A DNA stretch of 39,870 nt, from assembly GCA_003344405.1 (NCBI GenBank), contig NOWV01000181.1, positions 34,131 through 74,000 on the forward strand, written 5' to 3'. This stretch comes from Trichoplax sp. H2 (taxonomy: Eukaryota). The notes under the pieces were generated by a model. That model worked only from the letters and a program-made list of their open reading frames with translations, made no database searches and was not told the origin of the DNA. How positions within the stretch are numbered: position 1 is the first letter of the stretch; each line of letters begins with the position of its first letter. Below, one piece after another: positions 1 through 39,870 of this stretch. Both the position numbers and the translations under genes were made by a program.

Positions 1-370
1 GACATATCGTAATCTGACTATTCTGTATTAGTCATTACATGTCTATGTTCGTAAATACTGTTGTCTGCATTAAGGGAGCAGTAGCTAAAATTAATATCTA
101 ATTCAGTAAATGATTCTAATGTTAATTGTATTAACTATGACTCATGAACTATTGAGGAATAGTATATAAATGCAGTATATCGTGAAATAAAGAAGAATTG
201 TCCAACTTAGTGTTTAACGTAAAATACGAGGCGTTTAAGTCTTTGTGTAGTCTGCTAGTAGAGCAAAAGTGTTTGTGATAGTGCAGATATCGTTCCTTGA
301 TACGTGGTTCAAGGAATTGACTTATTGATCGTATATTGCGTTATCTTGTTGCAAAGCTGTTTTGTGACAG
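1..370. repeat. Left arm of a ~370-bp inverted repeat. Its reverse complement matches 8661..9029 at about 95% identity. It may extend beyond the window start.
   Basis: I reverse-complemented 8661..9029 by eye and it aligns base-for-base with 1..370 apart from a few substitutions and small indels (for example gttaattgtattaactatgactcatgaact, ggaggcgtttaagtctt and gttgcaaagctgttttgtgacag). The match diverges after gacag at about 370. Confidence 0.85.
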
Positions 371-1204
371 TCATGCAAATATGCTGAGTAGAATATAACA
401 GATACAATGTGTAGATGATTTACTATCGATCGACGTAAGCACCATTAATCGTATCAAGGAATTACTTGTAATAATGTGATTTAGTAATTATAATGACTGC
501 TGTTCATTCTAGACTATTTTATTTTCTATTAACTCTCCTAAGGGTAAATGTTAACTTATGATTTGGAAACTGAAGTTGTGAATTTCATATTGTAATGAAT
601 ACGTATGTAAAACTGATTTTCATTGCTACTTAAACGATATATTTCAAGTTTATAAAATTTAAGTTATGGTTATAAATTAAAGAGACGAAAAGTAAGAATT
701 TGACTCAAGCGTAACTCTTTATAATTAATTTTATTCAATGTAACAATGAAAATACTCATAAAGCTACTTATTTTTAGTTATTTATCACTAACTTGATAAT
801 CAATTCTTTGTGATACCGTGTTAAGATATTGTATTGTTACTTTATCTAATTTTTAAAATTTTACCTTGAGTTTTAATGAAGTTAGATAAGAACAAACCCT
901 GTACGTTTATTCTATGATTAAAACTGGGAATATTGTACTAGATAAATATAGTCCTTGTAAATATCACTAACGAATGGCAGAGTGCTACATCTTATCCTGT
1001 AAACAATAAGGTTCGTTCTCTACCTTCTACTGTATATATACTGTGGAAAGATGTCGATTTGGAAGTATAACTGTTATACCGGCTGAATATACGCCCATCG
1101 CGGAGCACTCTCACGCCATTGACTTGATGAATTGGAAATAGATTGGTATCGAGTAATCGCCTTGTAATTGAAGAATTTAAGCCTATATTCATTTTGATCG
1201 TATT

Positions 1205-1560
1205 TTCTGCTGGAATAGGAATCTTTTCAAATTGCACCTTTACATAATAAATAATTTATTAGCTTACTTCTAAGAAGAAACAAAATATACATCGATTAAT
1301 GGCCGATCATCGTAGTACCTTCCCCAAATTAAAAATCAGAGGTAATAATATAATCGTCACCCGGAAGTGAAAAATCTTCTAATTAAAGCAGTGTATACCC
1401 TATATGGATGTAGGGGTACAATCATTAATTTACATTCTTATTTCAACTTTGAGATTTACAACGTTATCATTTTCTATCAAATCTTCTAATATTGGGTTCT
1501 CGAGTTTATGTTTCCGTGTAGAAATGACCCATGAATATTTTCATCATTTACGGCATTAAG
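1205..1560. repeat. Dispersed repeat, copy A. Its homolog is at 20520..20900 in the same orientation, at about 75% identity.
   Basis: Shared blocks: ttttcaaatt(g/a)(c/t)accttt, aagaagaaaca(a/g)(a/g)atac(a/g)tcgattaat, tcacccggaagt(g/a)aaa and atcattttc(t/g)atca(a/g)atc. Confidence 0.6.
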
Positions 1561-2859
1561 TTAAAGCACTAGCTGAAGTAAGAATGGATCACTAGAAGAG
1601 ATTACCTTATTTCCTCCAGTCTTCATCGGCTACTTGAATCTTTGATCATAACATATTGCAGTAACTTATAATTGCTCAATATCAGCGCTATATCTACGCG
1701 TCTTAAAATATAAACTATTTTTTTTTTATTGACAATCAACACTAGCATATTAAATTAAAATTATTGCGTGAAATCATCAACAATCACGCGCACCTTAGAA
1801 GAAGAAATTTATTTAGCAGCTGTGTCAGTAATTCTTTTAGGTGCTTTTTTATCTTTATTGTTCCTGATATAATTAAATGATTTTCCCCAGGTTAAAATTA
1901 GTATTAAAAAGAAATTACTCACTGTTGTAAAGCCCAGTTTTAAAAATATTACAAGTGCATAACTATATCATTCTGTGTTTTTTAAACTGACTATGCTTGA
2001 TTAAAGCTAACATCTGTTACTTTGTAGTCTAATTTTATTAGCTCCACCTCTTACTATATAATATAAAATAATTGTGTACGATTTTATTGCCACGGTCCTA
2101 TGTCGTTTCAATCAAGTTGACATGAGTGTTTCTGATTGGCTGAAAAGGGATTACCGTCACTGTAAAAAAAGAACTTTTCAGAATTTACCGCAAAAGCGAA
2201 GAGTGTACAGAAACTTTACTGTTCAATTACGGGGAAATGCCTTTTTAATCTGAATCATCAGTATGATATCCAAGCTACTAACAAGGCGAGTCTTGTTTTT
2301 TATTACAGATCATTATATAAACAGTACAATCCTTGCAATCTCATCTAGATAACTTTCATAACTACTACATTAAGAGTGATTATTATGGTAGGATATTAAT
2401 GTTACAATACCACGGTGAATACCATTACCACATAATGAAAACCCAAAATATCGCAAATTAATCAATTAAATTAATCTATCATTACAGTCACAATTCTGTT
2501 TTGTACTGTGTTACACAATATCCAGTATACTGTACTGTAATATACCTTACATTCTTTATATATTATATATATATAATAATTCTACCCTATCTTGTAACAA
2601 TTTAGAACCTTAAGTTTGCCCAAATTTTGGTTATTTATTAAAAGAATTGTGCTTTACTTCACAATAATTAGCAAAACACACTTATACATATATTCGTACA
2701 GTATAATAATCCTGCTTTTTTTAAAGTTTACGAATATTTTTTATCCTAAATTTTGCAAGGAAAAAATTTATATTGAAGTGTAAAAAATGTTAAAGAAAGT
2801 ACACAGCAAATTATAATAAAAAAAATCGTCGATATAGTACGGAATAAAATAAATGTTTG

Positions 2860-3400
2860 TCTTTCCAGCGAACACTATCTTAACTTCAGTTGTCTATAGA
2901 TTGCATCGTAAGACAAACATACATTTTAAAATCTTGTACTACCTTATCTTTAGTTATCTATTAACTACATTATTAATTAATAACAGTTAGTAGGTAAACA
3001 GTTAATCGACCGAAGATCAATCGATATTGTGCAGTTTAATTGAATACACTTATTATTGGATTTCTCAAAACACATGAAATGTTAAAGCAGGAATTCAGAT
3101 GAAACTAACAACTACGTTCGGTCGAATATTTTATACATTTTAAACAAACGCATGTCATCTTTACGCTAACACTACTATACGTTTAGCCATTTGTAGACCA
3201 TATTATAAAACAACCGTCAGTCTTGACGACTAAGACTATTTTCCATTCAGTCGTTCATAAGTCGTCTGTAAACTTCATTAGAAATAAATGGATATCTTTA
3301 CGGCTAACACTACCTAATCTTCAGTCGCTTATAGACGGCATTATAAAATGAATGCATATCTTTAACGCTAACACTACTTTTAGTACCTGTTATGGAGCCA
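2860..3400. repeat. Degenerate tandem repeats of about 70-150 bp. Recurrent motif: (a)tctttacg(c/g)taacactac(c/t).
   Basis: The motif recurs at about 3146, 3292 and 3358. The related ttaacttcagttgtctatagattgcat at 2880 matches taatcttcagtcgcttatagacggcat at 3316. Confidence 0.55.
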
Positions 3401-5214
3401 AGCTCCAAAATAATAAAGGCCTTGTTAATTAAAATATATAATATAAATTGTTGTTTATACCCCAGTGGTCTAATAAGCGTTAATGAATACATGTTTATTG
3501 ATAAGGTTAATGTCTAAGTAATTGAATACTAATACCTAAGTGTAAGGCGTAATTTATACTGAGCCTTGAGGCTCTAATTGGCACAAATAAATTTATTATT
3601 CTTAATTAGCGTTAACTTATACTGATTTATGTTAACTTCTTCTATCTAAATTCCTACACTAAACAGCGTAACTAGTTATGTCTAAGATACTAACATATGC
3701 ACCATCGGCGGAGGCCGAGACTATATAAATTCGAGCACTAAATTAGCTGTTCAGTTCCTTTTAAAACATTTTTAGATTCACTTAATCATTTTTGCTAGGA
3801 GTTTTCTTAGGATATATCTCAATAAAGTAAATTCTTGAAGCCTATTACCCGTTGGTAGCTTATCTGTGTAGTCGAGAGTTAGTTCAACTACGATAAATCG
3901 CCTAAGTCAGTTGGGGACACGCGTAGTCGTGACAACAGCGTTTAAGACCTCTTCGAAAAGGCAATTCGTAACAGTGCCATACCTTTACATCCTGTTACGA
4001 ATTATAAAATACGAAATAATTGACAAGTAAAGTATGAAAAATGGCTAGATAATAAATCAACTGATAATTAACATTATACAAGAACCAAAAAATCTCTTCT
4101 TGAGCTGAATTTCGGACATTAGCCACAATTTTATCATAAAAATAAAGCTACGGGTAGGGCAACAAAATCTGTATTGCTCGCTTTATACAACATGTAAATC
4201 ACACTAAGAATAATTGCATATTTTATAACTGCTCTCTGGTGATTTGATTAGTCAAAAAAGTTCTTTATATCTATAGCGGAACTTCAAAATCGAGGACGAA
4301 CAACAACACTCGACGGCGCTCTATTAGCACGATACTTAAATTGTTTACAACATACAGATTATAAAATAAGATGAAGTAAACTTGCAAAACTAAGTAAGCC
4401 TTTTCAAATCTAAGAATCTTCTTCTACTCACTATGTTAACAATAGTATATTTTTGAAAGAGCTTCACTACTGTTAGTCAATTGCATAAAAATGATCAAAT
4501 TTATAGCAATAAGATAAATATTCGGATATTCATATTCTGATCGTTGTTAGTATCAATCAACACGATTGGTAATTTATTACCTGTTTTGGGTTTGCGACAA
4601 TGGGACTTTTGGCGAAAATATTTCCAATGCGTTAATAATTTAATAATCAATCGGGATGGAACAATGGAATATTAATATATATTAGAAATTTCTTGTTTTA
4701 TTCATTATAAGTAATTTCAATAATGGTCTATAATTGGAGGGAGATCAGCCATTTCTTCCTATAACCGACTTGATAGATCGTATTGTCTTACAATCAATGA
4801 ATTGGTTGTCAATCACGATCAGTTATGAACAAACTTTTATGATTGAAGTGTAGTTCCCACATGATACAACAATTTGCAGAACTTTCAGACGTATTGTTTT
4901 GATTCCATATTTAAGTAAACGTATGAAATCATGTCAAGTATCTGATCCTACGGGAGCGGTATGTAATATCTTTCAAATACAAAAATACACGATTCGAAAA
5001 TTATTAATTCATTAAATCGCTTAAGGCTATAACTTAAGGCATATCATGATAGTCTGTTCATATCAGCTGGACTGTTGGTGCGTTGACGCTGTAACGTTTA
5101 GTAAATGCAAGCATCCGTTTCCGTGTACCATCCTTTTATTTGGCAAATAGTCATCAGTAAAGCAGTAATTAAAAAAATTACAGATAAAATAGACTCTACA
5201 GTTCAAGGTAGAAA

Positions 5215-5766
5215 TATTGGAATTAATTGACAAGAAGAGCTTGCAGAATTAGCAATCCATCGATAAAACTTTTGAAATTGATTCCTCTTTCTTGATTTAT
5301 TTACCACTAACATCGATATTACGGTATTCATTTATGAAAAATTTAAACATTTTAATAGCAAAAGAGCATAACCCTACCAGAAAAGATCAAAATAGCCAAG
5401 CAATCGTGTGAAAAACTTAAAATTGATTCTATTTTACGATTAATATTGATGATTGATACTGATATTGATAATTCATTAACTGATATTAGACATTGATATT
5501 AATTGGCAAGAAGAGCTTGCAAAGTTAGCTATCCATCGCTGCTGGGACTTTCGAAATTGATTCCTCTTTCCAGATTCCAGCTGTAACTAATATTGATATT
5601 GTGTAAGGTATTCATTTCGTAAATTTGGACACTTTATTACCAAAAGAATATAACCTTACAGGAAAAGAGCGAATATAATCAAACTATCGTATCAAAAACT
5701 TAAAATTTGTTCTATTTGGCGGATAAATATAGACGACTGATACTGATTTTGAGAACCCACTCAGAG
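5215..5766 (+). promoter_or_regulatory. Two tandem copies (about 5215..5490 and 5491..5766) of a ~275-bp conserved upstream module ending 10 bp before the GPCR-1 ATG. Core sequence: TTGACAAGAAGAGCTTGCARAATTAGCAAYCCATCG.
   Basis: aattaattgacaagaagagcttgcagaattagcaatccatcg at 5221 matches tattaattggcaagaagagcttgcaaagttagctatccatcg at 5497. Downstream blocks (gaaattgattcctctttc, ccagaaaag/caggaaaag, aaaacttaaaatt) are also shared. A third copy lies upstream of GPCR-2. Confidence 0.7.
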
Positions 5767-5776
5767 CACAAAGAAT

Positions 5777-6913
5777 TTGATATATAAAATGAACGCTAGC
5801 TTTAATGACTTTATTAACAAGACCCAATCATTTCATAGTAATATTTGGAGCGATATAATTAGACGCACTGAAATCATGCAGCCGGCTTTGACTGTGATGG
5901 CCTGCTTATATATTATGATCATGGTTATAGCTATACCTGGTAATTCATTAATCTTATGGATTACTTTGGCCAACAGGCGCCTGAGGACACCGACAAACTT
6001 AATGGTTTGTAATTTAGCCGTAGCAGGATTGTTGTTAGCAAGCATACAGATACCTTTTAAAATTTTTGATCTTTTAAGCCCAATTCAGTCAAGATATTAC
6101 TATCCGTTTAGCGTTTCTGTATGCAAGATGACTCTAATGATACCTGGAGTATGTGTTACAGCAATATCGTTTACCTTAATGGCTATTTGCGTCGATCGAT
6201 ATCGTGCGATTGTAACTCCGATCAAATTTAAGTTGATAACCCATCCAGTTAAGGTCGCCATTTTTTTGCCATTATGTTGGTTATTTGCTTTCTCGCTTTT
6301 GGCGCCTTATGGTGCTTTTGCAACCATTCACCCATGGTTTGAACAACGCCAAGTTTGTGTTGTAAATTGGATGACTAACCACCATTTGGATATCATCTTC
6401 GTTAAAAATAGAATAGTGTACTTTATACCTTTCTCCAAGATGATCCTCTGGCTATTATTTATTATTCTAGTCTTTCTTGTGCCAACAATCATTATGACAA
6501 TGTTATACAGCATTGCCGCTCGAGTGTTGTGGCGTGAAGGGCTAGAAAAGATGCGAATGATGACTTCGATGAGTCTAGAATCCAGTTCGATTAGCCGTGA
6601 ACGATGTGCTAGCTTAAGTTTGGATGAGCATCGATTAAAAGCTCGAAAACGAACTATTAAAATTTTGATAGCCTGCTTTATCTTGTTTATTGCCAGCAAT
6701 TTACCGTATTATACTTTGCTCACGTTGTTTGAATTTAAATTAATTCAACTTCCAAATTATTTCGTACGTTATGGTCTGATCAATGCATTTGTGCTCTTAA
6801 ATTATACTTGCATTGCTTATAATGCCATTATTTATGGCTACTTTAATTATAACTTTCGGCGTAATGCTCCTCGATGGTTTCATTTGAAGAATTATTGTTC
6901 ACAGTGCAGATGA
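5777..6913 (+). CDS. Intronless rhodopsin-like (class A) orphan GPCR, 378 aa, paralog 1. The true start may be the second Met at 5789.
   Basis: Full-length ORF with seven hydrophobic segments. TM2 reads NLMVCNLAVAGLL and the DRY motif is CVDRYRAIV at the end of TM3. The TM7 motif is NAIIYGY (NPxxY with P replaced by A). N-terminal N-glycosylation sites are present (NAS). The C-terminal tail NYNFRRNAPRW is conserved with paralog 2. Confidence 0.85.
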   Translation: MIYKMNASFNDFINKTQSFHSNIWSDIIRRTEIMQPALTVMACLYIMIMVIAIPGNSLILWITLANRRLRTPTNLMVCNLAVAGLLLASIQIPFKIFDLLSPIQSRYYYPFSVSVCKMTLMIPGVCVTAISFTLMAICVDRYRAIVTPIKFKLITHPVKVAIFLPLCWLFAFSLLAPYGAFATIHPWFEQRQVCVVNWMTNHHLDIIFVKNRIVYFIPFSKMILWLLFIILVFLVPTIIMTMLYSIAARVLWREGLEKMRMMTSMSLESSSISRERCASLSLDEHRLKARKRTIKILIACFILFIASNLPYYTLLTLFEFKLIQLPNYFVRYGLINAFVLLNYTCIAYNAIIYGYFNYNFRRNAPRWFHLKNYCSQCR

Positions 6914-8660
6914 ATTAATGCACAAGAGCCGTGATAGGGATTCTATATTGTGGTAGAATGTCAACAATTTGCGGTTGATCAAAAACTACAGATAACTGAA
7001 AGTATCTAATGCAACTATATTAGATGACTAAAATAAGTAAGAGCTTTTAAATTGGCAGTAATTTGAATTTCCTTACTCTTTATTGATCTTATGTTTTGGT
7101 ATTGAAATTGAAATAGAAAGCTAAATCTTATTATACGATTTCAATGATACTACTCTTTCGAACACCACCGTAACTGTATTATTTAACTAATTGATATCTT
7201 TAATTTGGAGATGGTATGTTGATTCAAATAATTGCGACTTAGTAGTTCGTCGATGATGATGACGAAGTGAAAATAACTTCGAAAATTAACGTAAGAAAGC
7301 GTAATTTGGGAATATTGAATTTAGTCAATTGCTTACAGTTAATCAGTGTTGTATAACGAATGTTAATGACAATACAAAATGTTTTCAGCTCAGTAAAATA
7401 AATTCTCTAGACCTATCTGGAAAATGTCGCTAATTCTACGTGTTTTAATTAAGAGTAGTTTTTGCTTGGTTGGTAAAGTAAAGTTAGCATTTTATATTCA
7501 AAAGAGCAAGAGAAAATCTATGATCATTTGAATAAGTAAGAAATCTGCATACGGTATTAATTCTTAATGTTTAAACTATCGGAAAGATGAAATTATCTAG
7601 TAGGAATAAAAATATCTAATCATTGTATGGAATTCAAAGGAATCTCATTCTTGCATGATAAATTAATGAATTGCTGATAGAATTTCCAAAACTTTTTGGT
7701 GCATGGCTTTTGAATAATGAAGCGATAATTACTTCTTACACGACTTGATCGGTTGTGAGATTCTAGCCAATCTTTCATGGTCGATGGTAGAATGGTTTCG
7801 AAAATGTGACAAACAAATTTTAAATATAACAGATAATTAACTGATTTTGTACTAGGAGTTTATCGACTAAGATACATTTACTCTTGCATTTAAAACTGAT
7901 TCATAATTTAGTTATGAGTGCACTGATAGAATAATCTATGCCGTCTATGCCACTAAACCGTTAACAGACTAAATAGTCTGTAGAGCAACAATATTGATTT
8001 TAGTTTTTGAAGTAGTTTAAATTTTCTAGTTATAAATTTCCATTTGTAATAACAGTATTAAACGATAGCTTAGAGAGATTGGAGATATTAATTAATTAAC
8101 ATTTAATGTAACTTACCAGTAAACTATGCTTAAGAATACTGTTTCTTGTTTTAGTTATTGCTAACGTTAATACTAAATTTTGGCTACTTAAAAACTAATG
8201 AAGTAAATTGTAGATGGTGAAGATTTTCATTTATTATAGCAATAGAAAGAAAATACTGAACGCCAGTTAATAATGTAAATAAGTAAGAAAGCACAAATAA
8301 AATAAATAGGGTTGAATCAAATTGTCATATAGCATTAATAATCGTTATTAGTGCAAATGATTATACGCGTATTTCAATTTAATTTCTTAATTTAATAATT
8401 GTATTTAGATCCTTCTTCAATCATGTTAGCAGGTTTTGCTATATTTGTGCAAATACCTCGAGTGCATTACCAAGTAGGTAATTAATACCGGTATGTAGTA
8501 AAGGAATATTAATTTTGACTGACTGTAGGAATTTCTATGTTTTATGAGCTAACTCTTAACAATTTCAAAAGTAGACTTAAATTTGAGATTACTCGCTTGC
8601 TTACGGTATGTCGGCGATTTGATCATTCAAATTATTTTAATTGATGTACTGCATAAGTTG

Positions 8661-9029
8661 CTGTCACAAAACAGCTTTGCAACAAGATAACGCAATGTAC
8701 GATCAATAAGTCAATTCCTTGAACCACGTATCAAGGAACCATATCTGCACCATCACAAACACTTTTGCTCTACTAGCAGACTACATAAAGACTTAAACGC
8801 CTCGTATTTTACGTTAAACACTAAGTTTGAGAATTCTCTTTATTCCAATATATACTGCATTTATATACTATTCCTCAATAGTTCATGAGTCATAGTTAAT
8901 ACAATTAACCTCGGAATCATTTACTGAATTAGATATTAATTTTAGCTACTGCTCCCTTAATGCAGACAACAGTATTTACGAACATAGACATGTAATGACT
9001 AATACAGAATAGTCAGATTACGATATGTC
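8661..9029. repeat. Right arm of the inverted repeat paired with 1..370.
   Basis: Same alignment as the left arm. The repeat ends at 9029 (gatatgtc), which corresponds exactly to window position 1. Confidence 0.85.
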
Positions 9030-10514
9030 CTATCACGGAACATTTCCATGATAATTTACAATCTGCCATAAGTAAATTACAATCACAATGATTCGATCTG
9101 TAAGTAGATGATTTGCATTCCCTATTATAACTATTAATTTCAGTATGTGTATAAGTGTCACTGTGATAAAAAGTCAGTGCTATATTAAAACACAGTATAT
9201 CCAAATCAGAAGTTAACTAAATAAGGATAGTCTAATAGAATTATCCTAACATAGATATTTCTACTGTAATACAGTATTTAACACTATAACAGTTGCCAAT
9301 TAAGATCAGGTGCGAACAGCTTTGTAATTAACTTGTGAAATACAACGATAGACAACGCTGAGATTATGCATTGAATAGGCTATATTGTGATAAACTATTT
9401 TTCTCAAAAATAGTAAATGAATTATAGTTTACTGTTATGATATATACAAATCACGAGATTCCAAATTTTAGAAAAATAAGGGCTTTATTGAATCTTTACA
9501 AAGATTAACTACACACAGCTCTACTTTAGCCGAATACTACTACTAACGACTTCTAGAACGAACTAACAGAATAATCTGAAGTAGCATGCTTTTATACTTT
9601 TCGTAGCATTCGTAGCTACAATCTGTATGGCAACCTTTTACCTTATATTACACATAGTTAAATTATTCTTAGTAAGACTATTCTACTGCGGACCATCATT
9701 AATCCAATATGGATACGACTACAGTACTTACGTAGACATTATTTACACCAGCCAAAGTACAATGAATTAACCATATCCTAATATATGATTTACAGTTCTA
9801 TTTTTACCTAAAGCCTAATTAGTAACTCAACACCTCACCGTATATAGTCATGTGTACTCTAGCATAGAGTCTATACCACTACAGTCTATAGTTATAGCTA
9901 CCAAATATCTGTTAGGATAAATATCTACCGTATATTAAACTTGGCTAACAGTCTACAATCACAATACTAGTTACATTACAACTGTAAACTTGGATTCACA
10001 ACCTATATCTGGTTTATCTTACACTTATTCATATTGTGGCTTCTAATTGAATTATCACAATGTGAATTTTATACTGCTAACGCAAGCTATATATAGTATA
10101 TAACATTAAATAAAAATTTTTATGTTTTATTAACGATAAACAACTTGAATAATAGACCTCCATGTAAAATCCATCGTTTATTTGCGTTACCTTTCTATTA
10201 AATCTCATTGGTTTAATTGATAAATACGTTGTCAATCACGATAAGGTATGAGCAGCTGGTTTAAATTAACTCCCAAAATATGAATATATGTAATTCAGAG
10301 ATTATAACTCTATAAATGATTTGAAGCTATAAAATAAAGCTAATCACAATTATCTTTTCATATCTGTTTGGCCACGATACATTGTAATTAAAAGTAGAAT
10401 CATACGTTTTCGTACAGTGATTATTTTATTATACAGAAACATATTAAGATAAAGAAGACTCTGTTTTGAAAATTTCGATAGACTGACTCTACGTTTCATA
10501 GCAGAGACATTGGT

Positions 10515-10790
10515 ATAAACTGACAAGAAGAGCTTACAAAATTAGCAACCCATCACGGAAAATTATTGCAATTTATTTCGATTTCTGGACTACTTTTGCG
10601 ACTTATAATTATATCAATATTGTGAACGGCATCCAGTAGCAAATTTAGATATTTTGTTATCAATAAAGTATCGTACCATCTTATCAGAAAAGTGCTAAGG
10701 CCAAAATTAACTAATCGTCTTAAAAGCTTGAAATTTATAAAACTTTATGATCAAGACTCATCGTTAATACCGATATTGAATATCCATTTA
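10515..10790 (+). promoter_or_regulatory. Third copy of the conserved ~275-bp upstream module, located 70 bp upstream of the GPCR-2 ATG.
   Basis: ctgacaagaagagcttacaaaattagcaacccatcacgg at 10520 matches the core at 5228 and 5504. Downstream blocks atcagaaaagtgctaaggccaaaat and cttaaaagcttgaaattt also match the other copies. Confidence 0.65.
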
Positions 10791-10859
10791 GAACACGAAG
10801 ACTCTATAATATTGAAATTATCTATCATTTAGACAAATATCACTAAGTAAATCATCAAA

Positions 10860-11996
10860 ATGAATAACAGCATTAATGACTTCGTGAATAACTCTCAGGC
10901 AATCATAAATAATATATCCGGTTATATTGAAAGAATTGAAGTTATACGAACAGCTTTGACCATAATAGCCGTCATATACGTTACGCTAATACTTATAGGT
11001 ATTCCTGGCAATTTATTAATTATATGGATTACTTTGGCTAACAAGCACTTGCGGATACCGATAAATTTATTGGTTTGTAACTTGGCCCTTGCTGGATTGC
11101 TAATAGCAAGCTTACGAATTCCAATTACAATTTTCGAACTTTTATTCCCCATTCAATTTGCTAATCACTATCCGTTTACTCTTTCAGTCTGCAGATTGTC
11201 TGAAATTGTGCCAGGTGCATGTGTCATAACAATATCTCTTACGTTAATGGCTATTTGTATCGATCGATATCATTCGATTGTACATCCAACAAAGTACAAA
11301 CTGAGAATGAATCCAGTTAAGGCCATTATTTTTTTGATATTATGCTGGTTGTTCGCTTTCTCGTTTTGGATACCATATGCATTTTTTATTAGGATTGGTA
11401 GCTCTACGAGATATCGCTATTGCTACACAATTTGGCCTTCAAGTCCGTTATTGGATGTAAGAATTCCTAATTCCGCTTATGGAAATATCATAATACCATA
11501 CTCAAAAATGATTTATTTGCCACTCTATTTCATTCTGATCTTTCTTATCCCAATTACCATTATGACGACATTATATATCATTACTGCTAAAAAATTGTGG
11601 CATACAAGGCCTGAACATATGTTAACAACAGCGCTTAATAGTACAAAACCCAATGCGACTACTAGTAAACGATCCGATAACATATCTCAGGATGGACATC
11701 GACTTCATGCTCGAAAACGGATCGTTAGAATTTTCATAGCTTGCTTTATCTTATTTATTTTCAGCAATCTGCCATATTACATGATCACAATCTTAATTCA
11801 ATTTGGATTAATTCCAGTTTGGAGTGGTAACAGTGAATTTGTACTGTATAGAGTTTTTATTCTCTTGAATTACTCCTGTGTTGCTTATAATGCCATTATT
11901 TATGGCTACTTTAATTACAACTTTAGACGTAAAGCTCCCCGATGGTTACAGTATAAATGTCCGCAATGTAGATCAGCAAGGCTATCAGCAAAGTAG
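10860..11996 (+). CDS. Intronless rhodopsin-like (class A) orphan GPCR, 378 aa, paralog 2. It is a tandem duplicate of 5777..6913.
   Basis: The two proteins are collinear and highly similar by eye. WITLANKHLRIPINLLVCNLALAGLL aligns with WITLANRRLRTPTNLMVCNLAVAGLL, CIDRYHSIV with CVDRYRAIV, and NAIIYGYFNYNFRRKAPRW is identical in the tail. Both are 378 aa. Confidence 0.85.
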   Translation: MNNSINDFVNNSQAIINNISGYIERIEVIRTALTIIAVIYVTLILIGIPGNLLIIWITLANKHLRIPINLLVCNLALAGLLIASLRIPITIFELLFPIQFANHYPFTLSVCRLSEIVPGACVITISLTLMAICIDRYHSIVHPTKYKLRMNPVKAIIFLILCWLFAFSFWIPYAFFIRIGSSTRYRYCYTIWPSSPLLDVRIPNSAYGNIIIPYSKMIYLPLYFILIFLIPITIMTTLYIITAKKLWHTRPEHMLTTALNSTKPNATTSKRSDNISQDGHRLHARKRIVRIFIACFILFIFSNLPYYMITILIQFGLIPVWSGNSEFVLYRVFILLNYSCVAYNAIIYGYFNYNFRRKAPRWLQYKCPQCRSARLSAK

Positions 11997-12899
11997 AATA
12001 ATGCCAACAATTTAGTGTTCATGAATTGTTTTCGCAAATAAAATCACAGCAGAAGCGATAATTACAGGATGAAATACATCAATACCTATTTTTAATTCAT
12101 AGTAGCTTAAAGTGAGGAGCTGCTTTTTCCATGCTTCACTATTTTAAGCTATTTCAACTTTGCCACTTCTTTCACGAACTGCTATTTATCGGTATTGTTT
12201 AATTAATTTATGAATTCCTCCAATTTTGTCTTAGTAGGTTATGTTAAAGAAAAGGCAATGTGATTATCACGATTATGTGAAATTAAAGCTAACAATATGA
12301 ATCAGCAGTTGCAATTTGCGGACATTAAATTGCGTAGAACGCTTGAAGTTAATTTATTTTGGACAGCTCATGTATAGTTCAATGTAAAAATGATCTCAAC
12401 TCAATTCAAGCAACTAGACCAAGCCTTTCAAGAAAATACAGTCGTTTTTGCTTTCTTAATTGAAATCTCCATTTAAAGGCATTATTTAACTTAATGACTG
12501 CTAATGATGAACATGAGTCAGCTCATATCTAAAGTAAACTTGAAACTTGCTTATCATGTAATTCCTAATTTCGTAATTCCAATAAATAGGAATTATTTAT
12601 AATAGCATAATGAGAATATCCAAGTATTGTATGTAAATGAAAAACCTAATTCTTGCAATATAGATTGCTTAAGTTCTGATAGAATTTAAAAAAGTATTTG
12701 CTGCATAGTTTAGAATAGCACAGTGATAGGTACCGTAAAATACTTTATTGGCAACAGTGAGAATCTAATGTATGCTACCCTGGGCTTGACCTGAAATACA
12801 AGCTCCAATTGGCATTTCTTAATGATACTTCTGGCACAAGTACAAATAACAGATACATTACAAAATCATATGCTATCACGACTAAAACTGAAAATAAAT

Positions 12900-13300
12900 T
12901 ATGTGTCGGCAATACGCCAGTAATATTTCGATACAGATGAGACAAGTGAATTAACTTATTCGATAATATTGCTATTTAGCAGCAAGGGCTTCGCTGAAAA
13001 TAAGCTGTGTGTCCGTAATACTCAAACAATATCGTCGATACAAAATAAATATAAGCTACTTAAAGATAATTTACATATCAATCGGTATTGCTGTTTTGTG
13101 TCTCAGATTTAATTGAAATCAAACTATGAATCATTAATGAACGAACGATATTGTCTAGGCAAATGAGACAAGTAAATTAACCTACTTGGGTAATATTGCT
13201 ATTGGCATCACGAATTGCATAGAAAATGCGTAAACTAAGTGCTGATAATGCTGTAACTTAGATACAAATAAGACAATTGGTTGACATTTTCGGCAATATT
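12900..13300. repeat. Degenerate minisatellite of about 120 bp with about 4 units.
   Basis: Recurring unit ...gatacagatgagacaagtgaattaacttattcgataatattgctat.... Variants occur at about 12903, 13010, 13150 and 13260. Confidence 0.5.
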
Positions 13301-16250
13301 TTAAGTATTAAGCATTTTACCTCTAGAAATGAAGTGGTAATAAACGGTGCAGTAATGCTTTAGTAAAATCGAGAAAAATATTCAAGTTAAGCAGCAAACA
13401 TAACAAGGTTGGTATTGAAAAATTATCTCGTAGATCGTTAATTTCTGCAAGTTTTCAATTTAAATAGTATTTTATGCTAGAATGGCAAGCTTTTCAAATG
13501 ATACGCTATGAAGAATTTTACAACGACACATTTTATGAGCCTTCTTCTACCTGTTGAGGTACGAGTAATAGTATAGCTAGCAAGGATAGCTGGAAAAAGA
13601 TTACTTACAACAATATCTGCTCTTAGAAATTAGGAACTTAGAACAATACTCTAAAGAAAAAGCGAAACTGCTAAAATATGAAATTAACGTTGTGTATATC
13701 AGATTGTGAACAACATCAATTAAACTTTCAGAACTTAATTTGCACCGGAGATTCTATGATTATACTTGTACACTAGCCTATCTAAACAGCTTTACTACAG
13801 GCAGTCAACTGCATAGCAGTTATCAAATTCATAGTTTTCGGATAAATTGTATTATGCGAAACTCGTATTCTGATATTAAAACGATTTGTATCCATATGAA
13901 GTTTGTGGTTGAGGCGCTATATTACATTAACATATTGATAAATTAAATTGTATTTCAAATTTAACATCTGGCATTCTGTAGACTTCCATTCGACTTAGTT
14001 TACCTATTTGCCAATAAAGAGCTATCATATCCTCCTATCTTTCGTGCATCTGTGATAATATTTATTAGGTTAAACAGGAACTATTAAGACTAAAGATATA
14101 GATTTGACAAACAAGAAGCTAAATATGATATTTGCACCGATGTTGCTATTGATGAAGATGAGCATTGAAAAAAACGCTACAGTAATTGAGCGTTGTGCTG
14201 TAATATTTAAATGGACAGATGACAACAAAATGTATACTATACTGCTTGTATAGATAACACAGCTGTTATGGAGTTTGTTACGATTATTTACGGTTAGGTA
14301 CGATATTATGTAACGTAGTTTTCCATTAACGGTCATGGCTTTAATTAATCCGAACACAAACTAGTCCAGTAGTATGGTACATATACGCATTGAATATGTA
14401 TGGTAACAGTTTATATAGACGCATTAGTTAAGGCGTTACCATCATAGCTATCTTAATTATGGAAATATTCAGGATCGTCAGTAAATGACATTTAACGATA
14501 CTAAATATTTGCCTAGATAAAATACCGGCTTTCTTGTAAATAATTTATAATTTCTTACTTGGTAATCCCTGATCTTTAATATCTTAAGAGATCTCAATTT
14601 AAATGAAGTAATTTAAAGGGATTTTCATTGATTCTAGAGCACGGCAGGTTATACTGAATAACTTAGTTAAATAAGATGACCAGGAGAAAATAACCTTAGC
14701 AGTTAGAATCAGGAAGTGCAATTTGGACATAGTTAACCTAGTCGATTACTTAGAGTTAATAGATATTGAGCAGCGAAAACTAACTACAATATAAAGATTT
14801 GTTTCTTAGCTCAATTAAATAGACTATACTACAAATTTAAAGAAAATATTACACTTTATCGGTATTTATTTAATTCAAAGCCCAATCATAATATTTGAAA
14901 CAGTACAATTAGCAAATTTGTTTGAAAGGTCGAAAAAAATCAACTTTCATCTAAAAATAACCGGAAATCCATATACGGTTGTTATACTTCTCTTACTCTC
15001 TGAGACATAGACTCCTTACAAACCCCAGCTTTTACTCCAGCAACACAATACGCAAATCTTAGAACTTTAAAATCGCCTTTTATTCACGTAGCCTTTGTAA
15101 TGAAATGAAATGTGTAGGAATCAAGCTACAAAACTTTTAACTAACTTCTGATCCTACTTTCTTTGCACTCTGGTCGACTTAATAACACTTTGACACCTAA
15201 TAAAATTGGGTAAACAACGGATCAACAATTTATTAAGAAAATGAGTGATAGACTAATCAAACAACCTTCCAAATGCTTAATTCTAGGTATTATCAATAAC
15301 GAAATAAAAAAGCGACAGAACTGATACTGTCAGCAACCAAACAACCTAACAAATAGAAGAACGCTTTAACTTATATCAGTTCGACCCAGAAGGTCTTTAA
15401 AATTTAACTAGTTCTTCAAATAATCATCTTTTACTCTCTACCTTAAATTTTCTGATTGCACTATTATTTATAGGCTTCACAGAGCCCCTGGTGGAATTTA
15501 AAACTAAACATTTACTAATCAATCATTCTGACGATCCATTTTAGATAACTACTTTGCACCGCTTAAGAAAACAAAAATTATTGAGACACAGTCTGCTCTA
15601 CGATTCCTTACAAAACACTATAAAACCAAACAAACTATCTATGAAATACTCTAAAATTCATCAAGCTTCACTTTCAACATAATTTGTAATCATTATTTCG
15701 GACTTTACTTAATAATTCCAATTAGCAGATTACAATATTACAATTATAACTATAATTACAATTTCAATTAGTATTATTATTACTAGAATCATATTATAGT
15801 AAATTTTGTCAATCAATTCGGCTTACTATTGACAAACATGTAACTTATATCATATCTATCTTGTCCAATACTTGTAACTGATTTAATAACTGGTCTATGA
15901 TTTACAGGCGCTAAACAAATAATCATCTAATTTGAAGGCATAGAGGTTGTTATAGGACCAATACTACTGCCCGTTACAATTCTAAATTTGTAACGGAAAA
16001 ATTTCATTTTAAACCTAGAATCTAAATACTACCCATATTACAATTCCAAATAATGGCGATCATCCATCGCCAGGAGGAACAGCAATGTATTTATATAGGA
16101 AAGAATGTATAATGTCATAGATAAGACCATTCTCAATAAATATCAAAGGATGTTATCTCTAGCGGAAATAAGATATGCGTTACTTATCAAAAAATCGCTA
16201 AGCGACAGCTACTGTATATATTGTCAGATATTACTAAATTTAATTTCTTT

Positions 16251-17735
16251 TTATCTTCTTTTACAACCTAGATTTATGCCATTAGCTGGAGACATAGTTA
16301 TGCCACACCTTAATGGTAAGGGAACATCTGTTTCTTCAGTAGTAATTAATTCTACACTTCGTAAAATTTTCACAAGGGCCAATTTAACCTCTAGCAGAGC
16401 CAATCTCTTTCCGATACAATTTCGTGGCCCGTTGCCAAATGGAAGAAATGCGCAAGCTGCGTGCTTGGATTTCTCCTCCGGCGTGAAGCGTTCAGGCATA
16501 AACTGCTCTGGATTAGGCCATAAATTAGGATTATGATGAATAGCATAGATAGGAATAGCAATCATAGCCTCTTTTGAGATCTGATGACCATCAATTGTAA
16601 TATCATTTTTGCATTTTCGAGTAACTCTAAATGCGGGTGGATAGATTCTTAATGTTTCCAATATAACCATTTCTAGATAGGGTAAGTCCGATACACAATC
16701 ATAATCTAAAGGATCAGTATCGTTAAGTTTTGTTTTAATTTCATGATATAATCGACGCTGTATTTCTGGGTTTATTGCCAATAAGTAGGTGGCAAACGCT
16801 AATGTATTTGCTGTCGTTTCGTAACCTCCCACGAGAAAGACCAAAGCCTGAGCGATAATTTCTTTGTCGTCTAATTTATCGTTATCACCAGCTTCGATCA
16901 TCTGTTGTAACATATCTCTACGGCATGAAACGCCTTCAGACATATTTTTCCTCCTTTCCTTAATTACATTTCTGCAAGTATCCGCTAAATAATTTAGCGA
17001 GTTCATAAACTGCCCACCAAATAGTGGCTCTAAAATACGAAATAACGGTGTTGCAAATAATAGCAGTATATGCAGTAGACCAGGTGAATTACTCGCTAGC
17101 TGACTAGCAGCACCAGTTAATCTCTTTTCTTGTTCTTTCGATTCAAATTCTATTCCAAAGGCAGAAGCAAGAATAACCTTCATTGTAAATTTGCCACAAA
17201 TCCTCCATAACTCAATAGAACGGCCTTCTTTTTCTGCGTTTAATAACATTACAACAATTTCATTACTAGCCTTGTCAACACAGGGGAAAGTGAGCTTCAA
17301 CTTTGATGTGCTAAATGTAGGTATTAAAATATTCCTTACACGCTTCCAGTCCGTATCTCTCAATTCTACTAACGTTTTATTAAACGGTTCTAAATTATTA
17401 GCGATACCGAAACGGTTAGTGAAATTGGAGAAGTCCTTGATTAAGACTGATTTCAATACTTCTGGATCGCCAATCCAGATGGTAGGGACGGAAAAAAATA
17501 AAGTGCCATACACATGACCGTATTTTTCTTGTCTTTCTACTTGGACTAAGTGCTGCGAAGCCGATTTACCATCCAACAAGTTGCCAAAAAGGGGTTTAGG
17601 ATGGGGACCACTTAATCCCAATTTTCTCAAATGACGATAAGGTTTAAGGTAGTACTTGTAAAAACACCAGGCCAGAATTGTACCTGATATTAATAAGATT
17701 TGCGATATTGATAACTGCAACCCAATCATGTTCAC
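16251..17735 (-). CDS. Cytochrome P450, CYP3-clan (CYP3/CYP6-like), 494 aa, single exon.
   Basis: Full-length ORF with an N-terminal membrane anchor and KYG.VYG near the N-terminus. I-helix VGGYETTANTL, EXXR motif (ILETLRIYPP), PERF motif (FMPERFTPEEK) and heme-binding loop FLPFGNGPRNCIGKRLA are all present. The overall arrangement is collinear with CYP3A-type proteins. Confidence 0.9.
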   Translation of the reverse strand: MNMIGLQLSISQILLISGTILAWCFYKYYLKPYRHLRKLGLSGPHPKPLFGNLLDGKSASQHLVQVERQEKYGHVYGTLFFSVPTIWIGDPEVLKSVLIKDFSNFTNRFGIANNLEPFNKTLVELRDTDWKRVRNILIPTFSTSKLKLTFPCVDKASNEIVVMLLNAEKEGRSIELWRICGKFTMKVILASAFGIEFESKEQEKRLTGAASQLASNSPGLLHILLLFATPLFRILEPLFGGQFMNSLNYLADTCRNVIKERRKNMSEGVSCRRDMLQQMIEAGDNDKLDDKEIIAQALVFLVGGYETTANTLAFATYLLAINPEIQRRLYHEIKTKLNDTDPLDYDCVSDLPYLEMVILETLRIYPPAFRVTRKCKNDITIDGHQISKEAMIAIPIYAIHHNPNLWPNPEQFMPERFTPEEKSKHAACAFLPFGNGPRNCIGKRLALLEVKLALVKILRSVELITTEETDVPLPLRCGITMSPANGINLGCKRR

Positions 17736-19439
17736 AGTTTTCCTGTACTGTATACTGAATTTCTAGTTAAAATAAGTCATAAAATACTCCAGGAAGATAT
17801 TAACACGTTATTACTTTTTCTCTGATGAAAGTAAATGTTACAGGATGCTATATAATATGAAGTTAATGCTTAAAGGCGATAATAATTCTTCAATCTTCTA
17901 GTCTATGCAGGTTTTAAGATTGATAAATTGATTTCAATTCTGGGAGATTTTGTAAACTTTATAAAGGCATTAATTTAATACAGGTATAAAAGCTTTAGTG
18001 TTTTTTTACGTCGATGAGTAAATATTCTAGGGGGTAGAATCTAGTTTTAGATTAAAACTTGAAGATGACCGACGAATTTTCCTTTGGCTAATTCAGCCAG
18101 ATTTTCAGGCTTGATAAAACGATTTTAGTCTGAGAAAAGTTGTAAATATTTAAGGTAAGAATGGCGGAGAACGTGTATGATAGGGAATCTATTTTCCAAT
18201 AGTGAATTTTATAGGCTTGTGCCGTTCCAATTACCAAGGCAGGAATTTAGCAAAGCTAATAGCTTACTTTAGAAGACTAAATAACGATTTTCTGTGTAAC
18301 GATTTACGTTCTTCAACATTAACTAAGCAATAAGCCAATGCACAGGATCAACTTTATCTCGCTACCAAGATTGCTAGTACATACAGTTAAATGTACTGTA
18401 TATCAGTTCTTTTACGCTGCTAAAAAGAGATCCAGAAGTGGACTGGAATAAAGAAACCTGTAGATAATATAACTGTACTATTGGAAGAATACAATTTGAT
18501 CTACTTTAATACTGTGTCAATAATGGACTTAGCCTATATGCTGGAGTAACTACGATACTTCTTGCTCGTTTATTCGCGATTTGATAGCACATTTCTGCAG
18601 ATTTTAGCTTATACGAGTATGGCTATGTGCTCGGCTGATAGAATATCCTTTACAGTCTTTTAGCTTATTCCATCTGTCCGAAGGAAAGGTAATTTTATGC
18701 AAAAGATGGTTGCTTTCTAAGTTCCTCGTATCAAAATATAGTGTAAATCATATATAGCACATTGCCATGTATGGGCCCTGTTGATGCTTCTATTTGTATA
18801 CAAATACTGCAATGTCAATAAATTAAATCATTCGACATCGTATAACCTTACCTCCAACTAATATCTTGCATTTTACTATCAAAGGCCTGACTAATATAGC
18901 GATATCCTCCACTTAGTATCAATAGAAACTAGACGTTTAAACTTACCAGTATAGGTCAAAGATGTCGCTATTGGCTCTTACTTGGTATCAATTGCTGAAA
19001 TTAAATAGGGTTCGAATTTCCCCCATTTAATGAATGATCCTACGATTGACGAGTATACGCGTATGTCTGCATGTTGATAGCTCTATGGCTACAAATTACT
19101 GCTATTCTATCTGTGATGGAGGGTTAATGATTTTACAGAGGCAGATCTATAACCAATTAGAAATTGATAACAAGGCATTGCGTAAGAAAATAGATTCTTT
19201 ATCATAGACTACAACTGTGAGATAGTTACGCTAGAAAAGGTTGTAAACTGTTGTGAAATAATGTAAGAATAATGAATACTGTGACTAGTTTCGCTTATCC
19301 TCAATCTCTCCATAAATCTATAATCATCATATACCCAAGAAATTGACAACGTCTCATTATCACCACAAAGTCCAGCAATACAGGCTATGGTTTATAATAA
19401 GATGTAAAACTACTGCAAGATTTCATCTACTATCTTGCA

Positions 19440-22100
19440 GACTGCAGAAGTAGAAATTAATTTCTATTTAATGAATTAAATCAATGGACAATATGGATGA
19501 ATAAGTATCCTTGTTTACCGTAGTTGCAAGCTAGCTAGCTTTCATGTTGATCATGTCATAAGTAGTAGCAGTTGCTCGATGCCGAAAGTAAAGTAAATAA
19601 AATAAAGGATAGGATGTAAAATTACTGCTGTGAATGTAGAAGAAACTCTGTCTGTTGATAGTAAAAAAAATAACAGCAACGATGAATACGTAAGCTTAAT
19701 AACTCTAGCTTGAAGTTAACTAGCAGTCATTCAAAGGTTAACTTGATCGGTAAATTTAGGTTATAAAATTAATGATAGGAAGTAGAGCTACTAGAGATTG
19801 CCGTCGCAGATCCTGTAGACTAAAGAAAATAAACTCATTTCTATGTAATAATTGAGCTAAATAGCTACATTCATTCTTGTTCGTTTTAATATGTACAGCA
19901 TATAAATATGTAACAGTTTCTTGCTATGAACGTTTATAATGCTAAACTATGTCATAGAGTTTGCCCATCATAGGGCTTGGACTGCTAGATATGTCTAGTA
20001 GTCCATGCATAAGGTAACTGGATCAGTCAATGAGGGTTATAAAAATAATGATAGGAAACAGAACTAATAGATACTGCCATTAGAGATCACGCAAACTAAA
20101 GAAGATAAGTCTGTTTCTATAAAATAATTATTGAACTGAGTGAAGATATACATTCGTTCTTATTTGTTTAATACGAATATGTAACCTATTTATAGGATAT
20201 CACGGTCTCCCTACATCAACCTATATAATGTTACTATTGAGTAGCATTTACCTATCAGAAGCTAACTTGATCAGTTAATGCGTAATCTAGTCAACAGTAA
20301 CTTTAACTCGGTACCTTCCAGTATATATCTATATATATATATATAGATATACATGCGCACACCCATTACACTTACGTCATCGACTTTATTAGCTGGGAAT
20401 AAACCTGCCAGCGATGCTTTTGTTTTAATCGAGAGAAATAGTCTAGTTATTCATTATTAGCAGCCATGTTATTATTGAGTAATCATTTTATAGATTATTA
20501 GTTTTCAGTTTTGGATCACTTATCTAGGATGGGAATTTTTTCAAATTATACCTTTGCCTTGCAACTGAGTTATAGCCTTCCTTTCAAGAAGAAACAAGAA
20601 ATACGTCGATTAATTACCAATCATGATGGCACCATCTCCTATATCATCAATCGAAAAGTAAGAATGTGATTATCACCCGGAAGTAAAAGAAAGTGCTGTA
20701 TGGAAGATCTTTTAATTTAGAGCCAAAATGAGCATACAATCACTGATTTATTTGTAACTCTAATTTTAAGAATTAGAAAGATATCATTTTCGATCAGATC
20801 GTTGATAATTTAGATTCTGTATTAACTGTTGTCCGTAGAATGCTAGCGACTCAAGAATAGTTTTATGTTTACGTTATCAACTTTAACTGCAAACGAATAC
20901 AGAACATGTGCGAGGGATTTGAATAGTTCCTTAAATCTGTATTTGCTTTATGAATCCATTATATAATCATCGTGTGCTCTACAAATCGGTAATGGCTATA
21001 TATTATCAGTATTAGGTCCATCAATAGGGGTATACACCCTGTATAAGTGTTGATAATTTGTAAAGCTGTTTCGTGAGACATTGTGAACTATCACGCAGAA
21101 TGTAGAAATAGAAATTAATTCCTGTTTAACGAAACAAATGAACAACATGCATAAATAAGTTCCCCTTTTACTCTATTAGTAAGCTAACTAGCTCCAAGTT
21201 GATTATTTCATAAGTAGTATTAGTTACTCAAAATAGATACTCGAATTGTTCGATTAGTCAAGAAAATGAAGGATCAGATATAAAATTATTGCGTGATACT
21301 ATTAATTATTTATCACTTAGAATGTAGAAGATACTTAGTATATTCACAGTAAGATATCCTTGTATTAACAACATGGATGAATGCATTTGCTTGGATACTC
21401 TAACTGGATGTTAACTAGCAATCATTCGACGTAAACGTATATAATGTTAATAAGCTACTGATTTTGCCCATGATGGGATAATTTGATCAATCCATCAATG
21501 TAGGCTATAATATTATTGATAGGAGTAGAAATACTGCATACTCTCACCAGAGATCAAGCAGACTAAAGAACGTAAACTCATTAATATGAAATAATTGAAC
21601 TACGTGGATAAGTACGTTCATTCATTTCGTGTAATAAGTAATCTCCTGTAGGATAAAACGATCCCCGATAATAACATATACAATTTTAATATAAAATGGC
21701 ATTTGCTAATTATGGAACAACTTGATCAGTCACTGTAGCCTAATAAATTAATGATAGGAAGCAGAACTACTGCATACTGCCACTAGAGATCATGCTGACT
21801 AAAGAAGATGAATACATTTCTGTGAAAGAATTAAATTAGATAGAGAAATAAATTCATTCTTTTTCGTTTATTATGTAACCTCCTATATAATAGTTTATAA
21901 TGTTAGTATCAACTGGTAACTGCATTTGGCGGTCATAGGATAACTTGATGAGCCAAAGTAGGCTATAAAATTAATAATAGATGAATAAAACTATCGTATA
22001 CTACCAGCAGAGATCAAGCAGGTTACAAAAGATAAACTCATTTCTACAAAATAATTAAACAGCACGGACAAATGCATTCGTTCTTATTTTCTCATTATAT
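19440..22100. repeat. Complex satellite and segmental repeat array. A unit of about 235-280 bp, (g)ataacttgatcRg...taaaattaatgatagg...agagatca.gc.gactaaagaa..taaactcatttcta..aataattRaac, has copies starting at about 19737, 20013, 20261, 21474, 21714 and 21948. A higher-order block at 19440..19735 is repeated at 21095..21420.
   Basis: Multiple by-eye alignments of the unit, and of gcagaagtagaaattaatttc...ggatgaataagtatccttgt (19440) with gcagaatgtagaaatagaaattaattcc...ggatgaatgcatttgcttgg (21095). The array is interrupted at 20300..21090 by a (TA)n tract (about 20323..20350) and by copy B of the dispersed repeat. Confidence 0.7.
20520..20900. repeat. Dispersed repeat, copy B (homolog of 1205..1560).
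   Basis: See the copy A entry at 1205..1560. Confidence 0.6.
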
Positions 22101-22261
22101 CTTGGCTACTTTAATTTCCATCCTTTTGCACAGGCTCTATGTTTTATCTATATTCGGATGTCAACACAGAATTTCACTTATTAAATTACTTGTAGACGTA
22201 AAATCATGCTACTTATCCGTGAATCCTTCAAACTCTGATCGTATCGATTTATCCTCTTTAG

Positions 22262-22460
22262 ACTCACTTTCTTGTGGTCGATCAGAATGAAGACTACCTC
22301 GATAGTTATAAAGGTAGAACAGCTGATAAACTGGCTATCCCCGTAGTATCAGTGGATTTTATACACGCTTGTAACGAGAAGCAAGCATTTCTCAATCATC
22401 AAGAATTTCTTGTATCCGTTAAATTGTCACCTGAATTATTCGCTCAAGGCAAAGTGGTGG
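22262..22460 (+). CDS. PARP4: PARP4-like exon, C-terminal half of the BRCT domain.
   Basis: Translation THFLVVDQNEDYLDSYKGRTADKLAIPVVSVDFIHACNEKQAFLNHQEF.. aligns with vPARP BRCT THIILDNAD...NPDFIWKSIREKRLLD. The acceptor is ctctttag at 22260/61 and the donor is GTAAGT at 22461. An upstream BRCT exon (about 22100..22197, ..SIFGCQHRISLIKLLVD) is less certain. Confidence 0.55.
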
Positions 22461-24078
22461 GTAAGTTCAACTTTATCAATCAGTTTGAAACGGAAGAGTT
22501 TCCTGCTTAAATTTTCTCTTATAAATAACACGAATCACCATATTAAGACTCAGCTAATCGAAGACAAATAAAGACAGTGCTGTGACAGCCATGATAAATT
22601 ATCGTAGCAGTCATATTGCAGCGTAATAGTCCTGTACTTATTTAGCCTGTATAGTATTTTATAGTACTTGTATATGCTATTAACAAAAATGCCTAGAAAA
22701 AGCTTGGCTATTGCATAATGAACTCTATCTTGATTTAGAAATAGCTATTCTCGAATTTGTGATACAGTAGGGTATCCTGCTTACTTTATAAGAATAGAGA
22801 GAGAGACTATAGTGAGTCAAGAGTGATAACAAGTGATGATTTAACCGAATATAACTCTGATTGCTTCATCATGCTTCTTTAACAAATTAGATTTGAAGGA
22901 TAGGCAAAGCTTTTGGCTCTGACTTGTCCATATTTTATTTATGTAAACGTACAATGTCTCTAATGATTGCAAAATTTATCTATATTGCAGTACCAAAAGT
23001 TTCCTTTCAAGAAAAATCTAAATATTCAGCTTTTGATTTAAACAAGATACCGTAAGTTCCTATTACTATTTTCCTTTCTGTCTCTGCAAAGTTATTTGCT
23101 CATCAAAGCAAATAGTATTCATGAATGAAGTATTCAACTTCTTTTTATATTTGAGATCTTACGTTTCCATTTATTTTTGTTATAAATCTCAAAGTTCTCT
23201 GCTCATTGAAGCTAAGCTAAAAGTAAACAAGCGTTAAAACGCAAATTATATCTAAATAGTGAATGACTGATTTACAGTAGTTCTTAAATGTATTCAAGAG
23301 TCCAAATTTTCATCTTTTGTTTTATATTATTGACCTTCGAGCTGCATTTATTTGTTATATATCTCCAAAGCTCATTTTATCATTTAAGCTAACCAATTAC
23401 CTAGTAAACCAACTCACAAATAGATTTCATCTCCATAAAAAATGAATAATTAAATATAAATCTTGAATGCACTCTAAGACTCCTATTTGGTCATGCAATG
23501 CTCAGCTCAGTAATGGACTAAAGTATGCTTTGTAAAATTGGGTTTTCAAATACCTAGTTCAAGATAAAAGCATCCAGTAAATATAGTAGATATGCTGTAT
23601 AATTCTTCTCCATTGACTTGGAATGTGGCTATAAGCTAAACGTTCATAAAGCCGGTCAAGTTTTCCCTGATTTTGCCTATCTTGTCAAAGTAGTAAAAGA
23701 CATGCATTGGAACTCTGTAGAGCATTTTGAATTATAGAAATTATCACACAACCGTAATCATAAGTCCGTAGTAAATTATTGTAACTCAATCCAAATAAAT
23801 CAAGTATCCAATTTGCAGTTCCGTGCGTGTGCAACACCATTGGTAAATTAATCGAACAAACCTTTCGCAGCCATCCTTTAGGTTTCATATTTTATTATTA
23901 ATCTTATAGAGTTTGGACTGACAATGATCGCCATAATGATACCTTTCAAAGCCGGTATAAAGTTCTAAAACTAGTGCTATTAAAGGTAAGTTTAAGTGGA
24001 GTTACACTAGCCTTAACCTGTAAATTTACATTAATTTTGCATAATAATGGCCCTACTTTCAATGCTATTCAATTTTAG

Positions 24079-24378
24079 AATGATTCAGGCAGTAAGGAAA
24101 AGAAATTTGCTGGCATTGAATTGCAGCAAGGAGAAACTGAAAATTTATCCTTTCGTGTCTATGTGCATCGTAAGATTATTAAATACGAAAAGGAAGATGA
24201 AAACATCAATTTGAGAAATGCTCATTGTCAAGAAATTAAGGAATATCGATATTGTCCAAATCTTGATCAGGCTATTCAGTTATACTCCCATCTATATAAT
24301 TTACACACCAAGTCACCGTATCATATGCAGAAATGCTGGACAAGACTTCCAATTTGTATTGGTTCAGAAAGAGCAAAT
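24079..24378 (+). CDS. PARP4: PARP4-like exon in the linker between the BRCT and regulatory domains. The 3' boundary is uncertain.
   Basis: The acceptor is aattttag and the exon is phase 0. Translation GSKEKKFAGIELQQGETENLSFRVYVH.. resembles the vPARP segment ..VVVELQCSRDSRDCPFLISSHF... A possible preceding exon ends at 23985 (aag|gtaagt). Confidence 0.4.
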
Positions 24379-24811
24379 GAGGTTTATTAATTATTATATA
24401 CTATGAGCTTTCAATAATTTCAATAGTCCACCCGAATAAAATGTTAATTTGTCAAGTCTTGATTAAATAGAAATTAAGTTAAACTTCAAAGCACTGCAAC
24501 GATTACTTGCTAGGCATAAGAAAAAAAATATTTCCTACCCAAACTTATAGCGTAATAAAAGCCACTACGTCTAAGATAGCGAAAAAAATACAGATGTAAC
24601 CTTAGATTATGACAGATTTCAATCTTAAAGCTAAAAAAATCACAGTATCTGATAGAGGATAGCTTAACAATAGGAAAGGATAATAAGAAAAATGAAGCTT
24701 TAAAATTGCAGATTCCTGCAAATCATCTAATTCTTTTTCGAACTAGATCATCGTTGCTGCTATTGTCAATGTATTGTTGATTTTACCTTTCATTTAATCT
24801 GATGCTACTAG

Positions 24812-25287
24812 GTTTTAAACTATTTCCAATCTGAAACCACAGACACCATACTATCTGAAGATGTTGCTTCGTTAACGCAATATTTATGGGCAGAAGCCGT
24901 AGGAGAATTAGATGAAATATTATCATCATCCGTGGAAGAGATTACGAACGAAAATATTGCATCAGCGGAAGGGATTCTCCTCAAATTAAAGACCTGCCTA
25001 TCCGAAAACCGCTATGATCAAATCAGCAACCTTAGTCAACAATTTTACTCCTTAATTCCACACAAAAATGATGATATAACTATTGATTCATTCCGATTAA
25101 TTAGTGATAAGCAAGATCTTTGTCAATTAATACGGGACATCATTAACGTTAGTGAATTAACCGATTGGAAGATGGATAGTAGTATAAATGCCAAGTACAA
25201 AGCATTAAAGTGTGATATTCAAAATTTGGAAGAAAACAGCCATGAATTTAAATCCATAAAGAATTATACTTTATCATCCTGGAAAGG
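24812..25287 (+). CDS. PARP4: PARP4-like exon, PARP alpha-helical regulatory domain.
   Basis: ..LTQYLWAEAVGELDEIL.., AEGILLKLKTCL, LSQQFYSLIPHKN, KQDLCQLIRDIINVSE and AKYKALKCDIQNLEENSHEF match the vPARP/PARP1 regulatory domain (FYxLIPH, DLCQLIRD). The acceptor is ctactag at 24811 and the donor is agg|GTAAGT at 25288. Confidence 0.75.
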
Positions 25288-25440
25288 GTAAGTTAAAGTT
25301 ATCTTACTTTACAGTAAATAATGTTCATTACTTATTTGCTAGAAACGGAAATTCCAAAAAACTAAATACTGATTTAAAAAGTCTATAAACTTTTACGATC
25401 ACAGCGAGCCTACAACAATAAAAATTAATAGAATATTTAG

Positions 25441-25516
25441 CTTAAGTCGGCAGAGCGAAGAGAGATTATTTACTCTTGACATTGGGAATAAAAAATTACT
25501 CTTTCACGCTAGCCAT
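25441..25516 (+). CDS. PARP4: PARP4-like exon, start of the catalytic domain (His of the H-G-S element).
   Basis: ..EERLFTLDIGNKKLLFHASH matches vPARP ..RLLLHGS. The acceptor is atatttag and the donor is cat|GTAAGT. The phase is consistent with the previous exon. Confidence 0.65.
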
Positions 25517-25610
25517 GTAAGTCCAACTCTGATCTATCGCTAGTCAATGTTGAAACTGTTTTAGAAGATAACGAAATTGACTTATTCTGGAATTCTATTC
25601 TATAATATAG

Positions 25611-25639
25611 GTTGCTAACTTTGTTGGGATCCTTTCCAG
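25611..25639 (+). CDS. PARP4: PARP4-like 29-nt micro-exon.
   Basis: Translation VANFVGILS(R) matches vPARP VQNIVGILCR. The acceptor is ctataatatag, the donor is cag|GTGATC, and the phases fit the flanking exons. Confidence 0.6.
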
Positions 25640-25802
25640 GTGATCTTAATTTCAATAAACCTCATAAATTGTTTAAAATCGATTGCTTAGCTAATTTCCA
25701 AGTCGAGTTAATACGAATAGTCAGGAATGGGCAACGATATGACCATAAGTGCGACAGGTGATGGAATTATGTTTTAATAATCTTTCAATTTATTTTTTGC
25801 AG

Positions 25803-25901
25803 AGGTTTATTAATGCCTAGAATTGTCGTTAGCAGTCATGGTGGTAAAAGGTCTGATGTTGGTCACCTCGGCAGTGGAATTTATTTTGCTGATTCACTTA
25901 A
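25803..25901 (+). CDS. PARP4: PARP4-like exon, catalytic domain (nicotinamide pocket).
   Basis: GLLMPRIVVSSHGGKRSDVGHLGSGIYFADSLN matches vPARP GLLLPKVVEDRGVQRTDVGNLGSGIYFSDSLS. The acceptor is ttttttgcag and the donor is ttaa|GTATGC. Confidence 0.75.
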
Positions 25902-26285
25902 GTATGCAAGATTATTATTTTACGACCATAAGATATCCTCTAGTTCCTGTATTTAATATCCTTTAAGAAAATGGAAGTATAAACCCGTGATTTTATTGAA
26001 TCACTAGCTCTTAACCATTTTCCAATAATAAAGTTTACTAGTGATCAGATTCGCTTTTTTTCCAATCAAATAGGAAAATTTCCGGTTACAATTATAATGT
26101 AGGCTTATTATTTCTGATATTAAAGTAGGAAGCATTTGATACTCTCTGAATAGTGACTATTGCAATTTTAATTACGATCTTCAACATTTTTATTTGATAT
26201 TTATTGACAACTTAAATAGCAGTAAAATTAATACTATCAAGCAATGATTATTAACTATTCGAATATCTATCTAAATTTGTTTTAG

Positions 26286-26370
26286 CACCAGCTTGCAGTT
26301 TACTGATGTTGGGAAAATGTCTGGAAATCGAATGATGATTATTAGTGAAGTTGCTTTAGGCAAGAGCAAG
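26286..26370 (+). CDS. PARP4: PARP4-like exon, catalytic domain.
   Basis: TSLQFTDVGKMSGNRMMIISEVALGKSK matches vPARP TS..GETDGTRLLLICDVALGKCM. The acceptor is tgttttag and the donor is aag|GTAAGT. Confidence 0.75.
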
Positions 26371-26471
26371 GTAAGTTACGCTAAGGGTATAGCAAAATGC
26401 TACGACTGTTAAATACTCTATATACAAGCAAGAAAAAATTAACTATTACTAATGTTTTCTAATTGTAATAG

Positions 26472-26570
26472 GAATATACTAATAAACAGACAGAATTAAA
26501 GTCTCCTCCACAAGGTTATGATAGCGTAATTGGAATTGCTGAAACTGAACAACAATCATCCATGTATAAG
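26472..26570 (+). CDS. PARP4: PARP4-like exon, catalytic domain. It probably ends in a GC donor. An alternative GT donor at 26530 would shorten it.
   Basis: EYTNKQTELKSPPQGYDSVIGIAETEQQSSMYK matches vPARP ..EAPPGYDSVHGVSQTASVTTDFE. Ending at aag|GCAATA keeps the frame and gives exactly the vPARP spacing to the next exon. Confidence 0.55.
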
Positions 26571-26656
26571 GCAATACTAGCTATTTACGAAGTACTTGGC
26601 GTTATAATCACCTTATCAATATCGAAATTTATTCGACTTTTAACTTTTAATTGCAG

Positions 26657-26700
26657 AATAACGAATATGCTATATTTGATGAAAAGCAACAAAAACTCAG
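26657..26700 (+). CDS. PARP4: PARP4-like exon carrying the catalytic Glu.
   Basis: NNEYAIFDEKQQKL matches vPARP DDEFVVYKTNQVKM and the PARP1 LYNEYIVYD motif. The acceptor is aattgcag and the donor is GTAATT. Confidence 0.7.
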
Positions 26701-26768
26701 GTAATTCTTTATGCGTATATCAATCTATGCTTTAAAGTAATATTAACTAGGTTAAAATTTCTTTTCAG

Positions 26769-26887
26769 ATATTTAGTCGAATTCAACTTAGCTAGCGATC
26801 CGAAAACGACATCAACGTTAAAATTAAATTATCCGGAAACTTTGCAAGAACAGCCTGCGCCTTCGCATCTGTTTCTTGATAATTCAG
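26769..26887 (+). CDS. PARP4: PARP4-like exon, end of the catalytic domain.
   Basis: (R)YLVEFNLASDPKTTSTLKLNYPETLQEQPAPSHLFLDNS matches vPARP KYIIKFSMPGD... The acceptor is cttttcag and the donor is GTCAAT. Confidence 0.6.
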
Positions 26888-27018
26888 GTCAATATTAATA
26901 TTGTAGCAATATAGAGAATCGATTTCATAGCAGGATACAACTTAAAAGTGTTCAATTCCTATATTCATACCGTCAACCTTAGCCGAAATTGATATAACCA
27001 AGCTACTAAATGGGACAG

Positions 27019-27137
27019 CCAAAAGAGTCAGTGAAGCTGGATTAAAGACTTCAAATGATATTTCCATACCATTAACAGACGTTCATTTCAGAGCTAAATT
27101 ATTGGATTTAGCCGCAGAGGTAGACATAATTTACACT
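27019..27137 (+). CDS. PARP4: PARP4-like exon, start of the VIT domain. The acceptor is one of 27019, 27031 or 27037.
   Basis: ..ISIPLTDVHFRAKLLDLAAEVDIIYT matches vPARP ..LVPLEDVHIKGRIIDTVAQVIVFQTY. The donor is act|GTGAAA, chosen so that the exon ends in phase 0 as the next exon requires. Confidence 0.5.
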
Positions 27138-27412
27138 GTGAAAGGGTACTAAGAGTATGAATTAGGATAGAGAATATATATTTTAATGGCCTTTGTTATA
27201 ATAAAATAGTTAATTTAGAATTCCCATTATAGTGTAAATTGCTTATAACTTTATTAAGAGCTAAATTCGTTCTGAAGAGATCGAATTTAAACTGAGATAT
27301 CGATGATGGCAATTGACTAACGATTATTTAGTGCCAATGCTGATATTCTAAATTTCATTAAAAATTGATTTATTAGTGACCTTGACTAATTATTCTGCTA
27401 ATTTATTTATAG

Positions 27413-27497
27413 GTGGTGGTATTACAATGCTATTTTAACAAATCATCACAACCAATTGAAGCAAAATATGTATTTCCTCTGGATGATAGAGCAGCAG
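27413..27497 (+). CDS. PARP4: PARP4-like exon, VIT domain.
   Basis: VVVLQCYFNKSSQPIEAKYVFPLDDRAA matches vPARP ..TNKSHVPIEAKYIFPLDDKAAV. The acceptor is atttatag and the donor is GTAATT. Confidence 0.7.
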
Positions 27498-27817
27498 GTA
27501 ATTCATGAATATTAATTACGATAGTTTGTAATTTGAGGTTTATGGGTGATAGGTAAAGCTCACTTGCATGAGGTCTACCAGGCTATAATTACGGAGGAAA
27601 ATGAAGCATTTCGCATAGCTAATATTAAACATAAACTGAGTGCTTAATTGTATTTTGCAATTAAAAGTATACAAATTTCTATTACTGTGCAGTTAGCTAA
27701 AGTATAATTGGCGTATGAGCAGTAATAAAGAAAAAAAATGATATCGAAGATTATTTTTTGATTGTTTGACGAGCTGAAATGCCCATATGTAGTACTAATT
27801 TTATTCCATCCCTACAG

Positions 27818-27951
27818 TATGTGGGTTTGAAGCCTTTATCAATAACAAACATATTATTGGCCAAGTCAAAGAAAAAGAGAAAGCGCATAAAGAATATGAA
27901 GCTGCTGTAGCTAGAAAAGATGGAGCTTACCTAATGGACGAAGAATCACCA
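27818..27951 (+). CDS. PARP4: PARP4-like exon, VIT domain.
   Basis: (V)CGFEAFINNKHIIGQVKEKEKAHKEYEAAVARKDGAYLMDEESP matches vPARP CGFEAFINGKHIVGEIKEKEEAQQEYLEAVTQGHGAYLM. The acceptor is ccctacag and the donor is GTATGA. Confidence 0.8.
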
Positions 27952-28182
27952 GTATGAACTTTCAAACACAACATAGCTACTATTTCATTAATGAAAATCA
28001 TTTCAACTTTTTACGTATTTAATGAGAGCGGTTGCGGTAATTTCCTGTCTACAATAAATTTATGTTAATATACGAGTATATAAGTTAATAACCACAGGCA
28101 ATATTAGCCATCTTTTGAAATTCACTTCCTTTCAATGCATAGAAAGTTAAGCAGTATTGCTTTATATTTACCATTTCTTTAG

Positions 28183-28347
28183 GATATTTTTACTGTCAGC
28201 GTTGGGAATTTACCTCCTAATTCTAAAGTATTAATCAAAATAACTTATGTCACCGAGTTGTCTATGGAAGGTGACTGTTTCGACTTTTTCCTGCCATCTA
28301 ATCTGGCTCCGTGGAAAAAACAAGAAGCACTATCCAATGTAACCCAG
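28183..28347 (+). CDS. PARP4: PARP4-like exon, end of the VIT domain.
   Basis: DIFTVSVGNLPPNSKVLIKITYVTELSMEGDCFDFFLPSNLAPWKKQEALSNVTQ matches vPARP DVFTVSVGNLPPKAKVLIKITYITELS...APWQQDKALNEN. The acceptor is ttctttag and the donor is GTTTGC. Confidence 0.85.
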
Positions 28348-28427
28348 GTTTGCGTAGAATTTTTACTTTCATCGCTAGACATATGGTTAATTAGTATCTA
28401 ACTACTGAAATTTAAAATCCCATTTAG

Positions 28428-28468
28428 GATGCAGTGAGTACGGTCAAGATTAACGAAGTCAAATCAGT
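28428..28468 (+). CDS. PARP4: PARP4-like short exon. The donor is at 28467 or 28469.
   Basis: Translation is DAVSTVKINEVKS. The acceptor is catttag and the donor is GTGTAAGG. The phase depends on the choice of acceptor for the next exon. Confidence 0.45.
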
Positions 28469-28743
28469 GTAAGGCAAAAACTTTAAGAAATGATACTTTT
28501 ATTATTGAGTAGAGTACATAGCAATAAATATAGTCGGATTATAAAGTTAAAAATGCAATAGTTATTTTACTAAATAATACCTTCTTAGACGGTGTACTGG
28601 TAATTTAAGCGCCAGCGAGATTTTAAAAGCCTGACAGTAATTTGCTAGCTATCGTTTATAGAGAATAAGATCCCCTATCTTGCAATTATTTTACTGCACT
28701 CGAGGATTTATGTGCTTGATTATTTCATCATTATTGATAATAG

Positions 28744-28825
28744 CAATGCAACGGTTCAGGTTCGAGTTGAAATGCCGTTCGAAATTAGATCGATTAGCTC
28801 GCCAACGCATCAAATTAGACAAAAA
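28744..28825 (+). CDS. PARP4: PARP4-like exon. An alternative acceptor at 28760 is possible.
   Basis: ..NATVQVRVEMPFEIRSISSPTHQIRQK. The donor is aaa|GTAAGC. Confidence 0.4.
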
Positions 28826-28892
28826 GTAAGCAATCCATTCTTTATCCAATAAAAATAAATTAAACGAGATAGCGAAACAATAATATTTACAG

Positions 28893-29027
28893 ACGACTGC
28901 TACTAAAGCTGTGGTGGAAACTGGACAAATGACAAAGTTCGATGATGGATTTCGATTATTAATACGATTAGCGGAAATTCACGTACCAAGAATGTGGGTT
29001 GAAAAATATCCAGATACTGATAGCCAG
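28893..29027 (+). CDS. PARP4: PARP4-like exon, inter-domain region.
   Basis: TTATKAVVETGQMTKFDDGFRLLIRLAEIHVPRMWVEKYPDTDSQ matches vPARP ..LSAAYLPRMWVEKHPEKESE. The acceptor is atatttacag and the donor is GTCAGT. Confidence 0.7.
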
Positions 29028-29421
29028 GTCAGTTGTTTCTATTCTATCTCGAAGTCAGTGCGAGAAAATAAGGATAGAAGTGCTTAAATAATTCATAGTC
29101 ATTCTTAGTAATGGCCAATATTGATAGAGAAGATACCCAGTCAGGCTTTGCCGTTTAGTATAATTGTACGCGAGATATAATATCGAATAATTTAATATTA
29201 AATTCGATGGTCTTAAACTATCTTTAAATTCTGATTCAATGAGTATAGTAGAATCAAATTGGTTTTCTTTAGTATAACCGCACATAAATGTCAAATAATT
29301 TAACTATATAATCTTGATAGTATTAAATGCTATTTAATAGTCTAATATTTATTGAACCGTTATAATACAGATGCATCTTTATGTGTACCTCTAGGCATGC
29401 ATGTTAACTTTCTATCCAGAG

Positions 29422-29487
29422 TTTGATGTAACAGAAAATCCTCGACCAGAAATTATCATAGCTCTAGATATGTCAAATTCCATGAAG
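29422..29487 (+). CDS. PARP4: PARP4-like exon, start of the vWA domain (MIDAS D-x-S-x-S).
   Basis: FDVTENPRPEIIIALDMSNSMK matches vPARP ..EVIICLDCSSSME. The acceptor is tatccagag and the donor is GTGCCG. Confidence 0.65.
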
Positions 29488-29980
29488 GTGCCGTTATTAC
29501 ATCTATGAATTAGTTATAAAGTTTGTTTGATTACCAACATTCTATTCTATGTTGATACGTCATAAAAAAGAAATTTTAATTAGGCAAGAGCCGTTATTGC
29601 CCGTAATCGTAGACAAGCAGTTGTAACCACGATCTTTCCTCTAGTCTAGAAATTAAGTAATTAAAATATGAGTTAAAATGAGAAATATAAGATAATTAAT
29701 AAACAGTGTATAATGAATAGATCCAATAATATCTCCTAGTATATTCTTAACTAATATAGAATTGACATACATCACATTATCAACGCAATATAATTAATAT
29801 ATGTAGATGCAAGATTACAGTAACGACATAAAAGAATATTTCTTTAAGATTCTTTTAGTCTACTTTAGTAGTAAAGAAATCGGAACAACGATATTTCCAA
29901 ATGCCATCATCTATATTTCGAAAAGCTTTATTTATGTCTTATTTTACTACTAAGCCCAATAATTCTATCAATAACTGTAG

Positions 29981-30071
29981 CAATGCTTAATGGATACCCA
30001 GAAGATTGCAGCTTTAATCTTGACGAATCTTCCTCCAGAGTGTCGATTTAATATTGTTGTATTTGGTTCAG
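29981..30071 (+). CDS. PARP4: PARP4-like exon, vWA domain.
   Basis: QCLMDTQKIAALILTNLPPECRFNIVVFGS matches vPARP ..LVGEKQKVNIIQFGT. The acceptor is aactgtag and the donor is GTAAAT. Confidence 0.65.
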
Positions 30072-30154
30072 GTAAATGCAACCAAATTACTGTTGCACAA
30101 AGTAAATCTAAAAAAATTGACATAAGTTAAATCGTGTCTTGATTGTTTTCTTAG

Positions 30155-30228
30155 CACATAACGAGCTATTCCCGATGCACCAAGAAGTGAGTAAAGAATC
30201 GGTTAATATGGCAATAAAATTTATCGGA
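30155..30228 (+). CDS. PARP4: PARP4-like exon, vWA domain.
   Basis: (A)HNELFPMHQEVSKESVNMAIKFIG. The acceptor is ttttcttag and the donor is GTAAGT. Confidence 0.6.
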
Positions 30229-30385
30229 GTAAGTAGATAATAAATCTGGAAAATAAATATTCATAGTAGTGTTTAAAAAATTCATAGATAAAGGATTAGA
30301 GCTAATAGATTTACGATTCTAGTACATGACTATTGCCTTGAGAAGCTACAATCATCAGTTAACATAATTATTTTATGATTTATAG

Positions 30386-30585
30386 TCCTTGTCGGCGTCT
30401 TGGGGAAACAGCAATTTTTACCACGTTATCGATAATTTTACGCATATCGTTAAAGAACTAAAAGCCAATTCCGTTTCTAACGTATTCTTAATTTCCGATG
30501 GACATTTTGGCGATGAAAATTCCATTACTGCCATTTTAAGGCGTGATAAAATAGACAATTTGAGATTATTTACCTTTTCTACTGG
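30386..30585 (+). CDS. PARP4: PARP4-like exon, vWA domain.
   Basis: SLSASWGNSNFYHVIDNFTHIVKELKANSVSNVFLISDGHFGDENSITAILRRDKIDNLRLFTFSTG matches vPARP ..TDFWKTLRYLSLLYPARGSRNILLVSDGHLQDESLTLQLVKRSRPHTRLFACGIGS. The acceptor is atttatag and the donor is GTCAGT. Confidence 0.8.
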
Positions 30586-30725
30586 GTCAGTAGTATTTTT
30601 AATATTTCTGATACTCGATTTTATGAACCAAGTCATTTATCATTAATGATAATCCAATAAGATCTGATATAAAGAAGAATCCGCAGAATCGGTTTGCTAA
30701 TTTATCTTCTCTACGCATACAATAG

Positions 30726-30825
30726 AGATACGAGTAATCGTTATTTTATGCGTACTTTGGCGAAAATTGGAGCTGGCTATCATGAACACTTCGATACAAA
30801 ATTTAGATCCAAATGGCAACAAAAG
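30726..30825 (+). CDS. PARP4: PARP4-like exon, end of the vWA domain.
   Basis: (G)DTSNRYFMRTLAKIGAGYHEHFDTKFRSKWQQK matches vPARP ..TANRHVLRILSQCGAGVFEYFNAKSKHSWRKQ. The acceptor is atacaatag and the donor is GTTCAA. Confidence 0.75.
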
Positions 30826-30946
30826 GTTCAAAAATCGTCGTATAATGAGTGATTGAAGGGATAAAATATATTCTGGCCTAATAATATTTAAAATTTATCC
30901 TTTGTTTATACTATTTCACGTGTTATATCTAATCTAACCTAATTAG

Positions 30947-31042
30947 ATACAAAATCAAATTTATAAAGCTTCTCAACCAACATTAACATCAGTAGCTGTC
31001 CACTGGCAGCAATTTGATGATAATCCTCAACAACTTATGCAG
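30947..31042 (+). CDS. PARP4: PARP4-like exon, ITIH-like region.
   Basis: IQNQIYKASQPTLTSVAVHWQQFDDNPQQLMQ matches vPARP IEDQMTRLCSPSCHSVSVKWQQLNPDVPEALQ. The acceptor is cctaattag and the donor is GTGATT. Confidence 0.75.
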
Positions 31043-31215
31043 GTGATTATAGTCAAATTCTGTATACATTCAGTGAATCTATCGGCTGCTAGAATTGAAT
31101 AAATCTTCAAATTTAGCTCTTTGGGTATCGATATAAGAGATGATTCAACACTATTACTTCAATAAAATAAATTACCTTTGATTGCTGACCATATTTTAAT
31201 TTTCTTTTACAATAG

Positions 31216-31290
31216 GCTCCCGCTGATATCGTTAGTTTGTTTAATGGATCAAGACAAGTTATATATGGTTTTGTTTCCAATTGTACGCAG
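31216..31290 (+). CDS. PARP4: PARP4-like exon.
   Basis: APADIVSLFNGSRQVIYGFVSNCTQ matches vPARP APAQVPSLFLNDRLLVYGFIPHCTQ. The acceptor is tttacaatag and the donor is GTTAGG. Confidence 0.8.
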
Positions 31291-31382
31291 GTTAGGAAAT
31301 AGAATCTTTATCTCACGAGCATTTGTAATTTTTGTAATGATCCTGTTAGTATTTTATGACATGAATTATGCCTGATTAATAG

Positions 31383-31463
31383 GCTACTTTGGAAGCCAGC
31401 ATTGGTGAAATCCAAATTTCTACTGTCGTATCTACATCCGAATTGTGTATCACAACAGGAAGG
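31383..31463 (+). CDS. PARP4: PARP4-like exon.
   Basis: ATLEASIGEIQISTVVSTSELCITTGR matches vPARP ATLCALIQEKEFRTMVSTTELQKTTG. The acceptor is gattaatag and the donor is GTGGGT. Confidence 0.7.
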
Positions 31464-31793
31464 GTGGGTCTTAATAAAATTAAAACTTGGATTTAACGCA
31501 ATAGTTATCCTTAGGTTGAAATGGAGACTTTAGCTTAGTCGTTGTTCGATTTTCAGGCTTCTATTTATAATTACATTATTAAATGTCATTTTACACATTA
31601 ATTGATTGGTGCATTGACTGTAATAGAGCAAATAACGTTTAATCTAAGTATTGGTAATTGGTAAATGAGGAGATAGATTTGCAAATAATGTAGAAAATAT
31701 TAAAAACATGATATTGGCACTTTAACTGTGTCATATTTAAATTCGATTTTTGACATCTATTTTAAACCTTAAATCTACTATCAATATCACTAG

Positions 31794-31874
31794 ATTCTAC
31801 ATCAATTGACAGCGCGAGCTCTAATTCGTGATTACGACGACGGAGTCTATAATATAAAGCGCACCACCCATGAG
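31794..31874 (+). CDS. PARP4: PARP4-like exon.
   Basis: ILHQLTARALIRDYDDGVYNIKRTTHE matches vPARP MIHKLAARALIRDYEDGILHENETSHE. The acceptor is atatcactag and the donor is GTAGCT. Confidence 0.8.
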
Positions 31875-31964
31875 GTAGCTATCAAAAATATCAAAATTGG
31901 AACGCAGTGTAATCTATATTACAGATAATTAGATATTATGAATAACCGCTATGACGATGTACAG

Positions 31965-32066
31965 GCTTTTAAAATAGATCGGAAAGAAGATATCATTAAA
32001 ATAAGCCAACGCTATTCTATTGTCAGCCCATTTACGAGTTTCGTAGCCATTGAAGATCGTAGCCAG
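31965..32066 (+). CDS. PARP4: PARP4-like exon.
   Basis: AFKIDRKEDIIKISQRYSIVSPFTSFVAIEDRSQ matches vPARP ..LIIKLSKENSLITQFTSFVAVEKRDE. The acceptor is gatgtacag and the donor is GTAGCA. Confidence 0.8.
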
Positions 32067-32155
32067 GTAGCATAAATGAGATATCTTGTCGCAGAGATTA
32101 AAATAAACAGCAGATTTATTTATTAAATGTAAATATAATTTACACTTTCGTACAG

Positions 32156-32251
32156 GACCAAAGTGACCGAAGAGAATCCTTCGATTTAAGTAAATTAATA
32201 AGACTTGAAGACATCGATGATCTATCTTATGTGGGTTGGAGCGGAAAGACG
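32156..32251 (+). CDS. PARP4: PARP4-like exon.
   Basis: DQSDRRESFDLSKLIRLEDIDDLSYVGWSGKT. The acceptor is ttcgtacag, the donor is GTAAGG, and the exon is phase 0 at both ends. Confidence 0.55.
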
Positions 32252-32718
32252 GTAAGGCGATCCTATAATTGGCAGTACTAATTTCAACGTTAACTAAATG
32301 GACACGGTAGTTATTTTGTTATTCTAGCAGTAGTTGTATTTACATCCAAAAGACGGAAGTAAAATAGAACACCGATTGCTCTTAAATTTCTATATTAAAA
32401 CTTATCTATCATTTAAGTAGTAAACTATTTAAAGTAAATTAGCTAGATTCGAATTATTCCAGCAAGCTTGTACTTCCAATGCTTTTAATCCACTGTCAAC
32501 AAAGTATCAGTAACCCTAGCAATCAATTCTATATCGCATACTCAATATTGATATGTTACTATGGGTATAAAATTTACTTCGGTATGGTAGCTTTTTTATC
32601 TAGTTTTTAGTTTTAATAATTTGCGATCTCTAATATGACGATCATGTTCTATTCCATTGGCAATATCAGTTATCCATTTACTTACTTGAATGGTAACTTT
32701 GTTTTATGTATCGGCCAG

Positions 32719-33078
32719 GAAGACGATAATAAAGATGGTATGATATCTGGTAAAAAATCTGGAATTGGAGATTCACGACAATCTTCCAGAACGAGAGAAA
32801 ATGTGATTCGGTGTTATACTCCAAGTTCATTCCCTTCAAGCTGTGCAAGTACGTCATCGGATGAATTCTCTACAAATAGCGAATCAAACTATTCTATAAT
32901 ATCGGAAACGGAATTACCGGAATTTTCCGATCCTGAGGTTACCATTGATGTTATCAATAAAGATGCGGAAGAGGAAGATGAAATTGAAGAAGAAGAAGCA
33001 GCATATTGCTGTGGAATAGATGAAGATGAAGAAAATGATGATGATTTATGTAATGAATATATATTAGAGGCGAAAGAA
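32719..33078 (+). CDS. PARP4: PARP4-like exon encoding an acidic, Ser-rich low-complexity segment. The 3' end is uncertain.
   Basis: The acceptor is tatcggccag and the frame is open from phase 0. Translation: EDDNKDGMISGKKSGIGDSRQSSRTR...DAEEEDEIEEEEAAYCCGIDEDEENDDDLCNEYILEAKE. A candidate donor is gaag|GTACTA at 33079. It lies within the ORF-track ORF 32635..33189. Confidence 0.4.
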
Positions 33079-34945
33079 GGTACTAGGATCGTATCAGATG
33101 ATTTTAATGGTCTACTTTTAGGAAGTAATCAATGGATAAATAATAATTCTAATACTTTAATACATGAGAATAGATTAATAAAAAACTAGCCTTACCTTAG
33201 TAACTAATTTTGGCTGGATTTGAAATTAATATAAATCATTATAAAGTACCGTTATCACTTAAAAGTTTGAATTCCTTGCTTAAACATTAAATTTGATTAA
33301 TGACATCTATCGAGCCAGATGAGTGTGAACCAGAAATTTGCATGGCATTTTCAAGTAAAGCAATTGATGACAGCGAAGAAGGGGAAATGCTTGCTTTACC
33401 TAAAAAGGTTTTTCATTGCTTAAACTAGAGTATTATTTAGCCATGATGAGATTATTTACCAATAGAACAATTTACAACTTGGTATTATAGATATATTGTC
33501 CGCTTTTCTTCCCTATGTATAGCATTTAATGCGATTTACATTAATGTATTCAATGCTATTCATTATTCTAATTCTCACTCAAATATGAACTTCTGATTAA
33601 TCATTAGTACAATATGCATAATTATGAGACGATAACAATATTAAGCTCATTATTTAAAATTACAATGATAATTACAGGTAGTACAGCATTGATTCTTATA
33701 GTTTTAAGTTATAGCCCTCTTAGTAAAGGCAAAAATCGCCAACTTACTACAAGTTCATTTTTAATTTCATTCTGCTTTTAAAATAACAATGAATCTTTAA
33801 AGTTGCCTTCATAGCATTACGTAACAAAAAACACCTTACAGAACTTGTTTAGTAATTTCATTGCTCCATCTTATTTCATTTTTAGAAAGAATTTTACGCG
33901 GCTGCAGGTAAACATTTCAAAATTATACCCACCATGAAGAAGAAAGCCTTATCCAAAAAAAAAATGGACAGGAGTAATCATAATTTCATACTAACTGATT
34001 AGATCTATAGAACTCAAGGCATCATTAGCTTATTCTAGTCTGTCAGGTAAAAATTATTTTATATCAGAAAATCTTTTTATTCGTTTAAAAGGGACAGAAA
34101 AGGTCCTTGAAGATCAATTTAGGAACTTTTTTGATCCATCGACCTCATCAAAGCACCTTTCAACTCGAACGCCTGAGAAGGTGAGCAATTACTCTTACTG
34201 AGTATAAAATTGGGTTTGGACATGCTTGAGGAGTAAATTATCGACACAAATTCAATTTCCGTCTTTAGCTTGAAAGAGCAATAGTAGGTAGTTCTGAAAA
34301 CTTCTCCATGGAAGAACAGACGTATACGGCAGAAATAAAAGATGAGAGAACGCAAAGTAAACAGTAAATCTATCTATGAAATTTCAAATGATATTCAATA
34401 TGTATATATAGTATATATCTATCAGATAGAAACTGTCTATTAATCGTTATTTTTATATTTCCAATAAATTAAGAACTATCTATAGGTATGAAGCAGACTA
34501 GAGGTGCATTAGATTCTTCTATAGAAGCAATTTCATCATTTAATTCAAATTCTCCACGTACTGCTCAAGATGGCCTTCAAGCAGGGGTTAGTAAAACTTA
34601 AAGTGTATTCAAACAGCTTCAGAATTTGAATTTTGCTCTAGGAAGTCATCATCCATTATATTATATTTGCTTTTTATCCGCAGAAATTAATTCGGAAGTT
34701 TAGAAGCCTAGCTACTCTCAGAAGAATGGAGGAGTCAAGTAATAATATAATTGAATTTTACTTATTAAGGCGATATTTTGCGTAGAATAACTAAGCTGGC
34801 AGTTTCATTTTTGGATAGAAAATGAGCTTTAATAACTTGTATACATTTATATATTTATGCTATGTTCAATTTACACTCACACAATAGATTAAGGTATTTT
34901 ATTTAACTGAAATAGCTTAAAAAATTAAAATCATGTTATATACAG

Positions 34946-35554
34946 CTATCCCACCTCCTCCGTCATCTTTAGGACCCACACCGACTTTAAGATCTCAACA
35001 TTTTCGGATAAGTAAAAGTCGGATAGCTTCAGGACCTCCGCCAGCACAAGCATCTCAACCATGTCCACCTCCTCCACTTCCAGGATCTTCAGCATCTGAG
35101 CTATCTCCGCCTCGTTCATATTCACAATCTAAGACTAATGAAGAACTATTAGTTCAACAAATACAGAAGCCTAAACCAAGTTCGTCTATTGAAATAAACA
35201 AGCACAAGGCGAAGATAGAATATCAATACGCTAGTATCAATGGAGCTAAGGAGGATATTGCAGAAATAGAACCTAACAGGGCGGCTAATCTTGGTTCACT
35301 GGCAACTTCTGCTAAGGCCTTAAAAGGATTCTTACGTGTCGGGAGACAAACTAATGGCTTTCTATCTAGAACTAACTTTAATTCTTTAGGCGCAAGTGCT
35401 GATGATTATTCTAATTTAGCTAAGGAGGAAACATTAGACGATGATAAGAAGGTAGAATACAGGCAAATGAAATTCAGAAACTCTAAAGCGCTAGCAAAAA
35501 CGTACAAATCTGCGAATACTAAAGACAATCTTGTTGATGAGCCTGAAAATCCAA
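34946..35554 (+). CDS. PARP4: PARP4-like exon encoding a Pro-rich low-complexity segment. It is not the terminal exon: a donor precedes the ORF's stop.
   Basis: The acceptor is ttatatacag. Translation: IPPPPSSLGPTPTLRSQHF...PPPLPGSS...VDEPENP. The donor is cca a|GTAAGA at 35555. Candidate upstream small exons are at about 34486..34586 and 34684..34738. Confidence 0.5.
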
Positions 35555-35703
35555 GTAAGAATTAAATTGCAATATAATCAATTTATTAATAATTTACCCG
35601 CACTAAATTATGTTCTAATAGCCAGTAAGTTAATCTAAGAAAGAGTTTGTAGATAAATTATATTAGTCGAGAAATTAATCCTAATCGTTTTAATTATTCA
35701 TAG

Positions 35704-35762
35704 AGGAAATGAAAAATTTGACCTATATAAATTGCAGGGAATTGATGATGTTTCAAGTATTG
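35704..35762 (+). CDS. PARP4: PARP4-like small exon.
   Basis: (K)EMKNLTYINCRELMMFQVL. The acceptor is attcatag and the donor is ttg|GTACGA. It restores phase 0, as required by the next exon. Confidence 0.45.
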
Positions 35763-35924
35763 GTACGAAATAATTTAATATAATAAAGTCATGATTAGAA
35801 CATAGACTTACACTATCGATATAAGGAATCTTTTTAAAGATACACTAACGATAAGCTGTTTTTTATAGCTGCCGATGTTTAGTATAACAGGATATCGTAA
35901 ACTGATATTTCTTAATATTTAAAG

Positions 35925-36024
35925 GATGGTTATTGGGAAGTAACACCGGAAATAGCTGCAATAATAAGAATATCTGTGGAAAAGTTATTTAGATTACTAA
36001 CTGAAGCTGGAATTTATTCATTGG
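35925..36024 (+). CDS. PARP4: PARP4-like exon resembling the C-terminal region that binds major vault protein (MVP).
   Basis: DGYWEVTPEIAAIIRISVEKLFRLLTEAGIYSL(G) matches vPARP EDGFWKLTPELGLILNLNTNGLHSFLKQKGIQSLG. The acceptor is atttaaag and the donor is GTAAAA. Confidence 0.75.
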
Positions 36025-36137
36025 GTAAAATCGAATTAATCTACAGTAGTACTTTCAATACTATCATGCCATTGTAACTGATACTTTTATACCATGTAAA
36101 GTTTGTTCTAATATTTAATTTTATTCACTTTATTTAG

Positions 36138-36340
36138 GCTCTAAAGCTTGTAAAGATATTGTTCGTATGGTATTTACCAAGATTGTAATCGTTATTCTTG
36201 GAAAGATTGCACAGTTGCAGGAGTCACTAGCACGTGCTACGAAATGGCTGGTATTCATGGATAAAAAATATCCATCGCTGCTATATCGTTTTGAATTAGG
36301 ATCAAATTGGGAATGTGTGGCTAGAAAATGCCAGCTTTAG
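36138..36340 (+). CDS. PARP4: PARP4-like terminal coding exon, with a TAG stop at 36338..36340.
   Basis: (G)SKACKDIVRMVFTKIVIVILGKIAQLQESLARATKWLVFMDKKYPSLLYRFELGSNWECVARKCQL* matches vPARP VKGRECLLDLIATMLVLQFI...YPSICPRLELGNDWDSATKQLLG. The acceptor is tttatttag. Confidence 0.7.
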
Positions 36341-39300
36341 GAAATTACATGATTTTGACTACGGATGATTCCATACGGTAAAAGAGCTAAAGAATACACT
36401 TTAAATTTTTCCTTAATTCACAAAGCGATACGTCTGCTTTATTCTATCGTCGTTTATTTAATGTTTTATCTCTAACCAAAATGTGATAGGTATGTAAAAA
36501 CTTTGCTTACTATGTCGGCCAAGTTTACTGGTATTTTTAATTTTATATTCTATAACTAATCTCATGTCCAAAGTTTTGGCTATGGACTCCTATGATATGC
36601 TATAACACAGCAAGTAGATTCAGTTCTGCGTACAATTTTACATTTGAAATGTATTACTATAAAACTAATTACGACTTCAGGCCATAAAACTGTATTATCT
36701 GCTTGATGCGAATTGATCAAATCATTTCCAAATATATCAATTTGCGACCATAATACATCAATAATTTTGAAGGAAGTTTAATTTATTTGTAATAAATTGG
36801 TGTTATAAATCTTTGAAATAATTTTTGGGAGTATAATTGATAGAGCTGATGTCACTTTTCGGTATATTATACTTTTGGGCCTAAATATTATATTTCAGAA
36901 CATATTGAGTTTATACATACTCGTATAACAAAACAATTTAATATTTCGGTCAATTTAAGCTGTAAAAGCAAAAGAAAAAGCAAAAGCATGTATTCAATGC
37001 AGGGAGTTGGTTCGCATTGCAAGGTGACTTCTTGCTCTTTCTTACCTATGAAGTCGCGCTTTCGTTACAAGTTATGACTTAATATGGCCCATGAAGTTGC
37101 CTCTAAATACTGATTCTCTCCTTAGAGCATTAAAATAGTTATTATCCAGTGCTATATCACTTGCTAATAATATTCTTTGCCTTATGCTTACGAGATTCAT
37201 AGAAGCAAGAACAAGTTAATAATCTCATGATTTCTGATATACACCAAAATTCATTGAAAGGCTACTACACCTAAATTTATGTTTACCAATAGAGCGTCTG
37301 ATAGATCAATACAAGGAAGTATATGTAATGACTAGCGCGTATTTCCTCTTCATAAAGAAAATAGATAGTTATAATTGTTGTACTTATCAATATAGTGTAT
37401 TTTACTTTAGCTTTAGCTAGAGAAGATACGCATTATTACTAAGAGACTAATTAAATTTATTTTTATGTCAATTATTTTTGAGATAGAATATTGTTTGTAA
37501 TCATAGATGTTATTTTGTTAGGATTATCGCAGCAGTCAATGTTAACGAACATTAAACTTTAGTCCTGTACACTATTGACGACTTGGAAATTCTCGAACTC
37601 TATAGTAATCACATTATGTAACTTATTTAATATGGGAATCAAAAGCTACTGATGATTGAACTGTGTCTTGGACATTTATAGTTACTAAATTTAAAAGGCT
37701 AAAACTTTAGTATAATTGGATAATTATATCCTTAATTTACATTAGGCGCAGTTTAATCAAAAGTATAAAAGGAGAGGTAGTAGCTAAAAATATTAATTTG
37801 ACTTACCTATTCGTGAAGAATGAACTAGGAAATGCGAGTCTAACTCGTAAGTTCTTTTATTATACGCAAGCAACTATTATTGGTGTTTGGTGGTGATTGA
37901 GGCTAGATGCTGTGTCTTAGCCCGTAATGTTATTCGCTATACTTTTATTAATGCTTGATGGAGACTTAGTCTAGGCGCTACGTGTTAGACTTACAAGTTT
38001 TAAATTTCTATTTTCTTCTAAAATATTTTATTTGAATACTTCACGGTTGCTTTGATTGAATCATTTAATAATTTGCTTTATTGCCTCTATCAATTAAGTA
38101 TTTTATAGAATTACTCACAATAATATTTAGTCTTAGCACCTACTGACATGCACGCCTACAGTACATATTAGTGTTAGGTAGAGTACGATTTTAAGCCTAC
38201 CGAGAGTTATACACTGCTAGGTTAGAGAATATCTGTCTTTTGAGATAGAGAGGTTTTAGCTTATAGCGGCTTCAAATAAAGAATTGCAATAATATCAAAT
38301 TTATTTAATAGCAATGCTGATATCACTATCGGTAGGATAATACATTACAGTACTGTACTAGTAATTGAACTAATTGTTCACTATGGGGTAATAGACTCTT
38401 AAAAATCATGAATATCAACTTTAATTAATAGAACTGCAGGTTTGTATTCAAATTGAGAATTATATTGCTAGTATCTGCCTCTTCGACAATCTGCTCATTG
38501 TAACAACTCTATCAAGAGCCACCTTTATCTGATCTTCATCTAAGATCTTTAATTTTATTTAGTTGCTAGTCCTATATTTAATAAATATCTTTAATTAGGC
38601 CGTAAATGAGGCTATATCCGAAAATTTGATTAATATTCTCGATCGGTTTTTTGAAATTTCAAATAAATATTACAATCTAAGTACCTCTGTATTCACGGCC
38701 AGATAACTTTACTGAATCATTAATAAAATACCATCATTATTTAGCTATAGAAACGTTAATTAGAGAAATTACTAGACTAAGTTAAATTACAGTAATGTCA
38801 GAACAAAAATGAAATTTCTATCCTACTGTATGTTAATAAATTTTTATGGCTATTAAAAAGAACGACTTATCCCAAGAACTTTGATTCGTTACAACTACTA
38901 TTCTTATATAATTAAGTAATCACTGTCTACGAATAATTTAACGTTATGTCTGAGTATTATTGTACTGTATATGTACTTCGAATAATAAGATACGTAACTC
39001 GTATAAATACATAATTCAATAATTAAATGCTTAGAAAAATTTGCAACTTAACATGATGCATTATATTTGCAAGGTTAGCGCATTGAGAACGTCAATTAAA
39101 ATATTAAATTGGTAGTACTTGTATTGCATTTGATTTAAGAATTCTCGGCCTAGTGTTAATTAATTAATTTCATTGGCAAAATGTCTATTATAGCTATATA
39201 CGGGTACTAAAAATAAAATTTATCTTAGTTTAAATTTTATAGTAAGATTATCTAGAACATTTAGACGTCAAACTCTTCATAAATGATATGCACTAGAGTG

Positions 39301-39870
39301 TTGGAGCGTAATAGAAGCAAATTGCCACGCATTTAGGCTTTTACTGGACTCACATTCAGAATTTGAAAAAGAAACTCCATTTAGTGTCGCCTGCCAATGC
39401 CAAGCCATGCCTTATAAATTGACCTCTGATCAATCAAAGACATTTACAGTAGAAATTTTAATCGATGTACCGCTCAAGCACCATCTATATTCGGTTGCAG
39501 AGAAGCTACGTGCAGCAGTACTCAAAGATGCAAATAGAAGCTAAGACGATATTAGAAGGGCTTAGCTATGTACAAAATTCTCGACAATATTAATCAGAGT
39601 TAGAATAGATTATATTGTACGATTATACCAGCGTGTTTTCTCGTATATATTATTCACATTACACTTATTAAAGTCCCAATTGCGTACATGTTTATAGCCT
39701 ATTATTGTAGGTGATGATGAACAAATTTATTTTACTTTTTACCAGGCAGGGTATGTTACGGACATTACAAATATTGGTATATTAAATTTGCTTTATTGGC
39801 GGTATTTGAATTAAGCGCTGAACAAATAGGACTAGAACAGGATTACTAACTCGAATTTACATGATTTAAA

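What the first reader, a model, noticed from the sequence alone, without database searches (positions are those of the whole stretch)
1..9029. 8.3-kb cassette carrying a GPCR gene, bounded by ~370-bp inverted repeats at about 95% identity
Positions 1..370 are the reverse complement of 8661..9029. The interior (371..8660) contains the intronless GPCR paralog 1, its duplicated upstream module and short tandem repeats. It contains no transposase-like ORF. The left arm begins exactly at the window edge, so the repeat may be longer. The structure could be a large non-autonomous TIR element that has captured or transduced a receptor gene. It could also be a palindromic or inverted segmental duplication boundary, or an inversion-prone recombination substrate. 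Any of these would be relevant to how this GPCR family duplicates.
Basis: seen in the sequence. Interest (0 to 1): 0.6.

Follow-up and report, generated by a model that had tools for sequence, protein, structure and literature searches.

The report
Two inverted solo-LTR copies, not a cassette
The inverted repeat is real, but its two arms are separate insertions of one small retrotransposon-type repeat (an LTR) that happen to lie on either side of an ordinary placozoan receptor gene, so it is not a mobile gene-carrying cassette.

Summary
Window 1-369 is the reverse complement of 8662-9029 (356/368 identical, one indel). The window is Trichoplax sp. H2.

The arms are not the ends of one element. 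The right arm is part of a discrete 630-bp unit (8662-9291, minus strand). It has TGTTA...TGACA termini and a perfect 5-bp target-site duplication (GCAAC).

A third copy lies on another T. adhaerens (H1) scaffold. It has the same termini and its own 5-bp duplication (ATGTT).

The left arm is the last 369 nt of a further copy, cut by the window edge. It ends at ...GACA. Colinearity with the H1 reference starts at the very next base. H1 has a clean empty site there, yet it carries the whole 8.3-kb interior and the right copy.

The structure therefore arose from two independent insertions of an LTR-like repeat. One is shared by H1 and H2; the other is H2-specific.

The GPCR pair is an older direct tandem duplication and is unrelated to the repeat. 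A second solo-LTR-like family sits 144 bp away.

This is ordinary transposon biology. The one mildly notable point is an insertion difference between H1 and H2, in a genome where transposons are described as inactive.

The parts
1..369 (+). LTR1 copy A. This is the 3' 369 nt (unit positions 263-630) of a 630-bp LTR-like repeat, cut by the window edge. It is present in Trichoplax sp. H2 and absent at the orthologous site of T. adhaerens H1.
   Evidence: It is 356/368 identical to copy B. It ends in ...TTTTGTGACA at 369. Colinearity with H1 (99.4% over 16.5 kb) starts at 370. The H1 empty site reads TAGTCAATAT|GTCATACAAA and H2 reads TTTTGTGACA|GTCATGCAAA.
370..374 (+). GTCAT. Predicted right-hand copy of the 5-bp target-site duplication of copy A. 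It occurs once in H1.
   Evidence: The left-hand copy lies outside the window, so this is an inference.
8657..8661 (-). GCAAC (read on the minus strand). Target-site duplication on the 3' side of copy B.
8662..9291 (-). LTR1 copy B. A complete 630-bp solo-LTR-like unit, 5'-TGTTATAG...TTTGTGACA-3'. It has one TATATAAA (unit position 425) and one AATAAA (position 448). It has no terminal inverted repeat beyond TGT/ACA and no coding capacity. It is identical (630/630) in H1.
9292..9296 (-). GCAAC (read on the minus strand). Target-site duplication on the 5' side of copy B.
   Evidence: GCAACTG occurs only 5 times on both strands of the window, so about 0.04 occurrences are expected within 700 nt.
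9436..9980 (+). 'Rep2'. An unrelated second solo-LTR-like unit of 545 bp, TATGAT...TTACA, flanked by the perfect 5-bp duplication ACTGT (9431-9435 and 9981-9985).
   Evidence: It is 91% identical to L003 14258-14809 (552 bp, TGTGAT...TTACA, own duplication CTAAT)., alignment A2.
5789..6913 (+). GPCR paralog 1. An intronless rhodopsin-family receptor, RDD38352.1 in H2 and TRIADDRAFT_61584 in H1. It is an ordinary chromosomal gene lying between the two LTR1 copies.
5222..5783 (+). Tandemly duplicated upstream module of GPCR1 (period 284, 2 copies). One copy of this module lies upstream of GPCR2.
10860..11996 (+). GPCR paralog 2 (RDD38357.1 in H2). It is a direct tandem duplicate of GPCR1 with about 74% nucleotide identity. 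It is not bracketed by any inverted repeat.

Best explanation
The inverted repeat is a by-product of two independent insertions of one dispersed, non-coding repeat of about 630 bp, called LTR1 here. Its features are those of a retrotransposon long terminal repeat: TGTTA...TGACA termini, no terminal inverted repeat, a 5-bp target-site duplication, and a single conserved TATA box and AATAAA.

Copy B (8662-9291, minus strand) is a complete solo LTR. It sits in the spacer between two tandem GPCR genes and is shared by Trichoplax sp. H2 and T. adhaerens H1.

Copy A (window 1-369, plus strand; about 262 nt more expected to the left) inserted 8.3 kb away in the opposite orientation, on the H2 lineage only. 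It is either another solo LTR or the 3' LTR of a full-length element.

The 8.3-kb interior is ordinary chromosomal DNA that was already in place. The GPCR was not captured or moved.

Shown: the repeat, its termini, the duplications of two complete copies, a third locus, and the empty site in H1.

Inferred: that the unit is an LTR rather than another 5-bp-duplicating element, what lies left of the window, and that the insertion is later than the H1/H2 haplotype split.
For: - IR confirmed at E of about 1e-173.
- The window is Trichoplax sp. H2. GPCR1 equals RDD38352.1 exactly and GPCR2 equals RDD38357.1 exactly, both on a 160,366-bp scaffold.
- Window 370-16914 is colinear with H1 DS985264.1 at 99.4%. 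Window 1-369 matches H1 only at the right copy, in reverse.
- H1 has a precise empty site at the base after ...GACA.
- Copy B is 630 bp, TG...CA, flanked by GCAAC/GCAAC.
- A third copy lies at L003 4469-5050 on H1 scaffold DS985245.1. It is 92.8% identical apart from a 50-nt deletion and starts and ends at the same unit positions. Homology stops exactly at both termini. It has its own perfect duplication, ATGTT/ATGTT.
- No inverted pair joins the two ends of the unit.
- TATATAAA and AATAAA each occur once and are invariant in all three copies.
- The termini fit the TGTNR pattern that PMC2836005 gives for Gypsy LTRs.
- An unrelated second unit with the same architecture (TG/TA...CA, 5-bp duplications ACTGT and CTAAT) lies 144 bp away and again in L003. 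Such solo-LTR-like repeats are therefore a common kind of repeat in these regions.
- LTR copies are 93-97% identical, while the GPCR paralogs are about 74% (nucleotide) or 49-52% (protein). The repeats therefore moved independently of, and later than, the gene duplications.
Against: - No full-length element (paired LTRs with gag-pol, primer-binding site and polypurine tract) could be found. The tools give no whole-genome DNA search of Trichoplax.
- The left end of copy A and its second target-site duplication are outside the window.
- The TSD of copy B on its own has a chance probability of about 4-12%. It becomes convincing only together with the L003 copy.
- The published surveys read here (PMC2871265, PMC6057997) report very little LTR retrotransposon sequence (0.04-0.16%) and regard the TEs as inactive. 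However, most of the 6.6% repeat content is 'unclassified interspersed'.
- H2 is a short-read, reference-guided assembly, so a scaffold-end problem cannot be fully excluded.
Confidence: 0.85

Rival explanations
1. One large non-autonomous TIR element (Pack-MULE-like or Ginger-like), about 9 kb long with TIRs of 370 bp or more, has captured the GPCR gene and moves as a unit.
For: There is a real inverted repeat of about 370 bp bracketing a gene, with no transposase inside. Mutator and Ginger elements exist in placozoans (PMC12221973, PMC6057997).
Against: - H1 has the interior and the right arm but not the left arm.
- The precise termini are at the inner ends of the arms.
- The right arm is part of a 630-bp unit with its own 5-bp duplication, and a stand-alone copy exists elsewhere.
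- The 5-bp duplication and the lack of TIRs do not fit Ginger in metazoans, which has 4-bp duplications and 40-270-bp TIRs (PMC2836005).
- Nor do they fit Mutator, which has 9-11-bp duplications (general knowledge).
Confidence: 0.02
2. An inverted segmental duplication or fold-back rearrangement in H2. The left arm would be the edge of a longer inverted copy of the region right of 8661, extending leftward beyond the window.
For: The left arm is cut by the window edge, so its true length is unknown. H2 departs from H1 colinearity exactly here.
Against: - The inner boundary coincides to the base with the terminus of a mobile unit that has independent copies and duplications. A rearrangement breakpoint would fall there only about 1 time in 630 by chance.
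- The arms differ by 3.3%, while H1 and H2 differ by 0-1% locally.
Confidence: 0.05
3. An assembly artefact. The first 369 bases would be a wrongly joined repeat fragment at the end of a short-read H2 scaffold (MaSuRCA plus AlignGraph).
For: - H2 is a short-read, reference-guided assembly (PMC6057997).
- The window begins inside the repeat.
- The arm is absent from the independent H1 assembly.
- No H2 orthologue of the H1 gene just upstream (TRIADDRAFT_61583) is on record.
Against: - The junction lies exactly at the element's CA terminus, with no shared sequence that could cause a false join.
- The arm is not a copy of the nearby right arm (12 substitutions and 1 indel), so it derives from a real, separate genomic copy.
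Confidence: 0.07

Closest known systems
Solo LTRs of LTR retrotransposons (Ty3/Gypsy-type; in Trichoplax the reported LTR elements are mostly Gypsy, including the 'Tag' clade, PMC2871265)
   Same: - TGTNR...YNACA-type termini.
- 5-bp target-site duplications.
- Length of 580-630 bp, with no ORF and no TIR.
- Dispersed copies whose homology ends exactly at the termini.
- A presence/absence difference with a clean empty site.
- A single TATA box and poly(A) signal.
   Different: No full-length parent with gag-pol, primer-binding site or polypurine tract has been tied to this LTR. The superfamily (Gypsy, Copia or BEL) is undetermined.
Pack-MULE / gene-capturing TIR DNA transposons
   Same: Long inverted repeats bracket a host gene, with no transposase inside.
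   Different: - The termini face inward.
- The arms carry their own 5-bp duplications.
- The related lineage H1 has the interior but only one arm.
- The expected 9-11-bp duplication around the whole unit could not be shown.
Ginger1/Ginger2 DNA transposons (PMC2836005)
   Same: TGT...ACA termini of the Gypsy-integrase type. Ginger is the main DNA transposon group reported in Trichoplax (PMC6057997).
   Different: Metazoan Ginger elements have 40-270-bp TIRs and 4-bp duplications. This unit has no TIR and 5-bp duplications.
Inverted repeated elements as substrates for non-allelic homologous recombination (inversions)
   Same: Two copies about 97% identical, at least 369 bp long, in opposite orientation and 8.3 kb apart.
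   Different: There is no evidence of inversion. The H2 interior is colinear with H1.

Membership tests
LTR of an LTR retrotransposon (solo LTR) | 5'-TG...CA-3' termini (TGTNR...YNACA in Gypsy-type) | tested here: met
   Copy B reads TGTTA...TGACA. The L003 copy reads TGCGA...TGACA. Copy A ends ...TGACA.
LTR of an LTR retrotransposon (solo LTR) | 4-6-bp target-site duplication directly flanking the unit, different at each locus | tested here: met
   GCAAC/GCAAC in the window and ATGTT/ATGTT in L003. For copy A only the right side (GTCAT) is visible.
LTR of an LTR retrotransposon (solo LTR) | Dispersed copies whose similarity ends exactly at the termini, plus an empty site in a related genome | tested here: met
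   Three copies on two scaffolds (alignment A1). H1 has an empty site at L001 4499/4500.
LTR of an LTR retrotransposon (solo LTR) | A full-length element exists: two direct LTRs flanking gag-pol, with a primer-binding site and polypurine tract | not testable with these tools
   No whole-genome DNA search of Trichoplax is available. A protein search with LTR ORFs found nothing.
LTR of an LTR retrotransposon (solo LTR) | Promoter (TATA) and polyadenylation signal inside the unit | tested here: inconclusive
   There is one TATATAAA (position 425) and one AATAAA (position 448), both invariant in three copies. The motifs are short and the genome is AT-rich. No transcript data were available.
Gene-carrying TIR DNA transposon (Pack-MULE-like) | The whole unit is present or absent as one piece, with termini and duplication at the outer ends of the TIRs | tested here: not met
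   H1 has the interior and right arm without the left arm. The sharp termini are at the inner ends. The right arm's homology unit runs on to 9291.
Gene-carrying TIR DNA transposon (Pack-MULE-like) | Transposase, or relation to an autonomous partner | tested here: not met
   No Pfam transposase, RT or integrase hit in any ORF of 1-9600.
Ginger DNA transposon | 40-270-bp TIRs and 4-bp duplications in metazoans (PMC2836005) | tested here: not met
   No inverted pair links the unit's ends. The duplications are 5 bp.
Inverted segmental duplication | A single-copy pair whose homology is not bounded by mobile-element termini | tested here: not met
   A third copy exists elsewhere. The inner boundary is the element terminus. 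The outer extension on the left is not testable.

The most novel reading that the evidence does not exclude
In H2 the two inverted LTR1 copies would present integrase-type ends facing outward on both sides (TGTTA...TAACA). Bao et al. (PMC2836005) proposed this arrangement as the origin of Ginger TIRs. The pair could be a nascent composite element, or an invertible 8.3-kb segment that flips or mobilises a neuropeptide-type GPCR gene.

A tamer version is much more likely. The H2-specific insertion shows LTR retrotransposition after the H1/H2 haplotypes diverged, in a phylum whose transposons are described as inactive.
Probability: 0.03. Interest if true: 0.6.

Novelty: new member of a known kind. 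Interest (0 to 1): 0.2.

Why it matters
The finding removes a tempting but wrong reading, namely gene capture by a transposon as a route of GPCR family expansion in placozoans. The GPCR pair is a plain direct tandem duplication that predates the repeat insertions.

The modest positive result concerns repeat content. Two families of solo-LTR-like units with clean 5-bp duplications occur repeatedly in about 86 kb of sampled Trichoplax sequence, and one copy differs in presence between H1 and H2. Two things follow:
- Part of the 'unclassified interspersed repeats' of placozoan genomes may be LTR remnants.
- LTR elements transposed more recently than the published 'inactive' description implies.

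Tried and rejected
- Rfam (E up to 1) and ARAGORN on the arms and interior gave nothing relevant.
- A protein-database search with concatenated ORFs of the LTR, meant to find other copies, gave no hits.
- Exact-pattern scans of JGI metagenome contigs with two conserved LTR segments gave 0 hits.
- Exact look-ups of H2 proteins and window ORFs, meant to fetch the H2 scaffold or independent assemblies left of position 1, found nothing on record. The left flank in H2 could not be read.
- I tried to learn whether the H2 scaffold starts at the window edge, using the H2 orthologue of the upstream H1 gene. I rebuilt TRIADDRAFT_61583 from its exons (after a brute-force attempt timed out). It has no H2 relative in the database, so this was uninformative.
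- Placozoan GPCR contigs from ENA metagenomes (L004-L006) carry neither repeat family.
- The inverted repeats that one search listed under 'L002' were not repeats within L002. The query file held both L002 and L003, and resolved the main ones as L002/L003 cross-matches and an L003-internal Rep2 pair.
- I tested whether differences between the two arms are concentrated in the older copy. They are not (5 versus 4 sites), so no relative dating is claimed.
Full report
**Observation.** The inverted repeat is real. The repeat finder reports arms 1-193/8837-9029 and 194-370/8661-8837 at 97%. A global alignment gives 356 matches, 12 mismatches and one 1-nt indel over 369 nt, and BLAST gives an E-value of about 1e-173. 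No other inverted pair of comparable size exists in the window.

The interior holds an intronless rhodopsin-type GPCR (Pfam 7tm_1, E = 1e-29). It also holds a tandemly duplicated upstream module (5222-5783, period 284). No ORF has a transposase, RT or integrase match. Rfam and tRNA scans found nothing relevant.

**Origin of the window.** GPCR1 is TRIADDRAFT_61584 of Trichoplax adhaerens with one substitution. It is identical to RDD38352.1 of Trichoplax sp. H2. GPCR2 is identical to RDD38357.1 of H2. Both H2 proteins sit on a 160,366-bp scaffold. The window is therefore from the H2 assembly, a short-read MaSuRCA assembly extended with AlignGraph against the H1 reference (PMC6057997).

**Comparison with the H1 reference.** I fetched the H1 reference around TRIADDRAFT_61584 (L001 = DS985264.1:436082-457119). 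This includes 4.1 kb to the left of the point corresponding to the window start.
- Window 370-16914 aligns colinearly to L001 4500-21038 at 99.4%.
- Window 1-369 matches L001 only at 13154-12786, that is, the right arm in reverse.
- At the colinear position H1 has unrelated unique sequence.
- The junctions read TAGTCAATAT|GTCATACAAA in H1 and TTTTGTGACA|GTCATGCAAA in H2.

H1 therefore carries the full 8.3-kb interior and the right arm but has a clean empty site where H2 has the left arm. This alone rules out the cassette having arrived as one unit.

**What the arms are.** Reading outward from the right arm, I found that ...TTTGTGACA at 8662 is followed by GCAAC. The same GCAAC, directly followed by TG, occurs at 9296-9292. 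This delimits a 630-bp unit (8662-9291, minus strand), 5'-TGTTATAG...TTTGTGACA-3', with a perfect 5-bp flanking duplication. On its own this has a chance probability of roughly 4-12%, so I looked for independent copies.

Loci around two other T. adhaerens GPCR paralogues were fetched (L002 and L003). L003 (scaffold DS985245.1) contains a third copy at 4469-5050.
- It is 92.8% identical apart from a 50-nt deletion.
- It begins with TG at the same unit position and ends with ...GTGACA.
- Similarity to the window stops exactly at both termini.
- It is flanked by its own perfect 5-bp duplication, ATGTT/ATGTT.

The unit is therefore a discrete mobile repeat. It has no terminal inverted repeat linking its ends and no coding capacity. 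It has one TATATAAA and one AATAAA, both invariant in all three copies. Its termini fit the TGTNR pattern described for Gypsy LTRs (PMC2836005). These are the properties of a solo LTR.

The left arm is the last 369 nt (unit positions 263-630) of another copy in the plus orientation. Its CA terminus coincides to the base with the H1/H2 colinearity breakpoint.

**A second family.** An all-against-all comparison of the loci showed another unit, Rep2.
- In the window it lies at 9436-9980 (545 bp, TA/TG...ACA, duplication ACTGT/ACTGT).
- It has a 91%-identical copy at L003 14258-14809 (duplication CTAAT/CTAAT).
- Fragments occur in L002 and L003.

It lies 144 bp from LTR1 copy B, in the GPCR1-GPCR2 spacer. 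Solo-LTR-like repeats thus recur in the roughly 86 kb sampled. They probably fall among the 'unclassified interspersed repeats' that make up most of the 6.6% repeat content reported for both genomes (PMC6057997).

**Relation to GPCR duplication.** GPCR1 and GPCR2 are direct tandem duplicates.
- Their coding regions are about 74% identical.
- Upstream and downstream modules were co-duplicated (5174-5477 with 10469-10788; 7605-7716 with 12609-12717).
- LTR1 copies are 93-97% identical to each other and have no counterpart at the paralogous position after GPCR2.

The insertions are therefore younger than the gene duplication and unrelated to it. GPCR2 and the paralogue in L002 are not bracketed by these repeats. 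The paralogue in L003 has one LTR1 copy 5 kb upstream and one Rep2 copy 3 kb downstream.

**Mechanism.**
- Shown: two copies of one mobile unit in opposite orientation, one shared by H1 and H2 and one only in H2.
- Inferred: each arose by integrase-mediated insertion of an LTR retrotransposon. For copy B this was followed by LTR-LTR recombination that left a solo LTR.
- Unknown: whether copy A is solo or the 3' LTR of a full-length element, because the window starts inside it.

A multi-copy element at that point would also explain a scaffold end in a short-read assembly. I could not establish whether position 1 is the scaffold end.

**Rivals.**
- A gene-carrying TIR element is contradicted by the H1 comparison and by the inward-facing termini.
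- Ginger elements are excluded by the 5-bp duplication and the lack of TIRs.
- An inverted segmental duplication would need a breakpoint exactly on an element terminus.
- An assembly artefact is unlikely for two reasons. The join is exactly at the CA terminus without shared sequence. The arm also differs at 13 positions from the nearby copy. Only reads spanning the junction can exclude it.

**Novelty and interest.** This is ordinary transposon biology and the cassette reading should be dropped. One point is mildly interesting. Published surveys call Trichoplax transposons scarce and inactive (PMC2871265, PMC6057997). Here an LTR insertion differs between H1 and H2 with a clean empty site, and two LTR-like families recur locally. 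As a generic consequence, the inverted pair could mediate inversion of the GPCR1 segment in H2. There is no evidence for that, since the H2 interior is colinear with H1.

Noticed in passing
window 9436-9980 (duplications at 9431-9435 and 9981-9985); L003 14258-14809; fragments at L003 2501-2699, L003 1975-2191 and L002 5599-5682: A second, unrelated solo-LTR-like repeat family ('Rep2', about 545-552 bp, TG/TA...CA). It has perfect 5-bp duplications at two loci (ACTGT and CTAAT). It sits 144 bp from the right LTR1 copy in the GPCR1-GPCR2 spacer.
   Followed up: partly
window 370-16914 versus L001 4500-21038: Differences between H2 and the H1 reference are mosaic. There are none across most of window 6-12 kb, which includes the right LTR1 copy (630/630 identical), and roughly 0.5-2% in 1-kb bins elsewhere. 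This fits the block-wise H1/H2 relatedness described by Kamm et al. (PMC6057997).
   Followed up: partly
window 5789-5875 and 10860-11996; L001 about 14985-16121: The annotated GPCR1 models in H1 and H2 (345 aa, starting at 5876) look N-terminally truncated. The ATG at 5789 adds MNASFNDFINKTQ..., which parallels the N-terminus of GPCR2 (MNNSINDFVNNSQ...). GPCR2 is annotated in H2, but no gene is called at that position in the H1 assembly.
   Followed up: no
window 307-330 and 8715-8738; L003 4521-4546: A perfect 8-9-bp hairpin (TTCCTTGA-N8-TCAAGGAA) is conserved in all three LTR1 copies, about 60 nt from the 3' terminus. Its function is unknown.
   Followed up: no
window 19429-22090: A cluster of diverged direct repeats (units of about 220-280 bp, 66-80% identity; families D2-D4 and D11). 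In addition, 1215-1372 is 72% similar to 20529-20688. These were not characterised.
   Followed up: no
window 16251-17735 (minus strand): A single-exon cytochrome P450 ORF of 494 aa (Pfam p450, E = 2.5e-104), next to the GPCR pair. A PARP regulatory-domain exon lies at 24932-25291.
   Followed up: no
L001 4021-4308 (H1, about 190 bp left of the empty site): An unannotated 95-aa ORF with hydrophobic segments and no Pfam match. It ends 190 bp before the site where H2 carries the LTR1 insertion. No H2 relative of the neighbouring H1 gene TRIADDRAFT_61583 is in the protein database.
   Followed up: partly

What the first reader, a model, noticed from the sequence alone, without database searches (positions are those of the whole stretch)
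5215..10790. Conserved ~275-bp module immediately upstream of both GPCR paralogs, tandemly doubled before paralog 1
Three copies are present (5215..5490, 5491..5766 and 10515..10790). They share a nearly invariant 35-bp core, TTGACAAGAAGAGCTTGCARAATTAGCAAYCCATC, plus downstream blocks. Each copy ends 10-70 bp before the receptor ATG, although the coding regions have diverged to roughly 60% amino-acid identity. Conservation of non-coding sequence greater than that of the CDS suggests a functional element, such as a shared promoter or enhancer, a 5' UTR exon, or an upstream ncRNA. Alternatively it could be a small repeat (MITE/SINE-like) that travels with the gene.
Basis: seen in the sequence. 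Interest (0 to 1): 0.55.

Follow-up and report, generated by a model that had tools for sequence, protein, structure and literature searches.

The report
Co-duplicated upstream region of GPCR paralogs
Three copies of a ~280-bp non-coding stretch lie upstream of two neighbouring Trichoplax (placozoan) receptor genes because gene and flanks were copied together and one upstream stretch was later doubled. This is an ordinary by-product of gene duplication, and its one well-kept 35-70-bp block may be a promoter element.

Summary
All carry the 35-bp core.

The window is Trichoplax sp. H2. The two intronless rhodopsin-type GPCRs (5789-6913 and 10860-11996) share 51% amino-acid identity, not 60%.

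The module is not a bounded element. Homology between the two loci runs on either side of it, about 4664-7765 against 10093-12767, so this is a tandem segmental duplication of gene plus flanks. Copies A and B are a later head-to-tail duplication (period 284, 74% matches).

Taken whole, the module (62-64% identity counting gaps) is no better conserved than the CDS at nucleotide level (65-66%) or than 4-fold sites (60%). It is better kept than the other flanks (55%), through fewer indels rather than fewer substitutions. Only the core block stands out: 28/35 columns invariant and 57/70 for A against C, with shuffle p of 0.006-0.03.

I found no terminal inverted repeats, tRNA-like sequence, conserved ORF, Rfam match or RNA structure. 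No further copy turned up in about 126 kb of placozoan DNA, including the upstream regions of ten other family members.

Best reading: a proximal upstream (promoter or leader) region inherited by duplication, with a possibly constrained cis-element. Low interest.

The parts
4664..7765 (+). Duplicon 1: GPCR1 with about 1.1 kb of upstream flank (including the doubled module) and about 0.85 kb of downstream flank.
   Evidence: Self-BLAST chains 4664-4831, 4975-5477 and 5488-7765 onto 10093-12767.
10093..12767 (+). Duplicon 2: GPCR2 with its flanks, colinear with duplicon 1. The two ATGs are 5071 bp apart.
5209..5484 (+). Module copy A, the distal copy of the tandem pair upstream of GPCR1.
5485..5770 (+). 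Module copy B, the proximal copy. It ends about 19 bp before the GPCR1 ATG.
10502..10795 (+). Module copy C, the single copy. It ends about 65 bp before the GPCR2 ATG.
5227..5261 (+). 35-bp core in copy A. The conserved block against C extends to 5192-5261 (57/70 matches).
   Evidence: (family D5).
5503..5537 (+). 35-bp core in copy B.
10520..10554 (+). 35-bp core in copy C. The extended block is 10485-10554.
5403..5422 (+). Second-best conserved block, ATCGTnTnAAAAnCTTnAAA, with 16/20 columns invariant. Its counterparts are 5686-5705 in B and 10714-10733 in C.
   Evidence: (family D8).
5439..5500 (+). ATTGAT-type microsatellite at the A/B junction. ATTGRWAT-like 13-mers also lie at all the unit borders, which makes unequal exchange between them the likely origin of the doubling.
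   Evidence: The mechanism is inferred.
5789..6913 (+). GPCR1 CDS: 374 aa, 7tm_1, intronless.
10860..11996 (+). GPCR2 CDS: 378 aa, 7tm_1, intronless. It is 100% identical to the 'Substance-K receptor' of Trichoplax sp. H2.
4792..4831 (+). Another conserved non-coding island of the duplicon, 80% identical to 10215-10254.
   Evidence: family D9.
7641..7709 (+). Conserved island downstream of the genes, 75% identical to 12643-12711 (54/70 in the best 70-column window).
   Evidence: (family D11).

Best explanation
The module is the proximal upstream flank (promoter and/or 5' leader) of an intronless, placozoan-specific rhodopsin-type GPCR gene.

Shown: an ancestral gene with about 0.8 kb of upstream and about 0.85 kb of downstream flank was duplicated in tandem, with the two copies about 5.07 kb apart. 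This gave GPCR1 and GPCR2. In the GPCR1 lineage a unit of about 280 bp of the upstream flank was then duplicated head to tail. That event is roughly 0.8 times as old as the gene duplication.

Inferred: the doubling arose by unequal exchange or slippage between short ATTGRWAT-like direct repeats that flank the unit. Most of the module has decayed about as fast as synonymous sites. A 35-70-bp block containing ACAAGAAGAGCTTRCA...TTAGC...CCATC, and perhaps the block ATCGT..AAAA.CTT.AAA, has been kept in all three copies because it is a promoter-proximal transcription-factor binding region. GPCR1 would then carry two copies of it.
For: Origin by descent:
- The window is Trichoplax sp. H2. T. adhaerens H1 has the same locus at 99.4% identity, with A, B and C all present.
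- Homology between the loci is colinear and continuous well beyond the module on both sides.
- TRF reports a 2.0-copy array of period 284.
- In the three-way alignment A-specific, B-specific and C/stem changes number 27, 31 and 44, which gives the tree ((A,B),C) with equal rates in A and B.

Decay matches the age of the duplication:
- Between the two CDSs dS is 0.95 and 4-fold site identity is 34/57 = 60%. The module is 62-64% identical.
- For calibration, two placozoan family-member pairs with 73-76% amino-acid identity were compared. The pair with dS 0.75 keeps 64% upstream identity. The pair with dS 1.07 keeps only one 287-bp patch at 62%.

Hints of constraint:
- The core is the best non-coding window in the duplicon: 31/35 and 57/70, with column-shuffle p of 0.03 and 0.006. 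In the three-way alignment 28/35 columns are invariant against 158/300 overall, p = 0.023.
- The module has fewer indel columns than the other flanks, 8% against 19%, p = 2e-6.

Context from the literature:
- Placozoan gene regulation is reported to be promoter-proximal, without distal enhancers. H2 is reported to have 923 GPCRs, largely placozoan-specific expansions expressed in cell-type-specific combinations (PMC10580291).
- Independent GPCR duplications in placozoan lineages are reported in PMC6067683.
Against: - No transcription, TSS or chromatin data could be consulted, so 'promoter' rests on position relative to the ATG only.
- The statistics for the core are marginal. They were computed post hoc, and column shuffling ignores the clustering of gaps.
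- Substitution identity in aligned columns does not differ between module and other flanks (0.696 vs 0.674, p = 0.5).
- Comparable conserved islands exist elsewhere in the duplicon (4792-4831 and 7641-7709).
- The core was not found upstream of ten other family members.
- H1 against H2 is too close to be informative. There are 6 substitutions in A+B and none in the cores, where 0.7 would be expected.
Confidence: 0.6

Rival explanations
1. Same origin (co-duplicated flank plus a local tandem duplication), but the whole module including the core is a neutral relic. The 35-bp peak would be a chance fluctuation in the decay of an old duplication, with no function.
For: - Module identity equals that of 4-fold sites and the CDS at nucleotide level.
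- Aligned-column identity is no higher than in the other flanks.
- Shuffle p-values are only 0.006-0.03 and are post hoc. With a 20-column window p is 0.17.
- Other islands of 75-80% identity occur in the flanks.
- The core is absent from other family members.
Against: - The block has survived in three lineages separated for a time equivalent to dS of about 0.8-0.95.
- It is the single best non-coding window in the comparison.
- The module is markedly poor in indels.
- It lies where placozoan regulatory elements are reported to be concentrated (PMC10580291).
Confidence: 0.3
2. The module is a small non-autonomous mobile element (MITE/SINE-like) that inserted upstream of the receptors or travels with them.
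For: - The unit size of about 280 bp is typical of such elements.
- One weak profile hit to the 3' half of the module lies in an unrelated intergenic region of T. adhaerens: L009 2355-2474, 8.7 bits, E = 0.017.
Against: - No terminal inverted repeats and no tRNA-like sequence.
- The borders are defined only by the A/B doubling. Between the paralogs, homology runs straight through both borders.
- No other copy was found in about 126 kb of placozoan DNA.
- The weak L009 hit is barely above the best score on reversed sequences, 6.4 bits.
- Trichoplax repeat content is reported as only 6.6-6.7% (PMC6057997).
- The sample is only about 0.1% of the genome, so a low-copy family is not excluded.
Confidence: 0.04
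3. The module encodes a structured non-coding RNA or a small upstream ORF transcribed ahead of the receptor.
For: Nothing specific. The only support is position and conservation of the core.
Against: - No Rfam match at gathering score or at E <= 1.
- MFE z-scores are +0.98, -1.29, -0.62 and +1.47.
- The RNAalifold consensus is only -12.3 kcal/mol over 395 columns, with a positive covariation term.
- No ORF is conserved among the three copies, and stop codons flank the core in copy A.
Confidence: 0.03
4. The core is similar among copies because of gene conversion between the paralogous upstream regions, not because of selection.
For: The loci are tandem, about 5 kb apart and in the same orientation, which is a favourable geometry for conversion.
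Against: - There is no tract of near-identity. The best block is 81-89% identical with scattered transitions, and its edges grade into the background.
- The tree ((A,B),C) holds across the module.
Confidence: 0.03

Closest known systems
Tandem segmental gene duplication with co-duplicated flanks, as in lineage-specific GPCR expansions in placozoans
   Same: Two same-strand paralogs about 5 kb apart, with colinear homology of the CDS and both flanks. The family is expanded in Trichoplax, with paralogs at adjacent accession numbers on other contigs. Independent GPCR duplications in placozoans are reported (PMC6067683).
   Different: Nothing essential. The only addition is a secondary internal doubling of about 280 bp of the upstream flank in one paralog.
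Duplicated (paralogous) conserved non-coding elements and promoter-proximal cis-regulatory modules
   Same: A short block is retained upstream of both paralogs at about -250 to -340 from the ATG, while the rest decays.
   Different: Constraint is only marginally supported. There are no orthologs from other genera, no chromatin or TSS evidence and no identified binding factor. The block was not seen in other family members.
Local tandem duplication (minisatellite-like, 2 copies) arising by unequal exchange between short direct repeats
   Same: Head-to-tail copies without a spacer, period 276-284 bp. There is an ATTGAT microsatellite at the junction, and similar 13-mers lie at the unit borders in both paralogs.
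   Different: Only two copies, and old (74% identity). It is fixed in both H1 and H2. The border similarity is short and was defined post hoc.
MITE/SINE interspersed repeats
   Same: Unit size of about 280 bp, AT-rich, located near genes.
   Different: No terminal inverted repeats, no tRNA-like head, no detectable dispersed copies, and homology continues across the borders.

Membership tests
Tandem segmental duplication of gene plus flanks | Colinear homology in the same orientation that extends beyond the CDS on both sides | tested here: met
   4664-7765 aligns with 10093-12767 in three colinear BLAST segments.
Tandem segmental duplication of gene plus flanks | Flank divergence compatible with the synonymous divergence of the CDS | tested here: met
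   4-fold site identity is 60% and dS is 0.95. The module is 62-64% identical and the other flanks 54-55%, against an unrelated baseline of 49-50%.
Local tandem duplication | Head-to-tail copies without a spacer, detected as a periodic array | tested here: met
   TRF reports 5222-5783 as period 284, 2.0 copies, 74% matches. BLAST gives 5216-5499 vs 5492-5783 at 73%.
MITE | Terminal inverted repeats at the unit ends | tested here: not met
   The only inverted matches are 12-30 nt at 70-86% complementarity, at unrelated positions, and they are not shared between copies.
MITE/SINE | Many dispersed copies in the genome | tested here: inconclusive
   No further copy in about 126 kb of placozoan DNA. 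One marginal hit of 8.7 bits compares with a control maximum of 6.4 bits. The whole genome was not searchable with these tools.
SINE | tRNA-, 7SL- or 5S-derived head with pol III boxes | tested here: not met
   ARAGORN finds no tRNA-like sequence in the window. Rfam gives no match at E <= 1 in 4600-10900.
Structured ncRNA (any Rfam family or novel) | Match to a covariance model, or a stable and covarying structure | tested here: not met
   Searches give no match. MFE z-scores lie between -1.29 and +1.47. RNAalifold gives -12.3 kcal/mol with a covariation term of +0.46.
Upstream ORF or coding exon | An ORF conserved in all copies | tested here: not met
   The short ORFs differ between copies.
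Constrained promoter-proximal cis-regulatory element | Conservation above the neutral expectation | tested here: inconclusive
   The core gives 31/35, 57/70 and 28/35 invariant columns, with shuffle p of 0.03, 0.006 and 0.023. Aligned-column identity of the module is not above that of the other flanks.
Constrained promoter-proximal cis-regulatory element | Open chromatin, TSS proximity or factor binding | not testable with these tools
   ATAC-seq and H3K4me3 data exist for H2 (PMC10580291) but could not be queried here.
Constrained promoter-proximal cis-regulatory element | Conservation in orthologous loci of other species | tested here: inconclusive
   H1 is 99.4% identical and so uninformative. 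No ortholog of GPCR1 or GPCR2 from another placozoan genus was retrievable.

The most novel reading that the evidence does not exclude
The core, especially ACAAGAAGAG followed by a CA(G/A) four bases on, could be a cell-type-specifying promoter motif shared by a subfamily of placozoan-specific GPCR genes and kept since before placozoan genera diverged. The doubling upstream of GPCR1 would then be a functional homotypic pair of sites.

The lead is this. The exact 10-mer occurs only three times in 126 kb of placozoan DNA. All three are on the sense strand, 205-559 bp upstream of family members: GPCR1 copy A, GPCR2 and TRIADDRAFT_54513. Orthologs of TRIADDRAFT_54513 in another placozoan keep ACAAGAAAAG and ACAAAAAAAG at -177 and -162.

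By a 35-mer match count the TRIADDRAFT_54513 site is at background level, 20/35 by my own count against a background maximum of 21/35. The pre-planned 8-mer test found one locus where about 0.3 hits were expected.
Probability: 0.12. Interest if true: 0.35.

Novelty: new member of a known kind. Interest (0 to 1): 0.15.

Why it matters
The main value is housekeeping. The finding shows that an apparently discrete conserved module is the promoter-proximal part of a gene-plus-flank tandem duplication, with a secondary local doubling, in the large placozoan GPCR expansion.

If the 35-70-bp block is a real cis-element, it would give one concrete candidate site for asking how duplicated receptor genes in an animal reported to have only promoter-proximal regulation keep or diverge in cell-type expression. 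That question can be checked against published ATAC-seq and single-cell data.

Tried and rejected
- Metagenome-wide scan for the 23-nt core pattern. The three hits (L006-L008) match only over the 23 nt, and two of the three contigs have 45-47% G+C. I take them as chance matches.
- Exact-protein look-ups for GPCR1, GPCR2 and P0002 returned no record. The closest paralog cluster (P0002-P0004, on the 617-kb H2 contig) was therefore unreachable.
- A profile (nhmmer --max) of the module was run against all fetched placozoan loci. Only one marginal hit came back, L009 2355-2474, barely above the reversed-sequence control.
- Core Hamming scans upstream of paralogs gave 19-21/35, which is background.
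- Rfam, RNAalifold and MFE z-scores found no RNA signal.
- ORF scans found no conserved ORF. The inverted-repeat scan found no terminal inverted repeats. ARAGORN found nothing.
- tBLASTn found no third GPCR or pseudogene in the window, although partial flank-like homologies exist at 13594-13874 and 14675-14989.
- 'Identity excluding gaps' from a gap-permissive aligner turned out to be useless: unrelated AT-rich DNA gives 63-64%. My first semi-global baseline was invalid, so I redid it with full global alignment and gaps counted.
- I considered naming a transcription factor for the core (TAATT-like and TTGC..AA-like pieces). I dropped this because no motif library was available to test it.
- I looked for splice or TATA signals by eye only. 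A TATA-like run lies at 5781-5788 directly before the GPCR1 ATG, and CTATAAT lies at about 10803. In a genome with 31% G+C these are not evidence.
Full report
**Source and genes.** GPCR2 (10860-11996, 378 aa) is 100% identical to a protein named 'Substance-K receptor' from Trichoplax sp. H2, on a 160,366-bp contig. GPCR1 (5789-6913, 374 aa) matches TRIADDRAFT_61584 and RDD38352. Both are single-exon 7tm_1 receptors. They share 51% amino-acid identity and 66% nucleotide identity, with dN 0.36, dS 0.95 and 34/57 four-fold sites identical. The T. adhaerens H1 scaffold DS985264.1 carries the same locus. L005 4500-21038 equals window 370-16914 at 99.4% identity, with all three module copies present.

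**The observation.** Three copies exist. Self-BLAST gives 5216-5499 vs 5492-5783 at 73% (E 2e-46), and each of these aligns with 10505-10790. TRF calls 5222-5783 a 2.0-copy array of period 284 with 74% matches. A profile of the three copies scores 272-302 bits on each and nothing else in the window. The 35-bp core occurs three times with 3 mismatches or fewer, against no match in any of 100 shuffles. By three-way alignment I place the units at A 5209-5484, B 5485-5770 and C 10502-10795.
- The core has 28/35 invariant columns, with pairwise identity of 29-31/35.
- The proteins are 51% identical, not about 60%.
- Copy A abuts copy B rather than an ATG.

**What it is.** The module is not a bounded element in the paralog comparison. 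Homology between the two loci is colinear from about 4664 to 7765 against about 10093 to 12767. That span covers the CDS, about 0.8 kb upstream (not counting the doubling) and about 0.85 kb downstream. This is therefore a tandem segmental duplication of gene plus flanks, with the ATGs 5071 bp apart.

The unit appears discrete only because about 280 bp of the GPCR1 upstream flank was later duplicated head to tail. In the three-way alignment A-specific, B-specific and C/stem changes number 27, 31 and 44 among 274 ungapped columns. This gives the tree ((A,B),C), equal rates in A and B, and an A/B split roughly 0.8 times as old as the gene duplication.

The A/B junction lies in an ATTGAT microsatellite (5439-5500). 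All five unit borders carry an ATTGRWAT-like 13-mer. This suggests unequal exchange or slippage between short direct repeats, but the pattern was defined post hoc and the mechanism is an inference.

**How well the module is conserved.** All figures come from one global aligner with gaps counted as mismatches.

| Comparison | Identity |
|---|---|
| Unrelated non-coding DNA from the window | 49-50% (sd 1-2%) |
| A vs B | 72% |
| A vs C | 64% |
| B vs C | 62% |
| Farther upstream flank | 54% |
| Downstream flank | 55% |
| CDS | 65% |

The module as a whole is thus no better conserved than the CDS at DNA level or than 4-fold sites (60%). The module is better kept than the other flanks (0.640 vs 0.547, p = 0.004). 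This comes from fewer indel columns (8% vs 19%, p = 2e-6), not from fewer substitutions in aligned columns (0.696 vs 0.674, p = 0.5).

For calibration I used two placozoan family-member pairs with 73-76% amino-acid identity. The pair with dS 0.75 keeps 64% identity across 1 kb upstream. The pair with dS 1.07 keeps only one 287-bp patch at 62%, lying -650 to -385 from the ATG in the T. adhaerens copy. The GPCR1/GPCR2 pattern at dS 0.95 falls between these two, so the extent of flank similarity is what the age of the duplication predicts.

**The core.** The block 5192-5261 / 10485-10554 is the best non-coding window of the whole duplicon comparison. It scores 31/35 and 57/70, with column-shuffle p of 0.03 and 0.006. 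In the three-way alignment the core has 28/35 invariant columns against 158/300 overall (p = 0.023 for 35-column windows, 0.17 for 20-column windows). A second block, ATCGTnTnAAAAnCTTnAAA, has 16/20 invariant columns. Other islands of 75-80% identity lie at 4792-4831 and 7641-7709. The evidence for constraint is therefore suggestive but marginal and post hoc. H1 against H2 adds nothing: there are 6 substitutions in A+B and none in the cores, and copy C lies in a block with no differences at all.

**Alternatives tested.**
- Mobile element: there are no terminal inverted repeats and no tRNA-like sequence. No further copy was found in about 126 kb of placozoan DNA. That sample includes 1 kb upstream of, or all available upstream sequence of, ten other family members: L001, L003, L004, L009, L010, L011 (three genes), L012 and L013. 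One profile hit, L009 2355-2474 at 8.7 bits, is barely above the reversed-sequence maximum of 6.4 bits. The sample is about 0.1% of the genome, so a low-copy family is not excluded. The published repeat content is low, 6.6-6.7% (PMC6057997).
- ncRNA: there is no Rfam match. MFE z-scores lie between -1.29 and +1.47, and the consensus fold is weak without covariation support.
- Coding: no ORF is conserved among the copies.
- Gene conversion: there is no tract of near-identity.
- Public metagenomes: the three 23-nt matches are chance.

**Mechanism.** Shown: the copies arose by descent through a tandem gene-plus-flank duplication followed by a local tandem duplication. Both events are old and are fixed in H1 and H2. 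Inferred: the region is the proximal promoter or 5' leader. The cores lie -559 (A) and -286 (B) from the GPCR1 ATG and -340 (C) from the GPCR2 ATG. This is where placozoan regulatory elements are reported to be concentrated, since regulation is described as promoter-proximal without distal enhancers, and GPCRs are expressed in cell-type-specific combinations (PMC10580291). I put about 0.6 on the reading that the core block is a retained cis-element and about 0.3 on a neutral relic.

**A weak lead.** The exact 10-mer ACAAGAAGAG occurs three times in 126 kb. All three are on the sense strand upstream of family GPCRs: GPCR1 copy A at -559, GPCR2 at -337 and TRIADDRAFT_54513 at -205. Orthologs of TRIADDRAFT_54513 have near-identical versions at -177 and -162. 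By 35-mer match count that site is at background level, 20/35 by my own count against a background maximum of 21/35. The pre-planned 8-mer test was not significant.

**Verdict.** The feature is real and its origin is ordinary. It is a new instance of a known kind: a co-duplicated upstream flank with a secondary tandem doubling and a possibly constrained promoter block. Interest is low. The decisive checks could not be run here. They are a whole-genome copy count, the published ATAC-seq, RNA-seq and single-cell data, and the orthologous loci in other placozoan genera.

Noticed in passing
window 1-370 and 8661-9029: There is a 370-nt inverted repeat at 96.5% identity. The T. adhaerens H1 locus is colinear with the window only from position 370 onward and has only the 8661-9029 arm. 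This means either an H1/H2 structural difference (inverted duplication or inversion breakpoint) or a fold-back artefact in the H2 contig. The left arm is cut by the window start.
   Followed up: partly
window 6056-12443: There are no H1/H2 differences over 6.4 kb, against about one per 130 bp on either side. This looks like a shared haplotype block and fits the reported sharing of identical alleles between H1 and H2 (PMC6057997).
   Followed up: partly
window 5789-5875 and 10860-11996; L005: The public GPCR1 models in both H1 and H2 are 345 aa and start at Met30 (5876). The 29 upstream codons are open and about as conserved with GPCR2 as the rest of the protein. A TATA-like run lies at 5781-5788, directly before the upstream ATG. 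GPCR2 has no gene call in the H1 record.
   Followed up: partly
window 19319-22098 (also 1210-1651 vs 20524-20966): This is a second non-coding region built from units of about 224-276 bp, in two duplicated blocks (19319-20173 vs 20962-21873 at 61%). One start-to-start spacing is again 276 bp. It is unrelated to the GPCR module by profile search.
   Followed up: no
window 13594-13874 and 14675-14989: Partial homologies to the GPCR duplicon flanks (4255-4541, 7258-7565 and 12279-12438, at 61-63%) occur here with no GPCR between them. This may be the remnant of a third, gene-less copy of the unit.
   Followed up: partly
L009 9769-9830; L013 about 836; L012 about 212: ACAAGAAGAG, or ACAAGAAAAG and ACAAAAAAAG in the orthologs, lies on the sense strand 160-205 bp upstream of TRIADDRAFT_54513 and its orthologs in another placozoan. 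It resembles the first part of the core. It is statistically weak.
   Followed up: partly
L009 2355-2474: A marginal profile match (8.7 bits, E = 0.017) to the 3' half of the module lies in an intergenic region between a DNA ligase IV gene and an unrelated gene in T. adhaerens. The reversed-sequence control reaches 6.4 bits.
   Followed up: partly
window 16251-17735 (-) and 24932-25291 (+): There is a single-exon cytochrome P450 gene (494 aa) downstream of GPCR2, which is syntenic in H1. An ORF fragment with a PARP regulatory domain is probably one exon of a larger gene.
   Followed up: no
L001-L004, L012, L013: ENA and Logan metagenome or run assemblies (ERZ23499115, ERZ27263980, SRR30664516) contain GPCR genes 64-79% identical to Trichoplax family members. 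This amounts to DNA from other placozoan lineages sitting unannotated in public metagenomes.
   Followed up: partly

What the first reader, a model, noticed from the sequence alone, without database searches (positions are those of the whole stretch)
5777..11996. Tandem pair of intronless orphan class-A GPCRs with atypical activation motifs
Both 378-aa receptors keep DRY and the TM2 N-L-x-x-x-N-LAxAGLL signature. TM7 reads NAIIY rather than NPxxY. No CWxP toggle motif is recognisable in TM6, where the sequences are FILFIASNLPYY and FILFIFSNLPYY. The cytoplasmic tail ..GYFNYNFRR.APRW is identical between paralogs and ends in Cys-rich C.QCR, possibly palmitoylation sites. This suggests a lineage-specific receptor subfamily that is expanding by local duplication.
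Basis: partly seen in the sequence, partly recalled or inferred. Interest (0 to 1): 0.5.

Follow-up and report, generated by a model that had tools for sequence, protein, structure and literature searches.

The report
Tandem placozoan orphan GPCR gene pair
Two neighbouring single-exon genes in a Trichoplax (placozoan) genome encode orphan rhodopsin-type receptors from a small placozoan-only family whose conserved inner sodium-binding core has been rebuilt; both genes are already in GenBank, so this is an ordinary, correctly spotted gene pair with one moderately interesting twist.

Summary
Two uninterrupted + strand ORFs, 5789-6913 (374 aa from the first ATG) and 10860-11996 (378 aa), are 51% identical class-A GPCRs (Pfam 7tm_1, E 1e-29 and 8.5e-34). 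The window is Trichoplax sp. H2. Both genes are already deposited as RDD38352.1 and RDD38357.1, under best-hit names ('Tachykinin-like peptides receptor 86C', 'Substance-K receptor') that orthology does not support.

They are sister paralogs from an old tandem duplication (dN 0.36, dS about 0.95) that also copied flanking non-coding DNA. Trichoplax adhaerens carries the same pair at 99.4% nucleotide identity.

They belong to a discrete placozoan-only clade of about 17 genes in H2. The clade has G/S at 2.50, I at 3.39, N at 6.48 and C/S/A at 7.45, and NAxxY in most members. DRY, Y5.58, N7.49, Y7.53, P5.50 and P6.50 are kept.

It scored TM2 as conserved, when LAxAG is in fact the loss of Asp2.50, the most unusual change. 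It also overlooked that Pro6.50 is retained.

Most likely these are functional G-protein-coupled orphan receptors, probably for peptides, without a sodium site. Interest is low to moderate.

The parts
5789..6913 (+). GPCR gene 1. Single-exon CDS of 374 aa plus stop. Equals GenBank RDD38352.1 and T. adhaerens TRIADDRAFT_61584, both modelled as 345 aa from an internal Met.
   Evidence: ORF. Pfam 7tm_1 E 1.2e-29. The 345-aa deposited models cover 92% at 100% identity. The N-terminus from the ATG at 5789 aligns with gene 2 from residue 1 and carries the sequons NAS and NKT.
10860..11996 (+). GPCR gene 2. Single-exon CDS of 378 aa plus stop. Equals GenBank RDD38357.1 ('Substance-K receptor', Trichoplax sp. 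H2).
   Evidence: ORF. Pfam 7tm_1 E 8.5e-34. 100% identity and coverage to P0001. AlphaFold2 model with 7 TM helices, an ECL2 hairpin and helix 8, mean pLDDT 75.
5192..5760 (+). Upstream non-coding unit of gene 1, about 276-283 bp, present twice in tandem. The core TGRCAAGAAGAGCTTRCARARTTAGC lies at 5228-5253 and 5504-5529. It is a candidate promoter or 5' UTR segment. The 3' limit at 5760 is approximate.
   Evidence: Repeat families D2 and D4, spacing 276-283. Core motif 3 matches in the window against 0 expected. Sequence read directly. The function is inferred, not tested.
10469..10788 (+). Upstream non-coding unit of gene 2, a single copy, homologous to the units upstream of gene 1. The core lies at 10521-10546.
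   Evidence: blastn 5174-5477 against 10469-10788: 66% over 325 columns, E 6e-17. The 50-nt core is 84% identical.
7605..7716 (+). Downstream non-coding block of gene 1, about 0.7 kb after the stop codon, homologous to 12609-12717.
   Evidence: blastn 75% over 112 nt, E 3e-14. Repeat family D6.
12609..12717 (+). Downstream non-coding block of gene 2, the counterpart of 7605-7716. It marks the 3' extent of the duplicated unit, which is about 5.0-5.1 kb long.

Best explanation
The region holds two functional, single-exon, paralogous genes for orphan class-A (rhodopsin-type) GPCRs of the placozoan Trichoplax sp. H2.

Origin. They arose by an old tandem duplication of a unit of about 5 kb that included the upstream and downstream flanks. 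They belong to a placozoan-only clade of about 17 genes in this genome.

Proposed mechanism, inferred from residue conservation and not tested:
- An extracellular ligand, most likely one of the many placozoan secreted peptides, binds a pocket roofed by a disulfide-tethered ECL2 hairpin.
- Signalling proceeds to heterotrimeric G proteins through the retained microswitches D/ERY (R3.50), Y5.58, N7.49, Y7.53 and helix 8.
- The usual hydrated sodium/water pocket in the receptor core is absent. Asp2.50 is Gly/Ser, Ser3.39 is Ile, Asn7.45 is Cys/Ser/Ala and Ser7.46 is Ile/Val.
- The Trp6.48 toggle is Asn, and in most members Pro7.50 is Ala.
- Activation should therefore be insensitive to sodium. It would rely on a small-residue and hydrophobic TM2-TM3-TM7 packing, plus a polar Asn6.48 / Asn7.42 / Tyr7.43 layer, in place of the canonical network.

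The two paralogs probably differ in ligand specificity, because ECL2 (23% identity) and ECL3 have diverged far more than the helices.
For: Shown here:
- Gene identity and organism: ORFs; Pfam 7tm_1; identity to deposited Trichoplax sp. H2 and T. adhaerens proteins.
- Conservation between species: the same pair sits in T. adhaerens at 99.4% nucleotide identity. Gene 2 is 100% identical there, and gene 1 differs by 3 synonymous and 2 non-synonymous changes.
- Purifying selection between the paralogs: dN 0.36 against dS about 0.95. The 14 clade sequences, only 36-52% identical, share 43 invariant columns.
- Tandem origin: sister relationship in the tree and collinear flank similarity.
- A discrete clade: clear score break in the profile search. 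All named members are placozoan.
- Residue table:
  - The clade has G/S 2.50, I 3.39, S 3.40, N 6.48, N 7.42, C/S/A 7.45 (Gly in the most divergent member, P0023) and I/V 7.46. Position 7.50 is A in most members and P in P0013, P0014, P0017, P0018 and P0020. In P0167 and P0171, not in that table, 6.48 reads Gly.
  - Nearly all of the roughly 130 next-best class-A hits have D2.50, S3.39 and P7.50, and most have W6.48.
  - N1.50, C3.25, R3.50, W4.50, P5.50, Y5.58, P6.50, N7.49 and Y7.53 are all retained.
- Fold: 7TM model, nearest to NPFFR2, QRFPR, NPFFR1, NMUR2 and OX2R.
- Segment identities: TM helices 54-69%, helix 8 77%, ECL2 23%, ICL3 17%.

From the literature:
- Trichoplax sp. H2 has 923 GPCRs, mostly a placozoan-specific expansion expressed combinatorially in peptidergic cells (PMC10580291).
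- D2.50, S/T3.39 and N7.45 form the conserved class-A sodium site (PMC6037435).
Against: - There is no expression, ligand or signalling evidence for these two genes. The supplementary tables of the two most relevant placozoan GPCR papers, as held here, did not contain their sequences.
- From general knowledge, mutating Asp2.50 or Pro7.50 in canonical receptors often impairs G-protein activation. Canonical coupling therefore cannot be taken for granted.
- Position 3.32 is Pro rather than the Gln of NPFFR2, so the ligand pocket does not resemble the nearest peptide receptors and the ligand class is uncertain.
- The model is of moderate confidence (pLDDT 75) and I could not inspect its coordinates.
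- The comparison between H1 and H2 is too shallow (5 differences) to show constraint on its own.
Confidence: 0.65

Rival explanations
1. The genes are functional receptors, but chemosensory or small-molecule receptors that sense environmental or food-derived cues rather than endogenous peptides.
For: - The single-exon, tandemly arrayed, lineage-specific and fast-diverging pattern is what chemoreceptor families in other animals typically show (general knowledge).
- The ligand-pocket residue 3.32 is Pro, unlike RFamide-type peptide receptors.
- There is a weak overlapping hit to the nematode Srsx chemoreceptor model: 24.4 bits against a cut-off of 24.1 for gene 1, and 21.0 bits for gene 2.
- Independent GPCR duplications in placozoans have been linked to sensory capacities (PMC6067683).
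Against: - The closest sequences and structures are all peptide receptors.
- The model has the ECL2 beta-hairpin that is typical of peptide-binding class-A receptors (general knowledge).
- Placozoan GPCRs are reported to be expressed mainly in peptidergic cells (PMC10580291).
- The clade is small (about 17 genes), and the pair shows no copy-number change between H1 and H2.
Confidence: 0.2
2. The remodelled core makes these non-canonical receptors. They would be constitutively active, arrestin-biased, or ligand scavengers or decoys that do not activate G proteins in the ordinary ligand-dependent way.
For: Asp2.50, Ser3.39, Trp6.48, Asn7.45 and (in this subclade) Pro7.50 are all lost together. 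From general knowledge, removing the sodium site tends to raise basal activity or bias signalling in model receptors.
Against: - R3.50 in D/ERY, Y5.58, N7.49, Y7.53 and a basic helix 8 are invariant or nearly so across the clade. That conservation would be unnecessary for a decoy.
- Melatonin receptors signal through Gi with a natural NAxxY motif (PMC8786939).
Confidence: 0.1
3. The genes are orthologues of bilaterian tachykinin (Substance-K / TkR86C) or NPFF receptors, as the GenBank product names imply.
For: Deposited names. NPFFR2, NPFFR1 and NK2R are among the top solved-structure matches.
Against: - Identity to these receptors is only 19-23% in the structural alignments. E-values of 1e-23 to 1e-15 are no better than for orexin, QRFP, CCK, somatostatin and neurotensin receptors.
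- The profile search shows the clade separated from a flat continuum of class-A receptors.
- In the tree the placozoan clade is monophyletic, apart from the NPFFR-like and CCKR-like outgroups.
- Different clade members carry five different vertebrate receptor names. This is what best-hit name transfer looks like.
- Published phylogenies found no such orthology (PMC9545775).
Confidence: 0.03
4. One or both copies are non-functional relics of duplication (unprocessed pseudogenes).
For: Gene 2 was not called as a gene in the T. adhaerens annotation. Several canonical motifs are missing.
Against: - Both frames are intact over 374 and 378 codons in DNA that is 31% G+C.
- The same substitutions are fixed across the whole clade rather than scattered.
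- dN is well below dS.
- Gene 2 is intact and 100% identical in T. adhaerens.
Confidence: 0.02

Closest known systems
Placozoan-specific family-A GPCR expansion (Trichoplax sp. H2: 923 GPCRs; Najle et al. 2023, PMC10580291; Hauser et al. 2022, PMC9545775; Eitel et al. 2018, PMC6067683)
   Same: Same organism and the same kind of gene. These are lineage-specific rhodopsin-type receptors without bilaterian or cnidarian orthologues that multiplied by duplication. Both genes are already deposited as RDD38352.1 and RDD38357.1.
   Different: Those papers treat the repertoire in bulk. In the text searched here I found no description of this roughly 17-gene clade or of its G/S2.50, I3.39, N6.48, A7.50 core.
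Vertebrate RFamide-type and tachykinin-type peptide receptors (NPFFR1/2, QRFPR, NK2R, orexin receptors)
   Same: They are the best sequence and structure matches. They share the overall 7TM fold, the ECL2 hairpin, the C3.25 disulfide cysteine, D/ERY, P5.50, Y5.58, P6.50, N7.49, Y7.53, and the helix-8 motif F-N-x-N-F-R-R/K.
   Different: Identity is only about 20-25%. Those receptors have D2.50, S3.39, W6.48, N7.45, S7.46 and P7.50, and NPFFR2 has Q3.32. The window genes have G, I, N, C, I/V, A and P at these positions. There is no orthology.
Melatonin receptors MT1/MT2 (natural NAxxY motif)
   Same: They have a natural NAxxY in place of NPxxY in TM7 and are nevertheless functional, Gi-coupled receptors (PMC8786939).
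   Different: From recall, melatonin receptors have NRY rather than DRY and keep D2.50 and the Trp of CWxP. They are not among the top 60 sequence matches or the top 50 structure matches. The shared Pro-to-Ala change is therefore best read as convergent.

Membership tests
Class A (rhodopsin-like) GPCR, Pfam PF00001 7tm_1 | Sequence matches the 7tm_1 profile above the curated cut-off over the whole domain | tested here: met
   104.1 and 117.6 bits against a cut-off of 30.5, profile positions 1-260 of 260
Class A (rhodopsin-like) GPCR, Pfam PF00001 7tm_1 | Seven-transmembrane fold with helix 8, resembling solved class-A receptors | tested here: met
   AlphaFold2 model with pLDDT 75 and pTM 0.72. 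Foldseek probability 1.00 to NPFFR2, QRFPR, OX2R and others, with target-normalised TM-score 0.74-0.86.
Class A (rhodopsin-like) GPCR, Pfam PF00001 7tm_1 | Reference residues N1.50, C3.25, D/E-R-Y (R3.50), W4.50 and P5.50 | tested here: met
   N51, C111, D135-R136-Y137, W163 and P231 in gene 2, invariant or nearly invariant in the clade
Class A (rhodopsin-like) GPCR, Pfam PF00001 7tm_1 | Asp2.50 and the sodium-pocket residues S3.39, N7.45 and S7.46 | tested here: not met
   G79, I125, C340 and V341 (I in gene 1). The whole clade has G/S, I, C/S/A and I/V at these positions. Almost all of the roughly 130 neighbouring class-A hits have D and S (alignment to NPFFR2). These residues are typical of the family but not required for membership.
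Class A (rhodopsin-like) GPCR, Pfam PF00001 7tm_1 | CWxP motif in TM6 | tested here: inconclusive
   Only Pro6.50 is kept. Position 6.47 is S/T and 6.48 is N (SNLP or TNLP).
Class A (rhodopsin-like) GPCR, Pfam PF00001 7tm_1 | NPxxY motif in TM7 | tested here: inconclusive
   N7.49 and Y7.53 are kept and P7.50 is Ala (NAIIY) in both window genes. More divergent clade members (P0013, P0014, P0017, P0018, P0020) still have NPIIY.
Tachykinin receptors (Substance-K / NK2R, TkR86C), the deposited product names | Orthology: closer to tachykinin receptors than to other peptide receptors | tested here: not met
   NK2R scores E 2e-15, worse than NPFFR2 (1e-23) and similar to orexin, QRFP, CCK and somatostatin receptors. 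The clade is monophyletic and separate. Paralogs carry five different borrowed names.
RFamide-type receptors (NPFFR1/2, QRFPR) | Gln3.32 in the peptide pocket, plus orthology. That Gln3.32 is a defining feature is recalled from the literature. Its presence in NPFFR2 is visible in the alignment. | tested here: not met
   NPFFR2 'GLVQGISV' aligns with 'EIVPGACV', so 3.32 is Pro118, which is nearly invariant in the clade. Identity is 21-23%.
Melatonin receptors | NRY in TM3 together with NAxxY in TM7, and sequence relatedness | tested here: not met
   NAxxY is present, but TM3 reads DRY. No melatonin receptor appears among the top 60 sequence hits or the top 50 structural hits.
Nematode Srsx serpentine chemoreceptors (PF10320) | Score above the curated cut-off and better than competing models | tested here: not met
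   24.4 bits (gene 1) and 21.0 bits (gene 2) against a cut-off of 24.1. Both hits overlap, and are far weaker than, the 7tm_1 match.

The most novel reading that the evidence does not exclude
The clade would be a natural, evolutionarily stable class-A GPCR lineage that signals through G proteins with no Asp2.50 sodium site, no Trp6.48 toggle and, in most members, no Pro7.50 kink. A compact G2.50 / I3.39 / C7.45 / A7.50 packing and an Asn6.48-Asn7.42 polar layer would stand in for the canonical activation network. That would make it a ready-made natural experiment on which class-A microswitches are actually dispensable.
Probability: 0.35. Interest if true: 0.45.

Novelty: new member of a known kind. 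Interest (0 to 1): 0.25.

Why it matters
The practical value is mostly in annotation.

- The deposited names ('Substance-K receptor', 'Tachykinin-like peptides receptor 86C') imply an orthology that is not there.
- Gene 1 is modelled 29 residues too short in both Trichoplax annotations.
- Gene 2 is missing from the T. adhaerens gene set.

Biologically, placozoans coordinate behaviour without neurons, using secreted peptides and a very large GPCR repertoire that is still almost entirely orphan. This is a compact, well-delimited clade with paired tandem copies and diverged extracellular loops, which makes it a tractable target for peptide-library deorphanisation.

If the clade's sodium-site-free, Trp-free, partly Pro-free core still supports ligand-dependent G-protein signalling, it would help define the minimal class-A activation machinery. 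None of this overturns current understanding.

Tried and rejected
- **More copies in the window.** tblastn of both proteins against the whole window found no further copy or fragment; all other hits had E > 2. The 3.9-kb spacer has only four ORFs of 52-63 aa and nothing recognisable.
- **RNA genes.** There were no Rfam matches and no tRNAs anywhere in the window.
- **Genomic context in Trichoplax sp. H2.** The assembly is not in the contig index, so look-ups of P0001, P0002, P0005 and P0007 returned nothing. Clustering in H2 therefore rests on shared contig lengths and on T. adhaerens loci.
- **Prior experimental treatment.** I searched the supplementary files of the placozoan GPCR deorphanisation preprint and of Najle et al. 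2023 for the two sequences and for the TRIADDRAFT_61584 tag. There were no occurrences in the text held, so I cannot say whether these receptors were among those tested or docked.
- **Upstream core motif in another locus.** A search upstream of a second tandem pair of the clade (L002) found nothing. The motif is specific to this pair, not a family-wide element.
- **Relocated acidic residue.** I considered whether an acidic residue elsewhere in the core could restore a sodium site, as in the unrelated hit P0106, which has G2.50 with E3.39. No core position examined in the clade carries an acidic residue: 3.35 is C, 3.39 is I, 7.45 is C and 7.49 is N.
- **Melatonin-receptor relationship.** The shared NAIIY suggested one. 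It was rejected on DRY versus NRY and on the absence of melatonin receptors among the top matches.
- **Literature.** Searches for a prior description of these motifs in placozoan GPCRs returned nothing relevant.

Full report
**1. What is at the coordinates**

The window has three ORFs longer than 300 aa. Two of them lie on the + strand at 5777..6913 and 10860..11996. The window is about 31% G+C throughout, so stop codons are frequent. By my own arithmetic from that composition, an open frame of about 378 codons has a chance of roughly 5e-14 per start.

- Both products match Pfam 7tm_1 end to end: 104 and 118 bits against a cut-off of 30.5.
- They are 51% identical to each other over 375 columns.
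- The first ORF is 378 aa only if it starts at a TTG codon. From the first ATG (5789) it is 374 aa, and its N-terminus (MNASFNDFIN...) then aligns from residue 1 with that of the second gene (MNNSINDFVN...).
Only gene 1 ends in CSQCR; gene 2 continues as CPQCRSARLSAK.

**2. Whose genes they are**

Gene 2 is 100% identical over its full length to GenBank RDD38357.1, 'Substance-K receptor [Trichoplax sp. H2]'. Gene 1 corresponds to RDD38352.1, 'Tachykinin-like peptides receptor 86C [Trichoplax sp. H2]', and to T. adhaerens TRIADDRAFT_61584. Both of these are modelled as 345 aa from an internal Met.

The syntenic T. adhaerens locus (DS985264.1, fetched as L001) is 99.4% identical to window 370-16914. 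It contains both genes:
- Gene 2 is 100% identical there but was not called as a gene in that annotation.
- Gene 1 differs at 5 nucleotides, 3 synonymous and 2 non-synonymous.

The deposited protein equals the uninterrupted ORF, and tblastn gives single full-length alignments. The genes are therefore single-exon in their coding part.

**3. The duplication**

- Between the paralogs dN is 0.36 and dS about 0.95, which is near saturation. The duplication is old, the copies are under purifying selection, and the event predates the H1/H2 split.
- In a neighbour-joining tree of the clade the two genes are sisters (support 95). The clade is monophyletic against NPFFR-like and CCKR-like outgroups (support 100).
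- Similarity continues collinearly outside the coding regions.
  - An upstream unit of about 276-283 bp has the core TGRCAAGAAGAGCTTRCARARTTAGC. It occurs twice in tandem before gene 1 (cores at 5228 and 5504) and once before gene 2 (core at 10521). That is three matches against none expected by chance.
  - A block about 0.7 kb downstream, 7605-7716 against 12609-12717, is 75% identical.
- The duplicated unit is thus about 5 kb. Silent coding sites are nearly saturated, so survival of these non-coding blocks suggests they are functional (promoter or UTR). That is an inference.
- The window holds no further GPCR copy or fragment.

**4. The family**

A profile of 14 clade sequences was searched against 1.84 billion cluster representatives.
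- It found 28,354 proteins at E <= 1e-3 (the class-A superfamily) but only 57 at E <= 1e-30.
- There is a sharp break. Six representatives score between 1e-167 and 1e-83. Three stragglers follow at 1e-54 to 1e-43. A flat continuum begins near 1e-35.
- All named members above the break are Trichoplax. One further T. adhaerens member (P0023, also deposited in sp. H2) lies just below it. The unnamed members come from two metagenome assemblies and nest beside Trichoplax sequences in the tree.
- Pooling searches gives 16 full-length members and one partial member in Trichoplax sp. H2.
- Several members share contigs: three on a 617-kb contig, three on a 448-kb contig and two on a 129-kb contig.
- A second same-strand, single-exon tandem pair (P0014 and P0018, 55% identical, 8.7 kb apart) is directly visible in T. 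adhaerens locus L002.

This fits published accounts. Trichoplax sp. H2 has 923 GPCRs, largely a placozoan-specific expansion (PMC10580291). Independent GPCR duplications have occurred in placozoan lineages (PMC6067683). No bilaterian or cnidarian orthologues of placozoan family-A receptors have been found apart from LGRs (PMC9545775).

**5. The motifs, placed on the standard numbering**

I aligned all retrieved sequences to the clade profile and read off reference positions, anchored on N1.50, C3.25, R3.50, W4.50, P5.50, P6.50 and Y7.53. The C3.25-to-R3.50 spacing is the canonical 25 residues, so TM3 is not shifted.

| Position | Clade residue | Residue in about 130 next-best class-A hits |
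|---|---|---|
| 2.50 | G (S in four members) | D in nearly all |
| 3.39 | I | S in most |
| 3.40 | S | varied (mostly V/T/I/A/S) |
| 6.47-6.50 | S/T-N-x-P | C/S-W-x-P in most |
| 7.42 | N | varied (mostly A/G/S/T) |
| 7.45 | C/S/A | N or S |
| 7.46 | I/V | S in most |
| 7.50 | A in the window genes and most members; P in P0013, P0014, P0017, P0018, P0020 | P in nearly all |

- Retained throughout the clade: N1.50, C3.25 with an invariant ECL2 cysteine, D/E-R-Y, W4.50, P5.50, Y5.58, F6.44, P6.50, N7.49, Y7.53 and a basic helix 8 (F-N-x-x-F-R-R/K).
- The alignment with NPFFR2 shows the same substitutions directly: LAISDLL against LALAGLL, SWLP against SNLP, NPIIYG against NAIIYG.
The 'TM2 signature' it counted as conserved is in fact the loss of Asp2.50.
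- Asp2.50 is described as fully conserved and central to the class-A sodium site, together with S/T3.39 (80% conserved) and N7.45 (67%) (PMC6037435).
- Pro6.50 of CWxP is retained. No acidic residue appears elsewhere in the core positions examined.

**6. Structure and nearest relatives**

- The AlphaFold2 model of gene 2, built on the 14-sequence alignment, has mean pLDDT 75 and pTM 0.72. It shows seven helices, a beta-hairpin in ECL2 and helix 8. ICL3 and the last 12 residues have low confidence.
- Its best Foldseek matches are NPFFR2, QRFPR, NPFFR1, NMUR2, OX2R and opioid, neurotensin and somatostatin receptors, at 18-23% identity.
- The sequence search of solved structures gives the same picture, with no single family standing out: NPFFR2 at 1e-23, NK2R at 2e-15, orexin, QRFP and CCK receptors at about 1e-14 to 1e-13.
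- Position 3.32 is Gln in NPFFR2 and Pro in the clade.
- The deposited names are therefore best-hit transfers. Clade members carry at least five different vertebrate receptor names.
- NAxxY also occurs naturally in the Gi-coupled melatonin receptors (PMC8786939). The window genes have DRY, and melatonin receptors are not among their top matches, so I read this as convergence.

**7. How it most likely works**

Shown: the genes are intact, conserved and clade-specific, and the G-protein-facing microswitches are invariant.

Inferred:
- They are ligand-activated, G-protein-coupled receptors.
- The ligand is most likely a peptide, given the nearest relatives, the ECL2 hairpin and the peptide-rich signalling of placozoans.
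- Activation would not depend on sodium. It would use a compact G2.50 / I3.39 / C7.45 / I-V7.46 / A7.50 interface plus a polar N6.48 / N7.42 / Y7.43 layer in place of the canonical water-and-sodium network.
- The helices and helix 8 are 54-77% identical between the paralogs, while ECL2 (23%), ECL3 (38%) and ICL3 (17%) have diverged. This suggests different ligand specificities on a common signalling core.
- N-terminal N-x-S/T sequons are present.
- The Cys residues 19-22 positions after Y7.53 are plausible palmitoylation sites, but they are only semi-conserved in the clade and cannot be tested here.

Rivals are a chemosensory or small-molecule role, a non-canonical (constitutive or arrestin-biased) receptor, true tachykinin or NPFF orthology, and pseudogenes. 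The last two are poorly supported.

**8. Verdict**

The genes are already deposited, and they belong to a known phenomenon: the large placozoan-specific class-A expansion by duplication. The new content is modest:
- the clade is delimited;
- its coordinated loss of the sodium pocket, the Trp toggle and (in most members) Pro7.50 is documented;
- the flanking conserved elements are noted;
- three annotation problems are identified.

I rate it a new member of a known kind, with interest 0.25.

Noticed in passing
window 1-370 and 8661-9029: A 370-bp inverted repeat, 97% complementary, brackets gene 1 at 8.3 kb spacing. In T. adhaerens only the internal copy is present at the collinear place, and collinearity with the window stops exactly at window position 370. 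This is either an H2-specific inverted duplication or rearrangement breakpoint, or an assembly artefact at a contig end.
   Followed up: partly
window 5192-5760 and 10469-10788: A conserved non-coding unit of about 280 bp lies upstream of both GPCR genes and is tandemly doubled before gene 1. Its 26-nt core has 3 matches against 0 expected. It has survived although silent coding sites are near saturation. It is identical in T. adhaerens and absent upstream of another tandem pair of the clade (L002). It is a candidate shared promoter or 5' UTR element.
   Followed up: partly
L001 14985-16121 (T. adhaerens DS985264.1): The T. adhaerens orthologue of gene 2 is intact and 100% identical at the protein level, but no gene is called there in the GCA_000150275.1 annotation. 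Gene 1 is modelled 29 residues short (345 aa) in both the T. adhaerens and the sp. H2 annotations.
   Followed up: yes
window 16251-17735 (- strand): An uninterrupted cytochrome P450 gene (Pfam p450, E 2.5e-104). It is 494 aa from a GTG codon and 492 aa from the first ATG, which matches the 492-aa T. adhaerens model at the syntenic position.
   Followed up: partly
window 24932-25291 (+ strand): A 119-aa ORF matches the PARP regulatory domain (PF02877, E 4e-10), covering only part of the profile. It is presumably one exon of a multi-exon poly(ADP-ribose) polymerase gene.
   Followed up: no
window 32635-33189 and 34933-35565 (+ strand): Two ORFs of 184 and 210 aa with acidic or Pro/Ser-rich low-complexity sequence and no Pfam match. 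They may be exons of uncharacterised genes.
   Followed up: no
P0106 and P0040 (hits of the profile search, not in the window): Two class-A receptors outside the clade also lack Asp2.50. P0106 has G2.50 together with E3.39, which may be a relocated acidic residue. The Trichoplax sp. H2 protein P0040 has G2.50 and YRL in place of DRY. Loss of Asp2.50 may not be confined to this clade in placozoans.
   Followed up: no
L003, L004, L005 (ENA assemblies ERZ27263980 and ERZ23499115): Close relatives of the clade occur on short contigs of two metagenome assemblies. In the tree they sit next to Trichoplax sp. H2 paralogs, so they probably come from uncultured placozoans present in those samples.
   Followed up: partly

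Follow-up and report, generated by a model that had tools for sequence, protein, structure and literature searches.

The PARP4 gene in the window

The window, a stretch of 39,870 nucleotides from Trichoplax sp. H2 (contig NOWV01000181.1, positions 34,131 to 74,000), very probably contains an intact protein-coding PARP4 gene (vault PARP, clade 5A) of about 43 exons, whose coding sequence occupies 20529-36340 of the + strand. The spliced model joins 43 exons, all on the + strand, into a protein of 1854 amino acids. Its start codon is the ATG at 20529, preceded by an upstream in-frame stop at 20499, and its stop codon is the TAG at 36338-36340. An earlier note on this DNA had proposed a PARP4/vPARP ortholog with BRCT, PARP, VIT and vWA domains and an MVP-binding-like end, an identification with which the Pfam, human PARP4 and coral PARP4 matches agree. 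Of the span given there (22100-36340), the end coincides with the final stop-codon base, but the start is really 20529 because exon 1 was missed. The joined frame, for which the same note had suggested a stop-codon test, has no internal stop over the 43 exons. Instead of the approximately 35 junctions counted earlier, the model has 42 introns, of which 30 are fixed by homolog collinearity, three at the C-terminus are homology-supported, and nine in the linker are tentative.

From the N- to the C-terminus, the protein consists of a BRCT domain, a WGR-position region, a helical regulatory domain (HD), an ADP-ribosyltransferase (ART) domain with an H-Y-E triad, a VIT + vWA module, a disordered linker, and a C-terminal MVP-interaction domain. 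Human PARP4 is the best PDB match to the model (828 bits, E=1.4e-247), with residues 262-1237 collinear with human residues 251-1219, whereas PARP1, PARP2, and PARP3 reach at most 76 bits in the same search; the named top database matches are all PARP4. BRCT, PARP_reg, PARP, VIT, and VWA, the Pfam families earlier put forward for checking, all score above their gathering cut-offs in the spliced protein. The peptide blocks quoted in the earlier note are likewise all present (16/16), on the + strand and in the same order: DFIHACNEK (residues 75-83), FYSLIPH (334-340), DLCQLIRD (358-365), DVGHLGSGIYFADSL (480-494), NNEYAIF (557-563), PIEAKYVFPLDD (670-681), CGFEAFIN (686-693), VSVGNLPPNSKVLIKITY (734-751), PRMWVEK (857-863), LDMSNSM (894-900), LISDGH (991-996), ALIRDY (1149-1154), FTSFVA (1190-1195), CCGIDEDEEND (1330-1340), DGYWEVTPE (1755-1763), and YPSLLYRFELGSNW (1832-1845). 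Because the Pfam scores clear the cut-offs and the human PARP4 match is so strong, this agreement is far beyond chance.

Domains from the BRCT to the vWA

Exon 1 (20529..20657) encodes the start codon, residues 1-43, and the N-terminal half of the BRCT domain (MGIFSNYTFALQL..., beginning MGIFSNYTF...). It was found by tblastn with vertebrate PARP4 N-termini, lies 1.6 kb before 22100, and ends in a GTAAGA donor; the reference gene call has the same start. The C-terminal BRCT half follows in exon 2 (22262..22460; THFLVVDQNED...DFIHACNEK...). Pfam matches to PF00533 (33.5 bits against a cut-off of 21.3, residues 2-80) and PF16589 (32.7 bits), together within residues 2-92, are obtained only when exon 1 is included, and since the gene starts at 20529, the range in the earlier note lacks an exon without which the BRCT domain is incomplete. 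The human PARP4 BRCT structures 9dfo and 9dev also match the model (E=3e-4).

Between the BRCT and the HD, exons 3-5 (22991-23051, 23910-23985, and 24079-24381) are joined by phase-consistent GT-AG junctions. A WGR-like domain has been described between BRCT and HD in PARP4 (Suskiewicz 2023), and exons 3-5 are assigned to it by position only, after PMC10450202: the region gave no Pfam match at E<=1, and phmmer left residues 110-260 unaligned to human PARP4. The same exons are 60-65% identical to the paralog locus described below, and the alignment with coral PARP4 (partial coverage) starts at residue 198. Exon 6 (24812..25287) then encodes the HD (PARP_reg), with the blocks FYSLIPH and DLCQLIRD; directly before the ART, this domain matches PF02877 with 34.5-37 bits (cut-off 26.8) and is aligned to the human PARP4 crystal chain 8sx1 from residue 266.

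The ART domain is spread over exons 7-10 (25405-25516, 25611-25639, 25803-25901, and 26286-26370) and exons 11-13 (26472-26570, 26657-26700, and 26769-26887), that is 25405..26887, and matches PF00644 with 107.2 bits at residues 399-577 of 1854 as well as the structures 8sx1 (E=4e-69) and 8swy (E=3e-46). Aligned to human PARP4, its triad consists of H449, Y489, and E559, in keeping with the earlier reading of a retained H-Y-E triad with H-A-S in place of H-G-S, and this intact triad predicts an NAD+-dependent ADP-ribosyltransferase activity. Among 40 PARP4 homologs, 16 have G as the middle residue of H-x-S, another 16 have A, and eight have S. The H-A-S variant is thus common in PARP4 and no peculiarity of this gene, and the paralog has it too.

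The intron 26571..26656 (donor AAG/GCAATA), which separates exon 11 from exon 12 immediately ahead of the catalytic Glu, is probably of the GC-AG type, because this is the only junction that aligns gap-free with the paralog, coral PARP4, and human PARP4. At this site the public JGI model of the Trichoplax adhaerens locus reads through seven additional codons (AILAIYE) up to a GT donor and is thus probably mis-spliced by seven codons beside the catalytic Glu.

The VIT domain is encoded by exons 14-17 (26983-27119, 27413-27497, 27818-27951, and 28183-28347), which are 70-85% identical per exon to the paralog, and it matches PF08487 with 125.6 bits and PF13757 (VIT_2) with 53.3 bits. Exons 18-31 (28428..32251) complete the ITIH-like region with the vWA domain, including the MIDAS-type motif LDMSNSM and LISDGH, and with the ALIRDY/FTSFVA block; here the scores are 63.9 bits for VWA_3, 43.4 for VWA, and 35.0 for VWA_2. 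The VIT + vWA module is shared with the ITIH heavy chains and VWA5A, and ITIH4 matches the model in the PDB search (E=3e-14). Unlike the window gene, however, these proteins are without BRCT, HD, and ART, and VWA5A is also without an equivalent of Arg1689 of human PARP4 (PMC10450202). Membership of the ITIH or VWA5A families was rejected on the grounds that BRCT, HD, and ART precede VIT + vWA in one open reading frame.

The linker and the C-terminal domain

The linker starts with exon 32 (32719..33124; donor position uncertain), an acidic, Ser-rich exon with the CCGIDEDEEND cluster, which holds a 189-codon open frame in DNA of 31% GC and has a coding potential of 0.284 per codon versus 0.008 for intronic pseudo-exons. 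A phase-consistent GT-AG chain continues tentatively through exons 33-36 (33334-33407, 33886-33907, 34011-34046, and 34092-34180) and exons 37-39 (34269-34356, 34486-34586, and 34684-34738). By coding potential, exons 33, 36, 37, and 38 score above every comparable intronic pseudo-exon, exon 34 is borderline, and the scores of exons 35 and 39 are low; no homolog support was found for linker exons 33-39. Exon 40 (34946..35554) is Pro-rich and Ser-rich, with a 214-codon open frame, a coding score of 0.261, and a GTAAGA donor whose phase fits exon 41. In human PARP4, an intrinsically disordered linker connects the ITIH-like region to the MVP-interaction domain (PMC10450202). The acidic and Pro-rich exons, previously taken for lineage-specific insertions, do exist but stand at the position of that linker and are its local version rather than extra insertions. 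The window linker is unrelated in sequence to the human one and may be longer (about 500 residues if all tentative exons are counted, against about 340).

Exons 41-43 (35667-35749, 35925-36024, and 36138-36340, including the TAG) encode a C-terminal helical domain homologous to the MINT/MVPID, which in human PARP4 comprises residues 1562-1724 and contains the conserved Arg1689 highlighted in PMC10450202. The last 164 residues alone match human PARP4 1581-1700 (E=2.2e-8, phmmer against PDB), although alignment gaps indicate that about 25 residues of the human domain are missing. Four MVP-contact residues of human PARP4 have been named (PMC12280208), and three of these are kept (S1614 as S1786, K1618 as K1790, and R1689 as R1838), with Lys at the position of Q1682. 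By alignment, the gene is thus predicted to carry a C-terminal MVP-interaction domain with an equivalent of Arg1689.

Relatives, rival readings, and possible vault association

PARP4 orthologs occur across vault-bearing animals. Human PARP4 (Q9UKK3; structures 8sx1, 9bw6, 9bw7, and 11jf) has the same order of BRCT, HD, ART (H-Y-E), VIT, vWA, linker, and MVP-interaction domain and differs in having H-G-S. The closest non-placozoan relatives are cnidarian (for example Desmophyllum pertusum P0001, Acropora P0008, and Nematostella A7RPC2); coral PARP4 is 48% identical to the model over 745 residues, has H-S-S, and has the N-terminal architecture in common, the comparison being confined to the N-terminal part by partial database entries.

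In Trichoplax adhaerens (GCA_000150275.1, scaffold DS985264.1), the locus is syntenic with the window, with 99.54% nucleotide identity over 21.5 kb, and the neighbouring P450 is 99% identical to TRIADDRAFT_32665. Within the PARP4 gene, divergence amounts to 0.49% in exons and 0.66% in introns, with six synonymous and four non-synonymous substitutions, the resulting four amino-acid differences lying in the first 600 residues. Synonymous differences exceed non-synonymous ones per site, a sign of constraint. JGI Triad1 model 61586 (fgeneshTA2_pg.C_scaffold_25000056) covers this locus from the same start and is identical to our model over residues 381-556, but, as a 1262-residue call, it includes neither the linker nor the MINT-like domain. 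Citarelli et al. 2010 (PMC2964712) aligned it within vPARP clade 5 and assigned it to 5A.

Upstream of the window, on the same scaffold and strand, lies a full-length paralog, TRIADDRAFT_32651 (P0016), with 62% identity over 771 residues. It is annotated as a partial protein of 760 residues, a model that stops about 9 kb short of the window, whereas the C-terminal exons of the paralog, located by tblastn, reach to only about 0.2 kb from the window start. Exon structure, H-A-S, and MINT-like C-terminal exons are as in the window gene; the paralog differs in having Ala at the position of Lys1618. The two linkers are not alignable, and a separate 148-residue gene has been called in the linker region of the paralog.

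Such a call, together with a reference annotation that ends at 1262 residues with the C-terminal exons not joined and a linker without detectable homologs, would fit two genes, one with BRCT-PARP-VIT-vWA ending near 32.3 kb and an independent downstream Pro-rich/MINT-like gene. Several observations make this improbable: on one strand, the domains follow each other exactly as in human PARP4, the MINT homology standing at the C-terminal extreme, a stop-free and fully phase-consistent GT-AG chain links both parts, most intervening exons have coding potential, and the arrangement is repeated in the paralog. The break in the reference is also explicable by the behaviour of ab initio predictors, which often split genes at low-complexity linkers. 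Exons 1-31 and 32-43 would accordingly be read as parts of one transcript. A reading of the locus as a decaying pseudogene or as an artefact of assembly is hardly credible: nothing was found in its favour, the sole difficulty being a single junction at which a non-GT donor is required, and against it stand 43 exons joined without a stop, a syntenic locus 99.5% identical in an independent assembly, the excess of synonymous over non-synonymous differences, and intact catalytic and structural motifs.

A different question is raised by the duplication. With two full-length paralogs of only 62% identity, and with human PARP4 also occurring outside vaults (PMC2964712), the window copy might have diverged into a cytosolic or nuclear ADP-ribosyltransferase, leaving the upstream paralog as the true vault PARP. 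This is unlikely, though less so than either reading above, as it is the window gene that keeps equivalents of the Ser, Lys, and Arg contacts and the paralog that has Ala at the Lys1618 position. Vault association could belong to one of the two full-length copies or be shared by them, and if docking was lost in one, the paralog is for that reason the likelier.

The window gene itself is a real, intact PARP4 gene and an ordinary one, because it was annotated and assigned to the vault-PARP clade by 2010. No MVP gene lies in the window; Trichoplax has been reported to encode MVP (PMC2655684), and with the clade placement of 2010 (PMC2964712) the inference that this animal builds vaults is therefore not new. 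Gene, clade placement, and MVP report being already known, our additions are modest: a longer model reaching the MVP-interaction domain, a probable GC-AG intron, a full-length upstream paralog, and the conservation of three of four MVP contacts. They are useful mainly for curation and carry little weight as discovery, as the public model appears truncated (1262 of about 1700-1850 residues, without the MVP-interaction domain) and the annotation of the paralog next to it is no more than partial.

By analogy with mammals, the C-terminal domain would anchor PARP4 to the MVP cage on its inner wall, where the catalytic domain may use NAD+ to ADP-ribosylate PARP4 itself, MVP, or cargo. Docking may not extend to a placozoan, because the PARP4-binding residues of MVP are reported to occur only in vertebrates (PMC12280208). 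From the three of four contact residues kept, it would follow that PARP4 docking inside vaults dates to early animals, a tentative reading to which, together with the retention in Trichoplax of two old paralogs differing at the Lys1618 position, we give slightly less than an even chance. If true, it would run against Lodwick et al. 2025, who suggested that the occupation of vaults by PARP4 was an opportunistic development in higher organisms, and the difference at the Lys1618 position could mean that one paralog docks and the other is free. The conserved docking residues thus offer a cheap test of whether the association of PARP4 with vaults predates the vertebrates.

Gene model and splice junctions

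The window is AT-rich (GC content ~31%), and its + strand carries numerous short open segments between 20.5 and 36.3 kb, which tblastn with the PARP4 (vault PARP, vPARP) proteins of corals, vertebrates, rotifers, and Trichoplax arranges in strict N-to-C order. Junctions were set on three-frame translations, with phase, splice signals, and the register of homologs as criteria, yielding a model of 43 exons with a CDS of 5565 nt that encodes 1854 aa and contains no internal stops. Introns are 45-1604 nt long (median 134.5 nt). An earlier note had drawn the gene from 22100 to 36340; its end is retained, as 36340 closes the stop codon exactly (TAG, 36338-36340), but its start has to be moved 1.6 kb upstream to the ATG at 20529. 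Exon 1 (20529-20657) begins with MGIFSNYTF..., resembles vertebrate PARP4, and encodes the first 43 BRCT residues; an in-frame stop precedes its ATG by 30 nt.

The next exons lie at 22262-22460, 22991-23051, 23910-23985, 24079-24381 (exons 2-5), 24812-25287, 25405-25516, 25611-25639, 25803-25901, 26286-26370 (exons 6-10), 26472-26570, 26657-26700, 26769-26887, 26983-27119, and 27413-27497 (exons 11-15). They are followed by 27818-27951, 28183-28347, 28428-28468, 28744-28825, 28893-29027 (exons 16-20), 29395-29487, 29981-30071, 30155-30228, 30386-30585, 30726-30825, 30947-31042 (exons 21-26), 31216-31290, 31383-31463, 31794-31874, 31965-32066, and 32156-32251 (exons 27-31), all on the + strand. 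Exons 1-31 show no junction gaps against a second, paralogous Trichoplax gene (62% identity, 771 aa) and a coral PARP4 (48%, 745 aa). Base 22358 in exon 2 is N in the Trichoplax adhaerens reference and T in the window, where codon 76 reads TTT (Phe in DFIHACNEK).

The intron 26571-26656, next to the catalytic Glu, requires a GC donor (AAG|GCAATA), with which the '...EQQSSMYK|NNEYAIF' segment equals in length that of the paralog, coral, and human PARP4. It is probably a GC-AG intron, since the in-phase GT donors available between exons 11 and 12 would either delete 12 residues (VIGIAETEQQSS) or insert 7-10. JGI model 61586, the gene call of the reference, is identical to our model over residues 381-556 and then continues with 'AILAIY', the GT-donor alternative; its 7 extra codons (AILAIYE) are missing from the paralog, coral, and human PARP4. 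Farther upstream, the open reading frame 23603-23734 (+; FPDFAYLVKVVKDMHW...) bears a likeness to the human 'PQDFEVAKY' block, its FPDFAYLVKVVKD resembling human PQDFEVAKYNTLEKV. No acceptor there matches the phase of exon 3, and it was deemed intronic because exon 23910-23985 (TFQSRYKVLKLVLLK) suits both phase and homology. Read-through past exon 14 (VDIIYTVKGY*, 27120-27149, +) looks like the start of exon 15; the GAG|GTAGAC donor was chosen, which leaves the alignment free of gaps. Such PARP4-like intronic stretches (23603-23734 and 27120-27149) can mislead manual gene models.

Between 6250 and 27730, the window is 99.54% identical at the nucleotide level to reference scaffold DS985264.1 (GCA_000150275.1; 21.5 kb). 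The DNA is thus that of T. adhaerens or of a closely allied lineage or haplotype. Within the 7.2 kb of gene overlap, 34 differences fall in 5149 bp of intron and 10 in 2053 bp of exon (six synonymous and four non-synonymous substitutions), small numbers that are consistent with purifying selection.

Domains and catalytic site

The peptide blocks on which the gene had originally been recognized all occur in the spliced protein in the order proposed, and Pfam places VIT (125.6 bits), PARP (107.2), VWA_3 (63.9), PARP_reg (34.5), and BRCT (33.5) above their gathering thresholds. No Pfam model matched the WGR-like, post-vWA, and C-terminal MVP-interaction (MINT) regions. The proposed PARP4 identity is borne out by the best PDB match, human PARP4 (828 bits, E=1.4e-247), with residues 262-1237 collinear with human 251-1219 and the BRCT domain and C-terminus matching separately; in the same search, PARP1-3 score at most 76 bits. 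The observation was thus real and its interpretation essentially right.

The H-Y-E triad is kept, as had been claimed (His449, Tyr489, and Glu559 in alignment with human PARP4), and from it we infer that the protein would be an active ADP-ribosyltransferase. The residue following the catalytic His is Ala (H-A-S). Of 40 retrieved PARP4 homologs, 16 have Gly at this position, 16 have Ala (birds, frogs, and some fish), and eight have Ser (corals and fish), and H-A-S also occurs in the Trichoplax paralog; it is therefore a normal PARP4 variant.

Paralog and neighboring sequences

The paralog lies just upstream of the window start and on the same strand (4570-23933 of reference stretch L002; DS985264.1 ~421,008-440,371). 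It is apparently full-length, running from an exon 1 with MGIFTNSIF... through ...YPSLLYRMELGQNWES, and it shares the exon structure of the window gene, including the MINT-like terminal exons. Its annotation comprises only the partial 760-aa TRIADDRAFT_32651, and the 62% identity between the two genes refers to the 771 aa aligned to this product.

Two intronless + strand ORFs of 386 (5753-6910) and 381 codons (10851-11993) encode rhodopsin-type 7TM receptors (GPCRs), the pair carrying the DRY-like motifs 'VDRY'/'IDRY'. Close to their 3' ends, 266 nt are ~74% identical between the two, which look like a tandem duplication. The reference gene call at the former carries 7tm_1 (PF00001), and the latter is without annotation at the fetched reference locus. 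On the - strand, a CYP3-clan cytochrome P450 is encoded without introns at 16254-17762 (492 aa counted from its first Met; 99% identical to T. adhaerens TRIADDRAFT_32665). It is one of a large set of genes expanded specifically in Trichoplax, with many paralogs sharing 45-75% identity. Neither Rfam families, vault RNA among those sought, nor tRNAs turned up when the window was scanned. A ~370-bp repeat with the open frame RNIRSISQFLEPRIKE.YLH.HKHFCSTSRLHKDLNASYFTLNTK occurs at 1-370 and, inverted, at ~8663-9031 (96% identity). Its copy at 1-369 is absent from the syntenic site of the reference scaffold, the alignment of which begins at 370, and this suggests an insertion or an assembly difference.

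Linker, possible vault docking, and earlier annotation

Exons 32-37 (32719-33124, 33334-33407, 33886-33907, 34011-34046, 34092-34180, 34269-34356; +) and exons 38-40 (34486-34586, 34684-34738, 34946-35554; +) lead toward the C-terminus. Two long linker exons lie in open frames of 189 and 214 codons within 31% GC DNA and have coding-like codon usage. Exons 33-39 were placed solely by a phase-consistent GT-AG chain and codon usage, which for exons 33, 36, 37, and 38 exceeds that of every comparable intronic AG..GT open segment, is marginal for exon 34, and is weak for exons 35 and 39. Exon 35 (36 nt) could be skipped in frame, and this would also do away with the 45-nt intron. A direct splice from exon 32 to exon 40 is likewise in phase, and the protein length is therefore ~1700-1854 residues. 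The acidic and Pro-rich exons, previously described as lineage-specific insertions, are situated between the ITIH-like region (VIT and vWA) and the MINT-like domain, a place taken in human PARP4 by an intrinsically disordered linker that leads to the MVP-interaction domain (PMC10450202). Alignment of the linkers of the two Trichoplax paralogs gave one non-significant match (E=9.3). Judged by sequence comparison, the linker is lineage-specific in sequence, without likeness even to the paralog, but not in position.

Exons 41-43 (35667-35749, 35925-36024, and 36138-36340; +) were placed by homology to human PARP4 and the paralog. Searched by themselves, the C-terminal 164 residues match human PARP4 1581-1700 (E=2.2e-8), which falls inside the MVP-interaction domain delimited as MINT 1562-1724 (PMC12280208) or MVPID 1570-1724 (PMC10450202); ~25 residues of the human domain are without counterpart in the window protein. 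In the cryo-EM structure, MVP is contacted by PARP4 S1614, K1618, Q1682, and R1689 (PMC12280208), the last being a conserved surface residue highlighted by Suskiewicz et al. (PMC10450202). Three of the four are kept (S1786, K1790, and R1838), and Q1682 is replaced by Lys; in the paralog, the position of human Lys1618 is Ala. Lodwick et al. reported that the PARP4-binding residues of MVP are present in vertebrates only (PMC12280208); vault docking of the Trichoplax protein is thus plausible but unproven.

The window gene is an already annotated member of a well-known family. The reference annotation contains a 1262-residue product with a start identical to our exon 1. Citarelli et al. 2010 (PMC2964712) aligned it in their supplement as 'Trichoplax_adhaerens_61586, fgeneshTA2_pg.C_scaffold_25000056, residues 381-585', where it groups with human PARP4 in the vPARP clade (clade 5). 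MVP has also been reported in Trichoplax (PMC2655684). Given this gene call, the Citarelli clade, and Hertel et al., the literature thus already contained the gene, its assignment to the family, and the inference of vaults. A search of 5.8 billion sequences for a protein near-identical to our PARP4 model found none, and an exact-sequence look-up of the P450 likewise gave no match. The present analysis adds a gene model that is longer and probably more accurate, together with a small testable point on the age of PARP4-vault docking.
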